Shown here: positions 1 to 45,309 of the stretch, piece by piece
Numbering within the stretch: the stretch's first letter is position 1
Layout of the letters: every line of letters starts with the position of its first letter
Virus record (IMG/VR): IMGVR_UViG_3300005294_000003
Span: 1 to 45,309 of that record
DNA from: a virus
Length of the DNA stretch: 45,309 nucleotides
Direction: 5' to 3' (one strand)
Notes under the pieces: generated by a model
Seen by the model: only the letters and a program-made list of their open reading frames with translations
What the model was told of the DNA's origin: nothing
Database searches by the model: none
Translations under genes and position numbers: made by a program

Positions 1-42
1 TTGGCGGTCACTTGAAAACCTCCGGCCTGTGACGGCGGGTAT
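1..42. repeat. Terminal overlap copy 1 (identical to 45268-45309); contig closes on itself
   Basis: First 42 nt ttggcggtcacttgaaaacctccggcctgtgacggcgggtat equal the last 42 nt of the window. Confidence 0.95.
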
Positions 43-48
43 CGGAGG
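12..48 (-). terminator. Hairpin plus T-run after the 65-aa gene (intrinsic-terminator-like; also reads as hairpin+TTTTT on + strand)
   Basis: cctccg (19-24) pairs with cggagg (43-48), inner gcc/ggc pair; minus-strand continuation is ttttcaagtg, plus-strand continuation is cttttta. Confidence 0.4.
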
Positions 49-63
49 CTTTTTACGTTCTTT

Positions 64-261
64 TTAAGAAGTTGTAGGTTTCTCCTGATAAATCCTATCA
101 ACTACTTCATAAGGAGCCCCACTCAACTTAATGGCTTCCTCCTTAGTACAATGATTCTTCTTCATGTTACGGATACCTGTTAGCAGTGCTACATTGTTGA
201 TAGGCACGCCCATGATTTCAGGAACTGTAGGATTCTCAACCTTTGGCTTTTCGTCTGCCAT
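64..261 (-). CDS. Hypothetical small protein (65 aa), last gene before the capsid gene across the junction
   Basis: Intact ORF in the tightly packed minus-strand operon; no motif recognised. Confidence 0.5.
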   Translation of the reverse strand: MADEKPKVENPTVPEIMGVPINNVALLTGIRNMKKNHCTKEEAIKLSGAPYEVVDRIYQEKPTTS

Positions 262-272
262 TTTATCCCTCC

Positions 273-1127
273 CTAGCCTATAGTAACCTTAGCATCACTA
301 CCAGGAATCTTCTTATAGAGGTCTTCAACATATTGTAGTGTAGCTGGGTCCTTGGAATGATACAGCGCATGTTTAGGATTAGCTTTGTTATTCATAATGT
401 CCGCATGCTCGGACTGTGCCTCCTGAAGTGTCATGGCTCCTGTCCCTCTGTTATTGTTACCATTCATTACGCTAGTATCAGCTTTAACACCTTTACTCAT
501 ACGCATTAGAATCCCGGTCAGGATAGGATGATTACCCAAACCAGTTTTTGCAAAGAAGGCCACATCTCTTTCAGACTTGAAAATCTGTGGAAAAAGCCGT
601 TTGGCATCTTCCAAAGTAGCATCATAGTCAGCGCCAAACTCCGCCTTCAATGCTGCTGTTGTTTCCTCATAGCTATAACCACTATCTAGGTCTTTAAGAC
701 CGTTGGTTAGTGCCTTTGTATGTAATTCAAGTAATTCTGGTACGGCAGCTTTTGGGATACCATGCTTCAATAGAGTTTTACCAAGTTCACCAGAAAGCTC
801 GTCACTCCAATTCAAACCTTCTGGAAGGTTTTCTGGCTTTTTGATTTCATATTCTTCAACCTTAGTTAACGGCCTATCGAGGACACCAGCCTCCCATAGC
901 TTAGGAAGATTATCGGTTTTCCATTTAATAACTTCTTCTGGCTTAGTTTTATCAATCTTCAATGGGAGGCGTGAACCAACTTCGCGGTGTGCCTCATAAC
1001 CACGCTTCACGAATGTAGCTAGATCTGGAGTCTCTTTAACAAATGGAATATCTTTAATAGGTACATCCTTACCATCTTGTTGCACTACAACAGTTGCAAG
1101 GTCAGGAGACTCAAACCACGCGCTCAT
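273..1127 (-). CDS. Putative scaffolding / capsid assembly protein (284 aa)
   Basis: Charged, helix-prone ORF located between portal and capsid genes, the typical podovirus scaffold position; no catalytic motif. Confidence 0.5.
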   Translation of the reverse strand: MSAWFESPDLATVVVQQDGKDVPIKDIPFVKETPDLATFVKRGYEAHREVGSRLPLKIDKTKPEEVIKWKTDNLPKLWEAGVLDRPLTKVEEYEIKKPENLPEGLNWSDELSGELGKTLLKHGIPKAAVPELLELHTKALTNGLKDLDSGYSYEETTAALKAEFGADYDATLEDAKRLFPQIFKSERDVAFFAKTGLGNHPILTGILMRMSKGVKADTSVMNGNNNRGTGAMTLQEAQSEHADIMNNKANPKHALYHSKDPATLQYVEDLYKKIPGSDAKVTIG

Positions 1128-1437
1128 TGCGATCTCCTATTGTTGCTAGTTCTTGTTCGTATCTAGTTAGATCTGGAATAGCCTCTGGTTTGTACTCTTG
1201 GAGGGCTTGGATATTTTTTAATATTTCATGTACCACGCTGCGCCTAGCGTTAGCAATACCAGGTCCCTCCGGATCTGTTCCTTCATAGACTGTACAATAA
1301 ACTGTATCCATTAAATGTTGCAAAACAGCCTGACCATCGGTTGTCAGTAGAAATACTCTATAGCAATGTAGTGTTTCCGGATTGTCATGATCCCGCCATT
1401 TAGCAGGAAGCCATTTACGAATAACGTCGGTAATCAC
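1111..1437 (-). CDS. Small head-module protein, Bbp19-like (108 aa)
   Basis: 4-nt overlap with portal stop; segment AVLQHLMDTVY...ARRSVVHEILKNI resembles small proteins encoded after portal genes in BPP-1-like phages (recollection only). Confidence 0.4.
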   Translation of the reverse strand: MITDVIRKWLPAKWRDHDNPETLHCYRVFLLTTDGQAVLQHLMDTVYCTVYEGTDPEGPGIANARRSVVHEILKNIQALQEYKPEAIPDLTRYEQELATIGDRNERVV

Positions 1438-3101
1438 TTGCGGCCACCTTGCATTAATTCCATAACAGGGGCGGCCTTATTAGCTGCATTTGCAGCTTGC
1501 TCCGCTTCTTGCAATAGTAATTCCTTTTCCTGTTGTTGCTGCCGTGCGGCACGTAACATAGTAACGCTACGGTCTGTATTACGCCATTTGGCTGGGAGGC
1601 CACGTAGGTCTTGTAGACCTTTAGCCACATTATCCTTATGCAACCAATCTAGAATACTTGGATCAATCTGTGCAAGTGGTGCTATATCATTTAGATATAG
1701 CATAAGGGCCTCAGCGTCCTCGGAACGCTGCATTCTTGCAAGTGGGTTCTGGAATTCTACATTAATAATACCATTGGTGCGTTGCATAGCAGGCGGCGGT
1801 GGTGCGAAATCGCCTGCGGCTAACTGAATAGAAAACATAATGGAAACGATACTTCGTAGTAATTCAAGTTCAGCGCGGCCATAGACCGGGCCAATTAGTT
1901 TATAGAGTAATTGTAGTTTTCTAGCAAACTCAAACGCTGTCATCTCACTTTTGTTAACTTCCATGAGATTTAGAATATGGTCTACGTAGAAGACCATTTT
2001 AACTGTCTTGCGCATTTCCTCTTCTTTAATATTTGAAATCTCTGGTCTAGAACCAGACTCAAAAGGCATCAATGTTTGACGAATGTCTTTGCCATGTGTA
2101 TTTAATTTGGTGTAGCCACCTGGAATCAAACGTAGACTACCAAATAAACCGTCATGCGTAACCATAACTGCAGGTCTAACTTTTAGAGCGTGATCTTCTA
2201 GACCAAGGCGTTTGGCGGAGTTCAAAGACCAAACATCAGGGAATGCAATATCACCGCGACCACGGCCCATTATCTCACCTGGGGTACGATGGTAACGTGG
2301 GCCGGAGGCGGGGAACACAGGGTAACCACTTTCAAAGATTACATCTTTAGACTCATTTTCCACCCAACACGATGCCCACGGCATTCCTTTGTTGCCATAA
2401 CCTTGCTCGCCTCTAGGTCTAGGATAAATCCCATGAATAATCTTAAATTGCCTATCAGGTTTACCTTCGGTTATTGCTTTTGCAACATTTTCTGGTATCT
2501 TACCAATTTTACTCCATTTGTCACTTATCTGCTGCGCAGTCATATAAAACTTGCGCCAACCCTCGTCAACTCTACCATTGATTCCTTCTTGAATGATGAA
2601 CCGGCCGGTTCGCTCCGCACTGAAATTGAAACCTCTAAAACCTTGGATAGTATGGTTAACAGGTTGTGCGTTTTCCTCACACATTAAATAGCCAGTACCA
2701 AACCCCACCCAATCTATTAAAGTCTCGGCACCTTCGGCATAAAATGCGCTGTCGGCGCAGCGACGCAGAGTCCTATCACGACTGTCTTGACACCATTCAT
2801 TGATTTCGTTTATCTCGTCGGTAGAGACTCCCGGCTGTTGCGGCATGGAATAGTCAAACCAACGCTGTCCGGGGTTGAATAATAAGCCTGCAATGAAATG
2901 CGAACACAATTCACTTGCAAGTAATGCTGTAGAATCATAAACCCCACTAGTTTGTTTATCTCCAGTAGTATATTCTGATAGAATTCCCACCCTGGAAGGC
3001 GCGATAAATGGAGCCATAGTATCGCAACGCGCAAAATGCGGCTGTGCGTTCTGCCATAAACGCTCGAAGGTTTTAATTGCTTCCTTGCCGTTAGCGGCCA
3101 T
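1434..3101 (-). CDS. Portal (head-tail connector) protein
   Basis: 555-aa ORF (566 aa if ATG 3134 is used) close downstream of terminase, after two small ORFs; ATG at 3101 is preceded by GGAG, ATG 3134 has no SD; size and position typical of podovirus portals. Confidence 0.7.
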   Translation of the reverse strand: MAANGKEAIKTFERLWQNAQPHFARCDTMAPFIAPSRVGILSEYTTGDKQTSGVYDSTALLASELCSHFIAGLLFNPGQRWFDYSMPQQPGVSTDEINEINEWCQDSRDRTLRRCADSAFYAEGAETLIDWVGFGTGYLMCEENAQPVNHTIQGFRGFNFSAERTGRFIIQEGINGRVDEGWRKFYMTAQQISDKWSKIGKIPENVAKAITEGKPDRQFKIIHGIYPRPRGEQGYGNKGMPWASCWVENESKDVIFESGYPVFPASGPRYHRTPGEIMGRGRGDIAFPDVWSLNSAKRLGLEDHALKVRPAVMVTHDGLFGSLRLIPGGYTKLNTHGKDIRQTLMPFESGSRPEISNIKEEEMRKTVKMVFYVDHILNLMEVNKSEMTAFEFARKLQLLYKLIGPVYGRAELELLRSIVSIMFSIQLAAGDFAPPPPAMQRTNGIINVEFQNPLARMQRSEDAEALMLYLNDIAPLAQIDPSILDWLHKDNVAKGLQDLRGLPAKWRNTDRSVTMLRAARQQQQEKELLLQEAEQAANAANKAAPVMELMQGGRK

Positions 3102-3276
3102 AATGCTCCGTATGCTGGCTCCGGCCAAAGTCATCTACACGTCTACGACTCTCAAGCAATGCTAGTGCATAATCATCGAGATAACGTTCAATGCTCCTGT
3201 GACCAAAGGGGCGCACTTGTTTAAGTCTCTTTTGCATTTCAGCTCTACTAAAAGCGCCGCCGTTTGGTCGTGGCAT
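3091..3276 (-). CDS. Hypothetical protein (61 aa)
   Basis: ORF preceded by GGGGAG SD (rc of 3284-3289); sits between terminase and portal. Confidence 0.45.
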   Translation of the reverse strand: MPRPNGGAFSRAEMQKRLKQVRPFGHRSIERYLDDYALALLESRRRVDDFGRSQHTEHYGR

Positions 3277-3280
3277 TTTT

Positions 3281-3475
3281 CTAACTCCCCAATGTTTCGA
3301 GACGTTGGCGAACCTCCTCGGACATCATATCATTACTTATCATAGTAGATCTATAACCACGTTGACGCTGCTTTCTTCTAATAGCTTCTGCATTAGCTTC
3401 TTGAACAAATTTATCCTGTTCTTTTGGAGCAGGAGCTACAACCTGCGGTTTAGGTGAACTACCTCCGCTGGCCAT
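3281..3475 (-). CDS. Small basic protein (64 aa from ATG 3475)
   Basis: ATG 3475 preceded by AAGGA; Arg/Lys-rich core IRRKQRQRGYRSTMIS similar to small proteins found near packaging genes of podoviruses. Confidence 0.45.
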   Translation of the reverse strand: MASGGSSPKPQVVAPAPKEQDKFVQEANAEAIRRKQRQRGYRSTMISNDMMSEEVRQRLETLGS

Positions 3476-4829
3476 ATATATTCCTTGGGTCAAAATCTAT
3501 TTCTACTTTAACCTCTTGGTCAAATTGGTGATCCCACATTAAAGGCTCAAACCCCGCCTCCTCACCAGTTCGGAGGGCGTCAGCCCCATGTGACCATTTA
3601 TCGTGTCTAGGTTTCTCACTGAAAACTTGGTCTTCTTCGTTAAATTCCCTATTGTAGTTACGAAGGCAATCAATGCCTTTGGCACATTTAAGTCTGTCGA
3701 AATAGAAACGATAGAAGTTACGGCGGATCTTTTCAATTTCAGCTTGCACACTTGGGGTTCTTTTGTCTACACAAACTACATTCTTGAACCCCATTTCACC
3801 AAGGTATTCCGCAGCGGCCCGCCCATCCCACGGTAGACACAACCGGCCATAAACATAAGGCTTTTGTTCACGTAGTAGTTTAACAACCCACTGCATTGAC
3901 TTCTGAGTTTCTTCTTCGTAATCTATAAAACGAATTGCACCATTTACAACTTGGTAAAACCAAATAGCCATAGCGTCGGCATGACCAAGGTCAAATAGAA
4001 CACCTACGGGATGGTTGGCAATGTAGGGAATATTATCAATACGGCCGTCGGCATCGGCCTTCATCATCATATCGCCATAGATCGTACCATACTGGAAACC
4101 AGTAAAATCACACCAAAATTCCTGTCTTAACCATTCTTCACGTTTGCCGCGCCTCCGGAACTCCTCAATGGTTTCCAAACTAACTACTGGGAGGCCGTTT
4201 TCACCAAGCGCGTCTCGTCGAGTATCTTCAATAGTTAGTTTTTGGCAGAACCAGTTGGGATTGTTATAGGCCATATCATATAGACGTTTTCCGTGATTCT
4301 CACCATTCGGGGTATAGGCAAACAATTGCCAGCCGTCATTTTCTGCAAATACGGGTTCCAAGGTATCCATTGCTGCTTCCATGTAGTCGCCATGTGCGTA
4401 CTCACTATATACTATTCCGATAGGATTAGGCCCTCTGAGTCTTTCAACTGCTTTCTTGTCATCCGCCCCCATTACTTGATATATAGAACCATTAACTAAC
4501 TGCAACTGCATTTCAGTTTCATTAGGTTTGGATGCCAGAAGTTCCTGTGGAAACATATCTATCATACGAAAGGAACGTTCAACACCATTAATCTTTTCTT
4601 GTAGAATATTATCCCAGAGGTCGCGGCGACCCTGATTTAACGCAGGGAACAAATGAAAATAGACACCTTGTCGCTTCAATGCTTCTTCCAAAGTAAAAGC
4701 CATAGCATTACGATCTTTGCCGGCACGGCGATGCCACAAACAAACAAAGTTCTTTTTACCCGCGAAGCGTGCCTGACGCACGGCCCTTTGGTAACTACGC
4801 GGGCGAAATATTTCCCTGACGATCGCCAT
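3459..4829 (-). CDS. terL: Terminase large subunit
   Basis: 456 aa; N-terminal Walker-A-like WHRRAGKD, acidic Walker-B-like stretch, C-terminal nuclease-sized half; adjacent to portal. Confidence 0.85.
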   Translation of the reverse strand: MAIVREIFRPRSYQRAVRQARFAGKKNFVCLWHRRAGKDRNAMAFTLEEALKRQGVYFHLFPALNQGRRDLWDNILQEKINGVERSFRMIDMFPQELLASKPNETEMQLQLVNGSIYQVMGADDKKAVERLRGPNPIGIVYSEYAHGDYMEAAMDTLEPVFAENDGWQLFAYTPNGENHGKRLYDMAYNNPNWFCQKLTIEDTRRDALGENGLPVVSLETIEEFRRRGKREEWLRQEFWCDFTGFQYGTIYGDMMMKADADGRIDNIPYIANHPVGVLFDLGHADAMAIWFYQVVNGAIRFIDYEEETQKSMQWVVKLLREQKPYVYGRLCLPWDGRAAAEYLGEMGFKNVVCVDKRTPSVQAEIEKIRRNFYRFYFDRLKCAKGIDCLRNYNREFNEEDQVFSEKPRHDKWSHGADALRTGEEAGFEPLMWDHQFDQEVKVEIDFDPRNIYGQRR

Positions 4830-5049
4830 ACATTATCTTTGGTTTAATAACATTGCTAGTTAATGTTATTACAACACGAATGGAAATTGTTTCACCGCAC
4901 CCACACCTGGCGGTTGTTATCTCATTGGTATTTGAGATTTCTATAACAGGAGGCGGGATGTGCTGCCAATGCTGCGCAAGCCATTGCTCTAGCAATGCAG
5001 CTTTCTTGAAACATATACTTTGGACAATGGTTGTTAGAATATCAGCCAT
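4795..5049 (-). CDS. Hypothetical protein (84 aa)
   Basis: ORF overlapping neighbours by short distances in the same operon; Cys pair CGCGE. Confidence 0.4.
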   Translation of the reverse strand: MADILTTIVQSICFKKAALLEQWLAQHWQHIPPPVIEISNTNEITTARCGCGETISIRVVITLTSNVIKPKIMYGDRQGNISPA

Positions 5050-5251
5050 GCTTTGCCTTAAAGGCTTGTACTAAAGCTTTTTCAACATATGGAAATGCCC
5101 ATGGCATAGCATCGTCAGCAACAAAAACTTTTGCTTTGTGACAATTATCTTCACACTTAGCATATACTTCATAAACAAGAGTATCAAATGGAGGCTTATG
5201 AAAAAAATATCCTTCTGGTTTCATATAGCTACCGAATATTTCAAGGTTCAT
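5042..5251 (-). CDS. Hypothetical protein (69 aa)
   Basis: ORF in operon, short overlaps with both neighbours. Confidence 0.45.
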   Translation of the reverse strand: MNLEIFGSYMKPEGYFFHKPPFDTLVYEVYAKCEDNCHKAKVFVADDAMPWAFPYVEKALVQAFKAKHG

Positions 5252-5813
5252 CTTTAAAAAGCTCCGCTATAACATGAGGTGGCATTTTCCCATTACGCAT
5301 TTTAAAAACTTGTGGCTCCATTTCCACAATCTCACCTTCCGCAGGCTCCAAATGCCCGGAGGGCATGAAATGCGGAAGACTCAATTGCTCTGGTGAAGCC
5401 ACAAGCTCCGACGCTGCAGGATCGCCATTTAACGTTGGTTCGTTATTAAGCCGGCTTTCTAATTCCGGCGCATGGTCACCTCCTATGACTAATTCTAGAA
5501 CGCCAGTCACAGGATCAATGCGTAACGCCACCTGCGGTGTTTTAACTTTATCTTGTTCCTGAACGTAAGTCCCGGCCACTTTCATTACTTTGTCAATTGC
5601 ACCCTGGCGGGCCATGTTATCTTCTACAAGGCGTTCGTCTGTAACTCTACCCTGAAATGTGAAAAACTCTGATTTCTTTGCATCCAATTGTTCATCTAAA
5701 CGTTCAAAGGCTTTTTGCAAAAGATCAGGCGGGGGTGCCAACCTAACAAATATCGCCCGGCGTATTGCTTCAACATCATAAGATATTGATTTTTTAACTA
5801 GTTTGTTGGCCAT
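5241..5813 (-). CDS. Hypothetical protein (190 aa); small terminase subunit is possible by position only
   Basis: First larger ORF upstream of terL; no motif recognised. Confidence 0.45.
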   Translation of the reverse strand: MANKLVKKSISYDVEAIRRAIFVRLAPPPDLLQKAFERLDEQLDAKKSEFFTFQGRVTDERLVEDNMARQGAIDKVMKVAGTYVQEQDKVKTPQVALRIDPVTGVLELVIGGDHAPELESRLNNEPTLNGDPAASELVASPEQLSLPHFMPSGHLEPAEGEIVEMEPQVFKMRNGKMPPHVIAELFKDEP

Positions 5814-5961
5814 TTGTATTTATATACCTGTGCTAGCATGCTGTCATGTTTGTAAGTTTCGTATTCCTTGGGAGGAAGTCTGTGTGGTGACATTGTTCTG
5901 AGGGCCTGGCCATCTGCTATATAACGATTAATTTCGGGTGGAAGTGTTAAAACTACGTAGT

Positions 5962-6090
5962 TCAATGTGTAAACCCTCTAGATTTACAATTCTCACACAC
6001 GCTGATTTTAACTATTTTGTCAGGGGCGGGGCAACGACATTGACTTATGATTGCTGTACACCATTTACATTTCTCTATATAGTGACTCAT
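5962..6090 (-). CDS. Small Cys-rich protein (42 aa)
   Basis: ATGA start/stop overlap with upstream gene at 6087-6090; MSHYIEKCKWC...CRC...CENCK; below ORF-track size cutoff. Confidence 0.35.
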   Translation of the reverse strand: MSHYIEKCKWCTAIISQCRCPAPDKIVKISVCENCKSRGFTH

Positions 6091-6404
6091 GTACCTAAAG
6101 CCTTGGCAACTAGCCAATCTAAAGGATTCTTCTTAGCAACTCGCGTCCTGGGCCTCCCAGCGTTTGCAAGTCTTGTTGTTTCAATTCCATGGAATAGCAT
6201 TTTACGAATCTTCAAAATCTCAGATTCTGAGAGAAAACGCTGCTCCCACACTGACCCAGGGCCCTGCCCATTACTTGTAGTCTTATATAAACCTGGGAAT
6301 TCCGCTTTATGTTTATATAGAAACGAATACAAATGATTCAAGGAAGGCATAGGAATCAATTCACAGGCAACTTCCAACGTTACTAATTGTTCAATCAACG
6401 CCAA
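6087..6404 (-). CDS. Putative helix-turn-helix DNA-binding protein (105 aa)
   Basis: LVTLEVACELIPMPSLNHLYSFLYKHK resembles excisionase/MerR-type HTH; second gene of the leftward operon next to the control region. Confidence 0.5.
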   Translation of the reverse strand: MALIEQLVTLEVACELIPMPSLNHLYSFLYKHKAEFPGLYKTTSNGQGPGSVWEQRFLSESEILKIRKMLFHGIETTRLANAGRPRTRVAKKNPLDWLVAKALGT

Positions 6405-6552
6405 TACTCACAATGCCAAAATTACTAATACGTACTGCCTTACTAGGCACAGGTGTAAACTCACCATGTTTACCACAGCTAGCGAAATTTTCCCAATCAT
6501 ACTTACATGCTTTGAAACATTCGAAGCAGTTAATGTCACGTAAATATGCCAT
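6391..6552 (-). CDS. Small Cys-rich protein (53 aa from ATG 6552)
   Basis: ATG 6552 preceded by AGGGGG SD (rc of 6557-6562); CFECFKACK...C motif; track start 6603 is GTG without SD. Confidence 0.45.
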   Translation of the reverse strand: MAYLRDINCFECFKACKYDWENFASCGKHGEFTPVPSKAVRISNFGIVSIGVD

Positions 6553-6601
6553 CTTACCCCCTACAGCAATGCTAGATAGACTACTCCTATCCACTAGGAA
6601 C

Positions 6602-6631
6602 ACTTTACCTTACCGATTCACTTCCTGTCAA
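6602..6631 (-). promoter_or_regulatory. Candidate sigma70-type leftward promoter
   Basis: Minus strand reads TTGACA (rc 6626-6631), 18-nt spacer, TAAAGT (rc 6602-6607), about 45 nt upstream of ATG 6552. Confidence 0.4.
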
Positions 6632-6873
6632 ATTTATTTTCCCTTCAAAAATCGCATACTTACAGCGCATTAACGCCCCGACGCCCGGCCGCGCTAGCGA
6701 AACTGCTTCACAGGCAGTTAAGTCTTAAATTAACTTTCCAAAACCAAAAATGCCTAAAAAACTTAAAAAAGTTTTTGGGAGGCAAAATGCCTAAAAAATC
6801 AAAGAGAGTGACTGCAAATTCCATGCCAAAAGACTCAAAAGCCCCCTGGCACCCCTCTTGCATTCTGCATATT

Positions 6874-6961
6874 CTGTGCCATTGACGCAATGCGTAATTA
6901 TCCACAAATTATCCACAATTGGGGTATTGTGGATAACTGCGGCACTGCGTCATTGGCACAG
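6874..6961. repeat. 20-bp imperfect inverted repeat flanking the DnaA-box cluster
   Basis: ctgtgccattgacgcaatgc (6874-6893) versus reverse complement of gcactgcgtcattggcacag (6942-6961): 18 of 20 match. Confidence 0.8.
6898..6936. promoter_or_regulatory. Cluster of three perfect DnaA boxes (TTATCCACA)
   Basis: TTATCCACA at 6898-6906 and 6909-6917, TGTGGATAA (inverted) at 6928-6936. Confidence 0.8.
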
Positions 6962-6987
6962 CGTATGCATTAGCACATAGTATGCCA

Positions 6988-7027
6988 ATCAACACAAATC
7001 AACATAAATCAACCTAAATCAATACTA
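6988..7027. repeat. Four tandem 10-bp repeats (AATCAACNNA), helically phased
   Basis: atcaacacaa atcaacataa atcaacctaa atcaatacta read directly at 6989-7028 region. Confidence 0.8.
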
Positions 7028-7032
7028 AATGG

Positions 7033-7071
7033 TCGGGCATTGTGCCCGAATAGGTCGGGCATTGTACCCGA
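7033..7071. repeat. Two tandem copies of a GGGCA-N3-TGCCC palindrome (operator-like)
   Basis: tcgggcattgtgcccga (7033-7049) and tcgggcattgtacccga (7055-7071), each inside a 22-bp direct repeat ggtcgggcattgt(g/a)cccga. Confidence 0.8.
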
Positions 7072-7120
7072 TGCGTAAGTATTTGATTTGATGTACATTT
7101 CTCGCTGTAACCTGTATAGA

Positions 7121-7137
7121 CAGGGCATAGTGCCCGA
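7121..7137. repeat. Third copy of the GGGCA-N3-TGCCC palindrome
   Basis: cagggcatagtgcccga. Confidence 0.7.
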
Positions 7138-7531
7138 TACTACACCAATGTATAGCACCATGGGTAGTGTAGTCTAGGAGAGCGACCACATTATGCTGTA
7201 TTAGGTATGTGGCACAGGGCCTGCAATACCATTGATGCGTAGGCGATGCGGGCGGTACAAGACCCGCAGAGACCAGGTAGGGCCTACACTCACTGACCAC
7301 GCCTTGCGGAAGCAAGGAAAGACAGTGATAGGACACGGCGCATAGCCCGTAGCGTGCCAAGCGTTTGCCTTGGTAGTGGCGGGGATTCGTTAGCAGCCTC
7401 CCTATAAAGAATATAACTCATTCTCCGAGCACTGACAATGCGGAGAGAATGAGACTAAGGCTAGGCATTGCCAACGCGTTGCGCGCTAGCACAGGCGCAG
7501 CGCGTCTACACTGAAAGAAAGGGATAGGACA

Positions 7532-7780
7532 ATGTGCAAACACAGTCTAAAGAGTGGTTGCGTTTACTGCCATGGCGCACAGCGCCAGAGCGTAAACGTC
7601 AATGGTACCCTGAACCCCAAGGTTTTAAGGCGTGATCGCCGAGCTCTAAACTACGCCTTGCGCGTAGAACAGGCAATGGTACAAGAAGGGCCATTAGCGC
7701 AGCGTGAACGCACGCCTAGCGGCTACCGCCCGATAGGGCGTAGCATGGCAAAGTGGTTAACGGGATACGCTGGTAACTAA
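7532..7780 (+). CDS. Doubtful basic ORF (82 aa) inside the control region
   Basis: ATG ORF with only a weak purine-rich stretch upstream (aagggataggacaATG); CxxxxxxCxxCH N-terminus; could be non-coding. Confidence 0.3.
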   Translation: MCKHSLKSGCVYCHGAQRQSVNVNGTLNPKVLRRDRRALNYALRVEQAMVQEGPLAQRERTPSGYRPIGRSMAKWLTGYAGN

Positions 7781-7798
7781 CCAAAGTCTAACCCAGGC

Positions 7799-7911
7799 GT
7801 GACACTGCGCTGGCGCGGTCAGGGGCAAACGGCCAATGGCTACGCCAGTTTGCCTATGGTGACACTCTCCGAGGCAAACGGCCTTTAATGGCAGGGGTTT
7901 ACGCGACACTG
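7799..7911. repeat. Three direct copies of a GTGACACTG-like motif left of the AT-rich island
   Basis: gtgacactg 7799-7807, gtgacactc 7859-7867 (60 bp later), gcgacactg 7903-7911. Confidence 0.75.
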
Positions 7912-7965
7912 CCGGTTCGCTAGGTAGCCGTGGCTAGGCGCCCCCCGAGTGATAGACTATGGAAG

Positions 7966-8040
7966 TTAGATTTTGAATTATATATACAAGTAATATATTA
8001 TAATAATAATATAATATTAAAACATATACTAAAGACTATT
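7966..8040. other. AT-rich island (candidate DNA unwinding element and/or early promoter TTGAAT-17-TATTAT)
   Basis: Hand count 8 G/C in 75 nt, embedded in GC-rich flanks; TTGAAT 7973-7978, 17-nt spacer, TATTAT 7996-8001. Confidence 0.45.
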
Positions 8041-8112
8041 CCTCCCTGGGCCCCGGGGCCATGGAGACCCCTACCTAGGAAACTGCCGTTGTCCTGTAAC
8101 TGCTTGAAAACA

Positions 8113-8130
8113 CAGGGCAAAAGTGCCCGA
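8113..8130. repeat. Fourth (one-base longer) copy of the GGGCA...TGCCC palindrome
   Basis: cagggcaaaagtgcccga. Confidence 0.6.
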
Positions 8131-8199
8131 CAGTGTCACCTCAGGTAACTGTGTGACTTCATTGGCCGTTCCGGGCAGTCAATGTCAAGACAGTGTCAT
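8129..8199. repeat. Two inverted-orientation copies of the GTGACACTG motif right of the AT-rich island
   Basis: gacagtgtcac 8129-8139 and gacagtgtcat 8189-8199, again exactly 60 bp apart; core GACAGTGTC is itself a 9-bp palindrome. Confidence 0.75.
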
Positions 8200-8215
8200 A
8201 GGAGGCGTTAGTCCT

Positions 8216-8341
8216 ATGGAAAACAATGAACTAGCGCGCGTACGTTGTGCTATCTGCAATGGTTGCAAATTAGGAGGGCCTTGCTTTAGACCTATTATAA
8301 TTAGAAGTATAAAGAAAGGTGGTGATACCAAAAATGCGTAA
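8216..8341 (+). CDS. Small Cys-rich protein (41 aa)
   Basis: AGGAGG 10 nt upstream of ATG 8216; MENNELARVRCAICNGCKLGGPC. Confidence 0.3.
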   Translation: MENNELARVRCAICNGCKLGGPCFRPIIIRSIKKGGDTKNA

Positions 8342-8442
8342 GCATGGTGGTGTTTGGTTCTTGAAGTTGTGGCGCATGCGTCTAACGTTTTGTGTGGTAC
8401 GGGCACGTTAACCAACGGCCCGAGCGCCCTCGGAGGTAAAAT

Positions 8443-8670
8443 ATGGAAATGACTGCCGATGAAGTAAAAGAGTTAGCAACACGCGGGCGTATCTACGCTA
8501 CCAAAGCGTTACGCCTACGGACCGGGCTCGGCCTACGTGATGCTCTTGACATTGTGAACGCCTATGCCGTTGCAATAGGCATGGGCACGATGCAAGAGCA
8601 ACGTTACACATGTGGTGAATGCGGTGGCTCCGGTTATAAGATACACAAGATTTACGTTCACAGAGGTTGA
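8443..8670 (+). CDS. Early protein with ribosomal L7/L12 C-terminal-domain-like segment and one DnaJ-type CxxCxGxG knuckle (75 aa)
   Basis: GGAGG [29 protein letters not shown] aligns with L7/L12 [35 protein letters not shown] near C-terminus. Confidence 0.55.
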   Translation: [75 protein letters not shown]

Positions 8671-8703
8671 CTAAAAGACTTAAGAACGTGGGGAGGTGAT
8701 ACC

Positions 8704-8896
8704 GGGCGGGGTTGCCTGCCTCTAGCAGCGCTGCGGGCGGGGACCATCAAGGTCAACCCGTGAGCGCGTCAGCCTAGAGCGGGCTACATAGGAGGCCCCG
8801 CCCTAAACGGCAGCGGTGGCACAAAAAATTGCCTTGACACGGGCGCTAGCCCGTGGTATAACAAAGGTGGGTAGGGAGCCTCGCAATTGGGCGGGG
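8704..8896. repeat. Four dispersed copies of GGGCGGGG around the early promoter
   Basis: gggcgggg at 8704-8711, 8735-8742, 8889-8896; ccccgccc at 8796-8803. Confidence 0.7.
8834..8862 (+). promoter_or_regulatory. Sigma70-type early promoter P1
   Basis: TTGACA (8834-8839), 17-nt spacer, TATAAC (8857-8862), A-rich upstream stretch, about 70 nt before the 214-aa gene. Confidence 0.65.
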
Positions 8897-8932
8897 CTGG
8901 GTGACGTTAGACTTAACAATTAAACATGGAGA

Positions 8933-9577
8933 ATGGCAATGCCTAAAGCCAAGATCGAACGGGTTGTGCGTGAGGAAGATGGTTTTCAAGTGGTGGAGGT
9001 TGACGTTGCCGGTGGTGGTGAAACCAAGGCAACCAAGACTGTTACTATGCGGAGGCCTACGGCTCAGAAGCTAACGGAATTGGTTACGGTGCTTGGCAAT
9101 GAAAAGAAAGTGCCGTTGACCACTTTCTTCCTGGGTTCTGACTACGAAGGAAAGGACACGGGCGAGGAAACCATGTCGCAGTTTCTTGCGCGCATGGTGG
9201 GCGTCGCTATCGACAAGCGCATTCGCGCTGACGCCTATGAGTCCGTGGCCCAGGAATCCACCACTATCACGGTGGGTAAGGACAAGATCGATCTCATGTC
9301 CTTCAAGTTGAAGGGCCTCCTGCGCGCAATCAATGGTGCGCGTGGAGTGCGGGCCGAGCGCATGGCGGCGGTTGGTATCGAAGATCCTGACTCCACGGAA
9401 CTTACCCAGGAGCAACAGGATAAGGTTAAGACTGGTGACCGGGGCCTGGGCTATGGTCCTTACAAGACTGCAGCAAAGAATCTTGTCGAGGGCTACGTTA
9501 ACGACAAGGGTGAAAAGGTTCCGCCACAGGCACGGGAAAACAAGGAAACGGGTTTGCTGGAAGCTATCGCTGCCTAG
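8933..9577 (+). CDS. Early protein of unknown function (214 aa; ATG 8939 has better SD spacing)
   Basis: First gene after P1, followed by hairpins and a T7 run; GC-rich codon usage unlike most of the genome; no motif recognised. Confidence 0.65.
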   Translation: MAMPKAKIERVVREEDGFQVVEVDVAGGGETKATKTVTMRRPTAQKLTELVTVLGNEKKVPLTTFFLGSDYEGKDTGEETMSQFLARMVGVAIDKRIRADAYESVAQESTTITVGKDKIDLMSFKLKGLLRAINGARGVRAERMAAVGIEDPDSTELTQEQQDKVKTGDRGLGYGPYKTAAKNLVEGYVNDKGEKVPPQARENKETGLLEAIAA

Positions 9578-9692
9578 CTCTTAGTGTGTGAATGGTTGAA
9601 TGCGCCGCTGATAACATTCGTGGGCGTGACTTAAATAAGTTCCACCTAACACACTAAGAAACCCGCTGGCATACCGGGTAATGTATGCCATA

Positions 9693-9758
9693 GCTAGCGC
9701 GGCTAGCATGCTTCGCATGTAATCCCCAGTATTTGTGGGTGCCGCGTTAGCTTTTTTT
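9693..9758 (+). terminator. Stem plus T7 run after the 214-aa early gene
   Basis: gctagcgcggc (9693-9703) pairs with gccgcgttagc (9741-9751, one G-U), then ttttttt (9752-9758); long structured loop lowers confidence. Confidence 0.45.
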
Positions 9759-9801
9759 ATTAAACACATCGTTTCACAATTTTTGGTGGGAGGGCAACAC
9801 A

Positions 9802-9939
9802 ATGTCTGATGATGACGACCATGTAGAATATCAACCAGAGTTTGTTGGTCCTTGCACTTGTGACCATGATACTGATGATCATGGATGGAGCGAATGCAAT
9901 ATCGAAGGTTGTAAGTGTGAGGCTTTTTGGTCAGAATAA
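9802..9939 (+). CDS. Small acidic Cys-rich protein (45 aa)
   Basis: GGGAGGG SD 8 nt upstream; MSDDDDHVEYQPEFVGPCTCDHDTDDHGWSECNIEGCKCEAFWSE. Confidence 0.45.
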   Translation: MSDDDDHVEYQPEFVGPCTCDHDTDDHGWSECNIEGCKCEAFWSE

Positions 9940-10033
9940 GACTAACCTAGCAAGGACCGTGCCAGCCTAGACGGGCCTCCGGCCCTCGCGGCTGGGCGCC
10001 CTAAGTGCCTGCCAAGGCAGCCTAAAATAGCCC

Positions 10034-10062
10034 TTGACACGCCCAGCCTAACGTGTTACTCT
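10034..10062 (+). promoter_or_regulatory. Sigma70-type early promoter P2
   Basis: TTGACA (10034-10039), 17-nt spacer, TACTCT (10057-10062); shares gcc(c)TTGACACG context with P1. Confidence 0.55.
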
Positions 10063-10081
10063 CCTGCCTGGAGCCAGAAAA

Positions 10082-10375
10082 ATGCAAGACGACAGCGCCA
10101 CTGACGTTAGACTTCAAAAGGCTCTACAAACTGTAAAACTCTTATGTGACGAACGCGACAGCGCCCGTCGCACCCTAGACTACCTAGAAGACCGAATCCG
10201 CGAAGCGTGGAAGCTAGTGCCTCATATGGCGGTGCGCCAGGAAAAGCCCTGCCGTAAATGTCAACGGCCCACAATGGAAACGTTTGGAGGCACGGCAATG
10301 TGTCGTAAACATATTGCCAAGGATAACGATATGGCATCTATCCTTGAAAGACTGATCTACGACGATGGAAACTAA
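10082..10375 (+). CDS. Hypothetical early protein with CxxC...C..H motif (97 aa)
   Basis: GGAG SD; CRKCQRPTMETFGGTAMCRKH. Confidence 0.55.
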   Translation: MQDDSATDVRLQKALQTVKLLCDERDSARRTLDYLEDRIREAWKLVPHMAVRQEKPCRKCQRPTMETFGGTAMCRKHIAKDNDMASILERLIYDDGN

Positions 10376-10562
10376 GTTTACTCGCAGAGCGGGCCGTTGT
10401 GGCTACCGCTTTGACTCTGCCATTAAACGGCAGTGCAAGGCTAAAACACGGAAGTTGATTCAGTTACAAGATAACAAAATTAAGAATGGTTTAACAGTGT
10501 ATGAGATCAAATGGCAACACCGTTGCCGTAACCATGACCACGGGAAATTCATAAATGGATGA
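10365..10562 (+). CDS. Hypothetical basic protein (65 aa)
   Basis: ORF overlapping upstream gene by 11 nt. Confidence 0.4.
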   Translation: METKFTRRAGRCGYRFDSAIKRQCKAKTRKLIQLQDNKIKNGLTVYEIKWQHRCRNHDHGKFING

Positions 10563-10731
10563 GTTAGACGACGTACAAGAGGAACGTAAGCCATTCTGGC
10601 GCTGTGAGGAATGTGGTTACGAGTCACATGATAGACCAATGCCAGCAAATCGTGAAGAATTCTATCGTAAAGGTAGGCCCGCAATGTGTCCACGCTGCAA
10701 GAGTGGTGGAATGATGCCGGTGGGTTTTTGA
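10555..10731 (+). CDS. Zinc-ribbon protein (58 aa)
   Basis: CEECGY...CPRCKSGG two CxxC pairs; stop 2 nt before the SNF2 gene start. Confidence 0.45.
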   Translation: MDELDDVQEERKPFWRCEECGYESHDRPMPANREEFYRKGRPAMCPRCKSGGMMPVGF

Positions 10732-10732
10732 A

Positions 10733-12652
10733 ATGCAAACTAAAGTCATAGACTACAATCTAAAACTAACAAACGTTACTGACCTAGAAGAGTTTTCTAC
10801 CATAATTAAGAACGCAATGGTAGACCGCCTCGCTATCCATGAACGCTTTTCAGCGTTGCGCCTTGCCAAGGTGAAGTTAAATTACAATGATTGGATGCAT
10901 AAAGGTTACGCCGGTGTTGCCCACTCTAATGGTACCATTGAGGTTCGTGACACTAACAACCATGCCTTGACCTTGGCCGGAACCGTCATCCATGAGTTAG
11001 GCCACCAGTTAGCAGGCGTTGACGAAGGACACTCACAAAATTGGATTGATGCCTGCAAACTCTTAGGCTTGTTAAACACGAAACGCGAAAAGAATAACCA
11101 ACCGGAAGATTTCGACAAATATGCATTACAAGTCATAGAAAAAGCGTTATTAAAGTTCGTGACCGCCCGGCCGGAGCTTGTAATCAACCCTGACATTAAA
11201 ATTCCGTGGCCTTCCCACATAGGTCTATGGACATGCCCAAACCCGCATGAGTCATTCCACGCCTGCTATGTTGACGGCAAGATGGTTCATAAGTGTCATA
11301 TTCTGCAATTCCAAGACGAAGACATTAGGGATATGTTACGGAGGATTAAAGAGGGCCGTAACATCCTGAATGCCAATGAAATGGGTTTAGGCAAGACTGT
11401 TGAGTTAATGGGTTTAATTAACGTTTTACATCCCAAGCGCATTTTCGTGGGTTGCCCTAACAACGCGAAATTAGTTTGGCGTAATCATTTCCGTGACTTC
11501 TGTGTCCATGACTACGGTGACGATCTAGAAGTAGCACACACCAGCCTCTATATGTTCAGTGACGTTGTAATTATGAACTATGAAGCATTAAGGAAGTGGA
11601 AAGATGCTATCTCCAAAGAGCATTGGGATATGGTTATCTTTGATGAGGGACAATACCTTAAAACGCCTAATGCTAAACGCTCTGAGGCTGCCTACTCTGT
11701 TAAAGGTGATATTGAAGTAATCATCACTGGCACTCCTATCGTAAACTATCCTTACGAGATTTTCCCGCTAATTCACTACCTCGATAGAGCAAATTGGCCC
11801 GAGTACGGTCACTTTGAAGCATCCTATGGGAGTAAGTCGTCAGACCGGCTCGGGCGAAACCTTACTCATTTACAGCAAAAGTTACGCGCCACTATTATGT
11901 TACGCCGCCTGAAAAAAGATGTAATGAAGGAACTTCCTAAGAAACGCAGACAAATCATTGAGTTTGAACCCTCCGAGGAAATCAAGGAACTTATCGAAAG
12001 TGAAATGTCACTATTTAATCAATTAAAAGGCAATGACTTTGATACTGTAAAACTATTAAATACACTTAAAAATGAATCTGAGGAGGCAATCGAAGATATT
12101 GATTGGCACTCCGTAATCCTGAGTCTGGCACAAACCAAGAGGTTTGCGTTTGAAGAAATGGCGAAAATAGCCCATGAAATTGGGCGGGCGAAGCTACCTT
12201 ACATTTATGAGCATATCGAACAGGTTTTGGAGAATAGGGAGAAAGTAATTGTTTTTGGTCATCATCGTGATGTTTTATCCAAAATCGCTGCACGGTTTGC
12301 ACCTAACTCAGTTTTGCTTTTGGGTGGAAATCAAGACCAAGCAGCCGCTACCAGCATGGCATCTCAAAAATTCAATGATGATGACAACTGTAGGTTGTTC
12401 GTAGGTGGTATTTCTATAGCTGCTTCCTATTCGTTGATTGGTTCATCGACAGTGGTGTTTGTTGAGGAATCATGGATTCCAGGTGAGTTTAGTCAGGCCG
12501 AGGACCGAGGCCATGGCATAGGCCGTGGTGACGCCGAAGCTAAATCTATGTTGATTCAACATCTTGTGTTTGAAGACTCATTAGACACAAAGAAAGCACA
12601 ACTCAACATTAGGAAGCAGAAGTCAATTGACCGGGCGATGAACAGGTTTTAG
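10733..12652 (+). CDS. SprT-like HExxH domain fused to SNF2-family ATPase/helicase (639 aa)
   Basis: N-term VIHELGHQLAGVDEGHSQNW (SprT/Spartan-type HExxH...GH); SNF2 motifs LGKT (I), FDEGQYLK (II), ITGTPIVNYPYEIFPLIHYL (III), SQAEDRGHGIGR (VI). Confidence 0.85.
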   Translation: MQTKVIDYNLKLTNVTDLEEFSTIIKNAMVDRLAIHERFSALRLAKVKLNYNDWMHKGYAGVAHSNGTIEVRDTNNHALTLAGTVIHELGHQLAGVDEGHSQNWIDACKLLGLLNTKREKNNQPEDFDKYALQVIEKALLKFVTARPELVINPDIKIPWPSHIGLWTCPNPHESFHACYVDGKMVHKCHILQFQDEDIRDMLRRIKEGRNILNANEMGLGKTVELMGLINVLHPKRIFVGCPNNAKLVWRNHFRDFCVHDYGDDLEVAHTSLYMFSDVVIMNYEALRKWKDAISKEHWDMVIFDEGQYLKTPNAKRSEAAYSVKGDIEVIITGTPIVNYPYEIFPLIHYLDRANWPEYGHFEASYGSKSSDRLGRNLTHLQQKLRATIMLRRLKKDVMKELPKKRRQIIEFEPSEEIKELIESEMSLFNQLKGNDFDTVKLLNTLKNESEEAIEDIDWHSVILSLAQTKRFAFEEMAKIAHEIGRAKLPYIYEHIEQVLENREKVIVFGHHRDVLSKIAARFAPNSVLLLGGNQDQAAATSMASQKFNDDDNCRLFVGGISIAASYSLIGSSTVVFVEESWIPGEFSQAEDRGHGIGRGDAEAKSMLIQHLVFEDSLDTKKAQLNIRKQKSIDRAMNRF

Positions 12653-12660
12653 GAGATAGT

Positions 12661-12837
12661 ATGAAATATAGAATAAAACTAATGACACGCCCCAATACTG
12701 TAGTATTTGAGACTGTAGTTGAGGCAGAGGATTGGGCCGAGGAAATGCTTGAAATGGAAATGCGCGTTAACGGTGGTACTCCACAAAATGTTGGTTTACT
12801 TCGTATGCATGTTACTGAGGAACCAGAATCAAAATGA
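12661..12837 (+). CDS. Hypothetical protein (58 aa)
   Basis: AGGAG SD 6 nt upstream of ATG 12661. Confidence 0.45.
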   Translation: MKYRIKLMTRPNTVVFETVVEAEDWAEEMLEMEMRVNGGTPQNVGLLRMHVTEEPESK

Positions 12838-13013
12838 TTACTGTTTACGCCCGCCTCCGACCCTCAACATCATCGAAGGCCCGTAAGGTGCAATATGTAA
12901 ACATGAATGGCAGACGTGACAAAACCTCGGTTGACGTTAGGATTCCTAAAAAGTTTTTCAAAAACAAAGGTCTTATACCTCGTCAGATTGGAGTGGTGGT
13001 TTTCCATGGCTGA
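12834..13013 (+). CDS. Hypothetical basic protein (59 aa)
   Basis: ATGA overlap with previous ORF. Confidence 0.35.
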   Translation: MITVYARLRPSTSSKARKVQYVNMNGRRDKTSVDVRIPKKFFKNKGLIPRQIGVVVFHG

Positions 13014-13286
13014 ATTAACTCCGGAAGAAATCGCAGTTGTAAAGGCTAACAGGAATAATGTTCGTCTTCTTGAAGAAGGGCAATTAACATTTTATATAGG
13101 TGTATTAGTCTGACCGTCATTTGCAGTCGCGCAGTTGCGCGATCCACAATCGCATAGAGAAGATGTTAGAAATCGTTGGCAAGCAATGCAAGATGTAGCA
13201 CATGCTTTAGGTTATGCCCATGAAATGGAATACAATGTAGCATGTGAACGCAGACCCGAGGAAGTTAAGGCACGTATAGACAGACT

Positions 13287-13655
13287 ATGAGTTACTACGA
13301 AGATGACGCCGAATTTGAACGCGAAACGCATGTTAAAGACGAATTAAAGTCGGTGTTTGGGCGGTGGGCCAACAATGTAGTAAAACAAAGGAGGGATAAA
13401 ATGCCAGAGAAGTCAACCAAGGTCTGGAAGGATGACAAGGGACAGTATTTCCATGATGGATGTTTCGAGGATAATGAAACTAGGGAGTGGCGCCTCGCCA
13501 ATGGTTTTACCGCAGTTAAGTCACTAGATGATTTAGATGAAGATGAGGAGTGTGGAAGTTGTGGAGGGCAATTCCTGGCCGGGCTCGAACCTGACGAGGA
13601 CGATGACGTTAACGACGTTGACAATGATGAAGTTAACGACGACGACGAAGATTAA
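13287..13655 (+). CDS. Highly acidic protein with poly-Asp/Glu tail (122 aa)
   Basis: C-terminal LDDLDEDEECGSCGGQFLAGLEPDEDDDVNDVDNDEVNDDDED. Confidence 0.6.
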   Translation: MSYYEDDAEFERETHVKDELKSVFGRWANNVVKQRRDKMPEKSTKVWKDDKGQYFHDGCFEDNETREWRLANGFTAVKSLDDLDEDEECGSCGGQFLAGLEPDEDDDVNDVDNDEVNDDDED

Positions 13656-13675
13656 ATGATTGAGAGCGGGGCATC

Positions 13676-13912
13676 ATGGATTACAAGTATATTGTGTTAC
13701 GTCAATACCGTGATGCCCCACTTCTCGCTTATAGATTTGCTTATATTGGTATTGATAATCGTTTGGTGGACTTGGGCGTATTTGTTATGGAAACTATTTC
13801 GTTCATAGAAATGCTATTAACAATGATGTTAGGTGCCAAGGCAGTAGGTAGTAAAATAGAGGTCGAGTTTCTAAATGGAGAGTCATGGAAAACGTTAGTG
13901 AGCAGGTTATGA
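13676..13912 (+). CDS. Hypothetical protein (78 aa)
   Basis: ORF with G-rich SD-like stretch upstream. Confidence 0.45.
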   Translation: MDYKYIVLRQYRDAPLLAYRFAYIGIDNRLVDLGVFVMETISFIEMLLTMMLGAKAVGSKIEVEFLNGESWKTLVSRL

Positions 13913-14031
13913 TACACAAATTTCGTGGCGAGATTTGCCCAGCTTGTTTGTGGGATCTATTACTTAAAGGTATGATTACAGAAGAATTTATAAGATTATA
14001 TAAACACGCTCATACCACCAATGGAAGATAA
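13909..14031 (+). CDS. Small protein (40 aa)
   Basis: ATGA overlap with upstream stop; CPAC motif; below track cutoff. Confidence 0.3.
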   Translation: MIHKFRGEICPACLWDLLLKGMITEEFIRLYKHAHTTNGR

Positions 14032-14296
14032 ATCAGCCCACCGCAAAATAATTCGTGCAATACACGAAAATTGCATAAAGGGTGATCCTTTTGCGATATG
14101 GGAGATTCGCGACCTTTCTGGTGTTTCCACTTCCAGTGTCCGTAGGACTATGGAATCGCTTGTAAACTATAATTTCATCATACATCTTAAAAAAGGTTTC
14201 CGTGGGCGGAAGTACCGGGTTAACTTCCGTTGGCCTAAAGACGTTGCTACTGCAATCAAAGACTACGAGTTTGGGAAAATCTTGGAGATAGATTAA
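14021..14296 (+). CDS. Winged-helix DNA-binding protein (91 aa)
   Basis: IWEIRDLSGVSTSSVRRTMESLVNYNFIIHLKKG looks like a MarR/wHTH recognition helix plus wing. Confidence 0.5.
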   Translation: MEDKSAHRKIIRAIHENCIKGDPFAIWEIRDLSGVSTSSVRRTMESLVNYNFIIHLKKGFRGRKYRVNFRWPKDVATAIKDYEFGKILEID

Positions 14297-14481
14297 TGAC
14301 TGACGAAGTCATCAGCTACAACGTAAGAGTACGAGACCTAAATAAGCACACTGACAACATTCTAAATACGTTGTCAACACTTCGTGGCACACATAAGTAC
14401 GAACTAATACGCGAGGCACTTGAGGAGTTTGCCGAAAACCACAAACACGAAATTGTGGCAGTTGTGGAGAGGCCGGCATGA
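14296..14481 (+). CDS. Ribbon-helix-helix (CopG/Arc-like) protein (61 aa)
   Basis: N-terminal beta strand ISYNVRV followed by two helices ...ELIREALEEFAENH; 1-nt overlap with upstream gene. Confidence 0.5.
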   Translation: MTDEVISYNVRVRDLNKHTDNILNTLSTLRGTHKYELIREALEEFAENHKHEIVAVVERPA

Positions 14482-14630
14482 GTTGTGAAGCTTGCGAAAG
14501 TTATATAAATGAAGGTATTAAGTTTTGGTACCGTTGGAATAATGCAAAGATAGTCATAATCGGTTGCCAAAAACATGTTTCGGAAGTAATTAAGACGCTA
14601 AATGAGGCTCAAGAGAATGCTTCTAGGTAG
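14478..14630 (+). CDS. Small Cys-rich protein (50 aa)
   Basis: ATGA overlap with RHH gene; MSCEACESY...GCQKH. Confidence 0.35.
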   Translation: MSCEACESYINEGIKFWYRWNNAKIVIIGCQKHVSEVIKTLNEAQENASR

Positions 14631-14844
14631 CAAGCCTCTCTCCGAGATGTCAAATGATGAAATGCTAGCTGCAATTGAAGAACTACGTAGCAAGCGCGAA
14701 GCGTTGAGGGCCGAGGCCATAGCCAAAAAGAAACGTGAGACTGAAACCGGGGTTAAGGAACCAAAAACGCCCAGGGTTAAAACGCCTAAGGATGACCCAC
14801 TAGCCAACATTGCTAGAATGTTGTTGGAGGATAAAGATGAATGA
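14602..14844 (+). CDS. Hypothetical charged protein (80 aa; true start may be 14617 or 14647)
   Basis: ORF, Lys/Glu-rich helical; start uncertain because it overlaps 14478-14630. Confidence 0.4.
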   Translation: MRLKRMLLGSKPLSEMSNDEMLAAIEELRSKREALRAEAIAKKKRETETGVKEPKTPRVKTPKDDPLANIARMLLEDKDE

Positions 14845-15055
14845 ACATAATTGTTGTGGTCATGTATGTTGCCCTCATTGCCACGGTGAACGAACTAAAT
14901 GTGTCAGTATTACTCTACTTCCGAACGGTACTTGGAGAGTAGCAAATGAAGATAAACCACAACCAGTGACAGCAACTCATAATACACTACGGGATGCCAC
15001 CTGGGATCTCTGCACTCGTTTATTACCTGATCCATACAATGAGAGAAGTAAGTAA
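14837..15055 (+). CDS. Cys-rich protein (72 aa)
   Basis: GGAGG SD before ATG 14837; MNEHNCCGHVCCPHCHGERTKC. Confidence 0.45.
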   Translation: MNEHNCCGHVCCPHCHGERTKCVSITLLPNGTWRVANEDKPQPVTATHNTLRDATWDLCTRLLPDPYNERSK

Positions 15056-15147
15056 TGATTAGCAAAGAACTCTGGAAAGAAACAAAACGTGCTCTGGTTA
15101 TCGGCCTGGCCCTTGGTTGGATTCTTATTTTGGTACAAATACTATAA
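15055..15147 (+). CDS. Single-TM micro-protein (30 aa)
   Basis: TAATG overlap at both ends; ALVIGLALGWILILVQIL hydrophobic helix. Confidence 0.3.
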   Translation: MISKELWKETKRALVIGLALGWILILVQIL

Positions 15148-15296
15148 TGTTAAACGATAATATAGGGGAAACGCAGTTTCGTGAGATATTCGAGAAATGG
15201 GCAAAAAAACATGAAATAGTACGCCAAATCAGTATAGATGCAACAAATCCAATAAGTTTGGAGCTAATCAATGAACTCTACGATGATTTATCATGA
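15147..15296 (+). CDS. Small protein (49 aa)
   Basis: Start/stop overlaps with both neighbours. Confidence 0.3.
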   Translation: MLNDNIGETQFREIFEKWAKKHEIVRQISIDATNPISLELINELYDDLS

Positions 15297-16363
15297 TTGA
15301 CAAAGACCGCCAAATAATCTACGTAGACTATACAACATTGGCAGTGTTTAAGTCCTGCCGCAGAAAGTGTCAGCTAGGCCATGTCATAGGCTATCGCACC
15401 AGCGGCCATGATGCCGCTATAGATTTCGGTCACGCATGGCATGCGGCTATGGAAGCCTACTACGACAGTCAGGCAGGAGGCTTTCATTATCACGAGGATA
15501 ACGAGAACGAATTAGGTAAATTCCGCACACGCAAGTGGCAATTGTTTCCATCTGGCACAGTTATAAATCCTGTTAAACAGGCGCAAGCTGCATTTTTAGA
15601 TGATTTAAAAATCAATGAAGCCCAACTGCAAACCACCCTAGAGGGACCGGAGCGTCGGTCAGTTGAACGTGGTTTATTTATGATTGAAGCCTACACCGAC
15701 CGTTATCGTAACGAATTATACGAAAATATTTTGTGGCCGAGCGGTGAACCTATGACAGAACTAGGTTTCACCTTCCAAATTGCTCGTTATGAAAACTTCG
15801 ACATTGTTATGTGTGGTTTCATTGATCGCCTTATGCGTGCTGTAATGACTAAACGCCCGGTCCTTTTTGAGACAAAATCCACCATTTTCGCATTGTCACA
15901 ATTTATTAAACAAGTTAAACCAAACGATCAAATCACTACGTATTTTAAGCATATTCAAAACATAATGCCAGAAATCCGTGAGGCAATTTGGGATTGTATT
16001 TTTGTTTCAAGTCGCCAACCAGATATGTCTAAAGCTTTGAAAGATAGATATTGGATGTGGGGTATCGACAAAGATAAAGATTTTGTGAGGCAACCTACCT
16101 CGCGATCTCGCTCCGATATTGCAGAGTATATGATCGAAACAGAGGAATGGGCTCTAGAATATGCAAAGCATCTTATGAGTGGTAAGCAGTGGTGGAACAA
16201 AACTCCTAGTATGATGACTTGTCATTTCGGTAAAGGTTGCAGGTTTGTTGATGCTTGCAATCTAAATGACCAGGCCCGGTCTAATTTCCTAGAAGGAAGA
16301 TTCATTAAAAAGCCTTGGGAACCATTCAAAATGATACCAGGGACGGGGTGGTGGCAAGAATGA
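15293..16363 (+). CDS. PD-(D/E)XK nuclease, Cas4/RecB-like with Cys cluster (356 aa)
   Basis: GFIDRL ... FETKST (D...ExK), QITTYF (QxxxY), N-terminal Cys (SCRRKC) plus C-terminal CHFGKGCRFVDAC. Confidence 0.8.
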   Translation: MIDKDRQIIYVDYTTLAVFKSCRRKCQLGHVIGYRTSGHDAAIDFGHAWHAAMEAYYDSQAGGFHYHEDNENELGKFRTRKWQLFPSGTVINPVKQAQAAFLDDLKINEAQLQTTLEGPERRSVERGLFMIEAYTDRYRNELYENILWPSGEPMTELGFTFQIARYENFDIVMCGFIDRLMRAVMTKRPVLFETKSTIFALSQFIKQVKPNDQITTYFKHIQNIMPEIREAIWDCIFVSSRQPDMSKALKDRYWMWGIDKDKDFVRQPTSRSRSDIAEYMIETEEWALEYAKHLMSGKQWWNKTPSMMTCHFGKGCRFVDACNLNDQARSNFLEGRFIKKPWEPFKMIPGTGWWQE

Positions 16364-16545
16364 TTAAAGTAACTTACGGAGCAAAACCTGGGGTAGTTGT
16401 CATAACACATGATGGGCAGGGACGCGAGCCCATACAGATTTGGGATTCTATTGAGGTTTTTAATCTAATAAATGAGTTAACGGATGCATGGCGTAAGGCA
16501 TGGCCCAAAAGCGATTTGAGAGGAACGACCCCACATGAACAATAA
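16360..16545 (+). CDS. Hypothetical protein (61 aa)
   Basis: ATGA overlap with nuclease stop at 16360-16363. Confidence 0.4.
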   Translation: MIKVTYGAKPGVVVITHDGQGREPIQIWDSIEVFNLINELTDAWRKAWPKSDLRGTTPHEQ

Positions 16546-16681
16546 AGATAAATTAGCATTTCTACGTATACAGCTATATACAGCTGCTCAAACGTTGATT
16601 GATGAAGATGCAGAAGAATTTTGGAAGTTAATAGATGAAATGGAAGCTCTGCGCGAAATGCGCCATTTACGGAAACGATAA
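16535..16681 (+). CDS. Small helical protein (48 aa)
   Basis: TAATG overlap with the ATPase gene start at 16681. Confidence 0.3.
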   Translation: MNNKDKLAFLRIQLYTAAQTLIDEDAEEFWKLIDEMEALREMRHLRKR

Positions 16682-17505
16682 TGACAGACAATCCAAGCCC
16701 TAAAACCGTAATACTACAAGGCGAGCCCGGTACGGGTAAGTCTATGATGGCAGGTTTAACTGCCGTACACAAGCCAGTGCATTTCATGGATATTGACCGC
16801 AAGATACAAAGTGCAGGCTGGGCACGTGAAGCTATCGCCAAAGGCGAAATAACATATTGGGAGTTAAACGAACCAACTGACGAAGAAAATCTTAAATCTA
16901 GAATAACACAGTTAGCCAAAGGCGAGAAACTAACCAAGCCACCGCAGGGTTGGATTAAATTTGCAGAATACTATCATAAACTACCACAAGAACCTGCGGC
17001 CAAAGCGGCCGGGACTTGGGTTGTTGATTCTGCTACATTCCTAAACGAGCATATGAAATCCCAGATTATGTACCTTGCTGGCAAAAGCAAATATGAATGG
17101 GATCAATGGAATGCTCTTAAAATTGGTTGGCTAGACACTTTCGGTGTTATGCGTGATCTTGCAAAAGAGAATCACAAGGATTTAATAGTTACGGTTCATG
17201 AACGTGAAAAAGAAAAAGTAGGTGAGAAGTCTAGAGGCGTGACTTACGAAACTGACATACGTGGCAACCGCACAAGAATTGTTGGTGGGACTCAGGACCT
17301 TAAAATTTGGGCCTCTATAGACGGTGCATTTGGTGAGTTAATTGGGGCGCCGGCAGACGAATACTACTGGTTGCATGTAGTAATGGTTAATGGCAATCCT
17401 GTATGGAAATGTCGTGTTCATCCTGACGGTATGCGTGCACTTCGCACTAGTTTTGTAATAAAGGATGCTGAACAGGAGCCTGACTTTAGGAAGATTTGGA
17501 AATGA
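16681..17505 (+). CDS. RecA-fold ATPase, Sak4 / AAA_24-like (274 aa)
   Basis: Walker A VILQGEPGTGKSMMAG near N-terminus, Walker-B-like WVVDSA; size and neighbours (nuclease, DUF669-like) typical of Sak4 modules. Confidence 0.65.
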   Translation: MTDNPSPKTVILQGEPGTGKSMMAGLTAVHKPVHFMDIDRKIQSAGWAREAIAKGEITYWELNEPTDEENLKSRITQLAKGEKLTKPPQGWIKFAEYYHKLPQEPAAKAAGTWVVDSATFLNEHMKSQIMYLAGKSKYEWDQWNALKIGWLDTFGVMRDLAKENHKDLIVTVHEREKEKVGEKSRGVTYETDIRGNRTRIVGGTQDLKIWASIDGAFGELIGAPADEYYWLHVVMVNGNPVWKCRVHPDGMRALRTSFVIKDAEQEPDFRKIWK

Positions 17506-17756
17506 AAGAAGAAAATCGCCATAAAATACGTAAATTAGCTTCTATGCTAGCTGATCTGGCTATAAGACAAGCCAATGGCGATATGAAAAAGATAGATAGA
17601 TTATTGTCTAGATTAAAACACGAGCGGTTGAAACATAGACGTAGAAGAGGAGGTGATAACCCGACGCCGCCCTCTAGCATTGGCAAAGAGGGCAATAAAG
17701 GCGTTAGTAAGACTAGCGCCGCTAGTGCTGAAAGCAACCCTAATGAGCCATCGTAA
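17496..17756 (+). CDS. Arg-rich hypothetical protein (86 aa)
   Basis: ORF overlapping ATPase gene end; RLKHERLKHRRRRGG. Confidence 0.4.
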   Translation: MEMKEENRHKIRKLASMLADLAIRQANGDMKKIDRLLSRLKHERLKHRRRRGGDNPTPPSSIGKEGNKGVSKTSAASAESNPNEPS

Positions 17757-17844
17757 TATCCGACGTCGGGTTGCAGATGGACCGGGGCCTAGTACGCTTA
17801 ACGGCGCTAGTTTCTAAACCTTTAACCTCAATCGGAGACCAAAA

Positions 17845-18315
17845 ATGTCAGAAGATGGGATGATTCCAGTTGGTAGTGGTGACTTTCCAATCGACGTTCC
17901 CGCCCTCGAAGAGTCTGGTGTTTACACTGTCAGGTTGATGAAGGTGGCGTTGTCACCGAAACTTGACAAGCGTGATCTAATGTATTGTGCGTTGCAAACC
18001 GAGGTTGCCGAGGGTGACTACGAGGGTTACGTGTTGATGCGTAACTATCTACCGTTGCCAATCGCTGTTCCTGAATCAGCTAGTAAAGCTGCGAAGTTTC
18101 AGGCACAGCGAATCAGTGTAGACTTCGAGAGATTCTGCCAAGCTTTTAAGATCAAGAGTGCCATGCCTGTTGTTAAGGGAGTAAATGATACCGAAGGTAA
18201 GGCACTATGGCATGAATGGATCTCGCAGTTCTACGGAAACATCGGTAAGGTTACTATCCAAAACCAAGAGTTTCAGGGGCGTACACGCTCTGGAATTAAC
18301 GATTTCGTTCTGTAA
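17845..18315 (+). CDS. DUF669-like protein (possible ssDNA-binding partner of Sak4)
   Basis: GGAG SD; ESGVYTVRLMKVALSPKLDKRDLMYCALQTEVAEGDYEGYVLMRNYL matches the usual DUF669 N-terminal pattern (recollection). Confidence 0.55.
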   Translation: MSEDGMIPVGSGDFPIDVPALEESGVYTVRLMKVALSPKLDKRDLMYCALQTEVAEGDYEGYVLMRNYLPLPIAVPESASKAAKFQAQRISVDFERFCQAFKIKSAMPVVKGVNDTEGKALWHEWISQFYGNIGKVTIQNQEFQGRTRSGINDFVL

Positions 18316-18368
18316 CTCCCAGAGGCGGGCACCTACACCGCGTGCCGTACAATACGGCAAATAAGGGA

Positions 18369-18404
18369 GCGGCTAGCCTATAGTGGTAGATATAGGCTAG
18401 CCGT
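18369..18404 (+). terminator. Strong hairpin after the DUF669-like gene (terminator or processing site)
   Basis: ggctagcctata (18371-18382) / tataggctagcc (18391-18402), 12 perfect bp plus closing c-g; no clean T-run follows. Confidence 0.4.
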
Positions 18405-18428
18405 AATAAATTGAGAACAAGGAAAGCA

Positions 18429-18602
18429 ATGGCAAATATAGAGTTGGCCGAGGCTCAACTAGCTATCCTTCATAAAGTGAAACGTAGCATAGCACCATTA
18501 TGTGGTGTTTTGCCTTCGGCGAATATGCGTGACAAGGCTCGCAAGATTTATGATATTGCCAAACAGCTTGAAGAAGATATTAAGAAAGCTAATCCTGTTT
18601 GA
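18429..18602 (+). CDS. Hypothetical protein (57 aa from ATG 18429)
   Basis: AAGGA upstream of ATG; stop overlaps the polymerase TTG start (TTTGA). Confidence 0.4.
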   Translation: MANIELAEAQLAILHKVKRSIAPLCGVLPSANMRDKARKIYDIAKQLEEDIKKANPV

Positions 18603-20356
18603 TTTTCACAGACCAAAGAGTTAAAGCCTCCGGCCCACTAAATGCGCAATTAATGGCTATAGGCATGGCCCCGGCCAAATGGGAGTTAGCGGGTGGAAAG
18701 CCATTTAGCGGACCTTCTGGTAAAATATTTGATGAAGCGTTGTGGCAATCCAAGACTCCTCGTGATAAAGTCCGCGTCACTAATCTCGTTAACTTCTATA
18801 TCGACGATAACAATTTATATTCGGTTCCTAAAGAGGTTATGGATGCTGAAAGGGCGCGTGTCTTCGCAGAAATCGACGAAGTTAAACCAAACTGTTTGCT
18901 TATCATGGGCGGTGATACCCTGGACTTACTTACCGCCTCCAGAATCGAAACCTCAAAAAAAGGTAGCATTTATGCGGTTGGGTCTAAGGAAGGAGTGACG
19001 AAATGGCGCGGATCAATCATAACTATTTTAATGCCGTCCGGGAGATTGCAGAAATGCGTAGTGGCAATGCACCCAAGCAATTTTATCCGTGGTCAGTGGA
19101 AATGGCTGCCAATATACAAATACATAGATGTGCCAAGGGCTGTCACACAATCTTCATTTGCAGGCTTGAAGCTAACTCCACGGTCGGCGATAACTGGACC
19201 TTCGTTCCGTCAGGCGCGAGAGTGGCTCTTACATATGTTACAACAGGAATATGTGAGTATAGACTACGAGGGTTGGGAGCACATAACGTGTCTAGGGAGT
19301 GGTTCGACGGCAAACGAGGCATTATGCATACCACTAAACCGTGTTGGAAGCGCTTCTTATTGGGTGATCGCAGAAGAAATAGAATTATGGAAACTGTGGT
19401 CACAGTTATTACAAAGCCACAAGGTTAAAAAGGTTGGGCAAAATGCGTCTTTCGAATACATTAAAAGTTGGCTTTATGGTATTTATCCTACTGAATTTGC
19501 TCTCGATACTCTCTATATGCATCATTGCCTATATCCTGATTTTGGTGGCATTACAGACGAATGGTCTGGTCGTAAACGCGACATTGACAATCCTGGTCAT
19601 GGTCTCGCTTTTATTACTAGCCAATACACTGATCAACATTATTATAAAGATGACGGGCGTAATTGGACGCCTGCTTTAGGCGAAGAAAAATTTTGGCAAT
19701 ATAATTGCCTCGACGTTATGGTAACGTTTGAGGCCGCCATGAAAATGAAACTTGAATTAGAAAAAACTGGTTTATGGAAGACTTACGTGGAGATGTATCA
19801 GGAAGAACTCGAACACAATCTCCGTATGGAATGGAATGGCGTAGCCTTAGACGTTGAACGTCGTCAGGCGGCCGGTGTTACCATGTTAGCTGAGATTGCA
19901 GAAATAAGTCAGGCCATAAAGGCAGAGGTTGGATATGATAGAGTGGTTGCTAAAAGAGATTGGAAAACAGCGAAAGCCCCAGTCGGAGTCTTAAACCTAA
20001 GCTCACCAAAACAGATGCAATATTTTTTGTATGAACAACGAAGGCACAAACCAGTCTATAAAGTGGATAAAAGAACTAAACAACGAAAAATCACAACAGA
20101 CAAAGATGCCTTAAATAGCCTTGCCAGAAAGGACCCGGTGATTTATAAGATTATTAAAATGAAACAGATTCAAGACCTCAAAAATGATATTATAGATCAG
20201 CCGTTAGATGCCGAAGGCAGAATGCATTTCCATGTTAAAACTGGAGGGACAAATGGCACGCGCAAAAGCACGGCGGAAAGCATCCTCGGTAGCGGATTCA
20301 ACGCGCAAAATCTCCCAAGGCAAGGCATCGCAAGATCGCTCTTCCTTCCAAGTTGA
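18599..20356 (+). CDS. DNA polymerase family A, N-terminal fragment: UDG-family-4-like domain + 3'-5' exonuclease + first part of the polymerase domain (585 aa)
   Basis: UDG-like GMAPAKWELAGGKPFSGPSGKIFDEAL and AMHPSNF; exo motifs SIDYEG, GQNASFEY, YNCLDV; ends ...GFNAQNLPRQGIARSLFLPS, just before where motif A should follow. Confidence 0.85.
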   Translation: MIFTDQRVKASGPLNAQLMAIGMAPAKWELAGGKPFSGPSGKIFDEALWQSKTPRDKVRVTNLVNFYIDDNNLYSVPKEVMDAERARVFAEIDEVKPNCLLIMGGDTLDLLTASRIETSKKGSIYAVGSKEGVTKWRGSIITILMPSGRLQKCVVAMHPSNFIRGQWKWLPIYKYIDVPRAVTQSSFAGLKLTPRSAITGPSFRQAREWLLHMLQQEYVSIDYEGWEHITCLGSGSTANEALCIPLNRVGSASYWVIAEEIELWKLWSQLLQSHKVKKVGQNASFEYIKSWLYGIYPTEFALDTLYMHHCLYPDFGGITDEWSGRKRDIDNPGHGLAFITSQYTDQHYYKDDGRNWTPALGEEKFWQYNCLDVMVTFEAAMKMKLELEKTGLWKTYVEMYQEELEHNLRMEWNGVALDVERRQAAGVTMLAEIAEISQAIKAEVGYDRVVAKRDWKTAKAPVGVLNLSSPKQMQYFLYEQRRHKPVYKVDKRTKQRKITTDKDALNSLARKDPVIYKIIKMKQIQDLKNDIIDQPLDAEGRMHFHVKTGGTNGTRKSTAESILGSGFNAQNLPRQGIARSLFLPS

Positions 20357-20768
20357 AGTTAATTATGGTGTAGAAAAAAATAGTCAGGATGCATTTGTTG
20401 GGGAAATATTAAAAGAGAAATACCCCAATGGACATCCAAAGTTTGCAGAGTTTGGTTTGGACATGATTAAGCTCCATGATCGCAAAAACAAGAACTATGC
20501 TGGAGGCGGCTCCCCTCTTGGTAATTTTCATCGTGTAGCTAATATGATGCGTAGTTATCCAAATCTACGTCAAGGTGATCCAGCTACCGCAGTTATAGGA
20601 ATGGTTGTAAAACAAATCGACAATATACTATGGGCTATGAATACCGAGCGATTCTACTCAGAAACATCAGTTGATGAACATCTTGCAGATATCAGTGTTT
20701 ATATGACTATTCTACGTTGTTTGCGATCAGATAACCAGCCTCTAACAATGAAGGAGAATCTACAATGA
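20253..20768 (+). CDS. All-alpha NTP-pyrophosphohydrolase-like (MazG/DUF1599-like) protein inserted in the polymerase gene
   Basis: GGAGGG SD 4 nt before ATG 20253 (no other usable start with SD); LHDRKNKNYAGGGSPLGNF...VKQIDNILWAMN pattern; start overlaps polymerase fragment by 104 nt out of frame. Confidence 0.5.
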   Translation: MARAKARRKASSVADSTRKISQGKASQDRSSFQVEVNYGVEKNSQDAFVGEILKEKYPNGHPKFAEFGLDMIKLHDRKNKNYAGGGSPLGNFHRVANMMRSYPNLRQGDPATAVIGMVVKQIDNILWAMNTERFYSETSVDEHLADISVYMTILRCLRSDNQPLTMKENLQ

Positions 20769-21205
20769 AAACTTGGGAAAACCACGGCCGCATGGTAGGT
20801 GAAATTAAGAAGCCAGGTGTTCACGTCCTAGATAATTTAACACCAGAGCGTGTTGACTTATGGCATGCTGTAACAGGCGTTGTGACCGAGGCCGGCGAAT
20901 TAATGGATGCTGTTAAAAAGCTCGTTATCTATAACAAGCCTCTAGATTTAGAGAATGTAGTTGAAGAACTAGGTGATCTAGAGTTTTATCTAGAGCAGGT
21001 TAGACAAAATATTAGGGTGGGCCGGGCGATTATCCTTGAAAAGAATATGGAGAAACTTGGTAAACGGTATAGTGAAGGTTACAGTGACAAAGCTGCGCAG
21101 GAGCGGGCTGATAAACAAGGTTTATGTGGAAGGATGGATGCATTTAGCCCGTCAGGTTGCAAAAACGTAATACCATGTGCAGCTCACTCACTTAATGCTT
21201 CATAG
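20765..21205 (+). CDS. mazG: MazG-like nucleotide pyrophosphohydrolase (146 aa)
   Basis: TEAGELMDAVKK...VVEELGDLEFYLEQ...EKNMEKLGKRY (EExxE...ExxD pattern); ATGA overlap with upstream gene. Confidence 0.7.
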   Translation: MKTWENHGRMVGEIKKPGVHVLDNLTPERVDLWHAVTGVVTEAGELMDAVKKLVIYNKPLDLENVVEELGDLEFYLEQVRQNIRVGRAIILEKNMEKLGKRYSEGYSDKAAQERADKQGLCGRMDAFSPSGCKNVIPCAAHSLNAS

Positions 21206-21209
21206 TTAG

Positions 21210-21314
21210 ATGATATGTCTACGCTGTAGATTAGAAGTAATAGATGTTTGTTATAGATGCAAAACGTGCAAGAAATGCCACGATGATTTGGATACGAGGT
21301 TTCCATGTCATTAG
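21210..21314 (+). CDS. Doubtful 34-codon Cys-rich ORF in the gap before the second polymerase fragment
   Basis: MICLRCRLEVIDVCYRCKTCKKCHDDLDTRFPCH; overlaps ATG 21305; could be a relic rather than a gene. Confidence 0.2.
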   Translation: MICLRCRLEVIDVCYRCKTCKKCHDDLDTRFPCH

Positions 21315-22222
21315 CATTACCACGAGTCTGGTTGTTTGCAGACTACAACCAAGCGGAGTCTAGGGTTGTGGCATGGAAAGGCCCGGTCCCTAAACTTAAA
21401 CAACGTTATCAGGAAGGTGTAGATGTCCACTCTTACGTATGTAATCTCATTGCACGTGTCGTTCAAGAGAATAACATTAGCACACCCATCAATCCTGAAA
21501 CTGGAAAACGACTCTTTCGATGGAAAGATCATGGAACTTTTGGAAAGGGAGATGAAGAACGGGAGATTGCCAAACGTGCTGTGCATGCCGGTAATTACGG
21601 AGAAGGAGTTTCTAAATTTGCGTTACGCACTGGATTGGCCGAAGATTCAGCTGCTATCGTCAAAAAGATCTATGAAACTCTCTTCCCAGAAATTAAAACT
21701 AATTACCAAGCCTGGGTCGAGCGGTGCATACGCAAAAACAAAACAATCTGTACGCCCGAACCCGTTAAGTTCCGTAAAATCTTCTACGACATCGTCTCCG
21801 ACGATTTAATGAGACAGGCTTACGCCGCTTATCCACAATATACCATTGGGGCGATGCTCAATAGGACTATCAAAAAGTGTTGTAGAATCTTCATAGAAGA
21901 TACAACGGAATCATTAAAAGACCAATGGAAGGCATGGTACGGTGATGAGAATTGGGATAACTGGCGTCATCTACGTGATAGTGGTCTCCGTACTCCTCAG
22001 GCTATATTGTGGAGCGGGATGGATGTCCGTCTTAATATCCACGACGCTGGCGGTATCAGTATACCTAACGACCCTGATCTTATTCGATGGGCTGCAACAC
22101 GGTGGAAAGAAATAGCAGAAACACCTATCCAAGTCCACGAAAACGAAACGATGATTGTGCCAGTTGACTTCAAAACGGGGGCGACATGGGGTGCCGAGGA
22201 TCAGAAGGATTACAAATTATGA
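21305..22222 (+). CDS. DNA polymerase family A, C-terminal fragment (motifs A, B, C; 305 aa)
   Basis: GAGG SD; LFADYNQAESRV (motif A), RAVHAGNYGEGVSKFA (motif B), IHDAGG (motif C). Confidence 0.85.
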   Translation: MSLALPRVWLFADYNQAESRVVAWKGPVPKLKQRYQEGVDVHSYVCNLIARVVQENNISTPINPETGKRLFRWKDHGTFGKGDEEREIAKRAVHAGNYGEGVSKFALRTGLAEDSAAIVKKIYETLFPEIKTNYQAWVERCIRKNKTICTPEPVKFRKIFYDIVSDDLMRQAYAAYPQYTIGAMLNRTIKKCCRIFIEDTTESLKDQWKAWYGDENWDNWRHLRDSGLRTPQAILWSGMDVRLNIHDAGGISIPNDPDLIRWAATRWKEIAETPIQVHENETMIVPVDFKTGATWGAEDQKDYKL

Positions 22223-22320
22223 ATGGTTGGGAATTATATTGCTATATAGTAGGGTATATAGTAACAATAATAATTATAGTTTTCACAATAATAGGTGCAA
22301 TACGATATTGGACTGGCTAG
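22219..22320 (+). CDS. Hydrophobic micro-protein (33 aa)
   Basis: ATGA overlap with polymerase stop; YIVGYIVTIIIIVFTIIGAI. Confidence 0.3.
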   Translation: MNGWELYCYIVGYIVTIIIIVFTIIGAIRYWTG

Positions 22321-22326
22321 AAGTCT

Positions 22327-23559
22327 TTGTCCGACAAAAGGCTACTGCCAGATTGGCTCTCTAACTATATAGAGTTAACATCAGAGTTAGAAGCCAAGGA
22401 ACAGTTACATTTATGGACAGGTCTATGCCTATTGTCGTCAGTAGTCAGACGTCGTATTTATTTAGATATGAAATATGGTCATGTTTTTCCAAATATGTAT
22501 GTAATAATTGTAGCTGAAAGTGGTAAAGCTAGGAAGTCAACTGCTATTGATTTTGGCCATGATCTACTTATGGAGGCACTACCCGACATTAATGTAATGT
22601 ATGATTCAATGACTTCACAAGCCCTAGTCGCCTCACTTAATCACACTACCACTGATAGCAAAAAGAATGAGAAGATGGTTAGCGATGTAACTATTTTTGC
22701 AGATGAAATAGCAAATTTGTTTAGCTATGACAGAACTCGGGCGGCGTTTATGACCATATTCCTAACTCGTACCTACACATGCCCGGCCGTTTATGGTGAC
22801 AACACAATTAAACGCGGCAAACTCAAACTTCAAAATCTCTATCCCGTTGTCATAGGTGCAACCGATCCTCGCAATCTAAAAGTGTTTCCACCGGAGGCTG
22901 TTACCGGACTAACAGGTAGGTTAATTTGGATTATAGAATCAGAACGTAGAAAGAATGATCCTGGTTGGAAAGAAGAGAATTCACCAATAACTACCAGACA
23001 AACATTGTTAAGAGAAATGTTGATAACAGATTTAAGTCATATAGCTACTCTGGAAGGTGTAATGACAGCAACCAACGACTGCAAGGAGTTTTACGATGAT
23101 TGGTACGCAGACCTCTCAAAAAGAAACACAAAAGACCCAGATACCGACGCATTTTACCATCGTTGTCACGTTACGGCCCTCCGCATTGGTATTCTATTGT
23201 CTATCTCAGAAAGTGACGAACTAATATTAACATTACCACATATGAAGCGTGCTATTGATTTAATAGAAGCACAGCCCGCCATGGCTAAACGCGCGGCCGT
23301 GTGGTCTGGTAGTGGTGAATACGAAGTCCAACGTGCCAAGGCTATAGATTTCTTACAAAAATCAGGAGGGTTGACTACTCAAAAGAAACTTCTAAAATAT
23401 ATGGGCGTGACTGTTGATGATTACGCAAAAATCATAGCTACGCTGGTACACGATGGAACTATTGAAAAGCCTAGCAATCCTATAGGCGGTGAAATAGCCA
23501 TAACGCTAACTAAGGAAGGTTTTGGCCGGACTGTTACTTTACCAGAGGAAAAGAAATGA
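22327..23559 (+). CDS. P-loop NTPase with C-terminal winged-helix; putative replication initiator/helicase (DUF3987/VirE/D5-like) (410 aa, TTG start)
   Basis: VIIVAESGKARKST (Walker-A-like), TIFADEIANL (Walker B), C-terminal KKLLKYMGVTVDDYAKIIATLVHDGTIEK. Confidence 0.5.
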   Translation: MSDKRLLPDWLSNYIELTSELEAKEQLHLWTGLCLLSSVVRRRIYLDMKYGHVFPNMYVIIVAESGKARKSTAIDFGHDLLMEALPDINVMYDSMTSQALVASLNHTTTDSKKNEKMVSDVTIFADEIANLFSYDRTRAAFMTIFLTRTYTCPAVYGDNTIKRGKLKLQNLYPVVIGATDPRNLKVFPPEAVTGLTGRLIWIIESERRKNDPGWKEENSPITTRQTLLREMLITDLSHIATLEGVMTATNDCKEFYDDWYADLSKRNTKDPDTDAFYHRCHVTALRIGILLSISESDELILTLPHMKRAIDLIEAQPAMAKRAAVWSGSGEYEVQRAKAIDFLQKSGGLTTQKKLLKYMGVTVDDYAKIIATLVHDGTIEKPSNPIGGEIAITLTKEGFGRTVTLPEEKK

Positions 23560-23593
23560 TGCCAATATGCGGAAAATGTGGTAAAAGATTTTT

Positions 23594-23638
23594 GCCTACG
23601 GACCTATCGGTAGTAAACCCCGGCCAGGTCCGTAGGCA
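23594..23638. terminator. 12-bp perfect hairpin at the convergence point of the two arms
   Basis: gcctacggacct (23594-23605) / aggtccgtaggc (23627-23638), 21-nt loop; no strong T-run on either strand. Confidence 0.3.
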
Positions 23639-23679
23639 TTATGTCTACTGTAAAAACCCTTACAGATACTGGAAGGCTC

Positions 23680-23892
23680 TTATTGTACAGTTGGTCCCTG
23701 ACTTGGGAGTTGTGTTGCTTGCACTCTTTGATTAACTTCTGCCAATTGGATTGACAATGTATCCAAAACTGCCTTACGTTGTTCAGGCGTCAGCGATGGA
23801 TCTTGCTGAACCCGATCAACAACATCCATAACTGCCTTGATGAGACCCGGTAGCAATGGAATTAGAGAAACGGCCAGAGGCACCATAGCCAT
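23680..23892 (-). CDS. Membrane-anchored small protein, last gene of lysis cassette (70 aa)
   Basis: MAMVPLAVSLIPLLPGLIKAV hydrophobic N-terminus; TAATG overlap with lipoprotein gene. Confidence 0.5.
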   Translation of the reverse strand: MAMVPLAVSLIPLLPGLIKAVMDVVDRVQQDPSLTPEQRKAVLDTLSIQLAEVNQRVQATQLPSQGPTVQ

Positions 23893-24272
23893 TACTTAGT
23901 CTCCTCTGTAAACACAACGTAAGCATTAACAGCCATGCTGCTAAGTTCTGTTGCCATCAATGTAACAACCTCTCTCATCTTCTTTTCAACAGCAGCATCG
24001 TTAGCCTTGCGGGCGGCCTCCCACAACTGAATTGCAAGTGGATAACTCTTTTGGAACTTCTGACCAAACGAACGATACTTAGCGCAATTATCTGGCTTAA
24101 TCTGTCCACTATTGCATCCCTGAACATACACTGCCGAAACTGCAACAAACTCTTCGCCAAGAGCCTTAAGACCCTCGCCAGTAACTGCAAGTCCACTATC
24201 ACCAGTCCCAATACCTAGACTAGCGCAACCTGCCAGTAGAATAGCAATAGTTAGTATGTATAGCTTACGCAT
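23892..24272 (-). CDS. Lipoprotein (126 aa), outer-membrane spanin candidate
   Basis: MRKLYILTIAILLAGCAS: signal peptide with LAGC lipobox. Confidence 0.6.
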   Translation of the reverse strand: MRKLYILTIAILLAGCASLGIGTGDSGLAVTGEGLKALGEEFVAVSAVYVQGCNSGQIKPDNCAKYRSFGQKFQKSYPLAIQLWEAARKANDAAVEKKMREVVTLMATELSSMAVNAYVVFTEETK

Positions 24273-24273
24273 T

Positions 24274-24426
24274 CTAAAGTCTCCCCATTAGAAAGAGAAT
24301 TAGTAGCACAACCAGCATAAGACCTACAGCGCCACCTCCTCCCCATCTTAAATCCCCACCCCAATGATAACCACCGAACCCTCCTAGTAGCAGCACAACT
24401 AGAATGATAATCAGAATGGTACTCAT
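24274..24426 (-). CDS. Gly-rich two-TM micro-protein (50 aa), holin candidate
   Basis: MSTILIIILVVLLLGGFGGYHWGGDLRWGGGGAVGLMLVVLLILFLMGRL; starts right after the upstream stop; below track cutoff. Confidence 0.45.
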   Translation of the reverse strand: MSTILIIILVVLLLGGFGGYHWGGDLRWGGGGAVGLMLVVLLILFLMGRL

Positions 24427-24819
24427 TTATTTATCTCCTTTCTGTTTTACACCAGAATCTACTATGTTTTGCTTCTTAACATGTTCTTCATACATATTTC
24501 TAGCACGCTTGGCGCCAGCTATATCTTCTGGAAGCTTTGTTGTCGCTGCCTTAAATTCATACAAATCAGAAGCTAGTTTCAACTGTACACCCATATTAGA
24601 ATTAACCAACGTATGAGTATCAATTCCAACCTTCTGAATCTCATCTATCTTAGTATTATTTTTCTCAGTTGCATTTACAAGAGCAACCTTTGCATCCTCA
24701 CTATTCTGTAATGCCTTAGTTTGTTTCTTGTTAATCATTGCCAACAAAATAGGATTCAAGGCAGTGATAAGTGTAACCAATCCACCAATTATGGTTAAAA
24801 CTATCTCTACCTTTGTCAT
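24427..24819 (-). CDS. N-terminally anchored coiled protein (130 aa), i-spanin or holin-like
   Basis: VEIVLTIIGGLVTLITALNPILLAMI TM segment followed by charged helical region; ATGA overlap with endolysin gene. Confidence 0.5.
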   Translation of the reverse strand: MTKVEIVLTIIGGLVTLITALNPILLAMINKKQTKALQNSEDAKVALVNATEKNNTKIDEIQKVGIDTHTLVNSNMGVQLKLASDLYEFKAATTKLPEDIAGAKRARNMYEEHVKKQNIVDSGVKQKGDK

Positions 24820-25256
24820 CCCGCCCTCAATATATTTAGAAATTCACTGCTAAAGGCTTCGTAAATGCCCTGTTTGTTACGCCACCAACGTTTACCCAGA
24901 TGAGGCTGGTCCCGGCCTAATTTCCGCAAATCCACATGTAAACCTGGCTGATTCCAGAAAGGGTAGACGCCAATACCATTCCAAGGGTACCTTTCGACAA
25001 ACAACCACTGGTCAACCAAAGGCATTCCAACAACATGAAAATCAACGCCAGTAGCAAACTCCCTAGCGTCAGCGTAGTGACTGGACTCTGTGATATGGCC
25101 TTTGTCATCCCAAGCCACATGTATTTGAATGGGTTTGTTAATCGCATCTCTCATTTCATCCATTAACATGACTACGTCCCAACTGATTTTATCTGGATCT
25201 TTAACCCATTCCTCACGCTTAAAATGTCTTATAGTTGACCAATCTCTAATAGTCAT
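24816..25256 (-). CDS. Peptidase M15-family zinc peptidoglycan peptidase (endolysin) (146 aa)
   Basis: SSHYADAREFATGVDFHV and NGIGVYPFWNQPGLHVDL match the H..D...H metal-site pattern of M15/DUF882 peptidases. Confidence 0.7.
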   Translation of the reverse strand: MTIRDWSTIRHFKREEWVKDPDKISWDVVMLMDEMRDAINKPIQIHVAWDDKGHITESSHYADAREFATGVDFHVVGMPLVDQWLFVERYPWNGIGVYPFWNQPGLHVDLRKLGRDQPHLGKRWWRNKQGIYEAFSSEFLNILRAG

Positions 25257-28200
25257 TGTGTCCTCAATGGCATAGCCTTACCAGTTCCTGAAACTGCTTC
25301 CGCACCTATAACTTCGACAGGCTTGTATTCACGTTTTGGTACAACCTCAGTCTCACCAATAGTAACCGCAGGCTTCTCATAAGGTTTGTCAGGTTCAAGA
25401 TAACCCCACCTATCCAAAGCCTCCTTTTGTTCCTCTGATAGCTCATCATAAATATCTATTACATCTCTATAGGCATCTCTAATCTCTGGTTTATATTCAT
25501 CTGGGATGCGTGGAAGTTTAGTCTGACTCTTACTTTCATAATATTTCTTACCAAGTTCTACATCTTCTAGTAGCAATCTACCTTTAGCTGTTTTCTTAGC
25601 TTCTGATACAAATGCACTAAATTGCACACGTTTTTCTGCATCAGTAGCATCTTGATATTCTTGTGTATCCATCTTAGCTTGCAAACCAGTTTCAGGATTT
25701 CTTATAATATTCCTAGCAAGTTGCTGCCATCTGTCTCTCTGTTGTGGAGTTAGTTTCACCCCAGGTTTATCGTAACCAGGAAGCTCCGGTCCACTAGGAT
25801 CAAAACTGTCGTCAGGTGTTTCACCTATAACATCTGGGTAATCAGGTAGTTTAGCTTGTAGTCTAGCACCCTCAAGCTTGACCTTGTCAGTTTCCAAAGG
25901 ATTCATTTTAGGAACTAATGGATGGAAGTAACCAAACCAGGAATTACCTACGGTGCTTGGTGGAATAACTGGATCACCATAACCATCCCGCAAGGGTGGT
26001 ACAGTTTCACTAAATCCAGGAACCCTACTTTTAATCATATCAGTAAAATTCCTGGCATCACGTTGCACAGGATCACGACTTTCCTTAAATCTAGAAACAA
26101 GTGGGCCGCCGGCCGCAGTAGTAATTGCCGGTCCAGCAATAGTCCTAATATCTTGTCTAGTAATTCCTTCTCTATTGCCACGTTGCAAACCTTGGGCGAC
26201 GTCTAGGATATTAGACATTGTCATCCAAGCAGTCTTATTAGCAACGTTTCTAGCGAATGCAAAAATAGCAGCCATAGCTGTTTGACTAAAATCTTCCTCG
26301 TCAAGTTGATCTGCCATTTGTGCTAAGTCTGCAACAAGACCTATTGGCATAGCAATAGGATCAAGACGGCCATAGGGAACCCAGCCGGCCGGGGTCTTGA
26401 AACTATAAGGTTCATTAACTGCTAGCCATGCCTTACGTAAAGCAGGGTCCGCCGGTCCAGAACCAGTAACCATTCCCTCCTTAGCCATTTCCCAAACCAT
26501 CATACCCATCATCCATGACATTGTGATACGACCCATTGCTTCTTCAGCAAGAGTACCACCGGCCAAAACATCATGCCATAAACGGCCAGAAATCATTTGT
26601 AAACCAGGAAAATTATCCCAGCCATGTTTAACCATATTAGTTGGGCCTTTGAGAAATGCAAAATACAAATTACCGGGACCAGTCTCTCCCATTTTAACTA
26701 AATCACTAAATCCTTTTAAAAACCATCCCATATCATTTTGGTAAGTAGCCCGATAGGCGCGCTCCATAGCATTAGCAATTGCATCGCCGGGAGGGTTAGA
26801 AACCCAATTCCTTAGTGTAGCCCCACGATGCCCAAGGGCATAGCCATCAGCCCATAAACTACCGCGAACAACAACGGTTTTGAAAAAAGCATCAAGTGCT
26901 ACTAGTGCATCCTGTCCAACCCAACGTATGCCTTGCCCCGCAGAACCACTCGGCCCCGTAGAACCAAGTCTATAAGTCATTCCTATAGCCTTTAATCCTT
27001 CACTAGTTGCTAAAGCCATACCTTTCATCATCATAGCTGCTTCGCGTGGATGGCCACCAAACAACCGGCTCATGACGAGGTTGCTAGCACCTAAAACGTT
27101 GCCACTGAAGGCAACAGGTGCCGTAGCAAACAGCAAAAAGTTACGATACATTTCATAAATAACAGCCGGAGGCACACCAAAATTCAAATAATTATCTTGG
27201 CTTCGCTGTGCTAGTTTAGCTACTTGACCGGGCTTTATCTTTGATAAATCCTCTGCAAACGTTCGCATTGCTTGGTTTAAATCACCTCTAGCAACACTAG
27301 CAGGGTCCCAATGCATTAACAGATTTGTAAATTCTTTTGTATAAGACATTTTATCTGTTTGACCAGTAAACAATTGCGTTGCTAATCTAGCAAACTGCAT
27401 TCGCTCAAAATCGGTTGCATCAGGTGCAATGGCATGGGCTGCGGCTTTTGACAATTCTCCTGATTTACGTTCGAGTGCTTTAAGATAGCCGTAAAATTGC
27501 TGCGCCCCAAGAGATTTGCCAGGCATTAAGCGGCCAATATCCTTAAGATCCGGCCATGAAACACCAAACTTCCTCATTAGTTTTGGTAGCTCGGCGCGCG
27601 CTTGTTGTTTAGTAATTTGTTCTGCAAAAATCTTAGCATCTTGCAAAAATGAAGTAGCACTTTTAAATTCACCGCTTTCGCGCATCAAATTACGTTCAGC
27701 AGATTTCATCAATGCTTCTACTAATGTATTCTTTGCAGCTGAGACTTCACCAACTGTATTATTAGTTAACCTAGCAACGGCAAACTCCGCCTGGTCAATG
27801 CCCTCACGCTTAAAAGCTTCAACAAGTGCACCTACAATCCTAGCGTCCTTAGTCATATTACCAGCAACTTTTTCCGCAACACCACTAGCTTTAACCGCAG
27901 TAGTTACACCTTTAGCAGCTAAATTCACCGGCACTAATGCACTAGAGCCTATATTAATTCCAAAGCCTAATAGATAAGCTACACCTGGATGAGCACCTTG
28001 ATGCAAAGCCCATTGCTCGGCCCGAGCGCCGTTAACATCACCAAATGCATCTAGAGCACCTGTTAATGTTTGCAATCCACCCCAAAACATTTGGAGTTGG
28101 CCTTCAAGCTGTGTATTTAGTTTGGCAATCTCGCCTTCCACACCCTCCGGCCGTTGTTTCTTAAATCCCTCAACAATGTTTTCCCAACCATCACTAACAT

Positions 28201-28387
28201 TAGCGATGGCTTTTTGGAATACAGCAGTAGCATAAGGACCATCTTTAACCAAATCATCCAAGACAATCTTGGCTTTGTCACGTAACCATTGCCTACGTTC
28301 CCCCGCTGTGATATGCCCATCTTTATACCATTTCTCAATAGTATCAACCGAAACTTTCTTTAGTTTTTCTGTGCGATCATCTGCCAT
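25253..28387 (-). CDS. Large internal virion / DNA-ejection protein (1044 aa), putative
   Basis: Largest ORF, placed after nozzle and two smaller internal-protein-like genes as in T7-type gp14-16 order; no enzymatic motif seen. Confidence 0.5.
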   Translation of the reverse strand: MADDRTEKLKKVSVDTIEKWYKDGHITAGERRQWLRDKAKIVLDDLVKDGPYATAVFQKAIANVSDGWENIVEGFKKQRPEGVEGEIAKLNTQLEGQLQMFWGGLQTLTGALDAFGDVNGARAEQWALHQGAHPGVAYLLGFGINIGSSALVPVNLAAKGVTTAVKASGVAEKVAGNMTKDARIVGALVEAFKREGIDQAEFAVARLTNNTVGEVSAAKNTLVEALMKSAERNLMRESGEFKSATSFLQDAKIFAEQITKQQARAELPKLMRKFGVSWPDLKDIGRLMPGKSLGAQQFYGYLKALERKSGELSKAAAHAIAPDATDFERMQFARLATQLFTGQTDKMSYTKEFTNLLMHWDPASVARGDLNQAMRTFAEDLSKIKPGQVAKLAQRSQDNYLNFGVPPAVIYEMYRNFLLFATAPVAFSGNVLGASNLVMSRLFGGHPREAAMMMKGMALATSEGLKAIGMTYRLGSTGPSGSAGQGIRWVGQDALVALDAFFKTVVVRGSLWADGYALGHRGATLRNWVSNPPGDAIANAMERAYRATYQNDMGWFLKGFSDLVKMGETGPGNLYFAFLKGPTNMVKHGWDNFPGLQMISGRLWHDVLAGGTLAEEAMGRITMSWMMGMMVWEMAKEGMVTGSGPADPALRKAWLAVNEPYSFKTPAGWVPYGRLDPIAMPIGLVADLAQMADQLDEEDFSQTAMAAIFAFARNVANKTAWMTMSNILDVAQGLQRGNREGITRQDIRTIAGPAITTAAGGPLVSRFKESRDPVQRDARNFTDMIKSRVPGFSETVPPLRDGYGDPVIPPSTVGNSWFGYFHPLVPKMNPLETDKVKLEGARLQAKLPDYPDVIGETPDDSFDPSGPELPGYDKPGVKLTPQQRDRWQQLARNIIRNPETGLQAKMDTQEYQDATDAEKRVQFSAFVSEAKKTAKGRLLLEDVELGKKYYESKSQTKLPRIPDEYKPEIRDAYRDVIDIYDELSEEQKEALDRWGYLEPDKPYEKPAVTIGETEVVPKREYKPVEVIGAEAVSGTGKAMPLRTQ

Positions 28388-29802
28388 TAGCGCCTCAAAT
28401 CCTGCGGACTAATAACATTAGGATTCTTGTCTGGCCTTTTACGCAATTTATCAACTTCTCTGTCAATAGATTCTTTGTTACGCATATTAGGATCACGTTC
28501 CAACTGTCGTTGCAATTGATGTTGCAAACGCTTTTCACGTGCTCTAAGCACTGGGTCATCAATAGGTGGTGCTGTCGCCCCAAGTGCATCGTCAACATAA
28601 CGTCTAGCATTACCAAGTTCTTGCGTTCTAATACTACGAATATTGTTTTGTTCTGCTCTAACAACCGCCTCCTGACTTCTAAGATATTTATAGGCACTTT
28701 CCATTTCATCAGAAATAATTGGTGATTCTTTACGAAGTTTATTTAGCTTATCAATATAGCGTTCAATACGTTCTACTGTATGCGGGCCTTTTTCACCACC
28801 GAAATCTGCTATTAACACTCTAACTGTATTATCTTGTGTTTTATTTAGCGAATCCTGTTTCTCCTGTAATCTTAATCCATCTTGTCTAGTTAGCATAGGA
28901 TGTTTGCCAGCTTGAATTTCATCAAGGAATGATTGTGGAATACGTCGGCCGGCAGCCTCGCCCATCCAATAATCAAAGACTAAAGCATCAACTTTCTTCA
29001 AAACAGCAGTTGTTTTTTGCTCTTGTTCAGACTCTAGTCTACTAGCCAAATCTAGAATTTTGATTCGTTCAGTGGCGGGAATCATATCGTAGCCGCCATC
29101 TTCGTAGCGTTTGCGAATTTCAGTTCTACCACGATCAGTTTGTGCTTGTGTAGTCATATGCTGCTGATAGACAGCAGCTTTATGAATATCTTTCATCTTT
29201 TGGCCTTTAAGTTGATCTATAAGGCCTCCGGCCACTTCGTTACTAACACTAGCATTAAACTCATTAACTTTATCCTCAAGTAAATCATAAGGTGCATTAC
29301 CAGCAGTTCGTATAGATTCAGCACCGGCCTCAAATAATTTAGCTTCAACATAATCCTGACTTAATTTACGCTGGTTACCCTGGGCTACAATACGCAAACC
29401 TGGTATTTCATCACGATAGTATTGTGCAAGTGCACCAGTTACAGCATCATTTCTAGAACGTCCAATAACTTCATCTAAAACATCTCGTGATCTTTTATCA
29501 AATTCTGTCATATACTTAAATGGATCGTTGATTACTGTAGGATCATCAATTAGATCGACCATAACTTGCTTCCACTTATTATCAGCTTCTTTAGATAAAG
29601 CTTTGAAATCAATTGCATTGGCATGCTGTTCTAGAGTAGCATCAATTTCAAGGCCTTTTTGTAAAGTAGTACTAACATCTTGCAAACCTTTAGCGACAGA
29701 TGTTAAACCACTATAATCACCAACCACGGCCCTGTTAGCCCGTGGCATTTGTGGTGAGCCACCTGCTGTGTGAATCTTAATTTCAGGCATAACGTCTACC
29801 AC
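28387..29802 (-). CDS. Internal virion protein, putative (471 aa)
   Basis: Long charged helical ORF between the TM protein and the 1044-aa protein. Confidence 0.45.
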   Translation of the reverse strand: MVDVMPEIKIHTAGGSPQMPRANRAVVGDYSGLTSVAKGLQDVSTTLQKGLEIDATLEQHANAIDFKALSKEADNKWKQVMVDLIDDPTVINDPFKYMTEFDKRSRDVLDEVIGRSRNDAVTGALAQYYRDEIPGLRIVAQGNQRKLSQDYVEAKLFEAGAESIRTAGNAPYDLLEDKVNEFNASVSNEVAGGLIDQLKGQKMKDIHKAAVYQQHMTTQAQTDRGRTEIRKRYEDGGYDMIPATERIKILDLASRLESEQEQKTTAVLKKVDALVFDYWMGEAAGRRIPQSFLDEIQAGKHPMLTRQDGLRLQEKQDSLNKTQDNTVRVLIADFGGEKGPHTVERIERYIDKLNKLRKESPIISDEMESAYKYLRSQEAVVRAEQNNIRSIRTQELGNARRYVDDALGATAPPIDDPVLRAREKRLQHQLQRQLERDPNMRNKESIDREVDKLRKRPDKNPNVISPQDLRR

Positions 29803-30322
29803 TCATATCTGTGGTCAATGTCTTCTTCCTAGCTTGATAGTAATTAGTTTGTTGGTAAGCACTAACAGCACCGCTACCTGCAGAAAGTACGCCACCAGCA
29901 ATACTCAATGGGATGCTACGTTCCGCAGCCTGGGCACGAAACCCCGCCACATTACTTTCATAAATAGAAGTTGTAGCGGACATTTCACCCGCTCTCCTAA
30001 TATTTAGAGCATCAAGCTCACCTTGTGTAACTAAATCAATATCTTGGACAAGCGGTGTACCGCTTGTTGTTTCAAATCCAGCGGCGGCGAATGCCGCTTG
30101 ATTTTCTCCTCTCACTAGCATTAATCTACGTCTAGCCTGACGCTCCTCAAATTTAGCTGATTCTCTAACAGCGTCAGCTTCAATTTCACGCTGCTTTTTC
30201 TCTGATTTTGCAAGTTTTTTCTGAGTTTCAGCTTGTTGCACTGCACTATATGTAGCAACGCCCGCTCCAGCAACAGCAATTACAACACCAGCAACTGCAA
30301 TAGCAACAGCATATTCAGCCAT
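29783..30322 (-). CDS. Membrane-spanning internal virion protein, putative (179 aa from ATG 30322)
   Basis: GGAGG SD before ATG 30322, immediately after upstream stop; AVAIAVAGVVIAVAGAGVATY TM helix. Confidence 0.5.
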   Translation of the reverse strand: MAEYAVAIAVAGVVIAVAGAGVATYSAVQQAETQKKLAKSEKKQREIEADAVRESAKFEERQARRRLMLVRGENQAAFAAAGFETTSGTPLVQDIDLVTQGELDALNIRRAGEMSATTSIYESNVAGFRAQAAERSIPLSIAGGVLSAGSGAVSAYQQTNYYQARKKTLTTDMSGRRYA

Positions 30323-30323
30323 T

Positions 30324-30782
30324 CTAATCCTCCACAATAAATTCATACCTTATTACGTCATCCCGCGTGGCGCTGTATTGACGCGCCCGGCCGTTTTCTC
30401 TTTCAAATCCAAGCATTTCCGCGAACTTTTTGTTGACCGGCTGATCCGATAAAACTACCATTTCCACTCTATGAAGATTCCAAATTTTTATTATATCTCT
30501 AAGGCCGAGGCGTACCATCCTGGTGCACCAAAACCTGTGTTTAAGGAAATCAGTTGTCACAATAGACCAAGCGGTGCCCATGCCCGCCCATTGTATAATT
30601 ACACCTGCGCACATTATAACTTTATCATCCACAAGTGCAGAGAAACCTGGATTCTTATCACGTTCTCTAATAGCATGGTCATCCGTAATCCAAGGATCAC
30701 GGTTATCTATACTTAAAAGATGTTGATGGTTAAATGGCACAAGTTTAGGGGTTGCCAAATTGTATATCTCCAAAAACAGCAA
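30324..30782 (-). CDS. GNAT-like acetyltransferase-fold protein (about 140-152 aa; start uncertain, TTG 30782 or GTG about 30737)
   Basis: C-terminal LHRVEMVVLSDQPVNKKFAEMLGFEREN resembles RimJ/RimL-type GNAT beta-alpha-beta end; acetyl-CoA loop motif not clear. Confidence 0.4.
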   Translation of the reverse strand: MLFLEIYNLATPKLVPFNHQHLLSIDNRDPWITDDHAIRERDKNPGFSALVDDKVIMCAGVIIQWAGMGTAWSIVTTDFLKHRFWCTRMVRLGLRDIIKIWNLHRVEMVVLSDQPVNKKFAEMLGFERENGRARQYSATRDDVIRYEFIVED

Positions 30783-32997
30783 GAATTGTCATAGGGTAAG
30801 GCTGATCTTGCTTTATGCTGATTTTGCCATCATCACTAATACCTTCGGTAGTTACTTCCATATCACCAGTGTAGGGCGTTACGCCTCCAGGTGTGACATA
30901 TTCTAAAGGCTGGCCGTTGCCTCTACCGCCAATAGTGTTGCGTAGACGTGCCCAAATCTTTTTCCAAACTCTGGTTAAGCCCTCAACCATCTGCCCTTCA
31001 ACAGCAGGTTTCATTGTTATAAATTCACTATCATAATGAAGGCCAACCTCGGCCTTTCCATCCCACACTGCATCTAGTTCAATCTGTCCATCAACTACGA
31101 GTTTTTGCCCAATATAGGAATTACCTAAAATAACATCAACAAGTTTACCTTCTAAGTGTCCAAGGTTAGTAAGAAAGCTAGTAGGAGAGCTACTGAGATC
31201 GTATAAGACAGCACTATCAGTTTGAAGAGAAGTCCAGGGGCGATCTGCAAGTTCAGTAGCATCGTCATCAAATACTTCAATATATTGCTCCTGAACTCCT
31301 TGTATAGTTCTTTCAACTATACAATAAACTAAATCAGGTTTACCAGAAGTTTGTGGTACACAGGCGACAGCACGGAACAAACCATCTGTTACAATTCTAG
31401 TAAAACCAATAACTTTCTCATGATGAAAATAAGTTAAAGTTATTAATTCTCCATCATCACGTACCCAATATAAACGTGAGTCTGGCCGTTTGGCGAAAGC
31501 TGATGGGCCGAGCCTTATGCCGGTCCCTGTTATATGACTAGCGGGACCAGTTAATTCTAGTGCATCAAATCCATCCTCCTCAATATTAAAAGCAATAGAG
31601 TAAATCTGTTTACGACTTCTATCAACAAATATAACACGCCTACTTATGACTGTAGGTTGTATAGGAGAAGAACCATGCTCTGTTGATTTCTCTTCAAATG
31701 GTATTTTATCACCACCAAGAGCTTCTCCATCTTTACCACTTGTAATTCTATGTTCTGTGCCGGCAGTGCCTACAAACAATGCTAAATTGTTAGCTAGCCA
31801 TTGAATAGGATTCAATCCTTTAGTAGCTATAGTATATTCAACTGCCCTCCCGGCAGATACACCAGTTGCATATTTATTATAATCGTCAGGTTCTGAGGCC
31901 CACCATGTATTAGGTTGTGCAAATGTTGATGCCTGAATCTGCCTACCAGACCAAAAATCACCAGTAGCAGGAAAACCATTAATTATGCTCCATGATTCAA
32001 CTTCAAGCGTCCAGGCACCAGCTACAGTTGCAGGAGGGTCTGCATCCTCGGCTCCCTCCATAACACTTAAAATTTCACCAATAATATTAAGTGGGTCAGT
32101 AACTGTTGTTATCTTGACTAAACCACCATATATAGAAATATACTTACCAACATCTGCCGCTCTGAATGCATTAGAACCTGCTGCTAATCCTACTTTAGCA
32201 CCAATAGGCTCTTTTTTATCTGGATTTAAAGTAGTTTGTGGTGATAAATCTAAGAGCCATTCACCGGCTGGTATTGGATTTGTATTAGGAAATGCATCAA
32301 TAATATCAACACGCACATGATCGTTAGGCGAAGCAATATCGCCTCCGCTAGCACCAAGTGCAGTAATAATACCTCGTGATGCACCATAAACTATCTGTCT
32401 ACCAACATCGGCTTCAAAGAATACTGGTGCGGAGGCTGCAAATATTACAGATAGCCCTGATACTGCACCAGGGGTAAGTGTAATTGTCCCTCCTGATATA
32501 TCTGTTTTTGCTTGGAAGGAGGGTGGTGGTAAATAGGTGATAGGTTGCAAAGACCAACTAGTATCACTAATACGGCTAAGACGCTGCTGACGAAGTAAAC
32601 GATTCCACAGGAATAATACGTCATTAAGCTGTGCGAAATGCGTCGTACGTAGTATATCCTCTGCGTATGGCGAAACAATTTCAACAGGTAATCCACCGCC
32701 TCCTAGTAATTGCGTTTTACCTTTAATGAATCTATTGTATAAATCACCAAATTCTACAATGTAACTATTTTCAACACTAGATTCAAATGGAAACAATATT
32801 GCATCTTTTGTTTTATCTTTAACTTTAGCAATTAAACGTAGGCCAGGGCGTCGGTCCAATCCACCTTGTCTTAATAGATTAAAGTTTTCTATCTTAGAAC
32901 CGCCCTCAAAATATGCAGCTAAATCTGGGCGGCCCTCTAGTAATGGATCAAGCTCACCTTTTGAAGCATTAGTTAGTAAACGTCTAGCATCAGACAT
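30745..32997 (-). CDS. Tail tubular protein B / nozzle (750 aa)
   Basis: N-terminus KGELDPLLEGRPDLAAYFEGGSKIENFNLLRQGGLDRRPGL parallels T7 gp12 KGGISQQPDILRYPDQG...GLQKRPP; follows the gp11-like gene. Confidence 0.65.
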   Translation of the reverse strand: MSDARRLLTNASKGELDPLLEGRPDLAAYFEGGSKIENFNLLRQGGLDRRPGLRLIAKVKDKTKDAILFPFESSVENSYIVEFGDLYNRFIKGKTQLLGGGGLPVEIVSPYAEDILRTTHFAQLNDVLFLWNRLLRQQRLSRISDTSWSLQPITYLPPPSFQAKTDISGGTITLTPGAVSGLSVIFAASAPVFFEADVGRQIVYGASRGIITALGASGGDIASPNDHVRVDIIDAFPNTNPIPAGEWLLDLSPQTTLNPDKKEPIGAKVGLAAGSNAFRAADVGKYISIYGGLVKITTVTDPLNIIGEILSVMEGAEDADPPATVAGAWTLEVESWSIINGFPATGDFWSGRQIQASTFAQPNTWWASEPDDYNKYATGVSAGRAVEYTIATKGLNPIQWLANNLALFVGTAGTEHRITSGKDGEALGGDKIPFEEKSTEHGSSPIQPTVISRRVIFVDRSRKQIYSIAFNIEEDGFDALELTGPASHITGTGIRLGPSAFAKRPDSRLYWVRDDGELITLTYFHHEKVIGFTRIVTDGLFRAVACVPQTSGKPDLVYCIVERTIQGVQEQYIEVFDDDATELADRPWTSLQTDSAVLYDLSSSPTSFLTNLGHLEGKLVDVILGNSYIGQKLVVDGQIELDAVWDGKAEVGLHYDSEFITMKPAVEGQMVEGLTRVWKKIWARLRNTIGGRGNGQPLEYVTPGGVTPYTGDMEVTTEGISDDGKISIKQDQPYPMTILAVFGDIQFGNP

Positions 32998-33603
32998 TTA
33001 GCGACCCCATAACAAATCATCAACTATAGTTCTTTCTGGCGGGCCTTCTTGTCCGTCAACCGATGATGCAAATGGTAACCACAGATTCATTGCTTCTGTC
33101 ATCAATGATTCAGCAAGTCTTACATCAGCTTTAATTGCCCGTGCAAGTCTTGAAGCCAAGGCTGTTTGTGCAAGTTGGTAAAACAACGGATCAAACAAAG
33201 CAGGATTATCTATATCTTGTGTATAGACAATTCTGACTTCTGCCTCCGAACTCAGAAGCCTATTTTTGCCTTCAATTTTATAATGTCCAACATACCCCAT
33301 CCAATATTGTGGGTCTCCAGTAATCTGTAATAGATGCCCATTGTATTCGCGAATGCACAAATGTCGTGCTGGTAATGCGTAGGAGAATGCGAATTCAAAT
33401 GCTGGCGTTGGCAAAACTTGTTGTAGCTTTGCCCGGGCCTCGGCAAAATTCCATCTACTGCTGCGTAGCATAGCCTCACGCATTGGCGGCCAATATGTTT
33501 TACACCAATTAGCTTGCAACTTATTGTCATCAATACCTTGTATTCTGGCTTCTTTAATCATGCCTAATGCGCCATTTAGAAACTCAGTCTCACTAGCAGA
33601 CAT
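32998..33603 (-). CDS. Tail tubular protein A / adaptor (201 aa)
   Basis: LNGALGMIKEARIQGIDD...REAMLRSSRWNFA parallels T7 gp11 N-terminus (NDILASIGEPPV...IQSRGWTFN). Confidence 0.6.
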   Translation of the reverse strand: MSASETEFLNGALGMIKEARIQGIDDNKLQANWCKTYWPPMREAMLRSSRWNFAEARAKLQQVLPTPAFEFAFSYALPARHLCIREYNGHLLQITGDPQYWMGYVGHYKIEGKNRLLSSEAEVRIVYTQDIDNPALFDPLFYQLAQTALASRLARAIKADVRLAESLMTEAMNLWLPFASSVDGQEGPPERTIVDDLLWGR

Positions 33604-34182
33604 TTAACGGCTCCTTACTACAAATTTGGCATAGCCTTCATTACCTCTAGCATCTAAATTATTACCCAATGAAAATACATTCATGTGTTTGAAGATTTTA
33701 GTATACCACCATTCTTGATTTTTAACAGTCATATGAAGCGTTTCACCTATTTCTCTACCACAATAATCTTCAAACATGGCTATTTGTAGATAACCACCTT
33801 TGCGCGTAGTTTGTGCTATGCTTCGTAATGCATCATCAATTTTCTCTTCTGGTATATGTTCAAGTACGTCAACACAATAGACCCAATCCCATTGCAAACC
33901 AGTCTTAAACAATTCCCAAATATTTGCTGTAATAACAGGTAAATCTTCAACATCGACTGCTTTAGTACAAAAGTCCAGCAAAACTACTTTCAAACCACGG
34001 GCCGCGAGCGCCGCCCCCGCCCGTCCTGTACCACAACCTAAATCAACAAGTGTATCACCAAGCTTCCAGGCGCAATGCTTAAGAAAATTATCAATGGCGT
34101 TTTCACCAGGTGACCATTGCCTATAACTTTGTTTATCCCACATCTTATTATATTTCTGTAGCTCTATTTCATGTAAACTCAT
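33604..34182 (-). CDS. Class I SAM-dependent methyltransferase (192 aa)
   Basis: Motif I VDLGCGTGRAGAALA, acidic loop VVLLDF, post-I CVDVLEHIP; no DPPY/NPPY or cytosine-5 motifs. Confidence 0.8.
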   Translation of the reverse strand: MSLHEIELQKYNKMWDKQSYRQWSPGENAIDNFLKHCAWKLGDTLVDLGCGTGRAGAALAARGLKVVLLDFCTKAVDVEDLPVITANIWELFKTGLQWDWVYCVDVLEHIPEEKIDDALRSIAQTTRKGGYLQIAMFEDYCGREIGETLHMTVKNQEWWYTKIFKHMNVFSLGNNLDARGNEGYAKFVVRSR

Positions 34183-34484
34183 CGTATCTCCAATGTCATT
34201 GGTGTTGCTGCTTCTATGCCAGCCAATCTTATGTTGTTGTATTGATCTGTAGTTATTAAAAGACTAGTATGTGCTTGTTCAACCAATGCTTGCACAACGT
34301 CCCAACTACCGTCACGTAACGACCATAAAAACAAAGGCATCGCCGTCAGCAATGTATTTAGAGTTAGAGGGTCTGCTGCAAAAATGTTTTTAAGTAAACG
34401 CTCAAACGTTACCTCTGGTTTTGGTATTATAGTTGTGCTAAGATGTCTAGGACTACCCATTTCTATCGTTGAAGAACCAACCAA
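34179..34484 (-). CDS. Hypothetical protein (101 aa)
   Basis: ORF between tail fibre and methyltransferase genes, overlaps both. Confidence 0.45.
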   Translation of the reverse strand: MVGSSTIEMGSPRHLSTTIIPKPEVTFERLLKNIFAADPLTLNTLLTAMPLFLWSLRDGSWDVVQALVEQAHTSLLITTDQYNNIRLAGIEAATPMTLEIR

Positions 34485-35928
34485 GTGTTACAATACGCAC
34501 CGGGTTATCAACCCCGGCCCTGTATCTAAATTGTCTAGATGTATCAAGTCTAATTCTAGCTTGAGAGCCACTTCGCGTACCGCCATTACCTGTTGTAAAC
34601 AATGGCGCCACTGTATCACTAGGAGCCATGTCAACTGTTGCCAATGAACTAAGATAGACATAGGTAGCATTACCAGCAAAAGCATTAACAAGTGCAGTTA
34701 ATGCAATACCGGTAGGTGCCCCCAATAATGTTCCAACTTTAGCAAGAATACCAGGTGTAGGATCATTGACACCTAGTAATGGTGTTTTACGTTCGAAAAA
34801 TCCAGTGTCTATATGATGATTTAGTGGTACTATAATACCACCTTCACGTAAGAATACCCATAACATGCGCTTCTTGGTTCCACCATCTGGGAGAGTTGGA
34901 TTTAGTAATTGGCTAAAGCATATGTCGTCAGAACCCCCAGAACGTCTAAACTGGTATCCAAACCAAGTTCCATCAGCTAATGCTTCTGTGGCAATGCGAC
35001 CACCTGCAGCGGAACCTGCGGCCCAAACTGCATCTAATTGTTTAGTCATTGCAGGAGTTACTAACAACACGCGATTTGCAGCTAAAACATCATCGGAAGC
35101 ACATTCACATGCAGTAATGTCAATATCATTGGTTGCATCAGCAGCATTATTTGTAAATTGACCACCATATTTGTAGCCACGTGTACCTGTTGAAGAAATT
35201 GTAAACGGCTGACCAGCGCCACCATCAACAAATGAAATACCAGAACCGGCAGTTACTATACGTTCAGTAGTTAGCTCACCATGTGCTCCAACAACTAAAT
35301 AACTTGCATTATTTGGTGCGGCATCCAAAGCCGCCCGGCCGGTTGAATCTTTAGTTAAACCTATACCATCCCTTAATGCTAATAAACTAGCAGCAGCAAC
35401 GCCTGTACCACCATCTATAATAGGTACGGGGCTAATTAACGTACCAATACTAGTAACAATACCCCATTTAATTTTACCAGAAGGCGCATCATAATATGAA
35501 AAACGTTGGTTAATAGGATCGTCAACTTCAACATTTCTAAATAGAGACTTGTTAGCAAATTTTAAACATCTACCAAAAATCTCCAATGCCATTTGGTTAA
35601 ATTTGGCAACTTTGTCAAAATCTCTATTAAGACGTTCGTGAACTGTAGCTTGTCCTTCATTTGGTGTATAAACACTAAGATTTTGTGCTTTTTGATTTCT
35701 AGTTACAACTATATTAGCATTAATTTCTGGAAATGGTTCTAGGAATATGACATCAAAAGTAGAATTGCCAATACCATCAAGCTCATAATCAATATCAACA
35801 GTTTTAACATCGTCACCTACTTGGACTAGTACCTCGGATTTATCATCAATCTTAAAATCAACAGTGAAAGGCCCCTCGGTCCCATCACCCAAAAGCTCGA
35901 TTCGGCCGTCATTTTCCGCAATGGTCAT
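34453..35928 (-). CDS. Tail fibre / receptor-binding protein (491 aa)
   Basis: N-terminal GDGTEGPFTVDFKIDDKSEVLV...VDIDYEL pattern and IDGGTGVAAASLLALRDGIGL motif common in phage fibres. Confidence 0.6.
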   Translation of the reverse strand: MTIAENDGRIELLGDGTEGPFTVDFKIDDKSEVLVQVGDDVKTVDIDYELDGIGNSTFDVIFLEPFPEINANIVVTRNQKAQNLSVYTPNEGQATVHERLNRDFDKVAKFNQMALEIFGRCLKFANKSLFRNVEVDDPINQRFSYYDAPSGKIKWGIVTSIGTLISPVPIIDGGTGVAAASLLALRDGIGLTKDSTGRAALDAAPNNASYLVVGAHGELTTERIVTAGSGISFVDGGAGQPFTISSTGTRGYKYGGQFTNNAADATNDIDITACECASDDVLAANRVLLVTPAMTKQLDAVWAAGSAAGGRIATEALADGTWFGYQFRRSGGSDDICFSQLLNPTLPDGGTKKRMLWVFLREGGIIVPLNHHIDTGFFERKTPLLGVNDPTPGILAKVGTLLGAPTGIALTALVNAFAGNATYVYLSSLATVDMAPSDTVAPLFTTGNGGTRSGSQARIRLDTSRQFRYRAGVDNPVRIVTLGWFFNDRNG

Positions 35929-36200
35929 GGTTCAACCCTCAATGAACAACCTTTACCAATATGTGGCATTATGACAAGATCGTCAACGACCGAGCCATGA
36001 GCACATGCACCAAGACCAGTTACTTTCTGTGTTATTAAATCAATTAGCATTATAGACAAACCTGGATACCTTTCCTTATAAACTCTACAACGCGAAGCCC
36101 CAGGCGACCCAGGTATGCCAACTATTTCCAAGTTATTGCAACGCATACCATTTGGCATACAACACAAACCACATTGATTACATGTTCCAACAAGCTTCAA
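35925..36200 (-). CDS. YkgJ/UPF0153-type CxxCxxCC metal-cluster protein (91 aa)
   Basis: CNQCGLCC followed by CNNL...SRCRVYKERYPG, the two signature blocks of the family. Confidence 0.55.
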   Translation of the reverse strand: MKLVGTCNQCGLCCMPNGMRCNNLEIVGIPGSPGASRCRVYKERYPGLSIMLIDLITQKVTGLGACAHGSVVDDLVIMPHIGKGCSLRVEP

Positions 36201-36559
36201 TTCAAAATGCTCCCTGTTTTCTTGCTATCAACTGGTTGTGGCATAGCTGGCTGTGAGAAAACAATAGGAGGAGGCGCTGGGTTCTCAACACCACAAAATG
36301 ATGCTGTTGGTATAGATCCCGTTGTGTTCTTACTTACAATACGATAACGAACACTACCAATAGGCGTTGTTTTGTCTTCATATGAACAAATAAGGCCGAT
36401 GCATGTGACATCGACACCGATTGTAGTCCATGGTGCGTTGTCGATCGAACGTTGAATATCATAACTGACGGCGGTTGATGTTGGTGACCATTCGATTGTA
36501 AACGCGTTTGCTACGGTCGGTATCAGTAACATGGCAAGGATTAGTATTCTCATTGTCAT
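36197..36559 (-). CDS. Secreted Fn3/Ig-like protein (120 aa)
   Basis: Signal peptide MTMRILILAMLLIPTVANA; FTIEWSPTSTAVSYDIQRSIDNAPWTTIG looks Fn3-like. Confidence 0.5.
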   Translation of the reverse strand: MTMRILILAMLLIPTVANAFTIEWSPTSTAVSYDIQRSIDNAPWTTIGVDVTCIGLICSYEDKTTPIGSVRYRIVSKNTTGSIPTASFCGVENPAPPPIVFSQPAMPQPVDSKKTGSILN

Positions 36560-36562
36560 CTC

Positions 36563-37297
36563 CTAGTCGATCATTGTAGTACCGAAGCCACCACCAATAA
36601 CACCACCACCAATTAATACTTCTGTGACAGCAACAGCGATAGCACTAGAGCTAGCAGATGCTTGCGTCCAACCTGCTGCAACGTCGGAAGATGCGATGGT
36701 GTCATATTTATAAACTGCTCCAACAGGAGGATTTGTAAATAAAACTTCTGCCGTCGGAACACTCCAACCTGCTGTCGGTGTTATATTACCTGCGCCAGTA
36801 ATATTTGTTACAAATCCAATAGCAACAAAAGCAGTTCGACCGGCAAGAGCCATCGTTACTGATGGATTAGCACCAGTACCATTAATAGTTGTATCAACAT
36901 CAACATATTCTGTATTACGCGCTGACGACAAGGCTAGAACCGTAACACTTTTATTAGCACTTCCAGTTACATTGACTACAACCGTTTGTAAACCAGTTGG
37001 TATGTTTGATCCAAGGAAATATTTGTAAATACAGCGTTGTGATGCCATACAAACAGGCGAACCTGCCGCCGCAACCATAATAACGCCGCCATAAGTCGGT
37101 GTACTTACCTGACTTACACCCGAAGCAGAGTCTTGCAAAACCCATAAAAGAATAGCACCAGGCGTGCATGATGGCGTAAATGAAAACGAAAAATTACCCG
37201 TGCTATTAGCAGGCGTATTACCATTACAATACGCGACAGTACCGAAGGCAGGTGCTGCCAGTAATAGCAATAGAATTGTAAATAATAATTTAATCAA
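36563..37297 (-). CDS. Secreted beta-rich protein (244 aa)
   Basis: Signal peptide MIKLLFTILLLLLAAPAFG; Gly-rich C-terminus LIGGGVIGGGFG. Confidence 0.5.
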   Translation of the reverse strand: MIKLLFTILLLLLAAPAFGTVAYCNGNTPANSTGNFSFSFTPSCTPGAILLWVLQDSASGVSQVSTPTYGGVIMVAAAGSPVCMASQRCIYKYFLGSNIPTGLQTVVVNVTGSANKSVTVLALSSARNTEYVDVDTTINGTGANPSVTMALAGRTAFVAIGFVTNITGAGNITPTAGWSVPTAEVLFTNPPVGAVYKYDTIASSDVAAGWTQASASSSAIAVAVTEVLIGGGVIGGGFGTTMID

Positions 37298-39528
37298 TGA
37301 ATTCTCCCTCTATGCCCTACACCAACGATCGGTGAGTCTGGTGGATCACCACTCAAATTGCCACCACCAAAATTATCGCCTTGTGCGGCGCCACCTAAAC
37401 CAATACCAATAAATCCGCCATTAGGTGCGTTTGTAATCGGAGCTTGTCCTATTCGATAACAGATTCCATTGCTGGCTCTACAATATATTAATGACGCCAA
37501 TCCATTATCGTTGTCGTTATATCGTCCACCAAATTTATCACCAACCGCCATATCCCAACCAAGATTAACAGGAGCCAATGGCTCTGAATAAATACCATCA
37601 ATACGTCTAGCAATACGGCAAGTATCATTATTAACACCTGTTACTCTAGTACAAGCAAAAAATACACGATTATTCTGATCAACACCAAGAAACTGTGCTT
37701 GATACCAGTTTCCATCCTCTGCAACTAATGTTGCAATATCGTAGTAGACTTCTTGTTTTTGATCGAAATCAGTAATATATCGTGCAACATGTGTATTTGC
37801 GTCGACAAGACCGGGCGTTGCTTTATTACTAGATATAACAACGCCGCTACCAACAACACTAACAAAATTAGGTATAACACCGTCGGCCCCTGTAAATGTT
37901 GAAAGTAATGGCGTAGTAAATCCTGCGTCTTCTGGGAATGGTTCAATCGCACCTTGTAGACATTGTGGTGGTATTGCTCCACCTAGAGCTTGAATATCTG
38001 CGGTAACGTCTGCAATAGGACGTGCTAATGGAGGACCACTACAATTGACACATGGATTTCCATTTGATCCAGCGGTGGCTGTAAACGAGGTTCCAAAAGC
38101 GCGACCAGCCGTAGTTGTTGCATCTTTAATACGTTGATTCATAGGCCATGGCCATAATGGTACCGTGCTAGGTGTCGTGCCTCCTGGTGTCCAACGAAAA
38201 CATAAATTACCACCTGTAGTGCTAGTCCATGGACTCTGTGCTGACGCCTGTAATCCTGCAATACTACTTGCTGCTTGTAGATCAGTTACGACCCAAGGTG
38301 TCGCAGTTACCGCATCACCTGCACCACGTACTGATGTTGCATGTGTTAAAGTGACATCAGATATTTGTGTTGTAAAAACAAATCCCCAAATATCATTAAA
38401 GTCTGGATTGGACGGATGTACTAGTACCCATGCATCCTCTATATGCATCCCAATAAGACGGTGACCTCCAGACGATACATGAAAGACAGAACCTTTACCA
38501 AATAATTGATCACCACTAAATCGCTCTGTTGCGTTTAGATATCCTAAACTTCCATAGACTCTAGAATTCATTACCGTAGGAGGTGGATTTCCCGCAGTAG
38601 GCGGGTCCGTTGGTCTAGCACGTAGTCGATAAAAGCCATCGATACAGAATGGTGTAGAAACTATACCCCAACCAGGACAATTATCATTGTCGGTTGATGA
38701 AGAATTAATGGCTGTTCCTACGGAATTTGTAACGTTCCAAGACGCAGGATAAGATGCCTCCGACCACGTAATGAGACAATTTTCACAACGATGATTTGGA
38801 GTACCACCATATCCTGCTTGAATGCACTCTTTCTGCGCGGTGTTGCTTGATCCACCTTCGTTTCGACACCAGACTCGTCGTAAAGTTAATCCAATACTAC
38901 CAGCAGTACCACTACCGCCATAATGATGAACAGTGATACCCGAAGTACCAAAAAATGCGGAATCCTCTATAAGATTTGCAGGACCCTCACGGCCATTTAC
39001 GTTATTAATAAAAATAGCTGTACCCTTGCTAAATTCTCCGTCCCAGGCTACAACGCGACGAATAATATTACCAGCTGATCTATAAAATTGAATTACTTCA
39101 CGTGTACCTTGTTTTGCATTAAAACCTTCAAGAACCCAATAATCATTACTATGTGGTACGCTATTACGTATACCACCAAGATTAACGGGGCGGCGCGTAA
39201 ATTGACCATCAATAGTAACTAATCCATCATTCAATGCGCGAATAGTAATTGGTAACGATGCAGTACCACTCAAATTTACAGGACCTAAATCACCAGGATT
39301 AATTACGTAATCTGCACCTTGATAAGTACCATTCATCAAACATAACGTCTTGCCAGGCATTTGTGATGCAGCAACAATTGTATAGAATTTGGTTATTGTG
39401 ATTGGATTATTTGTGTCTAATCCACTATTAGTAGACAATCCTGTAGGGGATGCATAATAGTTACAAGCTTGCGCCCAAGCATTTGATGCAAATAGTAGAA
39501 CGAAGACTAACGATAAAAGAAATTGCAT
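37294..39528 (-). CDS. Secreted right-handed beta-helix (DUF1565/pectate-lyase-like) protein (744 aa)
   Basis: Signal peptide MQFLLSLVFVLLFASNAWA; YYASPTGLSTNSGLDTNNPITI...GKTLCLMNGTYQG is the usual start of beta-helix polysaccharide-active enzymes. Confidence 0.6.
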   Translation of the reverse strand: MQFLLSLVFVLLFASNAWAQACNYYASPTGLSTNSGLDTNNPITITKFYTIVAASQMPGKTLCLMNGTYQGADYVINPGDLGPVNLSGTASLPITIRALNDGLVTIDGQFTRRPVNLGGIRNSVPHSNDYWVLEGFNAKQGTREVIQFYRSAGNIIRRVVAWDGEFSKGTAIFINNVNGREGPANLIEDSAFFGTSGITVHHYGGSGTAGSIGLTLRRVWCRNEGGSSNTAQKECIQAGYGGTPNHRCENCLITWSEASYPASWNVTNSVGTAINSSSTDNDNCPGWGIVSTPFCIDGFYRLRARPTDPPTAGNPPPTVMNSRVYGSLGYLNATERFSGDQLFGKGSVFHVSSGGHRLIGMHIEDAWVLVHPSNPDFNDIWGFVFTTQISDVTLTHATSVRGAGDAVTATPWVVTDLQAASSIAGLQASAQSPWTSTTGGNLCFRWTPGGTTPSTVPLWPWPMNQRIKDATTTAGRAFGTSFTATAGSNGNPCVNCSGPPLARPIADVTADIQALGGAIPPQCLQGAIEPFPEDAGFTTPLLSTFTGADGVIPNFVSVVGSGVVISSNKATPGLVDANTHVARYITDFDQKQEVYYDIATLVAEDGNWYQAQFLGVDQNNRVFFACTRVTGVNNDTCRIARRIDGIYSEPLAPVNLGWDMAVGDKFGGRYNDNDNGLASLIYCRASNGICYRIGQAPITNAPNGGFIGIGLGGAAQGDNFGGGNLSGDPPDSPIVGVGHRGRIH

Positions 39529-40499
39529 AGAACCTCCCCGGTTGCTACTGCTGCGGTACTATTGTTAGCCAACGCTGTTGTGAAACGACTACCAATTGAT
39601 GTTGCAAATGCGATACCATCTGGAGGAATTGGTAATGCGTGACCACCACCAGTAGTAGAACCAGGAATTAGAAATTTAATAACGGGTGTCTCGGCCGAGG
39701 TTGGTGTGTCGTCATTATATATTTTGATATATGCCACAGCCGCATTGATATTCGTACAATCTCCGCCATACAATACGCCAGCACTAGCTTTTATAGATGC
39801 TGCATCCTGGTTGGCAGCAGCAGCACTCTCCACGACTTTTGCTGACATTCCATTTTCAGGAATATAAACAGCAATAGCACCCGTCGTTAGATCAACACGA
39901 CATGGAACCTGCCGCCCCTCCGTCCATGATGGATTGCTAGCAGTTGCTTTACAAATTAAGACTGGTTGTTTGGCAGTAGAATTTGTAGAATCATCCGCTG
40001 AATTACCTAGAACAATCCAAGGACTTGTTTGTTGAGTTACACCAACGTTGCCAGTAATACCGACGGTACCTGAGATAACACCGCTAGAACCACCACTACC
40101 ACCCCCACCAAATTGTGTCGTAAGAATATGAACTGACGCAGTACCTGTTATTGTGTCAGAGCCACGAACTCTAATATTCGTTAAAGCGTTAGTAATAGCC
40201 CATTGACCAGCGACGCCATCAGTAAATGTACCTGTGGCAGAACCACCAATAGAACTACCAGTAATCGAAAACCATGATTGCCTATTGTCAATTGAACCTT
40301 CAAATTGCAGAGGGCCGGTGAATGTACCAGTTATGCTTATAGTAGCATTTGATGCACCGGCAGTGTTTACTTCTACACAAGCAAAAACAACGCAATCATC
40401 ACTATTAGTAGTGATGGTGCCTATATTAGCAGTTACTGCGTCTGCTTGCGCAGGCAACAACAATAAGAACAGAAATAATAAACTAATCAGTCGCATCAT
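39507..40499 (-). CDS. Secreted Gly/Thr/Ser-rich protein (330 aa from ATG 40499)
   Basis: GGAG SD before ATG 40499; signal peptide MMRLISLLFLFLLLLPAQADA; poly-Gly linker GGGGSGGSSG. Confidence 0.5.
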   Translation of the reverse strand: MMRLISLLFLFLLLLPAQADAVTANIGTITTNSDDCVVFACVEVNTAGASNATISITGTFTGPLQFEGSIDNRQSWFSITGSSIGGSATGTFTDGVAGQWAITNALTNIRVRGSDTITGTASVHILTTQFGGGGSGGSSGVISGTVGITGNVGVTQQTSPWIVLGNSADDSTNSTAKQPVLICKATASNPSWTEGRQVPCRVDLTTGAIAVYIPENGMSAKVVESAAAANQDAASIKASAGVLYGGDCTNINAAVAYIKIYNDDTPTSAETPVIKFLIPGSTTGGGHALPIPPDGIAFATSIGSRFTTALANNSTAAVATGEVLCNFFYR

Positions 40500-40674
40500 C
40501 TGTGATCTCCACCCACGCGCCGTAGGCAGGATTGGTTGGCGACATATAGCGTTGGACTCGAACTGCAATGGTACCGTCCATTAAACGGCATGAATGTCCA
40601 TTAATCCAGGTATGATCTTTAACTTTTGCTACAACCCTAGCCTCGGCCGCCGCCATTGTTGCAAACGCCGCCAT
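40483..40674 (-). CDS. Hypothetical protein (63 aa)
   Basis: ORF in operon, overlaps next start by 17 nt. Confidence 0.4.
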   Translation of the reverse strand: MAAFATMAAAEARVVAKVKDHTWINGHSCRLMDGTIAVRVQRYMSPTNPAYGAWVEITDDATD

Positions 40675-40684
40675 TTCTTTCTCC

Positions 40685-41335
40685 TTATACTAGAATGATT
40701 TTAACTCTAGGAACCTCAGTTGGTGCCTCCCGTACAGGAACTACATTGGCCGGGCCTACCGCTTCGCGGCAGCGCACTATTCCAGCGCCTCCAACTTCAA
40801 CAGTCTGAACAGGAACTACATTCCTAATGAAACCTACTAGATAGCGTATAGGAACAACACCAATTGATGAGGCCGGAGGCTCAGCCTCACCACTATCTAT
40901 TAATGCAACTAACACTGCGTCATCTAGTAACTTATTAAGATTAGCTTGCACATCAACTACTGCCGTACCGGAGGCCGTCATATCCTCCAACAACTTATTT
41001 AATGCAGCTTGAACTTCTATTTTAGATACTGCATCTAGAATTATGCTATCTAGTGTTTTAGACATAACTGCTTGGACTTCAACTGCCATTGCTGATGTTA
41101 ACCCAACGCCCTCCAGGGTCTTTGCTAGAATAGCCTGAACCTCAACTTTAGTTGTTGCTACTAAACCAATATCTTCAAGAGTGGCAGTTAAAACTGCTGT
41201 AGTACCGCCAGCAGCAGGCGCAAACGATATTGAGGCAGGGCCACCCCAATAAACCAATGTCCAAGGCTCGGCCGGAGGGCCGAACCCTTGTATAATTGGT
41301 GCCACATCATGTAGTGTCCAGTCGTTAATGGCCAT
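40685..41335 (-). CDS. Repeat-containing protein: five 21-aa repeats plus C-terminal VPIRY domain (216 aa)
   Basis: (V/I)(E/D)VQAxLxK(T/L)L(E/D) recurs at residues 64, 85, 106, 127 (and degenerate at 43); C-terminus paralogous to ORF 42425-42616. Confidence 0.55.
   Translation of the reverse strand: MAINDWTLHDVAPIIQGFGPPAEPWTLVYWGGPASISFAPAAGGTTAVLTATLEDIGLVATTKVEVQAILAKTLEGVGLTSAMAVEVQAVMSKTLDSIILDAVSKIEVQAALNKLLEDMTASGTAVVDVQANLNKLLDDAVLVALIDSGEAEPPASSIGVVPIRYLVGFIRNVVPVQTVEVGGAGIVRCREAVGPANVVPVREAPTEVPRVKIILV
40895..41209. repeat. Five tandem 63-bp (21-codon) repeats inside CDS 40685-41335
   Basis: Protein-level period exactly 21 residues; nucleotide units such as cttattaagattagcttgcacatcaac / cttatttaatgcagcttgaacttctat visible. 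Confidence 0.7.
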
Positions 41336-42018
41336 TATGCTGTATCTATCTCGTCTGCGACTAGCTGCAAATTAAACTTTCTAGTATCAGATGTAGTACC
41401 AGCCACGTCTTGATAGACTACGAAACCTTCGCCCGGCCTAAACACCGGCCAATCATCTTCATCTTCGCCAGGGTCGATAACATCTATGAAGTCTGGATGA
41501 TAAGCACCGACGGCTGTTAAAGCCCCGGTCAAACCTATCGTTCCAAAACCTATACCAACATGGACTACTGTAGTTCCAGTGTTTGCTAATGAAAATAAAC
41601 AAGCTGGAGTGATGTGCACCAATGAATCATTAATATTAGGTGCAAGTAAAGCACCAGACAAACCACCTGACGATGTATAACGTCGTACAAGAAGGCGTGG
41701 CGCTGTTGGTGTGGCTAATGCAGTTGAATGTTGTGAGGAAGCTGAAAGACGGCGTAGACGCATAGCCTTACCACTAACAGTGGAAGGCATATGCCCAAAT
41801 AGCATACCTGCGGTTGTACCATTTTGGGCTGCTGCTAGAACAGTATTTTGAACTAATGCAAGACGATAAATAGATAAAATCTTAGCTTGACGAGTTTGAA
41901 CATAATAATGCTCAAATACTGTATTAGCACCAACAACTTGTGACTGGCCTCTAATCTTAGGGCCAGCACCAGCACTATCATCTGGTAATTTAATAATCGC
42001 AGGAACAGGTGCTGCCAT
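41335..42018 (-). CDS. Hypothetical virion-module protein (227 aa)
   Basis: ORF with 1-nt overlaps to both neighbours. Confidence 0.5.
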   Translation of the reverse strand: MAAPVPAIIKLPDDSAGAGPKIRGQSQVVGANTVFEHYYVQTRQAKILSIYRLALVQNTVLAAAQNGTTAGMLFGHMPSTVSGKAMRLRRLSASSQHSTALATPTAPRLLVRRYTSSGGLSGALLAPNINDSLVHITPACLFSLANTGTTVVHVGIGFGTIGLTGALTAVGAYHPDFIDVIDPGEDEDDWPVFRPGEGFVVYQDVAGTTSDTRKFNLQLVADEIDTA

Positions 42019-42425
42019 TATGCATTCCCATCTGTCAAGGTGAACCCTGTGACAGTTATAGGTTGGTTAATTTCCACGACAGGATTGGCAACCGTCATGT
42101 CACCGCCACCGCCTGTGATCGTTACCGTACCTTGCATATGTTGTGTAACACCGTCGGTGGCATAGATACGGAAATGACCTATAGTACCGGCAGCGTCAGA
42201 TAACAAATCTTCCCACGTCCCGGCCTTAGCTTTTGAGCCTGCGGCTGCGGCAGCCATCCAATCACTTGGCAAGTTTAGTGTTGCGACTATTGTACCAGAA
42301 TCAGCATCAGTTATTAAGGCTGGGGGAGCCCCGGTCCTTAACTTCAAAATCGCGCTAACGCCAATGACAGACTCTATTGAATCAAGTCTACCATTGCGTA
42401 CCGCCACCGACATCTTGATAGTCAT
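42018..42425 (-). CDS. Hypothetical virion-module protein (135 aa)
   Basis: ORF; pattern LKLRTGAPPALITDADSGTIVATLNLP...GHFRIYATDG seen in small structural proteins of other podoviruses (recollection). Confidence 0.5.
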   Translation of the reverse strand: MTIKMSVAVRNGRLDSIESVIGVSAILKLRTGAPPALITDADSGTIVATLNLPSDWMAAAAAGSKAKAGTWEDLLSDAAGTIGHFRIYATDGVTQHMQGTVTITGGGGDMTVANPVVEINQPITVTGFTLTDGNA

Positions 42426-42616
42426 TATGGAATTATCACTATCAACACTCTAGGAACTTCACTAATTACTTCACGAACAGGTACAACGTGACCAGGGCCG
42501 ACAAAAGCACGGCAAGGAACAATGCCGATGCCACCAACTCCGACTGTCTTGACGGGGACAATGTTGTCATCCAAGCCTTCAACATAACGTATAGGTACAA
42601 TGTTGTTCTCAGCCAT
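42425..42616 (-). CDS. Stand-alone VPIRY-domain protein (63 aa)
   Basis: About 60% identical by eye to the C-terminal 57 aa of ORF 40685-41335. Confidence 0.55.
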   Translation of the reverse strand: MAENNIVPIRYVEGLDDNIVPVKTVGVGGIGIVPCRAFVGPGHVVPVREVISEVPRVLIVIIP

Positions 42617-43095
42617 TATAGTTTGTGCTCTCTCTTGAAGTTATCCAACGCAGCGCTAGCCTTGGCTAGCGCCATTTCCTTCTCTTCAACCTTTTTAACA
42701 AGATCTTTCATTCTGTCATTTAACTCCGCTTCACGCTTCTTGAAATCATTTTCCATCTTTATTGCAGCATCACTAACATTTACTGCCTTCTTTGTCACTT
42801 CTGCGATTTCGGCTTCCGTCTTCTTCCTGGCCTCTTCCGTTTGTTTGCGCAATTGCGTTTTAGTATTGTTAAAATCTATATCCAATTGAGCTTTAGCTTT
42901 TTCAGTAGCTGTAATTTCATTTTTCATTCCATCCAATCGAGCTTTGGCATTTTTAGCAGTATCAACCAATAGCTCAATTTTACGTAATGACATATTTTGA
43001 CGTTCCCAATTAGTCCTCTCCGCTTGCATCTGTCGTAGTGTTGCCAACGCCTCTTCATCTGTCATTACTAAAACACCTATTTGGTCAGCCATCAT
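42616..43095 (-). CDS. Coiled-coil protein (159 aa)
   Basis: Lys/Glu/Ala-rich heptad-like sequence throughout. Confidence 0.5.
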   Translation of the reverse strand: MMADQIGVLVMTDEEALATLRQMQAERTNWERQNMSLRKIELLVDTAKNAKARLDGMKNEITATEKAKAQLDIDFNNTKTQLRKQTEEARKKTEAEIAEVTKKAVNVSDAAIKMENDFKKREAELNDRMKDLVKKVEEKEMALAKASAALDNFKREHKL

Positions 43096-43730
43096 ATCCC
43101 TCCAAAATAGCGGTTAGTCCATCCAGACATACTACGTACTGCTTTCTTAAATGCTGGTACACGTGCCATTTCTCTAGTTAATTGTTCTAGAATACCTTTG
43201 TCACTCCCATTGTTTCCATTGCCATAATGATTACCAGTAGATTCTGCTTCAAAGAATCTACGCATTTGCATACCTGGACATCCCGCCAGAATGATACGTT
43301 CAGCCCCCATAATCCATGCAATTTGCATTGCGAAATAGCCACTCAAAGCCATAACTGGTGTTAAATTCTGCCAATGAAAATCACTGAACGGCTTCGCCTC
43401 ATAGGTATGATAACGAGTAGTCTCACCTCGCGTAGCATGATTCCATCTAACTGTTTTCCAGGCTCCAAGATAGTCAGCATGCAATGAAACCCAATGATCT
43501 AATTTAGGTAAGTACATACCAATGTCGTTTACTGCAAAAATTACTGGATCTTTAGTTTGTTTCATCGCCCGTTCAAGATCGTGAAACACACTAACTGCAT
43601 TACCACAAACGATAACAGTACGGGAATGTAGCGTATCAATGAGTTGAGCCACATTCCCTTGGCCCGCATATCCACGGACTTCCCACGTTGCATTGTGAGT
43701 TCCCATAGATTCTGCGTTTCGTACTGTCAT
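43092..43730 (-). CDS. Rossmann-like DUF115/Maf- or sialyltransferase-like protein (212 aa)
   Basis: RTVIVCGNAVSV...PVIFAVNDIGMYLPKLDHWVSLHADYL...ALSGYFAMQIAWIMGAERIILAGCPG follows the GxGPS / PD..v..D / G.D.. layout of DUF115-type enzymes. Confidence 0.4.
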   Translation of the reverse strand: MTVRNAESMGTHNATWEVRGYAGQGNVAQLIDTLHSRTVIVCGNAVSVFHDLERAMKQTKDPVIFAVNDIGMYLPKLDHWVSLHADYLGAWKTVRWNHATRGETTRYHTYEAKPFSDFHWQNLTPVMALSGYFAMQIAWIMGAERIILAGCPGMQMRRFFEAESTGNHYGNGNNGSDKGILEQLTREMARVPAFKKAVRSMSGWTNRYFGGI

Positions 43731-43742
43731 CTTTTCCTCTAG

Positions 43743-44219
43743 TTAAGCCGGTTTAATGCAGATGAAACAACCCCTAACGGTCTTGCCAACCACAGGGTTA
43801 GCACCACGCCACTCACCCAACACGATAACATCAGCCGTTGGGCGATACATGAAACCTGCAAATGCTAAACGACCGAAACCAGCCTCTAGAGGACCACCTG
43901 ATGCAGTGTAAAACTCAGCGGCGATCATATAACGATCGTCGTCTGTTGCATCACCAATCTGGAACGTACCGTTTGTACCGGCTGACGCCCAGATATTATC
44001 ACCAGAAACATGCAACGCGATTGGCATCCAGTTAGCAGGAATAACACATAACTGAACCTTATCGCGTGCGCCCGCTGATGCCCCGCCAATTTCACCTGAC
44101 ACTACTGTATGACGGAATGGAATTGGCACCAACATACCATGTAGATCACGAGCATCGACTAGATACTTATTAACATGAACTGCAGTGTATAGCGCGGAAG
44201 CACGAGTAACAGCACCCAT
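43743..44219 (-). CDS. Hypothetical protein next to capsid gene (158 aa), decoration/cement candidate
   Basis: Position immediately downstream of the capsid gene; beta-rich; no motif. Confidence 0.4.
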   Translation of the reverse strand: MGAVTRASALYTAVHVNKYLVDARDLHGMLVPIPFRHTVVSGEIGGASAGARDKVQLCVIPANWMPIALHVSGDNIWASAGTNGTFQIGDATDDDRYMIAAEFYTASGGPLEAGFGRLAFAGFMYRPTADVIVLGEWRGANPVVGKTVRGCFICIKPA

Positions 44220-44240
44220 TTTAGGTCTCCTCCTTTCCTA

Positions 44241-45185
44241 TTAGTTCTCTAGTGCGCTAACTTGAACAACCGCAGCTTCGAAAACTCTCACGGCGGCTTG
44301 CATCATCTTCTGTTTCACTTGGATAGGATCACCCATCAACCAATGGGCTACGGCAACCGATGGCGCACCTTGCGGTCTACCGATTGAAAGACCAACCGCA
44401 CCACGATAGAATGCAATGCACGCACGCTCTGTAGCACTGATAAGTGGCAGCATGGTTTGTAGCGTAGTACCATCAATCTGCACAACGTCTGCCATGCATA
44501 GCCAGTCGAAACCTTGCCAACTCAAACCACTGATAGTACCACGATCATGGATTTGATTCTTAGTGAAGTCACTGCTGGAAGCCTGTGTGATTGCCATAAT
44601 ATCTACTTCTTGACCAGCAGTATACAGGAACTTACGTTCTGCAGGACCCATCGGCACACTAGCCTTTGAAAGCTTAGTATGTGCTGCGATGATTCTGATA
44701 AGATCCATTGCTGTCGCCCCGCCCAACTTCTGCGATGACGGCAATGCAATAGTGCTGTATGTGATGATACCACTGCCAGAGGTTACTGTTGCGATTTGTG
44801 CTGAACCTAGAAGTGCATCAATAATGTGCTTGTCACCACGGCGGGCGATGGCACCAACGATTGTTTCAGTCTGTGCGGACTGAGGATCGGCCATACTACG
44901 TAGCGTATCTTCGTCTGCAACCATTACAGTCGCATTACTAGACTGCAATGTCACAGCACGCTTGCTACTTGGTGGGTTCAGAATCAAGTTTTGACCGTAT
45001 GGATCAACCACGTCATTTGCAATGACGAGGCCCATACGCTCATGATGATCTATTGCAGCACGAACATCACGATGAACCATGCCTGGCAGTAGAAACCCAT
45101 CAAGCATGCCTCGCATCTGTTGATAGGTCAACAGAATCTGAGAGTGAAACCTATATACCCAATGTTGGTCTGCTGTGACTGACAT
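44241..45185 (-). CDS. Major capsid protein (314 aa)
   Basis: Very strong GGGAGGG SD; DEDTLRSMADPQSAQTETIVGAIARRGDKHIIDALLGSA resembles P22-coat/BPP-1-type capsid proteins; follows scaffold across the junction. Confidence 0.7.
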   Translation of the reverse strand: MSVTADQHWVYRFHSQILLTYQQMRGMLDGFLLPGMVHRDVRAAIDHHERMGLVIANDVVDPYGQNLILNPPSSKRAVTLQSSNATVMVADEDTLRSMADPQSAQTETIVGAIARRGDKHIIDALLGSAQIATVTSGSGIITYSTIALPSSQKLGGATAMDLIRIIAAHTKLSKASVPMGPAERKFLYTAGQEVDIMAITQASSSDFTKNQIHDRGTISGLSWQGFDWLCMADVVQIDGTTLQTMLPLISATERACIAFYRGAVGLSIGRPQGAPSVAVAHWLMGDPIQVKQKMMQAAVRVFEAAVVQVSALEN

Positions 45186-45207
45186 TTCTTCCCTCCCACT
45201 AGTAATT

Positions 45208-45247
45208 CAAAAAGCGGTGAGGGTGCCCGGACAACCCGGACCCCACC
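45208..45247 (-). terminator. Hairpin plus U5 about 20 nt upstream of the capsid-gene SD (attenuator/terminator-like)
   Basis: Minus-strand RNA GGUGGGG...CCGG-loop-CCGG...CCCUCACC followed by GCUUUUUGAAUU. Confidence 0.4.
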
Positions 45248-45267
45248 TACGGCACTAACGTGCGCCG

Positions 45268-45309
45268 TTGGCGGTCACTTGAAAACCTCCGGCCTGTGAC
45301 GGCGGGTAT
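45268..45309. repeat. Terminal overlap copy 2 (identical to 1-42)
   Basis: Exact 42-nt identity with window start. Confidence 0.95.

Follow-up and report, generated by a model that had tools for sequence, protein, structure and literature searches.

That phage and plasmid DNA can carry DnaA boxes is well known. The locus described here raises the question of what three exact consensus boxes, packed within 39 bp of a phage control region, do for the virus: whether they belong to an origin of replication, act on neighbouring promoters or are directed at the host. An earlier note on this DNA had likened the layout to origins of the P1/plasmid type and had suggested, alternatively, that the element recruits or titrates host DnaA or gates the leftward promoter. 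We followed up these proposals in the window, that is, the whole stretch of 45,309 bp that was analysed, and in its relatives.

The ends of the window overlap exactly over 42 bp, which marks the assembly as circular, with a length of about 45,267 bp. Leftward genes start at about 6555 with small ORFs and include the terminase (3459–4829), portal and scaffold genes; past the junction come genes for the major head protein and for tail tube and internal virion proteins, the leftward run reaching about 24,400. Rightward genes extend from about 7530 to about 23,700 and encode an SNF2 helicase, a PD-(D/E)XK nuclease, a Sak4-like ATPase, a split UDG-PolA polymerase, MazG and a DUF3987 primase/helicase-like protein. 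Since the structural genes are directed leftward and the replication genes rightward, 6600–7530 is the only bidirectional control region. The cumulative GC skew has its minimum at about 7000 and its maximum at about 24000, the points at which gene orientation switches. Domain scans with Pfam and PHROG covered the early ORFs and most of the late ones, all but about 19 mostly small ORFs, and revealed no genes for Rep, DnaA-like proteins, RNA polymerase, integrase or partition among the ORFs scanned. Having no RNA polymerase gene among these ORFs, the phage must use the host holoenzyme. No tRNA genes were found in the window. The window is the complete genome, circularly assembled and about 45.3 kb long, of an uncultured soil phage that is podovirus-like and apparently lytic. 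Many of its small early ORFs have no known function.

The features of the control region are listed in Table 1. The three exact 9-mers described in the earlier note lie at the coordinates given there (6898 and 6909 on the plus strand, 6928 on the minus strand), and its placing of them in a divergent control region next to phased repeats was confirmed, the repeats being four copies of AAATCAAC with a 10-bp period.

Table 1. Coordinates of the DnaA boxes, putative promoters and other elements in the control region of the window.
Feature	Position	Strand	Sequence and remarks
Sigma-70-like promoter	6602..6631	-	TTGACA-18-TAAAGT; directly precedes the first leftward gene; conserved in L011 and L147
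AT-rich stretch	6720..6810	none	65-75% A+T, two AAAATGCCTAAAAAA repeats; sole candidate unwinding element left of the boxes
P_Lb, late-directed sigma-54-type motif	6813..6828	-	TGGCATGGAATTTGCA; most conserved hub element; identical in L147; TGGCACGGAATTTGCC in L011
P_R1, sigma-54-type motif	6847..6862	+	TGGCACCCCTCTTGCA, full consensus; conserved in L013, L015 and L239
Palindromic insertion, 107 bp	6863..6969	none	single-copy, lineage-specific (alignments, fold); contains all three boxes and two copies of the promoter motif
P_L2, leftward sigma-54-type motif	6866..6881	-	TGGCACAGAATATGCA; left inverted-repeat arm
DnaA box 1	6898..6906	+	TTATCCACA, exact consensus
DnaA box 2	6909..6917	+	TTATCCACA, exact; second copy of an 11-bp tandem duplication
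DnaA box 3	6928..6936	-	reads TGTGGATAA on the plus strand; inverted; 10 bp from box 2
P_R2, rightward sigma-54-type motif	6954..6969	+	TGGCACAGCGTATGCA; right inverted-repeat arm
P_L3, degenerate motif copy	6972..6987	-	TGGCATACTATGTGCT; adjoins the 10-bp repeats
Phased 8-mers, four copies	6987..7022	+	AAATCAAC, 10-bp period (phased A-tracts or iteron-like); repeat search
Three 7-3-7 palindromes	7031..7137 (7031, 7053, 7119)	none	TCGGGCAnnnTGCCCGA; also in L011, L147 and L017
P_R3, early-directed sigma-54-type motif	7210..7225	+	TGGCACAGGGCCTGCA; orthologue in L011 (477-462, -)

On both strands the window contains four exact copies of TTATCCACA against 0.49 expected from dinucleotide shuffles, a number reached in none of 100 shuffles; the fourth copy is at 21829, within the polymerase gene. 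For three matches inside 39 bp, a probability of about 4e-8 is obtained from base composition on the assumption of independence. The boxes are not independent, since a palindrome has box 1 in one arm and box 3 in the other, while box 2 is a tandem copy that arose by an exact 11-bp duplication (two copies of AATTATCCACA, 6896–6917). The meaningful statistic is therefore that the motif which was multiplied is the DnaA consensus, an outcome with a chance of about 1e-5 per position when both strands are counted. The match to the consensus is not due to chance, as had been judged earlier, although the copies do not count as separate events.

Boxes 1 and 2 are in direct orientation with a 2-bp spacer and form a perfect double DnaA box (TTATCCACAaaTTATCCACA). 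In vivo, E. coli DnaA binds double boxes 2–3 bp apart, while most isolated consensus boxes stay unoccupied, according to ChIP-seq and mutagenesis (PMC11317965). The phage pair conforms to this E. coli spacing rule (2–3 bp; PMC11317965). The double-box sites at the nrdA, polA, purH, mioC and dnaA promoters of E. coli are likewise direct pairs 2–3 bp apart near promoters, but none of the 15 sites listed has two perfect boxes, whereas here both are perfect (PMC11317965). The phage cassette further differs from them in having an inverted third box and neighbours of sigma-54 rather than sigma-70 type, and in lying on a phage genome. DnaA would be the most probable ligand of the boxes. No further box with up to one mismatch was found within 50 bp of the cluster, there were no DnaA-trio-like or other trinucleotide repeats next to the boxes (the flanks are TTGACGCAATGCGTAA and CTGCGGCACTGCGTCAT), and GATC does not occur in 6500–7600.

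The inverted repeat that brackets the boxes, described earlier as 20 bp long, was recovered as 20 nt with 18/20 matches (6874–6893 and 6942–6961) and proved to be longer, with 28-nt arms (6866–6893 and 6942–6969) that are 86% complementary. An inner inverted pair (6893–6907 and 6927–6941) takes in boxes 1 and 3. By folding, 6866–6969 is one hairpin (DNA dG -32.6 kcal/mol, z = -6.9), and the cassette is predicted to form one long hairpin or cruciform. Each arm holds TGGCACAG-N4-ATGCA, which is a sigma-54-type motif with GG at -24 and GC at -12. We conclude that the repeat arms are, judging by their sequence, copies of the promoter motif of the family. The unit that is repeated in inverted orientation consists of a box, 16/17 bp and a promoter motif; the symmetric distance from box to promoter is an automatic outcome of the inverted duplication. 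The arms (42 and 43 nt) differ at seven positions, all of them outside the 19 that make up the -12 TGCA, the -24 GTGCCA and the DnaA box; this distribution has a P of about 0.009 in a post hoc test with only seven differences.

An independent JGI soil contig of 2375 bp (L144) is 100% identical to window positions 5602–7976, so the cassette is real sequence and not an assembly artefact. No second copy was found in the window, and none in IMG/VR (searched with two box patterns), INPHARED or PLSDB. Near and distant BLAST searches with the control region or the cassette against INPHARED and PLSDB gave no matches or trivial short ones. Scans of IMG/VR for tandem boxes, for an inverted pair with N10 and for the 17-nt repeat core returned unrelated contexts and chance matches, except for a known relative and the contig L095. 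A mobile miniature inverted-repeat element (MITE) was rejected, the cassette being single-copy and its arms copies of a neighbouring promoter unit. An intrinsic terminator was also rejected, as no U-run follows either arm. Rfam gave nothing at gathering thresholds; at E<=1 only sub-threshold matches of the palindrome to eukaryotic miRNA hairpins appeared, and these were dismissed as generic hairpin similarity.

The closest relative, L011, has a TerL 84% identical to that of the window and a collinear control region. The sigma-70-like promoter, the late sigma-54-type motif and the early motif are found in both, as are three of the four 10-bp repeats, the TCGGGCAnnnTGCCCGA palindromes and a conserved leader. 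What L011 lacks is a stretch of about 118 bp with the boxes and both arms. Immediately after the 10-bp repeats, L146 and L239 have TGGCACGnnAAATGCA-A(T)A-TGCAAGAGrGGG. The same junction in the window is split by 107 bp (6863–6969), with the promoter unit on both sides; the insertion separates the 10-bp repeats from the conserved promoter pair. Alignments show the insertion to be missing from L011, L146, L239, L147 and L242. The cassette is thus a recent, lineage-specific insertion into a promoter hub. The identity of the bracketing repeat as a pair of sigma-54-type motifs, and of the whole element as a recent 107-bp insertion, had not been recognised in the earlier note. The control hub is plastic among the relatives.

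Conservation of the triple box in related phages, which the note had put forward for checking, was not borne out: none of the relatives recovered (L011, L146, L147, L239/240/241, L012–L015 and L001) has the cluster in its homologous region, and no DnaA box with up to one mismatch occurs in the homologous control region of any of them. The note had itself named absence from close relatives as grounds against its proposal, and with the boxes absent there the claim of a core origin falls. The cassette would act as an accessory regulator outside the core of the family's replication machinery and is not a conserved core origin. The suggestion that it recruits or titrates host DnaA, or gates the leftward promoter, remains viable.

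A homologue search with a 105-aa neighbour gene found only three relatives, no record was found for the exact terminase protein, and among genome contigs scanned with a terminase profile for clues to the host the best match was a Chlamydiia MAG, with none above 37% identity. There is no close cultured phage (best terminase identity 37%).

Two further loci contain comparable clusters. L242 has one of its own at 7513–7611, with two exact boxes and one near-exact box (TTATCCACA at 7513, TTATCCGCA at 7534 and TGTGGATAA at 7603). It occupies an intergenic gap of the early operon, a different place from that of the window cassette, and has no adjoining full sigma-54 motif. It was gained independently, and it fits a role in replication or titration at least as well as a promoter gate. 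The other locus is the unrelated GC-rich viral contig L095, in which TTATCCACA-N10-TGTGGATAA-N3-TGTGGATAA lies upstream of terminase genes; its box geometry is the same as that of the window cassette.

The control region is a hub of TGGCAC-N5-TTGCW motifs, palindromes and phased A-tracts, and such hubs recur across relatives. TGGCA[CT]-N5-nTGC[AT], the motif found in the arms, occurs seven times in the window against 0.36 expected, and six of the seven sites are within 6813–7225. The window motifs combine GG at -24 with GC at -12 at a fixed distance (TGGCAC-N5-TTGCW). Clusters of the motif were found in the homologous divergent region of most relatives recovered by terminase (L012–L017, L146, L147 and L239, not L001). 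Positions that the search pattern did not constrain are canonical as well: G follows TGGCAC (position 7) in 19 of 30 sites and T precedes TGC (position 12) in 15 of 30. We infer that the motifs are probably sigma-54-dependent. No sigma-54 activator domain (PF00158) was found in the phage ORFs scanned. All promoter start positions used below were derived from motif geometry. P_L3 stands where L146 and L239 have the ancestral late-directed promoter, and the inferred transcript of P_R1 would traverse the cassette.

Enhancer-dependent sigma-54 promoters have an upstream activating sequence (UAS), then IHF or an intrinsic bend, and then the -24/-12 promoter. The arrangement seen here resembles this layout, with 7-3-7 palindromes at about -75 to -260 from various motifs and A-tracts or DnaA boxes at about -30 to -80. 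It differs in its multiple overlapping motifs, placed face-to-face and back-to-back, in having no recognised activator gene, and in DnaA boxes that would occupy the IHF position. The TCGGGCAnnnTGCCCGA palindromes look like candidate enhancer or operator sites. The AAATCAAC repeats are kept in L011 and L001, with two copies in L146, L239 and L242. The 10-bp repeats of L146 and L239 border immediately on the ancestral late-directed motif, at about -27 to -60, and would thus sit where the bending elements of sigma-54 promoters normally lie; with the palindromes farther upstream, these relatives would have the classical order of enhancer, bend and promoter. An IHF site within the 10-bp repeats was considered and rejected, the consensus WATCAANNNNTTR, checked by eye, giving no fit. 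Besides the stretch listed in Table 1, AT-rich DNA is present at 6980–7030.

Several known systems were compared with the cassette. DARS, a chromosomal DnaA-reactivating sequence that acts on the nucleotide state of DnaA, has head-to-head boxes with a 5-bp spacer fitted to an AAA+ head-to-head dimer (PMC6868365). The DARS1 core, read from MG1655, is TTATCCACT-5bp-TGTGGATAA-3bp-TGTGTATTA. Like the cassette, it combines two direct boxes with an inverted third, and the CACA ends of the inverted pair point towards each other; the spacers, however, are 10 and 2 bp in the cassette against 5 and 3 bp, and the cassette boxes are all consensus. Membership of the DARS class was rejected because of the 10-bp spacer where 5 bp is required. 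A chromosomal oriC-type origin was rejected as well, there being no DnaA-trio repeats or flanking DUE and no graded-affinity box set. At lambda pR/ori-lambda, DnaA stimulates transcriptional activation of the origin through weak boxes at a sigma-70 promoter, and the phage has its own O/P initiator. The present phage would likewise employ host DnaA at a promoter that is transcribed for replication as well, but its three boxes are all consensus and lie within a palindrome, with sigma-54-type motifs on either side. The cassette belongs to none of the P1/iteron-origin, oriC, DARS and MITE classes, since it lacks defining features of each of them. By analogy, it would work like known DnaA-box regulatory or auxiliary-origin sites.

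The reading that we tentatively prefer is that the cassette serves as a DnaA-dependent gate, or an architectural element, for the flanking promoters, and a host-sensing add-on is in our opinion more likely than an origin of the P1/plasmid type. A host DnaA dimer would occupy the 2-bp-spaced boxes 1 and 2, and a third protomer would bind the inverted box 3. The boxes would be at about -43 to -81 from the inferred starts of the outward P_L2 and P_R2, the zone in which IHF is usually placed at sigma-54 promoters, and at about +25 to +63 downstream of the inward P_R1 and P_L3. Given these positions, bound DnaA would affect both the path from enhancer to promoter, which could be bent or occluded, and read-through transcription across the cassette, which could be blocked as by a roadblock. 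In the duplicated promoter copy the DnaA boxes would replace the bend. The balance between leftward (structural) and rightward (replication) expression would then be set by free DnaA, which may drop as every new phage genome brings three high-affinity sites.

The exact, non-chance boxes argue for such a gate, boxes 1 and 2 corresponding to the unit bound in vivo in E. coli (PMC11317965). So do the arms, which are sigma-54-type motifs of the kind clustered in the homologous region of relatives and whose differences spare the box, -24 and -12 elements, and the absence of a phage RNA polymerase among the scanned ORFs, hence the reliance on the host holoenzyme. On the other side, the sigma-54 assignment is itself a prediction, with no PF00158 in the scanned ORFs and a sigma-70-like promoter also preceding the late genes; the symmetric spacing follows automatically from inverted duplication; the L242 cluster lies away from any full sigma-54 motif; and the test on arm divergence was post hoc, with seven differences. 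We know of no action of DnaA on sigma-54 promoters.

Against this reading stand, above all, explanations that place the boxes in replication. In an auxiliary DnaA-assisted origin, the boxes, the negative supercoiling between divergent promoters and the cruciform would together open the AT-rich DNA at 6980–7030 or 6720–6810; host DnaB or the phage DUF3987 helicase would be loaded, and the AAATCAAC 8-mers would be iterons of an initiator-helicase of the P4 type. We hold this to be doubtful, yet nearly as likely as the gate. The boxes adjoin conserved 10-bp-phased 8-mers and AT-rich DNA, a DUF3987 primase/helicase-like protein is encoded, L242 has gained two exact boxes and one near-exact box in an early-transcribed region, and the unrelated contig L095 has the same box-N10-box-N3-box geometry. 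The skew minimum at about 7000 and maximum at about 24000 are also as expected of an origin, but the skew is confounded with transcription direction. Moreover, the boxes are missing from the other relatives, including the one with 84% TerL identity that retains the repeats, so the origin of the family does not need DnaA; there are no DnaA-trio-like repeats and no GATC beside the boxes, and the 10-bp repeats of L146 and L239, at about -27 to -60 of a promoter motif, hold the position of a bend and not of an iteron. To our knowledge, no lytic phage with its own polymerase and helicase is known to depend on DnaA. A replicon proper of the P1/plasmid type, as proposed in the earlier note, would have a Rep protein on iterons and the boxes as its obligatory cofactor site. 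P1 oriR and the iteron-plasmid origins of pSC101, RK2 and F have DnaA boxes beside Rep iterons, and the window, likewise an extrachromosomal replicon, shares with them consensus boxes that neighbour short direct repeats and AT-rich DNA. No obvious Rep-type initiator had been seen earlier, and none was detected in the ORFs scanned, nor was any partition or integrase-type function, in a genome that is podovirus-like and apparently lytic. The sole array consists of four 8-mers with a 10-bp period instead of 17–22-bp iterons, and these repeats lie at a sigma-54 bend position; there is no GATC cluster or GATC-rich AT region (no GATC in 6500–7600); and the boxes are not conserved, being missing from all phage relatives that keep the repeats. 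We regard this proposal as highly improbable.

Two other explanations dispense with an effect of DnaA on the phage's own promoters or origin. The boxes may have no DnaA role at all, AATTATCCACAA being the operator of a phage protein or of another host protein, or the cassette being a recent neutral by-product of template-switch (quasi-palindrome) duplication. One ancestral copy would yield all three boxes by inverted and 11-bp tandem duplication, one consensus 9-mer is not unusual by chance in 45 kb (0.49 expected), the hub is plastic among relatives, and many small early ORFs of the phage are of no known function. Nevertheless, we find this explanation rather unlikely: the chance that the multiplied 9-mer is the DnaA consensus is about 1e-5 per position, none of the seven differences between the arms falls in a box, similar clusters occur in L242 and in the unrelated L095, and the motif has no family of other genome copies, which a phage operator would often have. 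In addition, the tandem copy gives precisely the 2-bp spacing preferred by DnaA (PMC11317965). Still less probable, in our view, is an element directed at the host, either a datA-like DnaA sink or a DARS-like site, which when amplified would shut down or deregulate initiation on the host chromosome. Each genome copy brings three consensus boxes, and their orientation has the topology of the E. coli DARS1 core, but the spacers are 10 instead of 5 bp (head-to-head, about half a helical turn off) and 2 instead of 3 bp (direct). Such an element would give no reason for the construction from promoter copies or for the location in the control hub; its benefit for a lytic phage is not evident, and the cassette is missing from relatives.

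The gate could be extended to a genome-copy counter, in which replication would titrate DnaA and its release would flip the mutually overlapping, enhancer-dependent promoters of sigma-54 type from replication to structural genes. This is a long shot. If true, it would be a lytic phage timer joining DnaA and the sigma-54 holoenzyme, host systems not linked before, and the phage would be one of a wider, undescribed group of podophages that apparently run their entire programme from a sigma-54 hub.

The boxes alone are not new. What is unusual is a cassette apparently built from sigma-54-type promoters, with ideal DnaA-binding geometry on a recent insertion. Since this insertion is dispensable, the window and L011 offer a natural comparison with and without it, and may indicate what a lytic phage gains from recruiting the host initiator. 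If DnaA acts on the sigma-54-type promoter copies, a new regulatory connection would be established.

The recurring sigma-54-type hub in uncultured podophages with no recognisable activator is, as far as the motifs allow us to judge, a more surprising result than the boxes. In the literature searched we found no published description of such a hub in these podophages and nothing relevant on phage sigma-54 promoters or phage-encoded enhancer-binding proteins. If confirmed, the hub would matter more than the boxes for understanding the timing of the programme in phages that lack an RNA polymerase. When metagenomes were scanned with the late-promoter pattern, phage relatives were recovered, together with bacterial sites resembling a terminator followed by a sigma-54 promoter. 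In the clade the motif occurs 1.75 times per 10 kb, compared with 0.07 times in unrelated viral loci, and a more distant lineage (L025/L026) has eight motif copies in 560 bp.

The sigma-54-type −24/−12 motif (TGGCAC-N5-TTGCW) was found to be clustered repeatedly in the single divergent control region of a group of uncultured podophages that includes the window's phage. The motif density in this group was 1.75 per 10 kb, compared with 0.07 in unrelated viral loci, and the copies frequently overlapped each other face-to-face or back-to-back. Our literature search found no account of such clusters, and no sigma-54 activator domain was detected among the scanned ORFs of the window. The positions of the clusters and accompanying elements are listed in the table.

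Coordinates of control elements and of the small early gene in the window and related genomes
Feature	Genome	Position	Strand	Remark
Sigma-54-type motifs	window	6813-7225 and 9949-9964
Sigma-54-type motif cluster	L012	8027-8391
Sigma-54-type motif cluster	L013	8149-8635
Sigma-54-type motif cluster	L014	3218-3275
Sigma-54-type motif cluster	L015	1642-1860
Sigma-54-type motif cluster	L025/L026	2953-3527		more distant lineage
Isolated consensus motif TGGCACGGTCCTTGCT	window	9949-9964	(-)	within gap 9577-10082
AAATCAAC	window	6987-7022		four copies, exact 10-bp period
7-3-7 palindromes TCGGGCAnnnTGCCCGA	window	7031-7049, 7053-7071, 7119-7137		three copies
Palindrome CCTGT(A/C)TAGACAGG	window	7110-7123
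Palindrome CCTGT(A/C)TAGACAGG	L001	8614-8645
Palindrome CCTGT(A/C)TAGACAGG	L146	~190-235
Palindrome CCTGT(A/C)TAGACAGG	L239
Palindrome CCTGT(A/C)TAGACAGG	L242	8165-8220
Small early protein	window	8443-8670
Small early protein, homologue	L013	6446-6856

Several repeated elements accompany these motifs in the control region. The 7-3-7 palindromes, which resemble enhancer (UAS) or operator sites, are common to the window, its closest relative L011, L147 and L017, whereas L013 carries another repeated palindrome, TTAGGTGCACCTAA, at the equivalent position. The CCTGT(A/C) palindrome is kept in the control region of relatives that have little other non-coding sequence in common. The AAATCAAC repeats were also found in L011 and in L001, whose terminase is only 51% identical. 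In L146 and L239, two copies immediately adjoin a promoter motif. The repeats could be an intrinsic bend, a site for a host architectural protein or P4-like 8-mer iterons.

DnaA-box clusters were also found in other genomes. The relative L242 (VFSW01008977.1) has a separate cluster at 7513-7611, comprising two exact boxes and one with a single mismatch, in the same order (+,+,-) as in the 107-bp palindromic cassette of the window. It is situated between genes of the early operon, a different site from that of the window's cassette, which suggests that the two were acquired independently. In the GC-rich viral contig L095, which is unrelated to the window, the same triple-box geometry (TTATCCACA-N10-TGTGGATAA-N3-TGTGGATAA, 9872-9911) lies immediately upstream of the small and large terminase genes. 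Arrays with over 10 consensus boxes were present in L094 and L098.

The region that follows the early-directed motif P_R3 (7237-8440, about 1.2 kb) could correspond to a long, structured leader or to a non-coding RNA. It has few credible ORFs, and its G+C content (52%) exceeds that of the genome (43%). The first 295 nt show nucleotide-level conservation with L011 and fold better than shuffled sequences (z = -3.6). An Rfam search with this stretch returned no match. The isolated motif further downstream opposes the direction of the replication operon, and the surrounding 500 bp contain no good ORF; a similar motif in L012 (4837-4852) is oriented with the operon of that genome, not against it.

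An exact 42-bp terminal direct repeat (1-42 and 45268-45309) indicates that the assembly is circular, and the complete genome measures about 45,267 bp. Among its early products, the small protein appears to resemble the C-terminal domain of ribosomal protein L7/L12, based on a weak precomputed Pfam match of the L013 homologue and our own reading of the sequence. The coding sequence of the family A DNA polymerase is divided between two ORFs (18599-20356 and 21305-22222); the intervening stretch of about 950 bp holds the gene for a MazG-like protein and an ORF of 186 aa. The N-terminal part of the polymerase is fused to a UDG-superfamily domain.

Follow-up and report, generated by a model that had tools for sequence, protein, structure and literature searches.

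A four-gene late block with Sec-type signal peptides in a T7-like podovirus may encode an exported, envelope-directed module

Results

Four consecutive late genes at the locus

The window, that is, the whole 45,309-nt stretch of DNA that we analysed, is the complete 45.3-kb genome of an uncultured, T7-like podovirus. Inside its late operon lie four consecutive genes, here SP1 to SP4, all of which start with Sec-type signal-peptide-like N-termini. The preliminary description had reported four such ORFs, and all four are present on the minus strand of the ORF list with the coordinates and N-termini it gave. The block and the features around it are as follows.

40483 to 40674, minus strand: 63-aa ORF directly upstream of SP1, with a 17-nt overlap with the SP1 start
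39507 to 40499, minus strand: SP1, 330 aa (ORF list, AF2 model, Foldseek)
37294 to 39528, minus strand: SP2, 744 aa (ORF list, homologue family, profile search)
36563 to 37297, minus strand: SP3, 244 aa, TTG start (HMMER family, AF2 model)
36197 to 36559, minus strand: SP4, 120 aa, or 118 aa if translation begins at the second ATG, position 36553 (ORF and ribosome-binding site)
35925 to 36200, minus strand: Cys-rich protein, 91 aa (CNQCGLCC..., 8 Cys), without a signal peptide
34453 to 35928, minus strand: tail fibre, 491 aa; its N-terminal part is a tail-attachment region of T7 type, and it lacks a signal peptide
23680 to 25256, minus strand: probable lysis cassette that closes the late operon, assigned by inspection

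The 63-aa ORF is conserved across the clade (homologues 59–78% identical in L003, L012, L013, L014 and L015) and is the upstream boundary of the block, outside the exported set. Downstream, the 91-aa Cys-rich gene shares 4 nt with the end of SP4 and another 4 nt with the start of the tail-fibre gene, and has homologues in L002/L013 (49%) and L014 (55%). Its earlier label, "YkgJ-type", reflects the CNQCGLCC motif only; a Pfam search finds no match. The tail fibre has a PHROG tail fibre match over residues 9–114, and its L003 homologue is 45% identical.

Junction analysis demonstrated that the block genes overlap or abut their neighbours within the late operon, and no excess of promoters or terminators was found at the block. 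Thus, the four genes are part of the late transcript. The GC content of the block matches that of the surrounding genome, and neither an integrase nor a repressor was found in the window. The lysis cassette encodes proteins of 146 aa, 130 aa (N-terminal TM segment), 50 aa (double TM), 126 aa (lipobox, LLAGC) and 70 aa (TM), for which Pfam yields weak matches only. The 146-aa protein, without a Pfam or NCBIfam match, is probably M15-peptidase-like as read by eye, and the cassette as a whole suggests a diderm host. Two aspects of this layout count against an exported accessory role for the block: its location between capsid-associated and tail genes, and its distance of ∼11 kb from the lysis cassette.

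Anatomy of the signal peptides

Signal peptides were called by a heuristic of our own, applied to all ORFs in the window with a length of 60 aa or more. The SP1 signal peptide covers aa 1–21 (nt 40437–40499), MMRLISLLFLFLLLLPAQADA, and is followed by VTAN. SP2 and SP3 each have signal peptides at aa 1–19, MQFLLSLVFVLLFASNAWA before QACNYYASPTG (nt 39472–39528) and MIKLLFTILLLLLAAPAFG before TVAYC (nt 37241–37297), while that of SP4 (nt 36503–36559), MTMRILILAMLLIPTVANA, precedes FTIEW. All four N-termini contain uncharged cores of 12–15 residues, too short for a membrane anchor, and their −3/−1 sites are ADA, AWA, AFG and ANA. Neither a lipobox nor a twin-arginine motif is found in the four N-termini. 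The n-region of SP2 carries no positive charge, a small deviation from the canonical form.

The start sites were also inspected. GGAG lies 8 nt 5' of the SP1 ATG, and a second in-frame ATG at 40496 is the start called in public data (P0096). The SP2 start is preceded by GGGGAGG and the TTG start of SP3 by GAGGGAG. For SP4 the second ATG (36553, MRILIL...) is the more likely start, because GGAG abuts the first. The heuristic additionally flags a lipobox protein (23892–24272), a holin-like membrane ORF with two alternative starts, and two short spurious-looking ORFs. With 5–6 flagged genes among 55–65, random placement would yield a run of at least four with P = 0.0007–0.002, or about 0.001. The signal peptides of SP1 to SP4 look real.

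Mature signal-peptide proteins have a median Cys content of 1.95%, versus 0.48% in neighbouring proteins (p = 7e-6), and 17 of the 21 have even Cys counts, a result in favour of an exported role. Cys-richness is partly a family trait, an L021 homologue lacking a signal peptide having 15 Cys, and this counts against such a role. In the three larger families, SP1 to SP3, the signal peptide is fused exactly where signal-peptide-less forms begin, which is the pattern expected for a removable targeting tag.

Folds and families of SP1 to SP4

SP1 consists of an N-terminal beta-sandwich (aa ∼40–130, nt 40110–40382), a Gly-rich linker with an NSTNSTAK...PSWTEG repeat (aa 132–215) and a C-terminal beta-sandwich (aa ∼220–330, nt 39510–39842). 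In the AF2 model both domains have pLDDT values of 80–95. The best Foldseek matches, at probability 1.0, are YomS (6i5o; E = 2.4e-6, TM 0.72) and XepA (6i56), and in BFVD the structure matches 80 uncharacterised phage proteins. Pfam returned no match for SP1, including no sequence-level match to the XepA model; the family members P0102 and P0115 carry weak precomputed matches to PF27453. P0097, the SP1 orthologue in L003, shares 49% identity with it and has retained the signal peptide. The C-terminal domain also caps long fibre-like repeat proteins, which counts against a non-virion role.

The start of SP2 overlaps the SP1 stop by 22 nt, and the protein comprises a right-handed, PL6/PL9-like beta-helix (aa 21–523, nt 37960–39468) and a C-terminal domain of ∼205 aa (aa 529–733, nt 37330–37944). 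Its family has 95 homologues, largely cellular and in the majority with PF22842 (Pel9A-like), and the family profile matches chondroitinase B, Pel9A and PL6 alginate lyases (E = 3e-7 to 6e-6), with alignments confined to the first turns of the helix. All 31 invariant family residues are present in SP2. Since only the first turns align to solved lyases, the catalytic residues of SP2 could not be placed, a point against the proposed enzymatic module. SP2 itself scores 14.9 bits against Pfam Chondroitinase_B, below the cut-off of 24. A DUF1565/pectate-lyase-type start had been proposed for this protein; there is no DUF1565 match, and what stands is a beta-helix resembling PL6/PL9 lyases. At least 42 of the 95 homologues receive a heuristic signal-peptide call, and the signal peptide directly precedes a conserved C-x-[YH]-YASPTG mature N-terminus. 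Mature SP2 opens straight at the beta-helix motif, and there is no particle-binding domain at its N-terminus. Both the signal peptide and the 22-nt overlap are kept in the L003 orthologue.

SP3 is a single all-beta domain of ∼210 aa, a beta-sandwich (aa 22–231, nt 36605–37234; AF2 pLDDT 90.5), whose model has no significant match among PDB structures. Pfam DUF4871 reaches 24.2 bits, just under the cut-off of 25. An exhaustive HMMER search found 894 relatives; among 150 representatives, a signal peptide is absent from 104 and joined to the same VAFDA N-terminus in at least 27. SP4 is a small beta-rich protein, possibly Fn3-like as stated earlier, an assignment that draws on one weak PDB match (3mpc, "Fn3-like protein", E = 0.024). 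No match to SP4 was found in Pfam, PHROG, NCBIfam or PADLOC.

Conservation and recurrence

As the preliminary description had asked of related phages, the block is syntenic in L003 and L035, and the signals are kept in the orthologues despite sequence divergence. In L035 the order is an SP1-like protein, a beta-helix protein with a Tat-like motif and an SP3-family protein, and all three bear export signals. Only some clade members carry the block. Unrelated phage contigs (L004, L005, L020 and L023) also contain runs of 3–6 signal-peptide proteins that are rich in Cys, with members of the beta-helix, SP1 and SP3 families among them. The runs in L020 and L023 lie directly upstream of endolysin, holin and spanin-like genes, and L004 and L023 encode integrases. 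The SP1, SP2 and SP3 families also occur without signal peptides inside the structural modules of other podoviruses (L021, L001 and L006), which counts against an exported role. Additionally, the N-terminus of a canonical tail-fibre homologue in L020 resembles a signal peptide and is preceded by a strong Shine-Dalgarno sequence, indicating that such N-termini are not limited to obvious non-virion proteins.

Discussion

A possible exported module

We give roughly an even chance to the reading, the most likely one, that the block is a late, Sec-exported accessory module that targets envelope glycans and lies outside the virion, export being predicted from the heuristic and from homology. The analysis itself shows how the signal peptides are built and that orthologues conserve them, to which families and folds the proteins belong, and that the block is embedded in the operon, syntenic and recurrent; cleavage, absence from virions, substrate and role are inferred. 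The four proteins would be co-expressed with the virion genes, and cleavable Sec (signal peptidase I) signals would take them across the inner membrane of the infected, probably diderm, cell before lysis. Folding would take place outside the cytoplasm, perhaps with formation of disulfide bonds, and the proteins would then act on the cell envelope or on polysaccharides belonging to it. SP2 would be the enzyme, a polysaccharide-lyase-like beta-helix protein that has an additional C-terminal domain; SP1 would contribute a double beta-sandwich like that of XepA and YomS; and SP3 and SP4, both small and of beta-sandwich fold, would probably be partners in binding or scaffolding. The target could be capsule, exopolysaccharide, glycans of the LPS type or the envelope itself. 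Receptors might be stripped or masked and outer layers loosened, so that progeny would escape, would not re-adsorb to debris and late-arriving phages would be hindered. Lysis would free the proteins as soluble products, not stoichiometric virion parts. The phage may be sending a sugar-degrading enzyme and three partners into the host envelope, not into its particle.

An exported envelope or polysaccharide module had been proposed before. The conserved signals, the cellular homologues of SP2, the XepA/YomS fold and the synteny agree with that proposal, of which export and non-virion status remain predictions. Its superinfection-exclusion option gained no specific support (no PADLOC match; no independent promoter or terminator).

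Alternative explanations

The proteins could instead be exported, fold in the periplasm and bind finished particles only when lysis mixes the compartments, as capsid turrets, decoration, or extra receptor-binding or depolymerase appendages, which we consider unlikely. Within the structural operon, the block does follow the genes for the capsid and small virion proteins and precede the fibre gene; the terminal domain that SP1 shares with fibre-like proteins, the L020 fibre N-terminus and the signal-peptide-less homologues in structural modules (L021, L006) point the same way. In model phages, particles can acquire fibres and decoration proteins in vitro. However, to our knowledge no tailed phage attaches parts exported by Sec. 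SP1 to SP4 have neither a recognisable attachment domain nor a PHROG tail or structural match, which favours a non-virion role, and presence in only some clade members indicates that the block is not essential for the particle. The base of the HFTV1 turret has a XepA-like fold and holds a deacetylase-like enzyme, and the XepA authors themselves suggested capsid binding, yet XepA was reported absent from particles (PMC6834076).

It is rather improbable that the block assists lysis, like XepA in the PBSX lytic cassette, with SP1 depolarising the membrane and SP2 degrading outer polysaccharide as a further lysis step. XepA, whose fold SP1 has, is cytotoxic and was proposed to support lysis (PMC6834076), and the runs in L020 and L023 adjoin lysis genes. 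However, the function of XepA is itself unproven (PMC8812541 calls it "a protein of unknown function"), SP1 lacks a sequence-level match to it, and the block of the window is far from the lysis genes. Related phages without the block presumably still lyse their hosts.

Very little weight falls on cytoplasmic virion parts or soluble enzymes whose N-termini are oligomerisation or membrane-tethering helices, or mis-assigned starts. Such an account fits the operon position, the signal-peptide-less homologues and the heuristic nature of the calls. Against it, the ribosome-binding sites are good and in-frame alternative starts retain the hydrophobic core; cleaved signals typically have cores of 12–15 residues and then AXA-type sites, as here; and the signals are conserved in orthologues and joined exactly to signal-peptide-less N-termini in the three larger families. 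Least probable are moron-type lysogenic-conversion or superinfection-exclusion genes with expression independent of late transcription, of which lambda lom/bor, T5 llp and cor are examples: morons are known to place signal-peptide proteins amid tail genes, and two contigs with similar runs (L004, L023) encode integrases, but the window has no detected integrase or repressor, the genes overlap their neighbours without promoter or terminator excess, GC is like that of the surrounding genome, PADLOC finds no match, and a 744-aa enzyme is unlike known exclusion lipoproteins.

Comparison with known systems

The reading of the block as an exported, envelope-directed module can be compared with several systems. 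SP1 folds like two proteins of Bacillus subtilis prophages, XepA (the "exported protein" of PBSX) and YomS of SP-beta (6i56, 6ia5, 6i5o). Each has two beta-sandwiches and a flexible linker and is a late phage protein encoded near tail-fibre genes, and XepA was reported to be exported beyond the membrane (PMC6834076). SP1 differs in lacking sequence-level similarity, in its probably diderm host, in not adjoining lysis genes in the window, and in its long Gly-rich linker with a repeat.

For SP2 the comparison is with PL6/PL9 beta-helix lyases (PF22842, PF14592), which its family profile matches. The match is limited to the first turns of the helix, and SP2 alone stays under the Pfam cut-off. As in secreted bacterial enzymes of this type, the signal peptide directly precedes the helix. 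Phage capsule/EPS depolymerases are likewise beta-helix proteins, and SP2 is a predicted enzyme; those characterised are tailspikes with an N-terminal particle-binding domain and without a signal peptide, whereas SP2 has the reverse arrangement.

Host Sec use and envelope action, as predicted for the block, are found in fOg44 signal-peptide endolysins, SAR endolysins, T4 RI/Sp/Imm, spanins and Llp/Cor/Bor (partly after PMC6834076 and PMC8385771). These are single small proteins with roles in lysis control or exclusion, whereas the block has four genes for large beta-rich proteins, including a 744-aa enzyme. No homology of SP1 to SP4 to them was found with Pfam, PHROG, NCBIfam or PADLOC.

The HFTV1 capsid turret pairs a XepA-like base (gp30) with a deacetylase-like head (gp31), that is, the fold with a carbohydrate-active enzyme, encoded with head genes. 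Its likeness to SP1 and SP2 is one of description, and these proteins, from an archaeal virus, are seen in the particle and have no reported signal peptides. Comparable blocks are found again in other phages, some with the signals and some lacking them.

Predicted Sec-type N-termini of four adjacent late genes

Four adjacent genes, SP1-SP4 (the block), had been proposed in a preliminary description to begin with Sec-type signal peptides. The four ORFs were found on the minus strand at the coordinates listed here, together with their neighbors and a probable lysis cassette.

Features of the late operon (coordinates in the window, strand, description)
40483-40674, minus, 63-aa ORF upstream of the block
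39507-40499, minus, SP1, 330 aa
37294-39528, minus, SP2, 744 aa
36563-37297, minus, SP3, 244 aa
36197-36559, minus, SP4, 120 aa
35925-36200, minus, 91-aa Cys-rich protein
34453-35928, minus, tail fibre
23680-25256, minus, candidate lysis cassette closing the late operon (3' end), some 11 kb away from SP1 and the block
within 23680-25256, minus, 146-aa protein, M15-peptidase-like by eye, no Pfam or NCBIfam match
within 23680-25256, minus, 130-aa protein with TM segment and coiled coil
within 23680-25256, minus, 50-aa double-TM protein
within 23680-25256, minus, 70-aa TM protein
23892-24272, minus, 126-aa lipobox protein (LLAGC), large for an o-spanin

Each of the four N-termini indeed has a short n-region, an uncharged core and an AXA-type site. 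The predicted cleavage sites carry small residues at -3/-1 (SP1, ADA↓V; SP2, AWA↓Q; SP3, AFG↓T; SP4, ANA↓F), and the h-regions of all four, at 12-15 residues, are shorter than a TM anchor and agree with the Sec/SPI criterion of about 7-15. Three of the four n-regions hold one positive charge each (SP1 R3, SP3 K3 and SP4 R4), while that of SP2 (MQ-) has none. Neither a lipobox (L-x-x-C) nor a twin-arginine motif (RRxFL) occurs in any of the four N-termini, and the sole lipobox of the window is that at 23892-24272. Signal peptides were called with our own heuristic. Applied to every window ORF of at least 60 aa, it flagged SP1-SP4, the lipobox protein, a holin-like membrane ORF and two short spurious-looking ORFs; the probability of a run of at least four among 5-6 flagged genes in 55-65 genes is P = 0.0007-0.002. 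A plausible ribosome-binding site lies upstream of all four starts, and in SP4 a second ATG (36553) has the better GGAG spacing.

The block within the late operon

The seven genes from the 63-aa ORF through the tail fibre overlap or abut, with junctions of -17, -22, -4, +3, -4 and -4 nt. Within the block region neither promoter-like sites (26 versus 28.9 expected) nor terminator-like sites (11 versus 9.4 expected) are in excess, and the GC content of the block (0.42-0.43) equals that of its flanks. Thus, the block is an integral part of the late transcript and not a self-contained insert. The 91-aa neighbor had been called YkgJ-type, an assignment that found no backing in Pfam (E ≤ 0.1) or NCBIfam; only a CNQCGLCC motif is visible.

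The window is an entire 45,309-bp JGI contig from a podovirus with a T7-type tail (tail tubular A and B, internal virion proteins). The minus strand encodes the tail genes, major capsid protein, portal and terminase, the plus strand the replication genes. Searches for a tRNA, an integrase and a phage RNA polymerase found none. All records of the phage come from metagenomes. In an annotated phage collection, neither megablast with the block nor tblastn with SP2 found a match, and tail tubular B provides a distant link to pelagiphage-, Ralstonia- and Burkholderia-type podoviruses, with no close annotated relative. The candidate lysis genes suggest a diderm host.

Several other features of the window were recorded. 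GC content is 0.51-0.52 at positions 7000-10000, compared with 0.41-0.45 elsewhere, in a segment with few long ORFs where genes switch from minus to plus strand; it may be an early or regulatory region, or an origin. Family A DNA polymerase appears split, since two ORFs match it (18599-20356 and 21305-22222, both plus), separated by a 186-aa ORF and a MazG-like gene. A 212-aa protein (43092-43730, minus) with a faint MptE-like/DUF115 match (E = 0.011) is conserved immediately after the capsid genes in most of the clade members whose sequence covers this region (L003, L010, L012, L013, L015, L016 and L035), and a SAM-dependent methyltransferase (33604-34182, minus) is found between fibre and tail tubular A; the two are possible modification enzymes within the structural operon. 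Additionally, a 63-aa ORF at 42425-42616 (minus) shares 61% identity with the C-terminal 57 residues of a 216-aa ORF at 40685-41335 (minus), with the motif IVPIRY...VVPVRE..PRV. This C-terminal domain also ends proteins of widely differing length (83-470 aa) in relatives (L008, L010, L011, L015 and L020), as though variable N-terminal cargo were joined to a constant anchor.

SP2 and the Pel9A-like beta-helix enzymes

Judged by sequence, SP2 can be placed, at a distance, within the Pel9A-like / PL6-PL9 beta-helix superfamily (Pfam PF22842 and PF14592). Its 95 homologues are mostly cellular proteins of 450-500 aa with Pfam PF22842 (Pel9A-like beta-helix), in which, just as in SP2, a signal peptide directly precedes a conserved motif, C-x-[YH]-YASPTG. 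SP2 itself falls below the curated threshold (Chondroitinas_B, 14.9 bits; cut-off 24). The family profile matched 1ofl/1dbg (3.4e-7), 7o78 (1.3e-6) and 1ru4 (6.1e-6) over about 80 N-terminal profile positions only, reaching chondroitinase B, Pel9A and PL6 alginate lyases in the first helix turns. All 31 invariant family positions are kept in SP2, including N137, R158, E188, D189, R217, R218, E249 and N250, residues for which no equivalence to a catalytic base or Ca2+ ligands can be drawn, as they fall beyond the part that aligns with solved lyases. The C-terminal domain (205 aa) is common to only a few homologues. No N-terminal particle-binding (adaptor) domain precedes the beta-helix, the family HMM starting at residue 21, and SP2 has no PHROG tail match. 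An exact look-up of SP2 returned no record, and a viral-contig scan with SP2 alone, its patterns being too specific, gave no match.

SP1, SP3 and SP4

In the AF2 model of SP1 a signal helix is followed by two beta-sandwiches, both modelled with confidence, and the Gly-rich linker is disordered. Foldseek, which had been recommended for the predicted models, placed this fold with two Bacillus subtilis prophage proteins, YomS of SP-beta (E = 2.4e-6, probability 1.0, TM 0.72) and XepA of PBSX (E about 1e-4). The fold is common to 80 uncharacterised phage proteins, and the C-terminal domain of SP1 also ends long repeat-rich fibre-like proteins. The Pfam model of XepA (PF27453) gave no match at E ≤ 1 in a scan of SP1, its L003 orthologue P0097, P0102, P0104 and P0115; weak precomputed matches exist only for the family members P0102 and P0115. 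A PDB sequence-profile search did not reach 6i56 (XepA) or 6i5o (YomS).

SP3 had at first seemed an orphan, as a word-indexed search returned only SP3 itself, a result overturned by an exhaustive HMMER search with 894 relatives. Its AF2 model (pLDDT 90.5) has no significant match among solved structures. A genome scan with a tighter SP3 alignment gave nine MAG loci from very different phyla, so that no host is indicated. SP3-type domains also occur near the N-terminus of giant proteins of 1467-2383 aa in MAGs of Paceibacteria, Gallionella and Sulfuritalea (L025, L028, L030 and L032), three of which carry a heuristic signal-peptide call (all but L030). The domain is therefore also used by cellular surface proteins. 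Two other candidate links of SP3 were rejected: its likeness to the extension at the C-terminus of two long bacterial homologues of SP2 (P0013 and P0056), which would have tied the two families by fusion, was not significant in BLASTP, and a 470-aa protein of L020 was negative by both BLASTP and the family HMM.

For SP4, the likeness to Fn3 consists of one weak PDB sequence match, to 3mpc 'Fn3-like protein' (E = 0.024), and no Pfam match was found at E ≤ 1. A 123-aa signal-peptide protein of L002 was kept as analogous only, its comparison with SP4 not being significant. PHROGs, NCBIfam and PADLOC yielded no match for any of SP1-SP4.

Recurrence in related and unrelated phages

Parts of the block, with their export signals, are kept in three clade relatives (L003, L035 and L034), in line with the synteny that had been suggested as a check. 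L003 has orthologues of SP1 and SP2 with signal peptides on both and the same 22-nt overlap. In L035 the order is an SP1-like protein, a beta-helix protein with a Tat-like motif and an SP3-family protein, followed directly by tail tubular A, and L034 is the window phage itself from another sample. The L035 beta-helix ORF (10493-12496, plus, 667 aa) has a Cys-rich N-terminal part of about 200 aa, then an internal twin-arginine-like motif (DRRTFLRWGLGAGLG...ARAVA↓DTFYVATTGSD) and a Beta_helix domain; it may be two genes, or have an internal start giving a Tat-exported beta-helix protein.

Thirteen loci, most of them from the window's clade, were recovered with a tail tubular A alignment. The interval from capsid to tubular A is hypervariable across them, with signal-peptide proteins present in some members (L010, L013, L014 and L020) and absent in others. 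By our ORF calls, L014 also has three adjacent plus-strand ORFs (8464-9993, 9995-10594 and 10612-12147; 509, 199 and 511 aa), each about 45% identical to tail tubular A; longer proteins may have a tubular-A-like domain fused to them here, or the pattern could be an ORF-calling artefact. Similar runs of signal-peptide genes occur in unrelated phage contigs: three in a row in L004, six of seven in L005, three in L020 and four in L023. The L005 run directly follows a T7-type fibre, and that of L023 includes an SP3-family member. Genes for endolysin, holin and spanin-like proteins come immediately downstream of the runs in L020 and L023. The signal-peptide proteins of these loci are significantly Cys-rich compared with their neighbors. 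Cys enrichment was rejected as independent proof of export, since an L021 homologue lacking a signal peptide is also Cys-rich.

The same families without signal peptides

Counter-evidence to non-virion export comes from family members that lack the signal. Two related podoviruses that have an SU10-type adaptor, L021 and L001, encode an SP2-family protein that starts exactly at the mature motif, and in L021 an SP3-family protein, likewise without signal peptide, is encoded one gene after it. L006 has an SP1-family protein without signal peptide. Among 150 SP3-family representatives, 104 start at the domain and at least 27 carry a signal peptide joined to this same N-terminus, and a further family (389 aa in L005, 383 aa in L020, 353 aa in L013) is split in the same way. 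Additionally, L020 encodes at 18577-20115 (plus) a canonical tail-fibre homologue in which residue 20 aligns with residue 2 of the window fibre (identity 28%). Its N-terminus, MVHVIILCLSLLLASPVLA↓TVPES, is a signal-peptide-like extension of 19 residues, and a near-perfect Shine-Dalgarno sequence, TAAGGAGGAtcaATG, lies upstream of the start. This is an apparent export signal on a virion fibre. Lastly, XepA is the sole structural homologue of the capsid turret base of HFTV1, which carries a deacetylase-like enzyme.

A proposed late exported module and its alternatives

Across these families the signal peptide behaves as a removable tag, attached precisely at the mature N-terminus of accessory proteins. 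Together with the missing particle-binding domain, the secreted cellular relatives and the XepA precedent, this makes non-virion export the best-supported reading. Shown here are the anatomy of the N-termini and its conservation, the assignment to families and folds, the place in the operon and the recurrence, whereas export, cleavage, substrate and role are inferred. We give an even chance to SP1-SP4 being a late, Sec-exported, non-virion module: made late and routed through Sec, the proteins would act on envelope glycans or the envelope itself, before and during lysis, and would stay outside the virion.

That SP1-SP4 are exported and then attach to particles after lysis is unlikely; the family members without signal peptide and the HFTV1 turret speak for it, the architecture of SP2 against it. 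An XepA-like role in assisting lysis is rather improbable. XepA, the one relative that has been studied, is late, exported and absent from particles (PMC6834076), and a place in or next to the lysis cassette, characteristic of XepA, is seen for the L020 and L023 runs but not for SP1, about 11 kb away. XepA is also a cytotoxic, pentameric dumbbell, properties known from experiments on XepA itself (PMC6834076), and its function is unknown (PMC8812541). We consider it doubtful, more broadly, that some tailed phages route receptor-binding, depolymerase or decoration proteins via Sec, so that folding would take place in the periplasm, under oxidising conditions, and attachment to the otherwise finished particle only at lysis. 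This would explain why families toggle with and without signal peptide inside structural modules, why a glycan-active enzyme accompanies an XepA-like protein, and why even a canonical tail-fibre homologue, that of L020, has a signal-peptide-like N-terminus. Non-exported conventional parts or mis-called starts, to which the members starting at the mature motif might point, are very improbable given the ribosome-binding sites and the signals kept in relatives. Moron-type exclusion genes are the least credible alternative: the block shows no excess of promoter-like or terminator-like sites and no deviant composition, and no integrase was found in the window.

Comparison with known systems

We found no description of such blocks in the literature on phage structural proteins with signal peptides, and no published account of a late phage operon in which several Sec-targeted genes combine beta-helix and XepA-like proteins. 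To our knowledge, only a small number of phage proteins use host secretion, and these are small: lysis regulators, spanins, exclusion lipoproteins, a subset of endolysins, and the enigmatic XepA. If the non-virion export reading is true, the recurrence in late operons of multi-gene blocks for large proteins that are Sec-targeted and directed at glycans would imply that certain lytic phages alter the host surface from within before they lyse the cell. Such remodelling would bear on superinfection, on how progeny are released and re-adsorb, and on their spread through biofilm or capsule. XepA-like proteins would gain a genomic context outside Bacillus, and the block would be a pointer to naturally secreted polysaccharide-degrading enzymes. 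Three or four families with and without signal peptide allow a comparison, set up by nature, of the reasons for which phages might export these proteins.

SP1 is like XepA and YomS in fold, with two sandwiches and a linker, but does not match their family model in sequence. SP2 differs by architecture from phage tailspikes and virion-bound depolymerases: its predicted mature chain starts at C-x-Y-YASPTG, as in the cellular enzymes.
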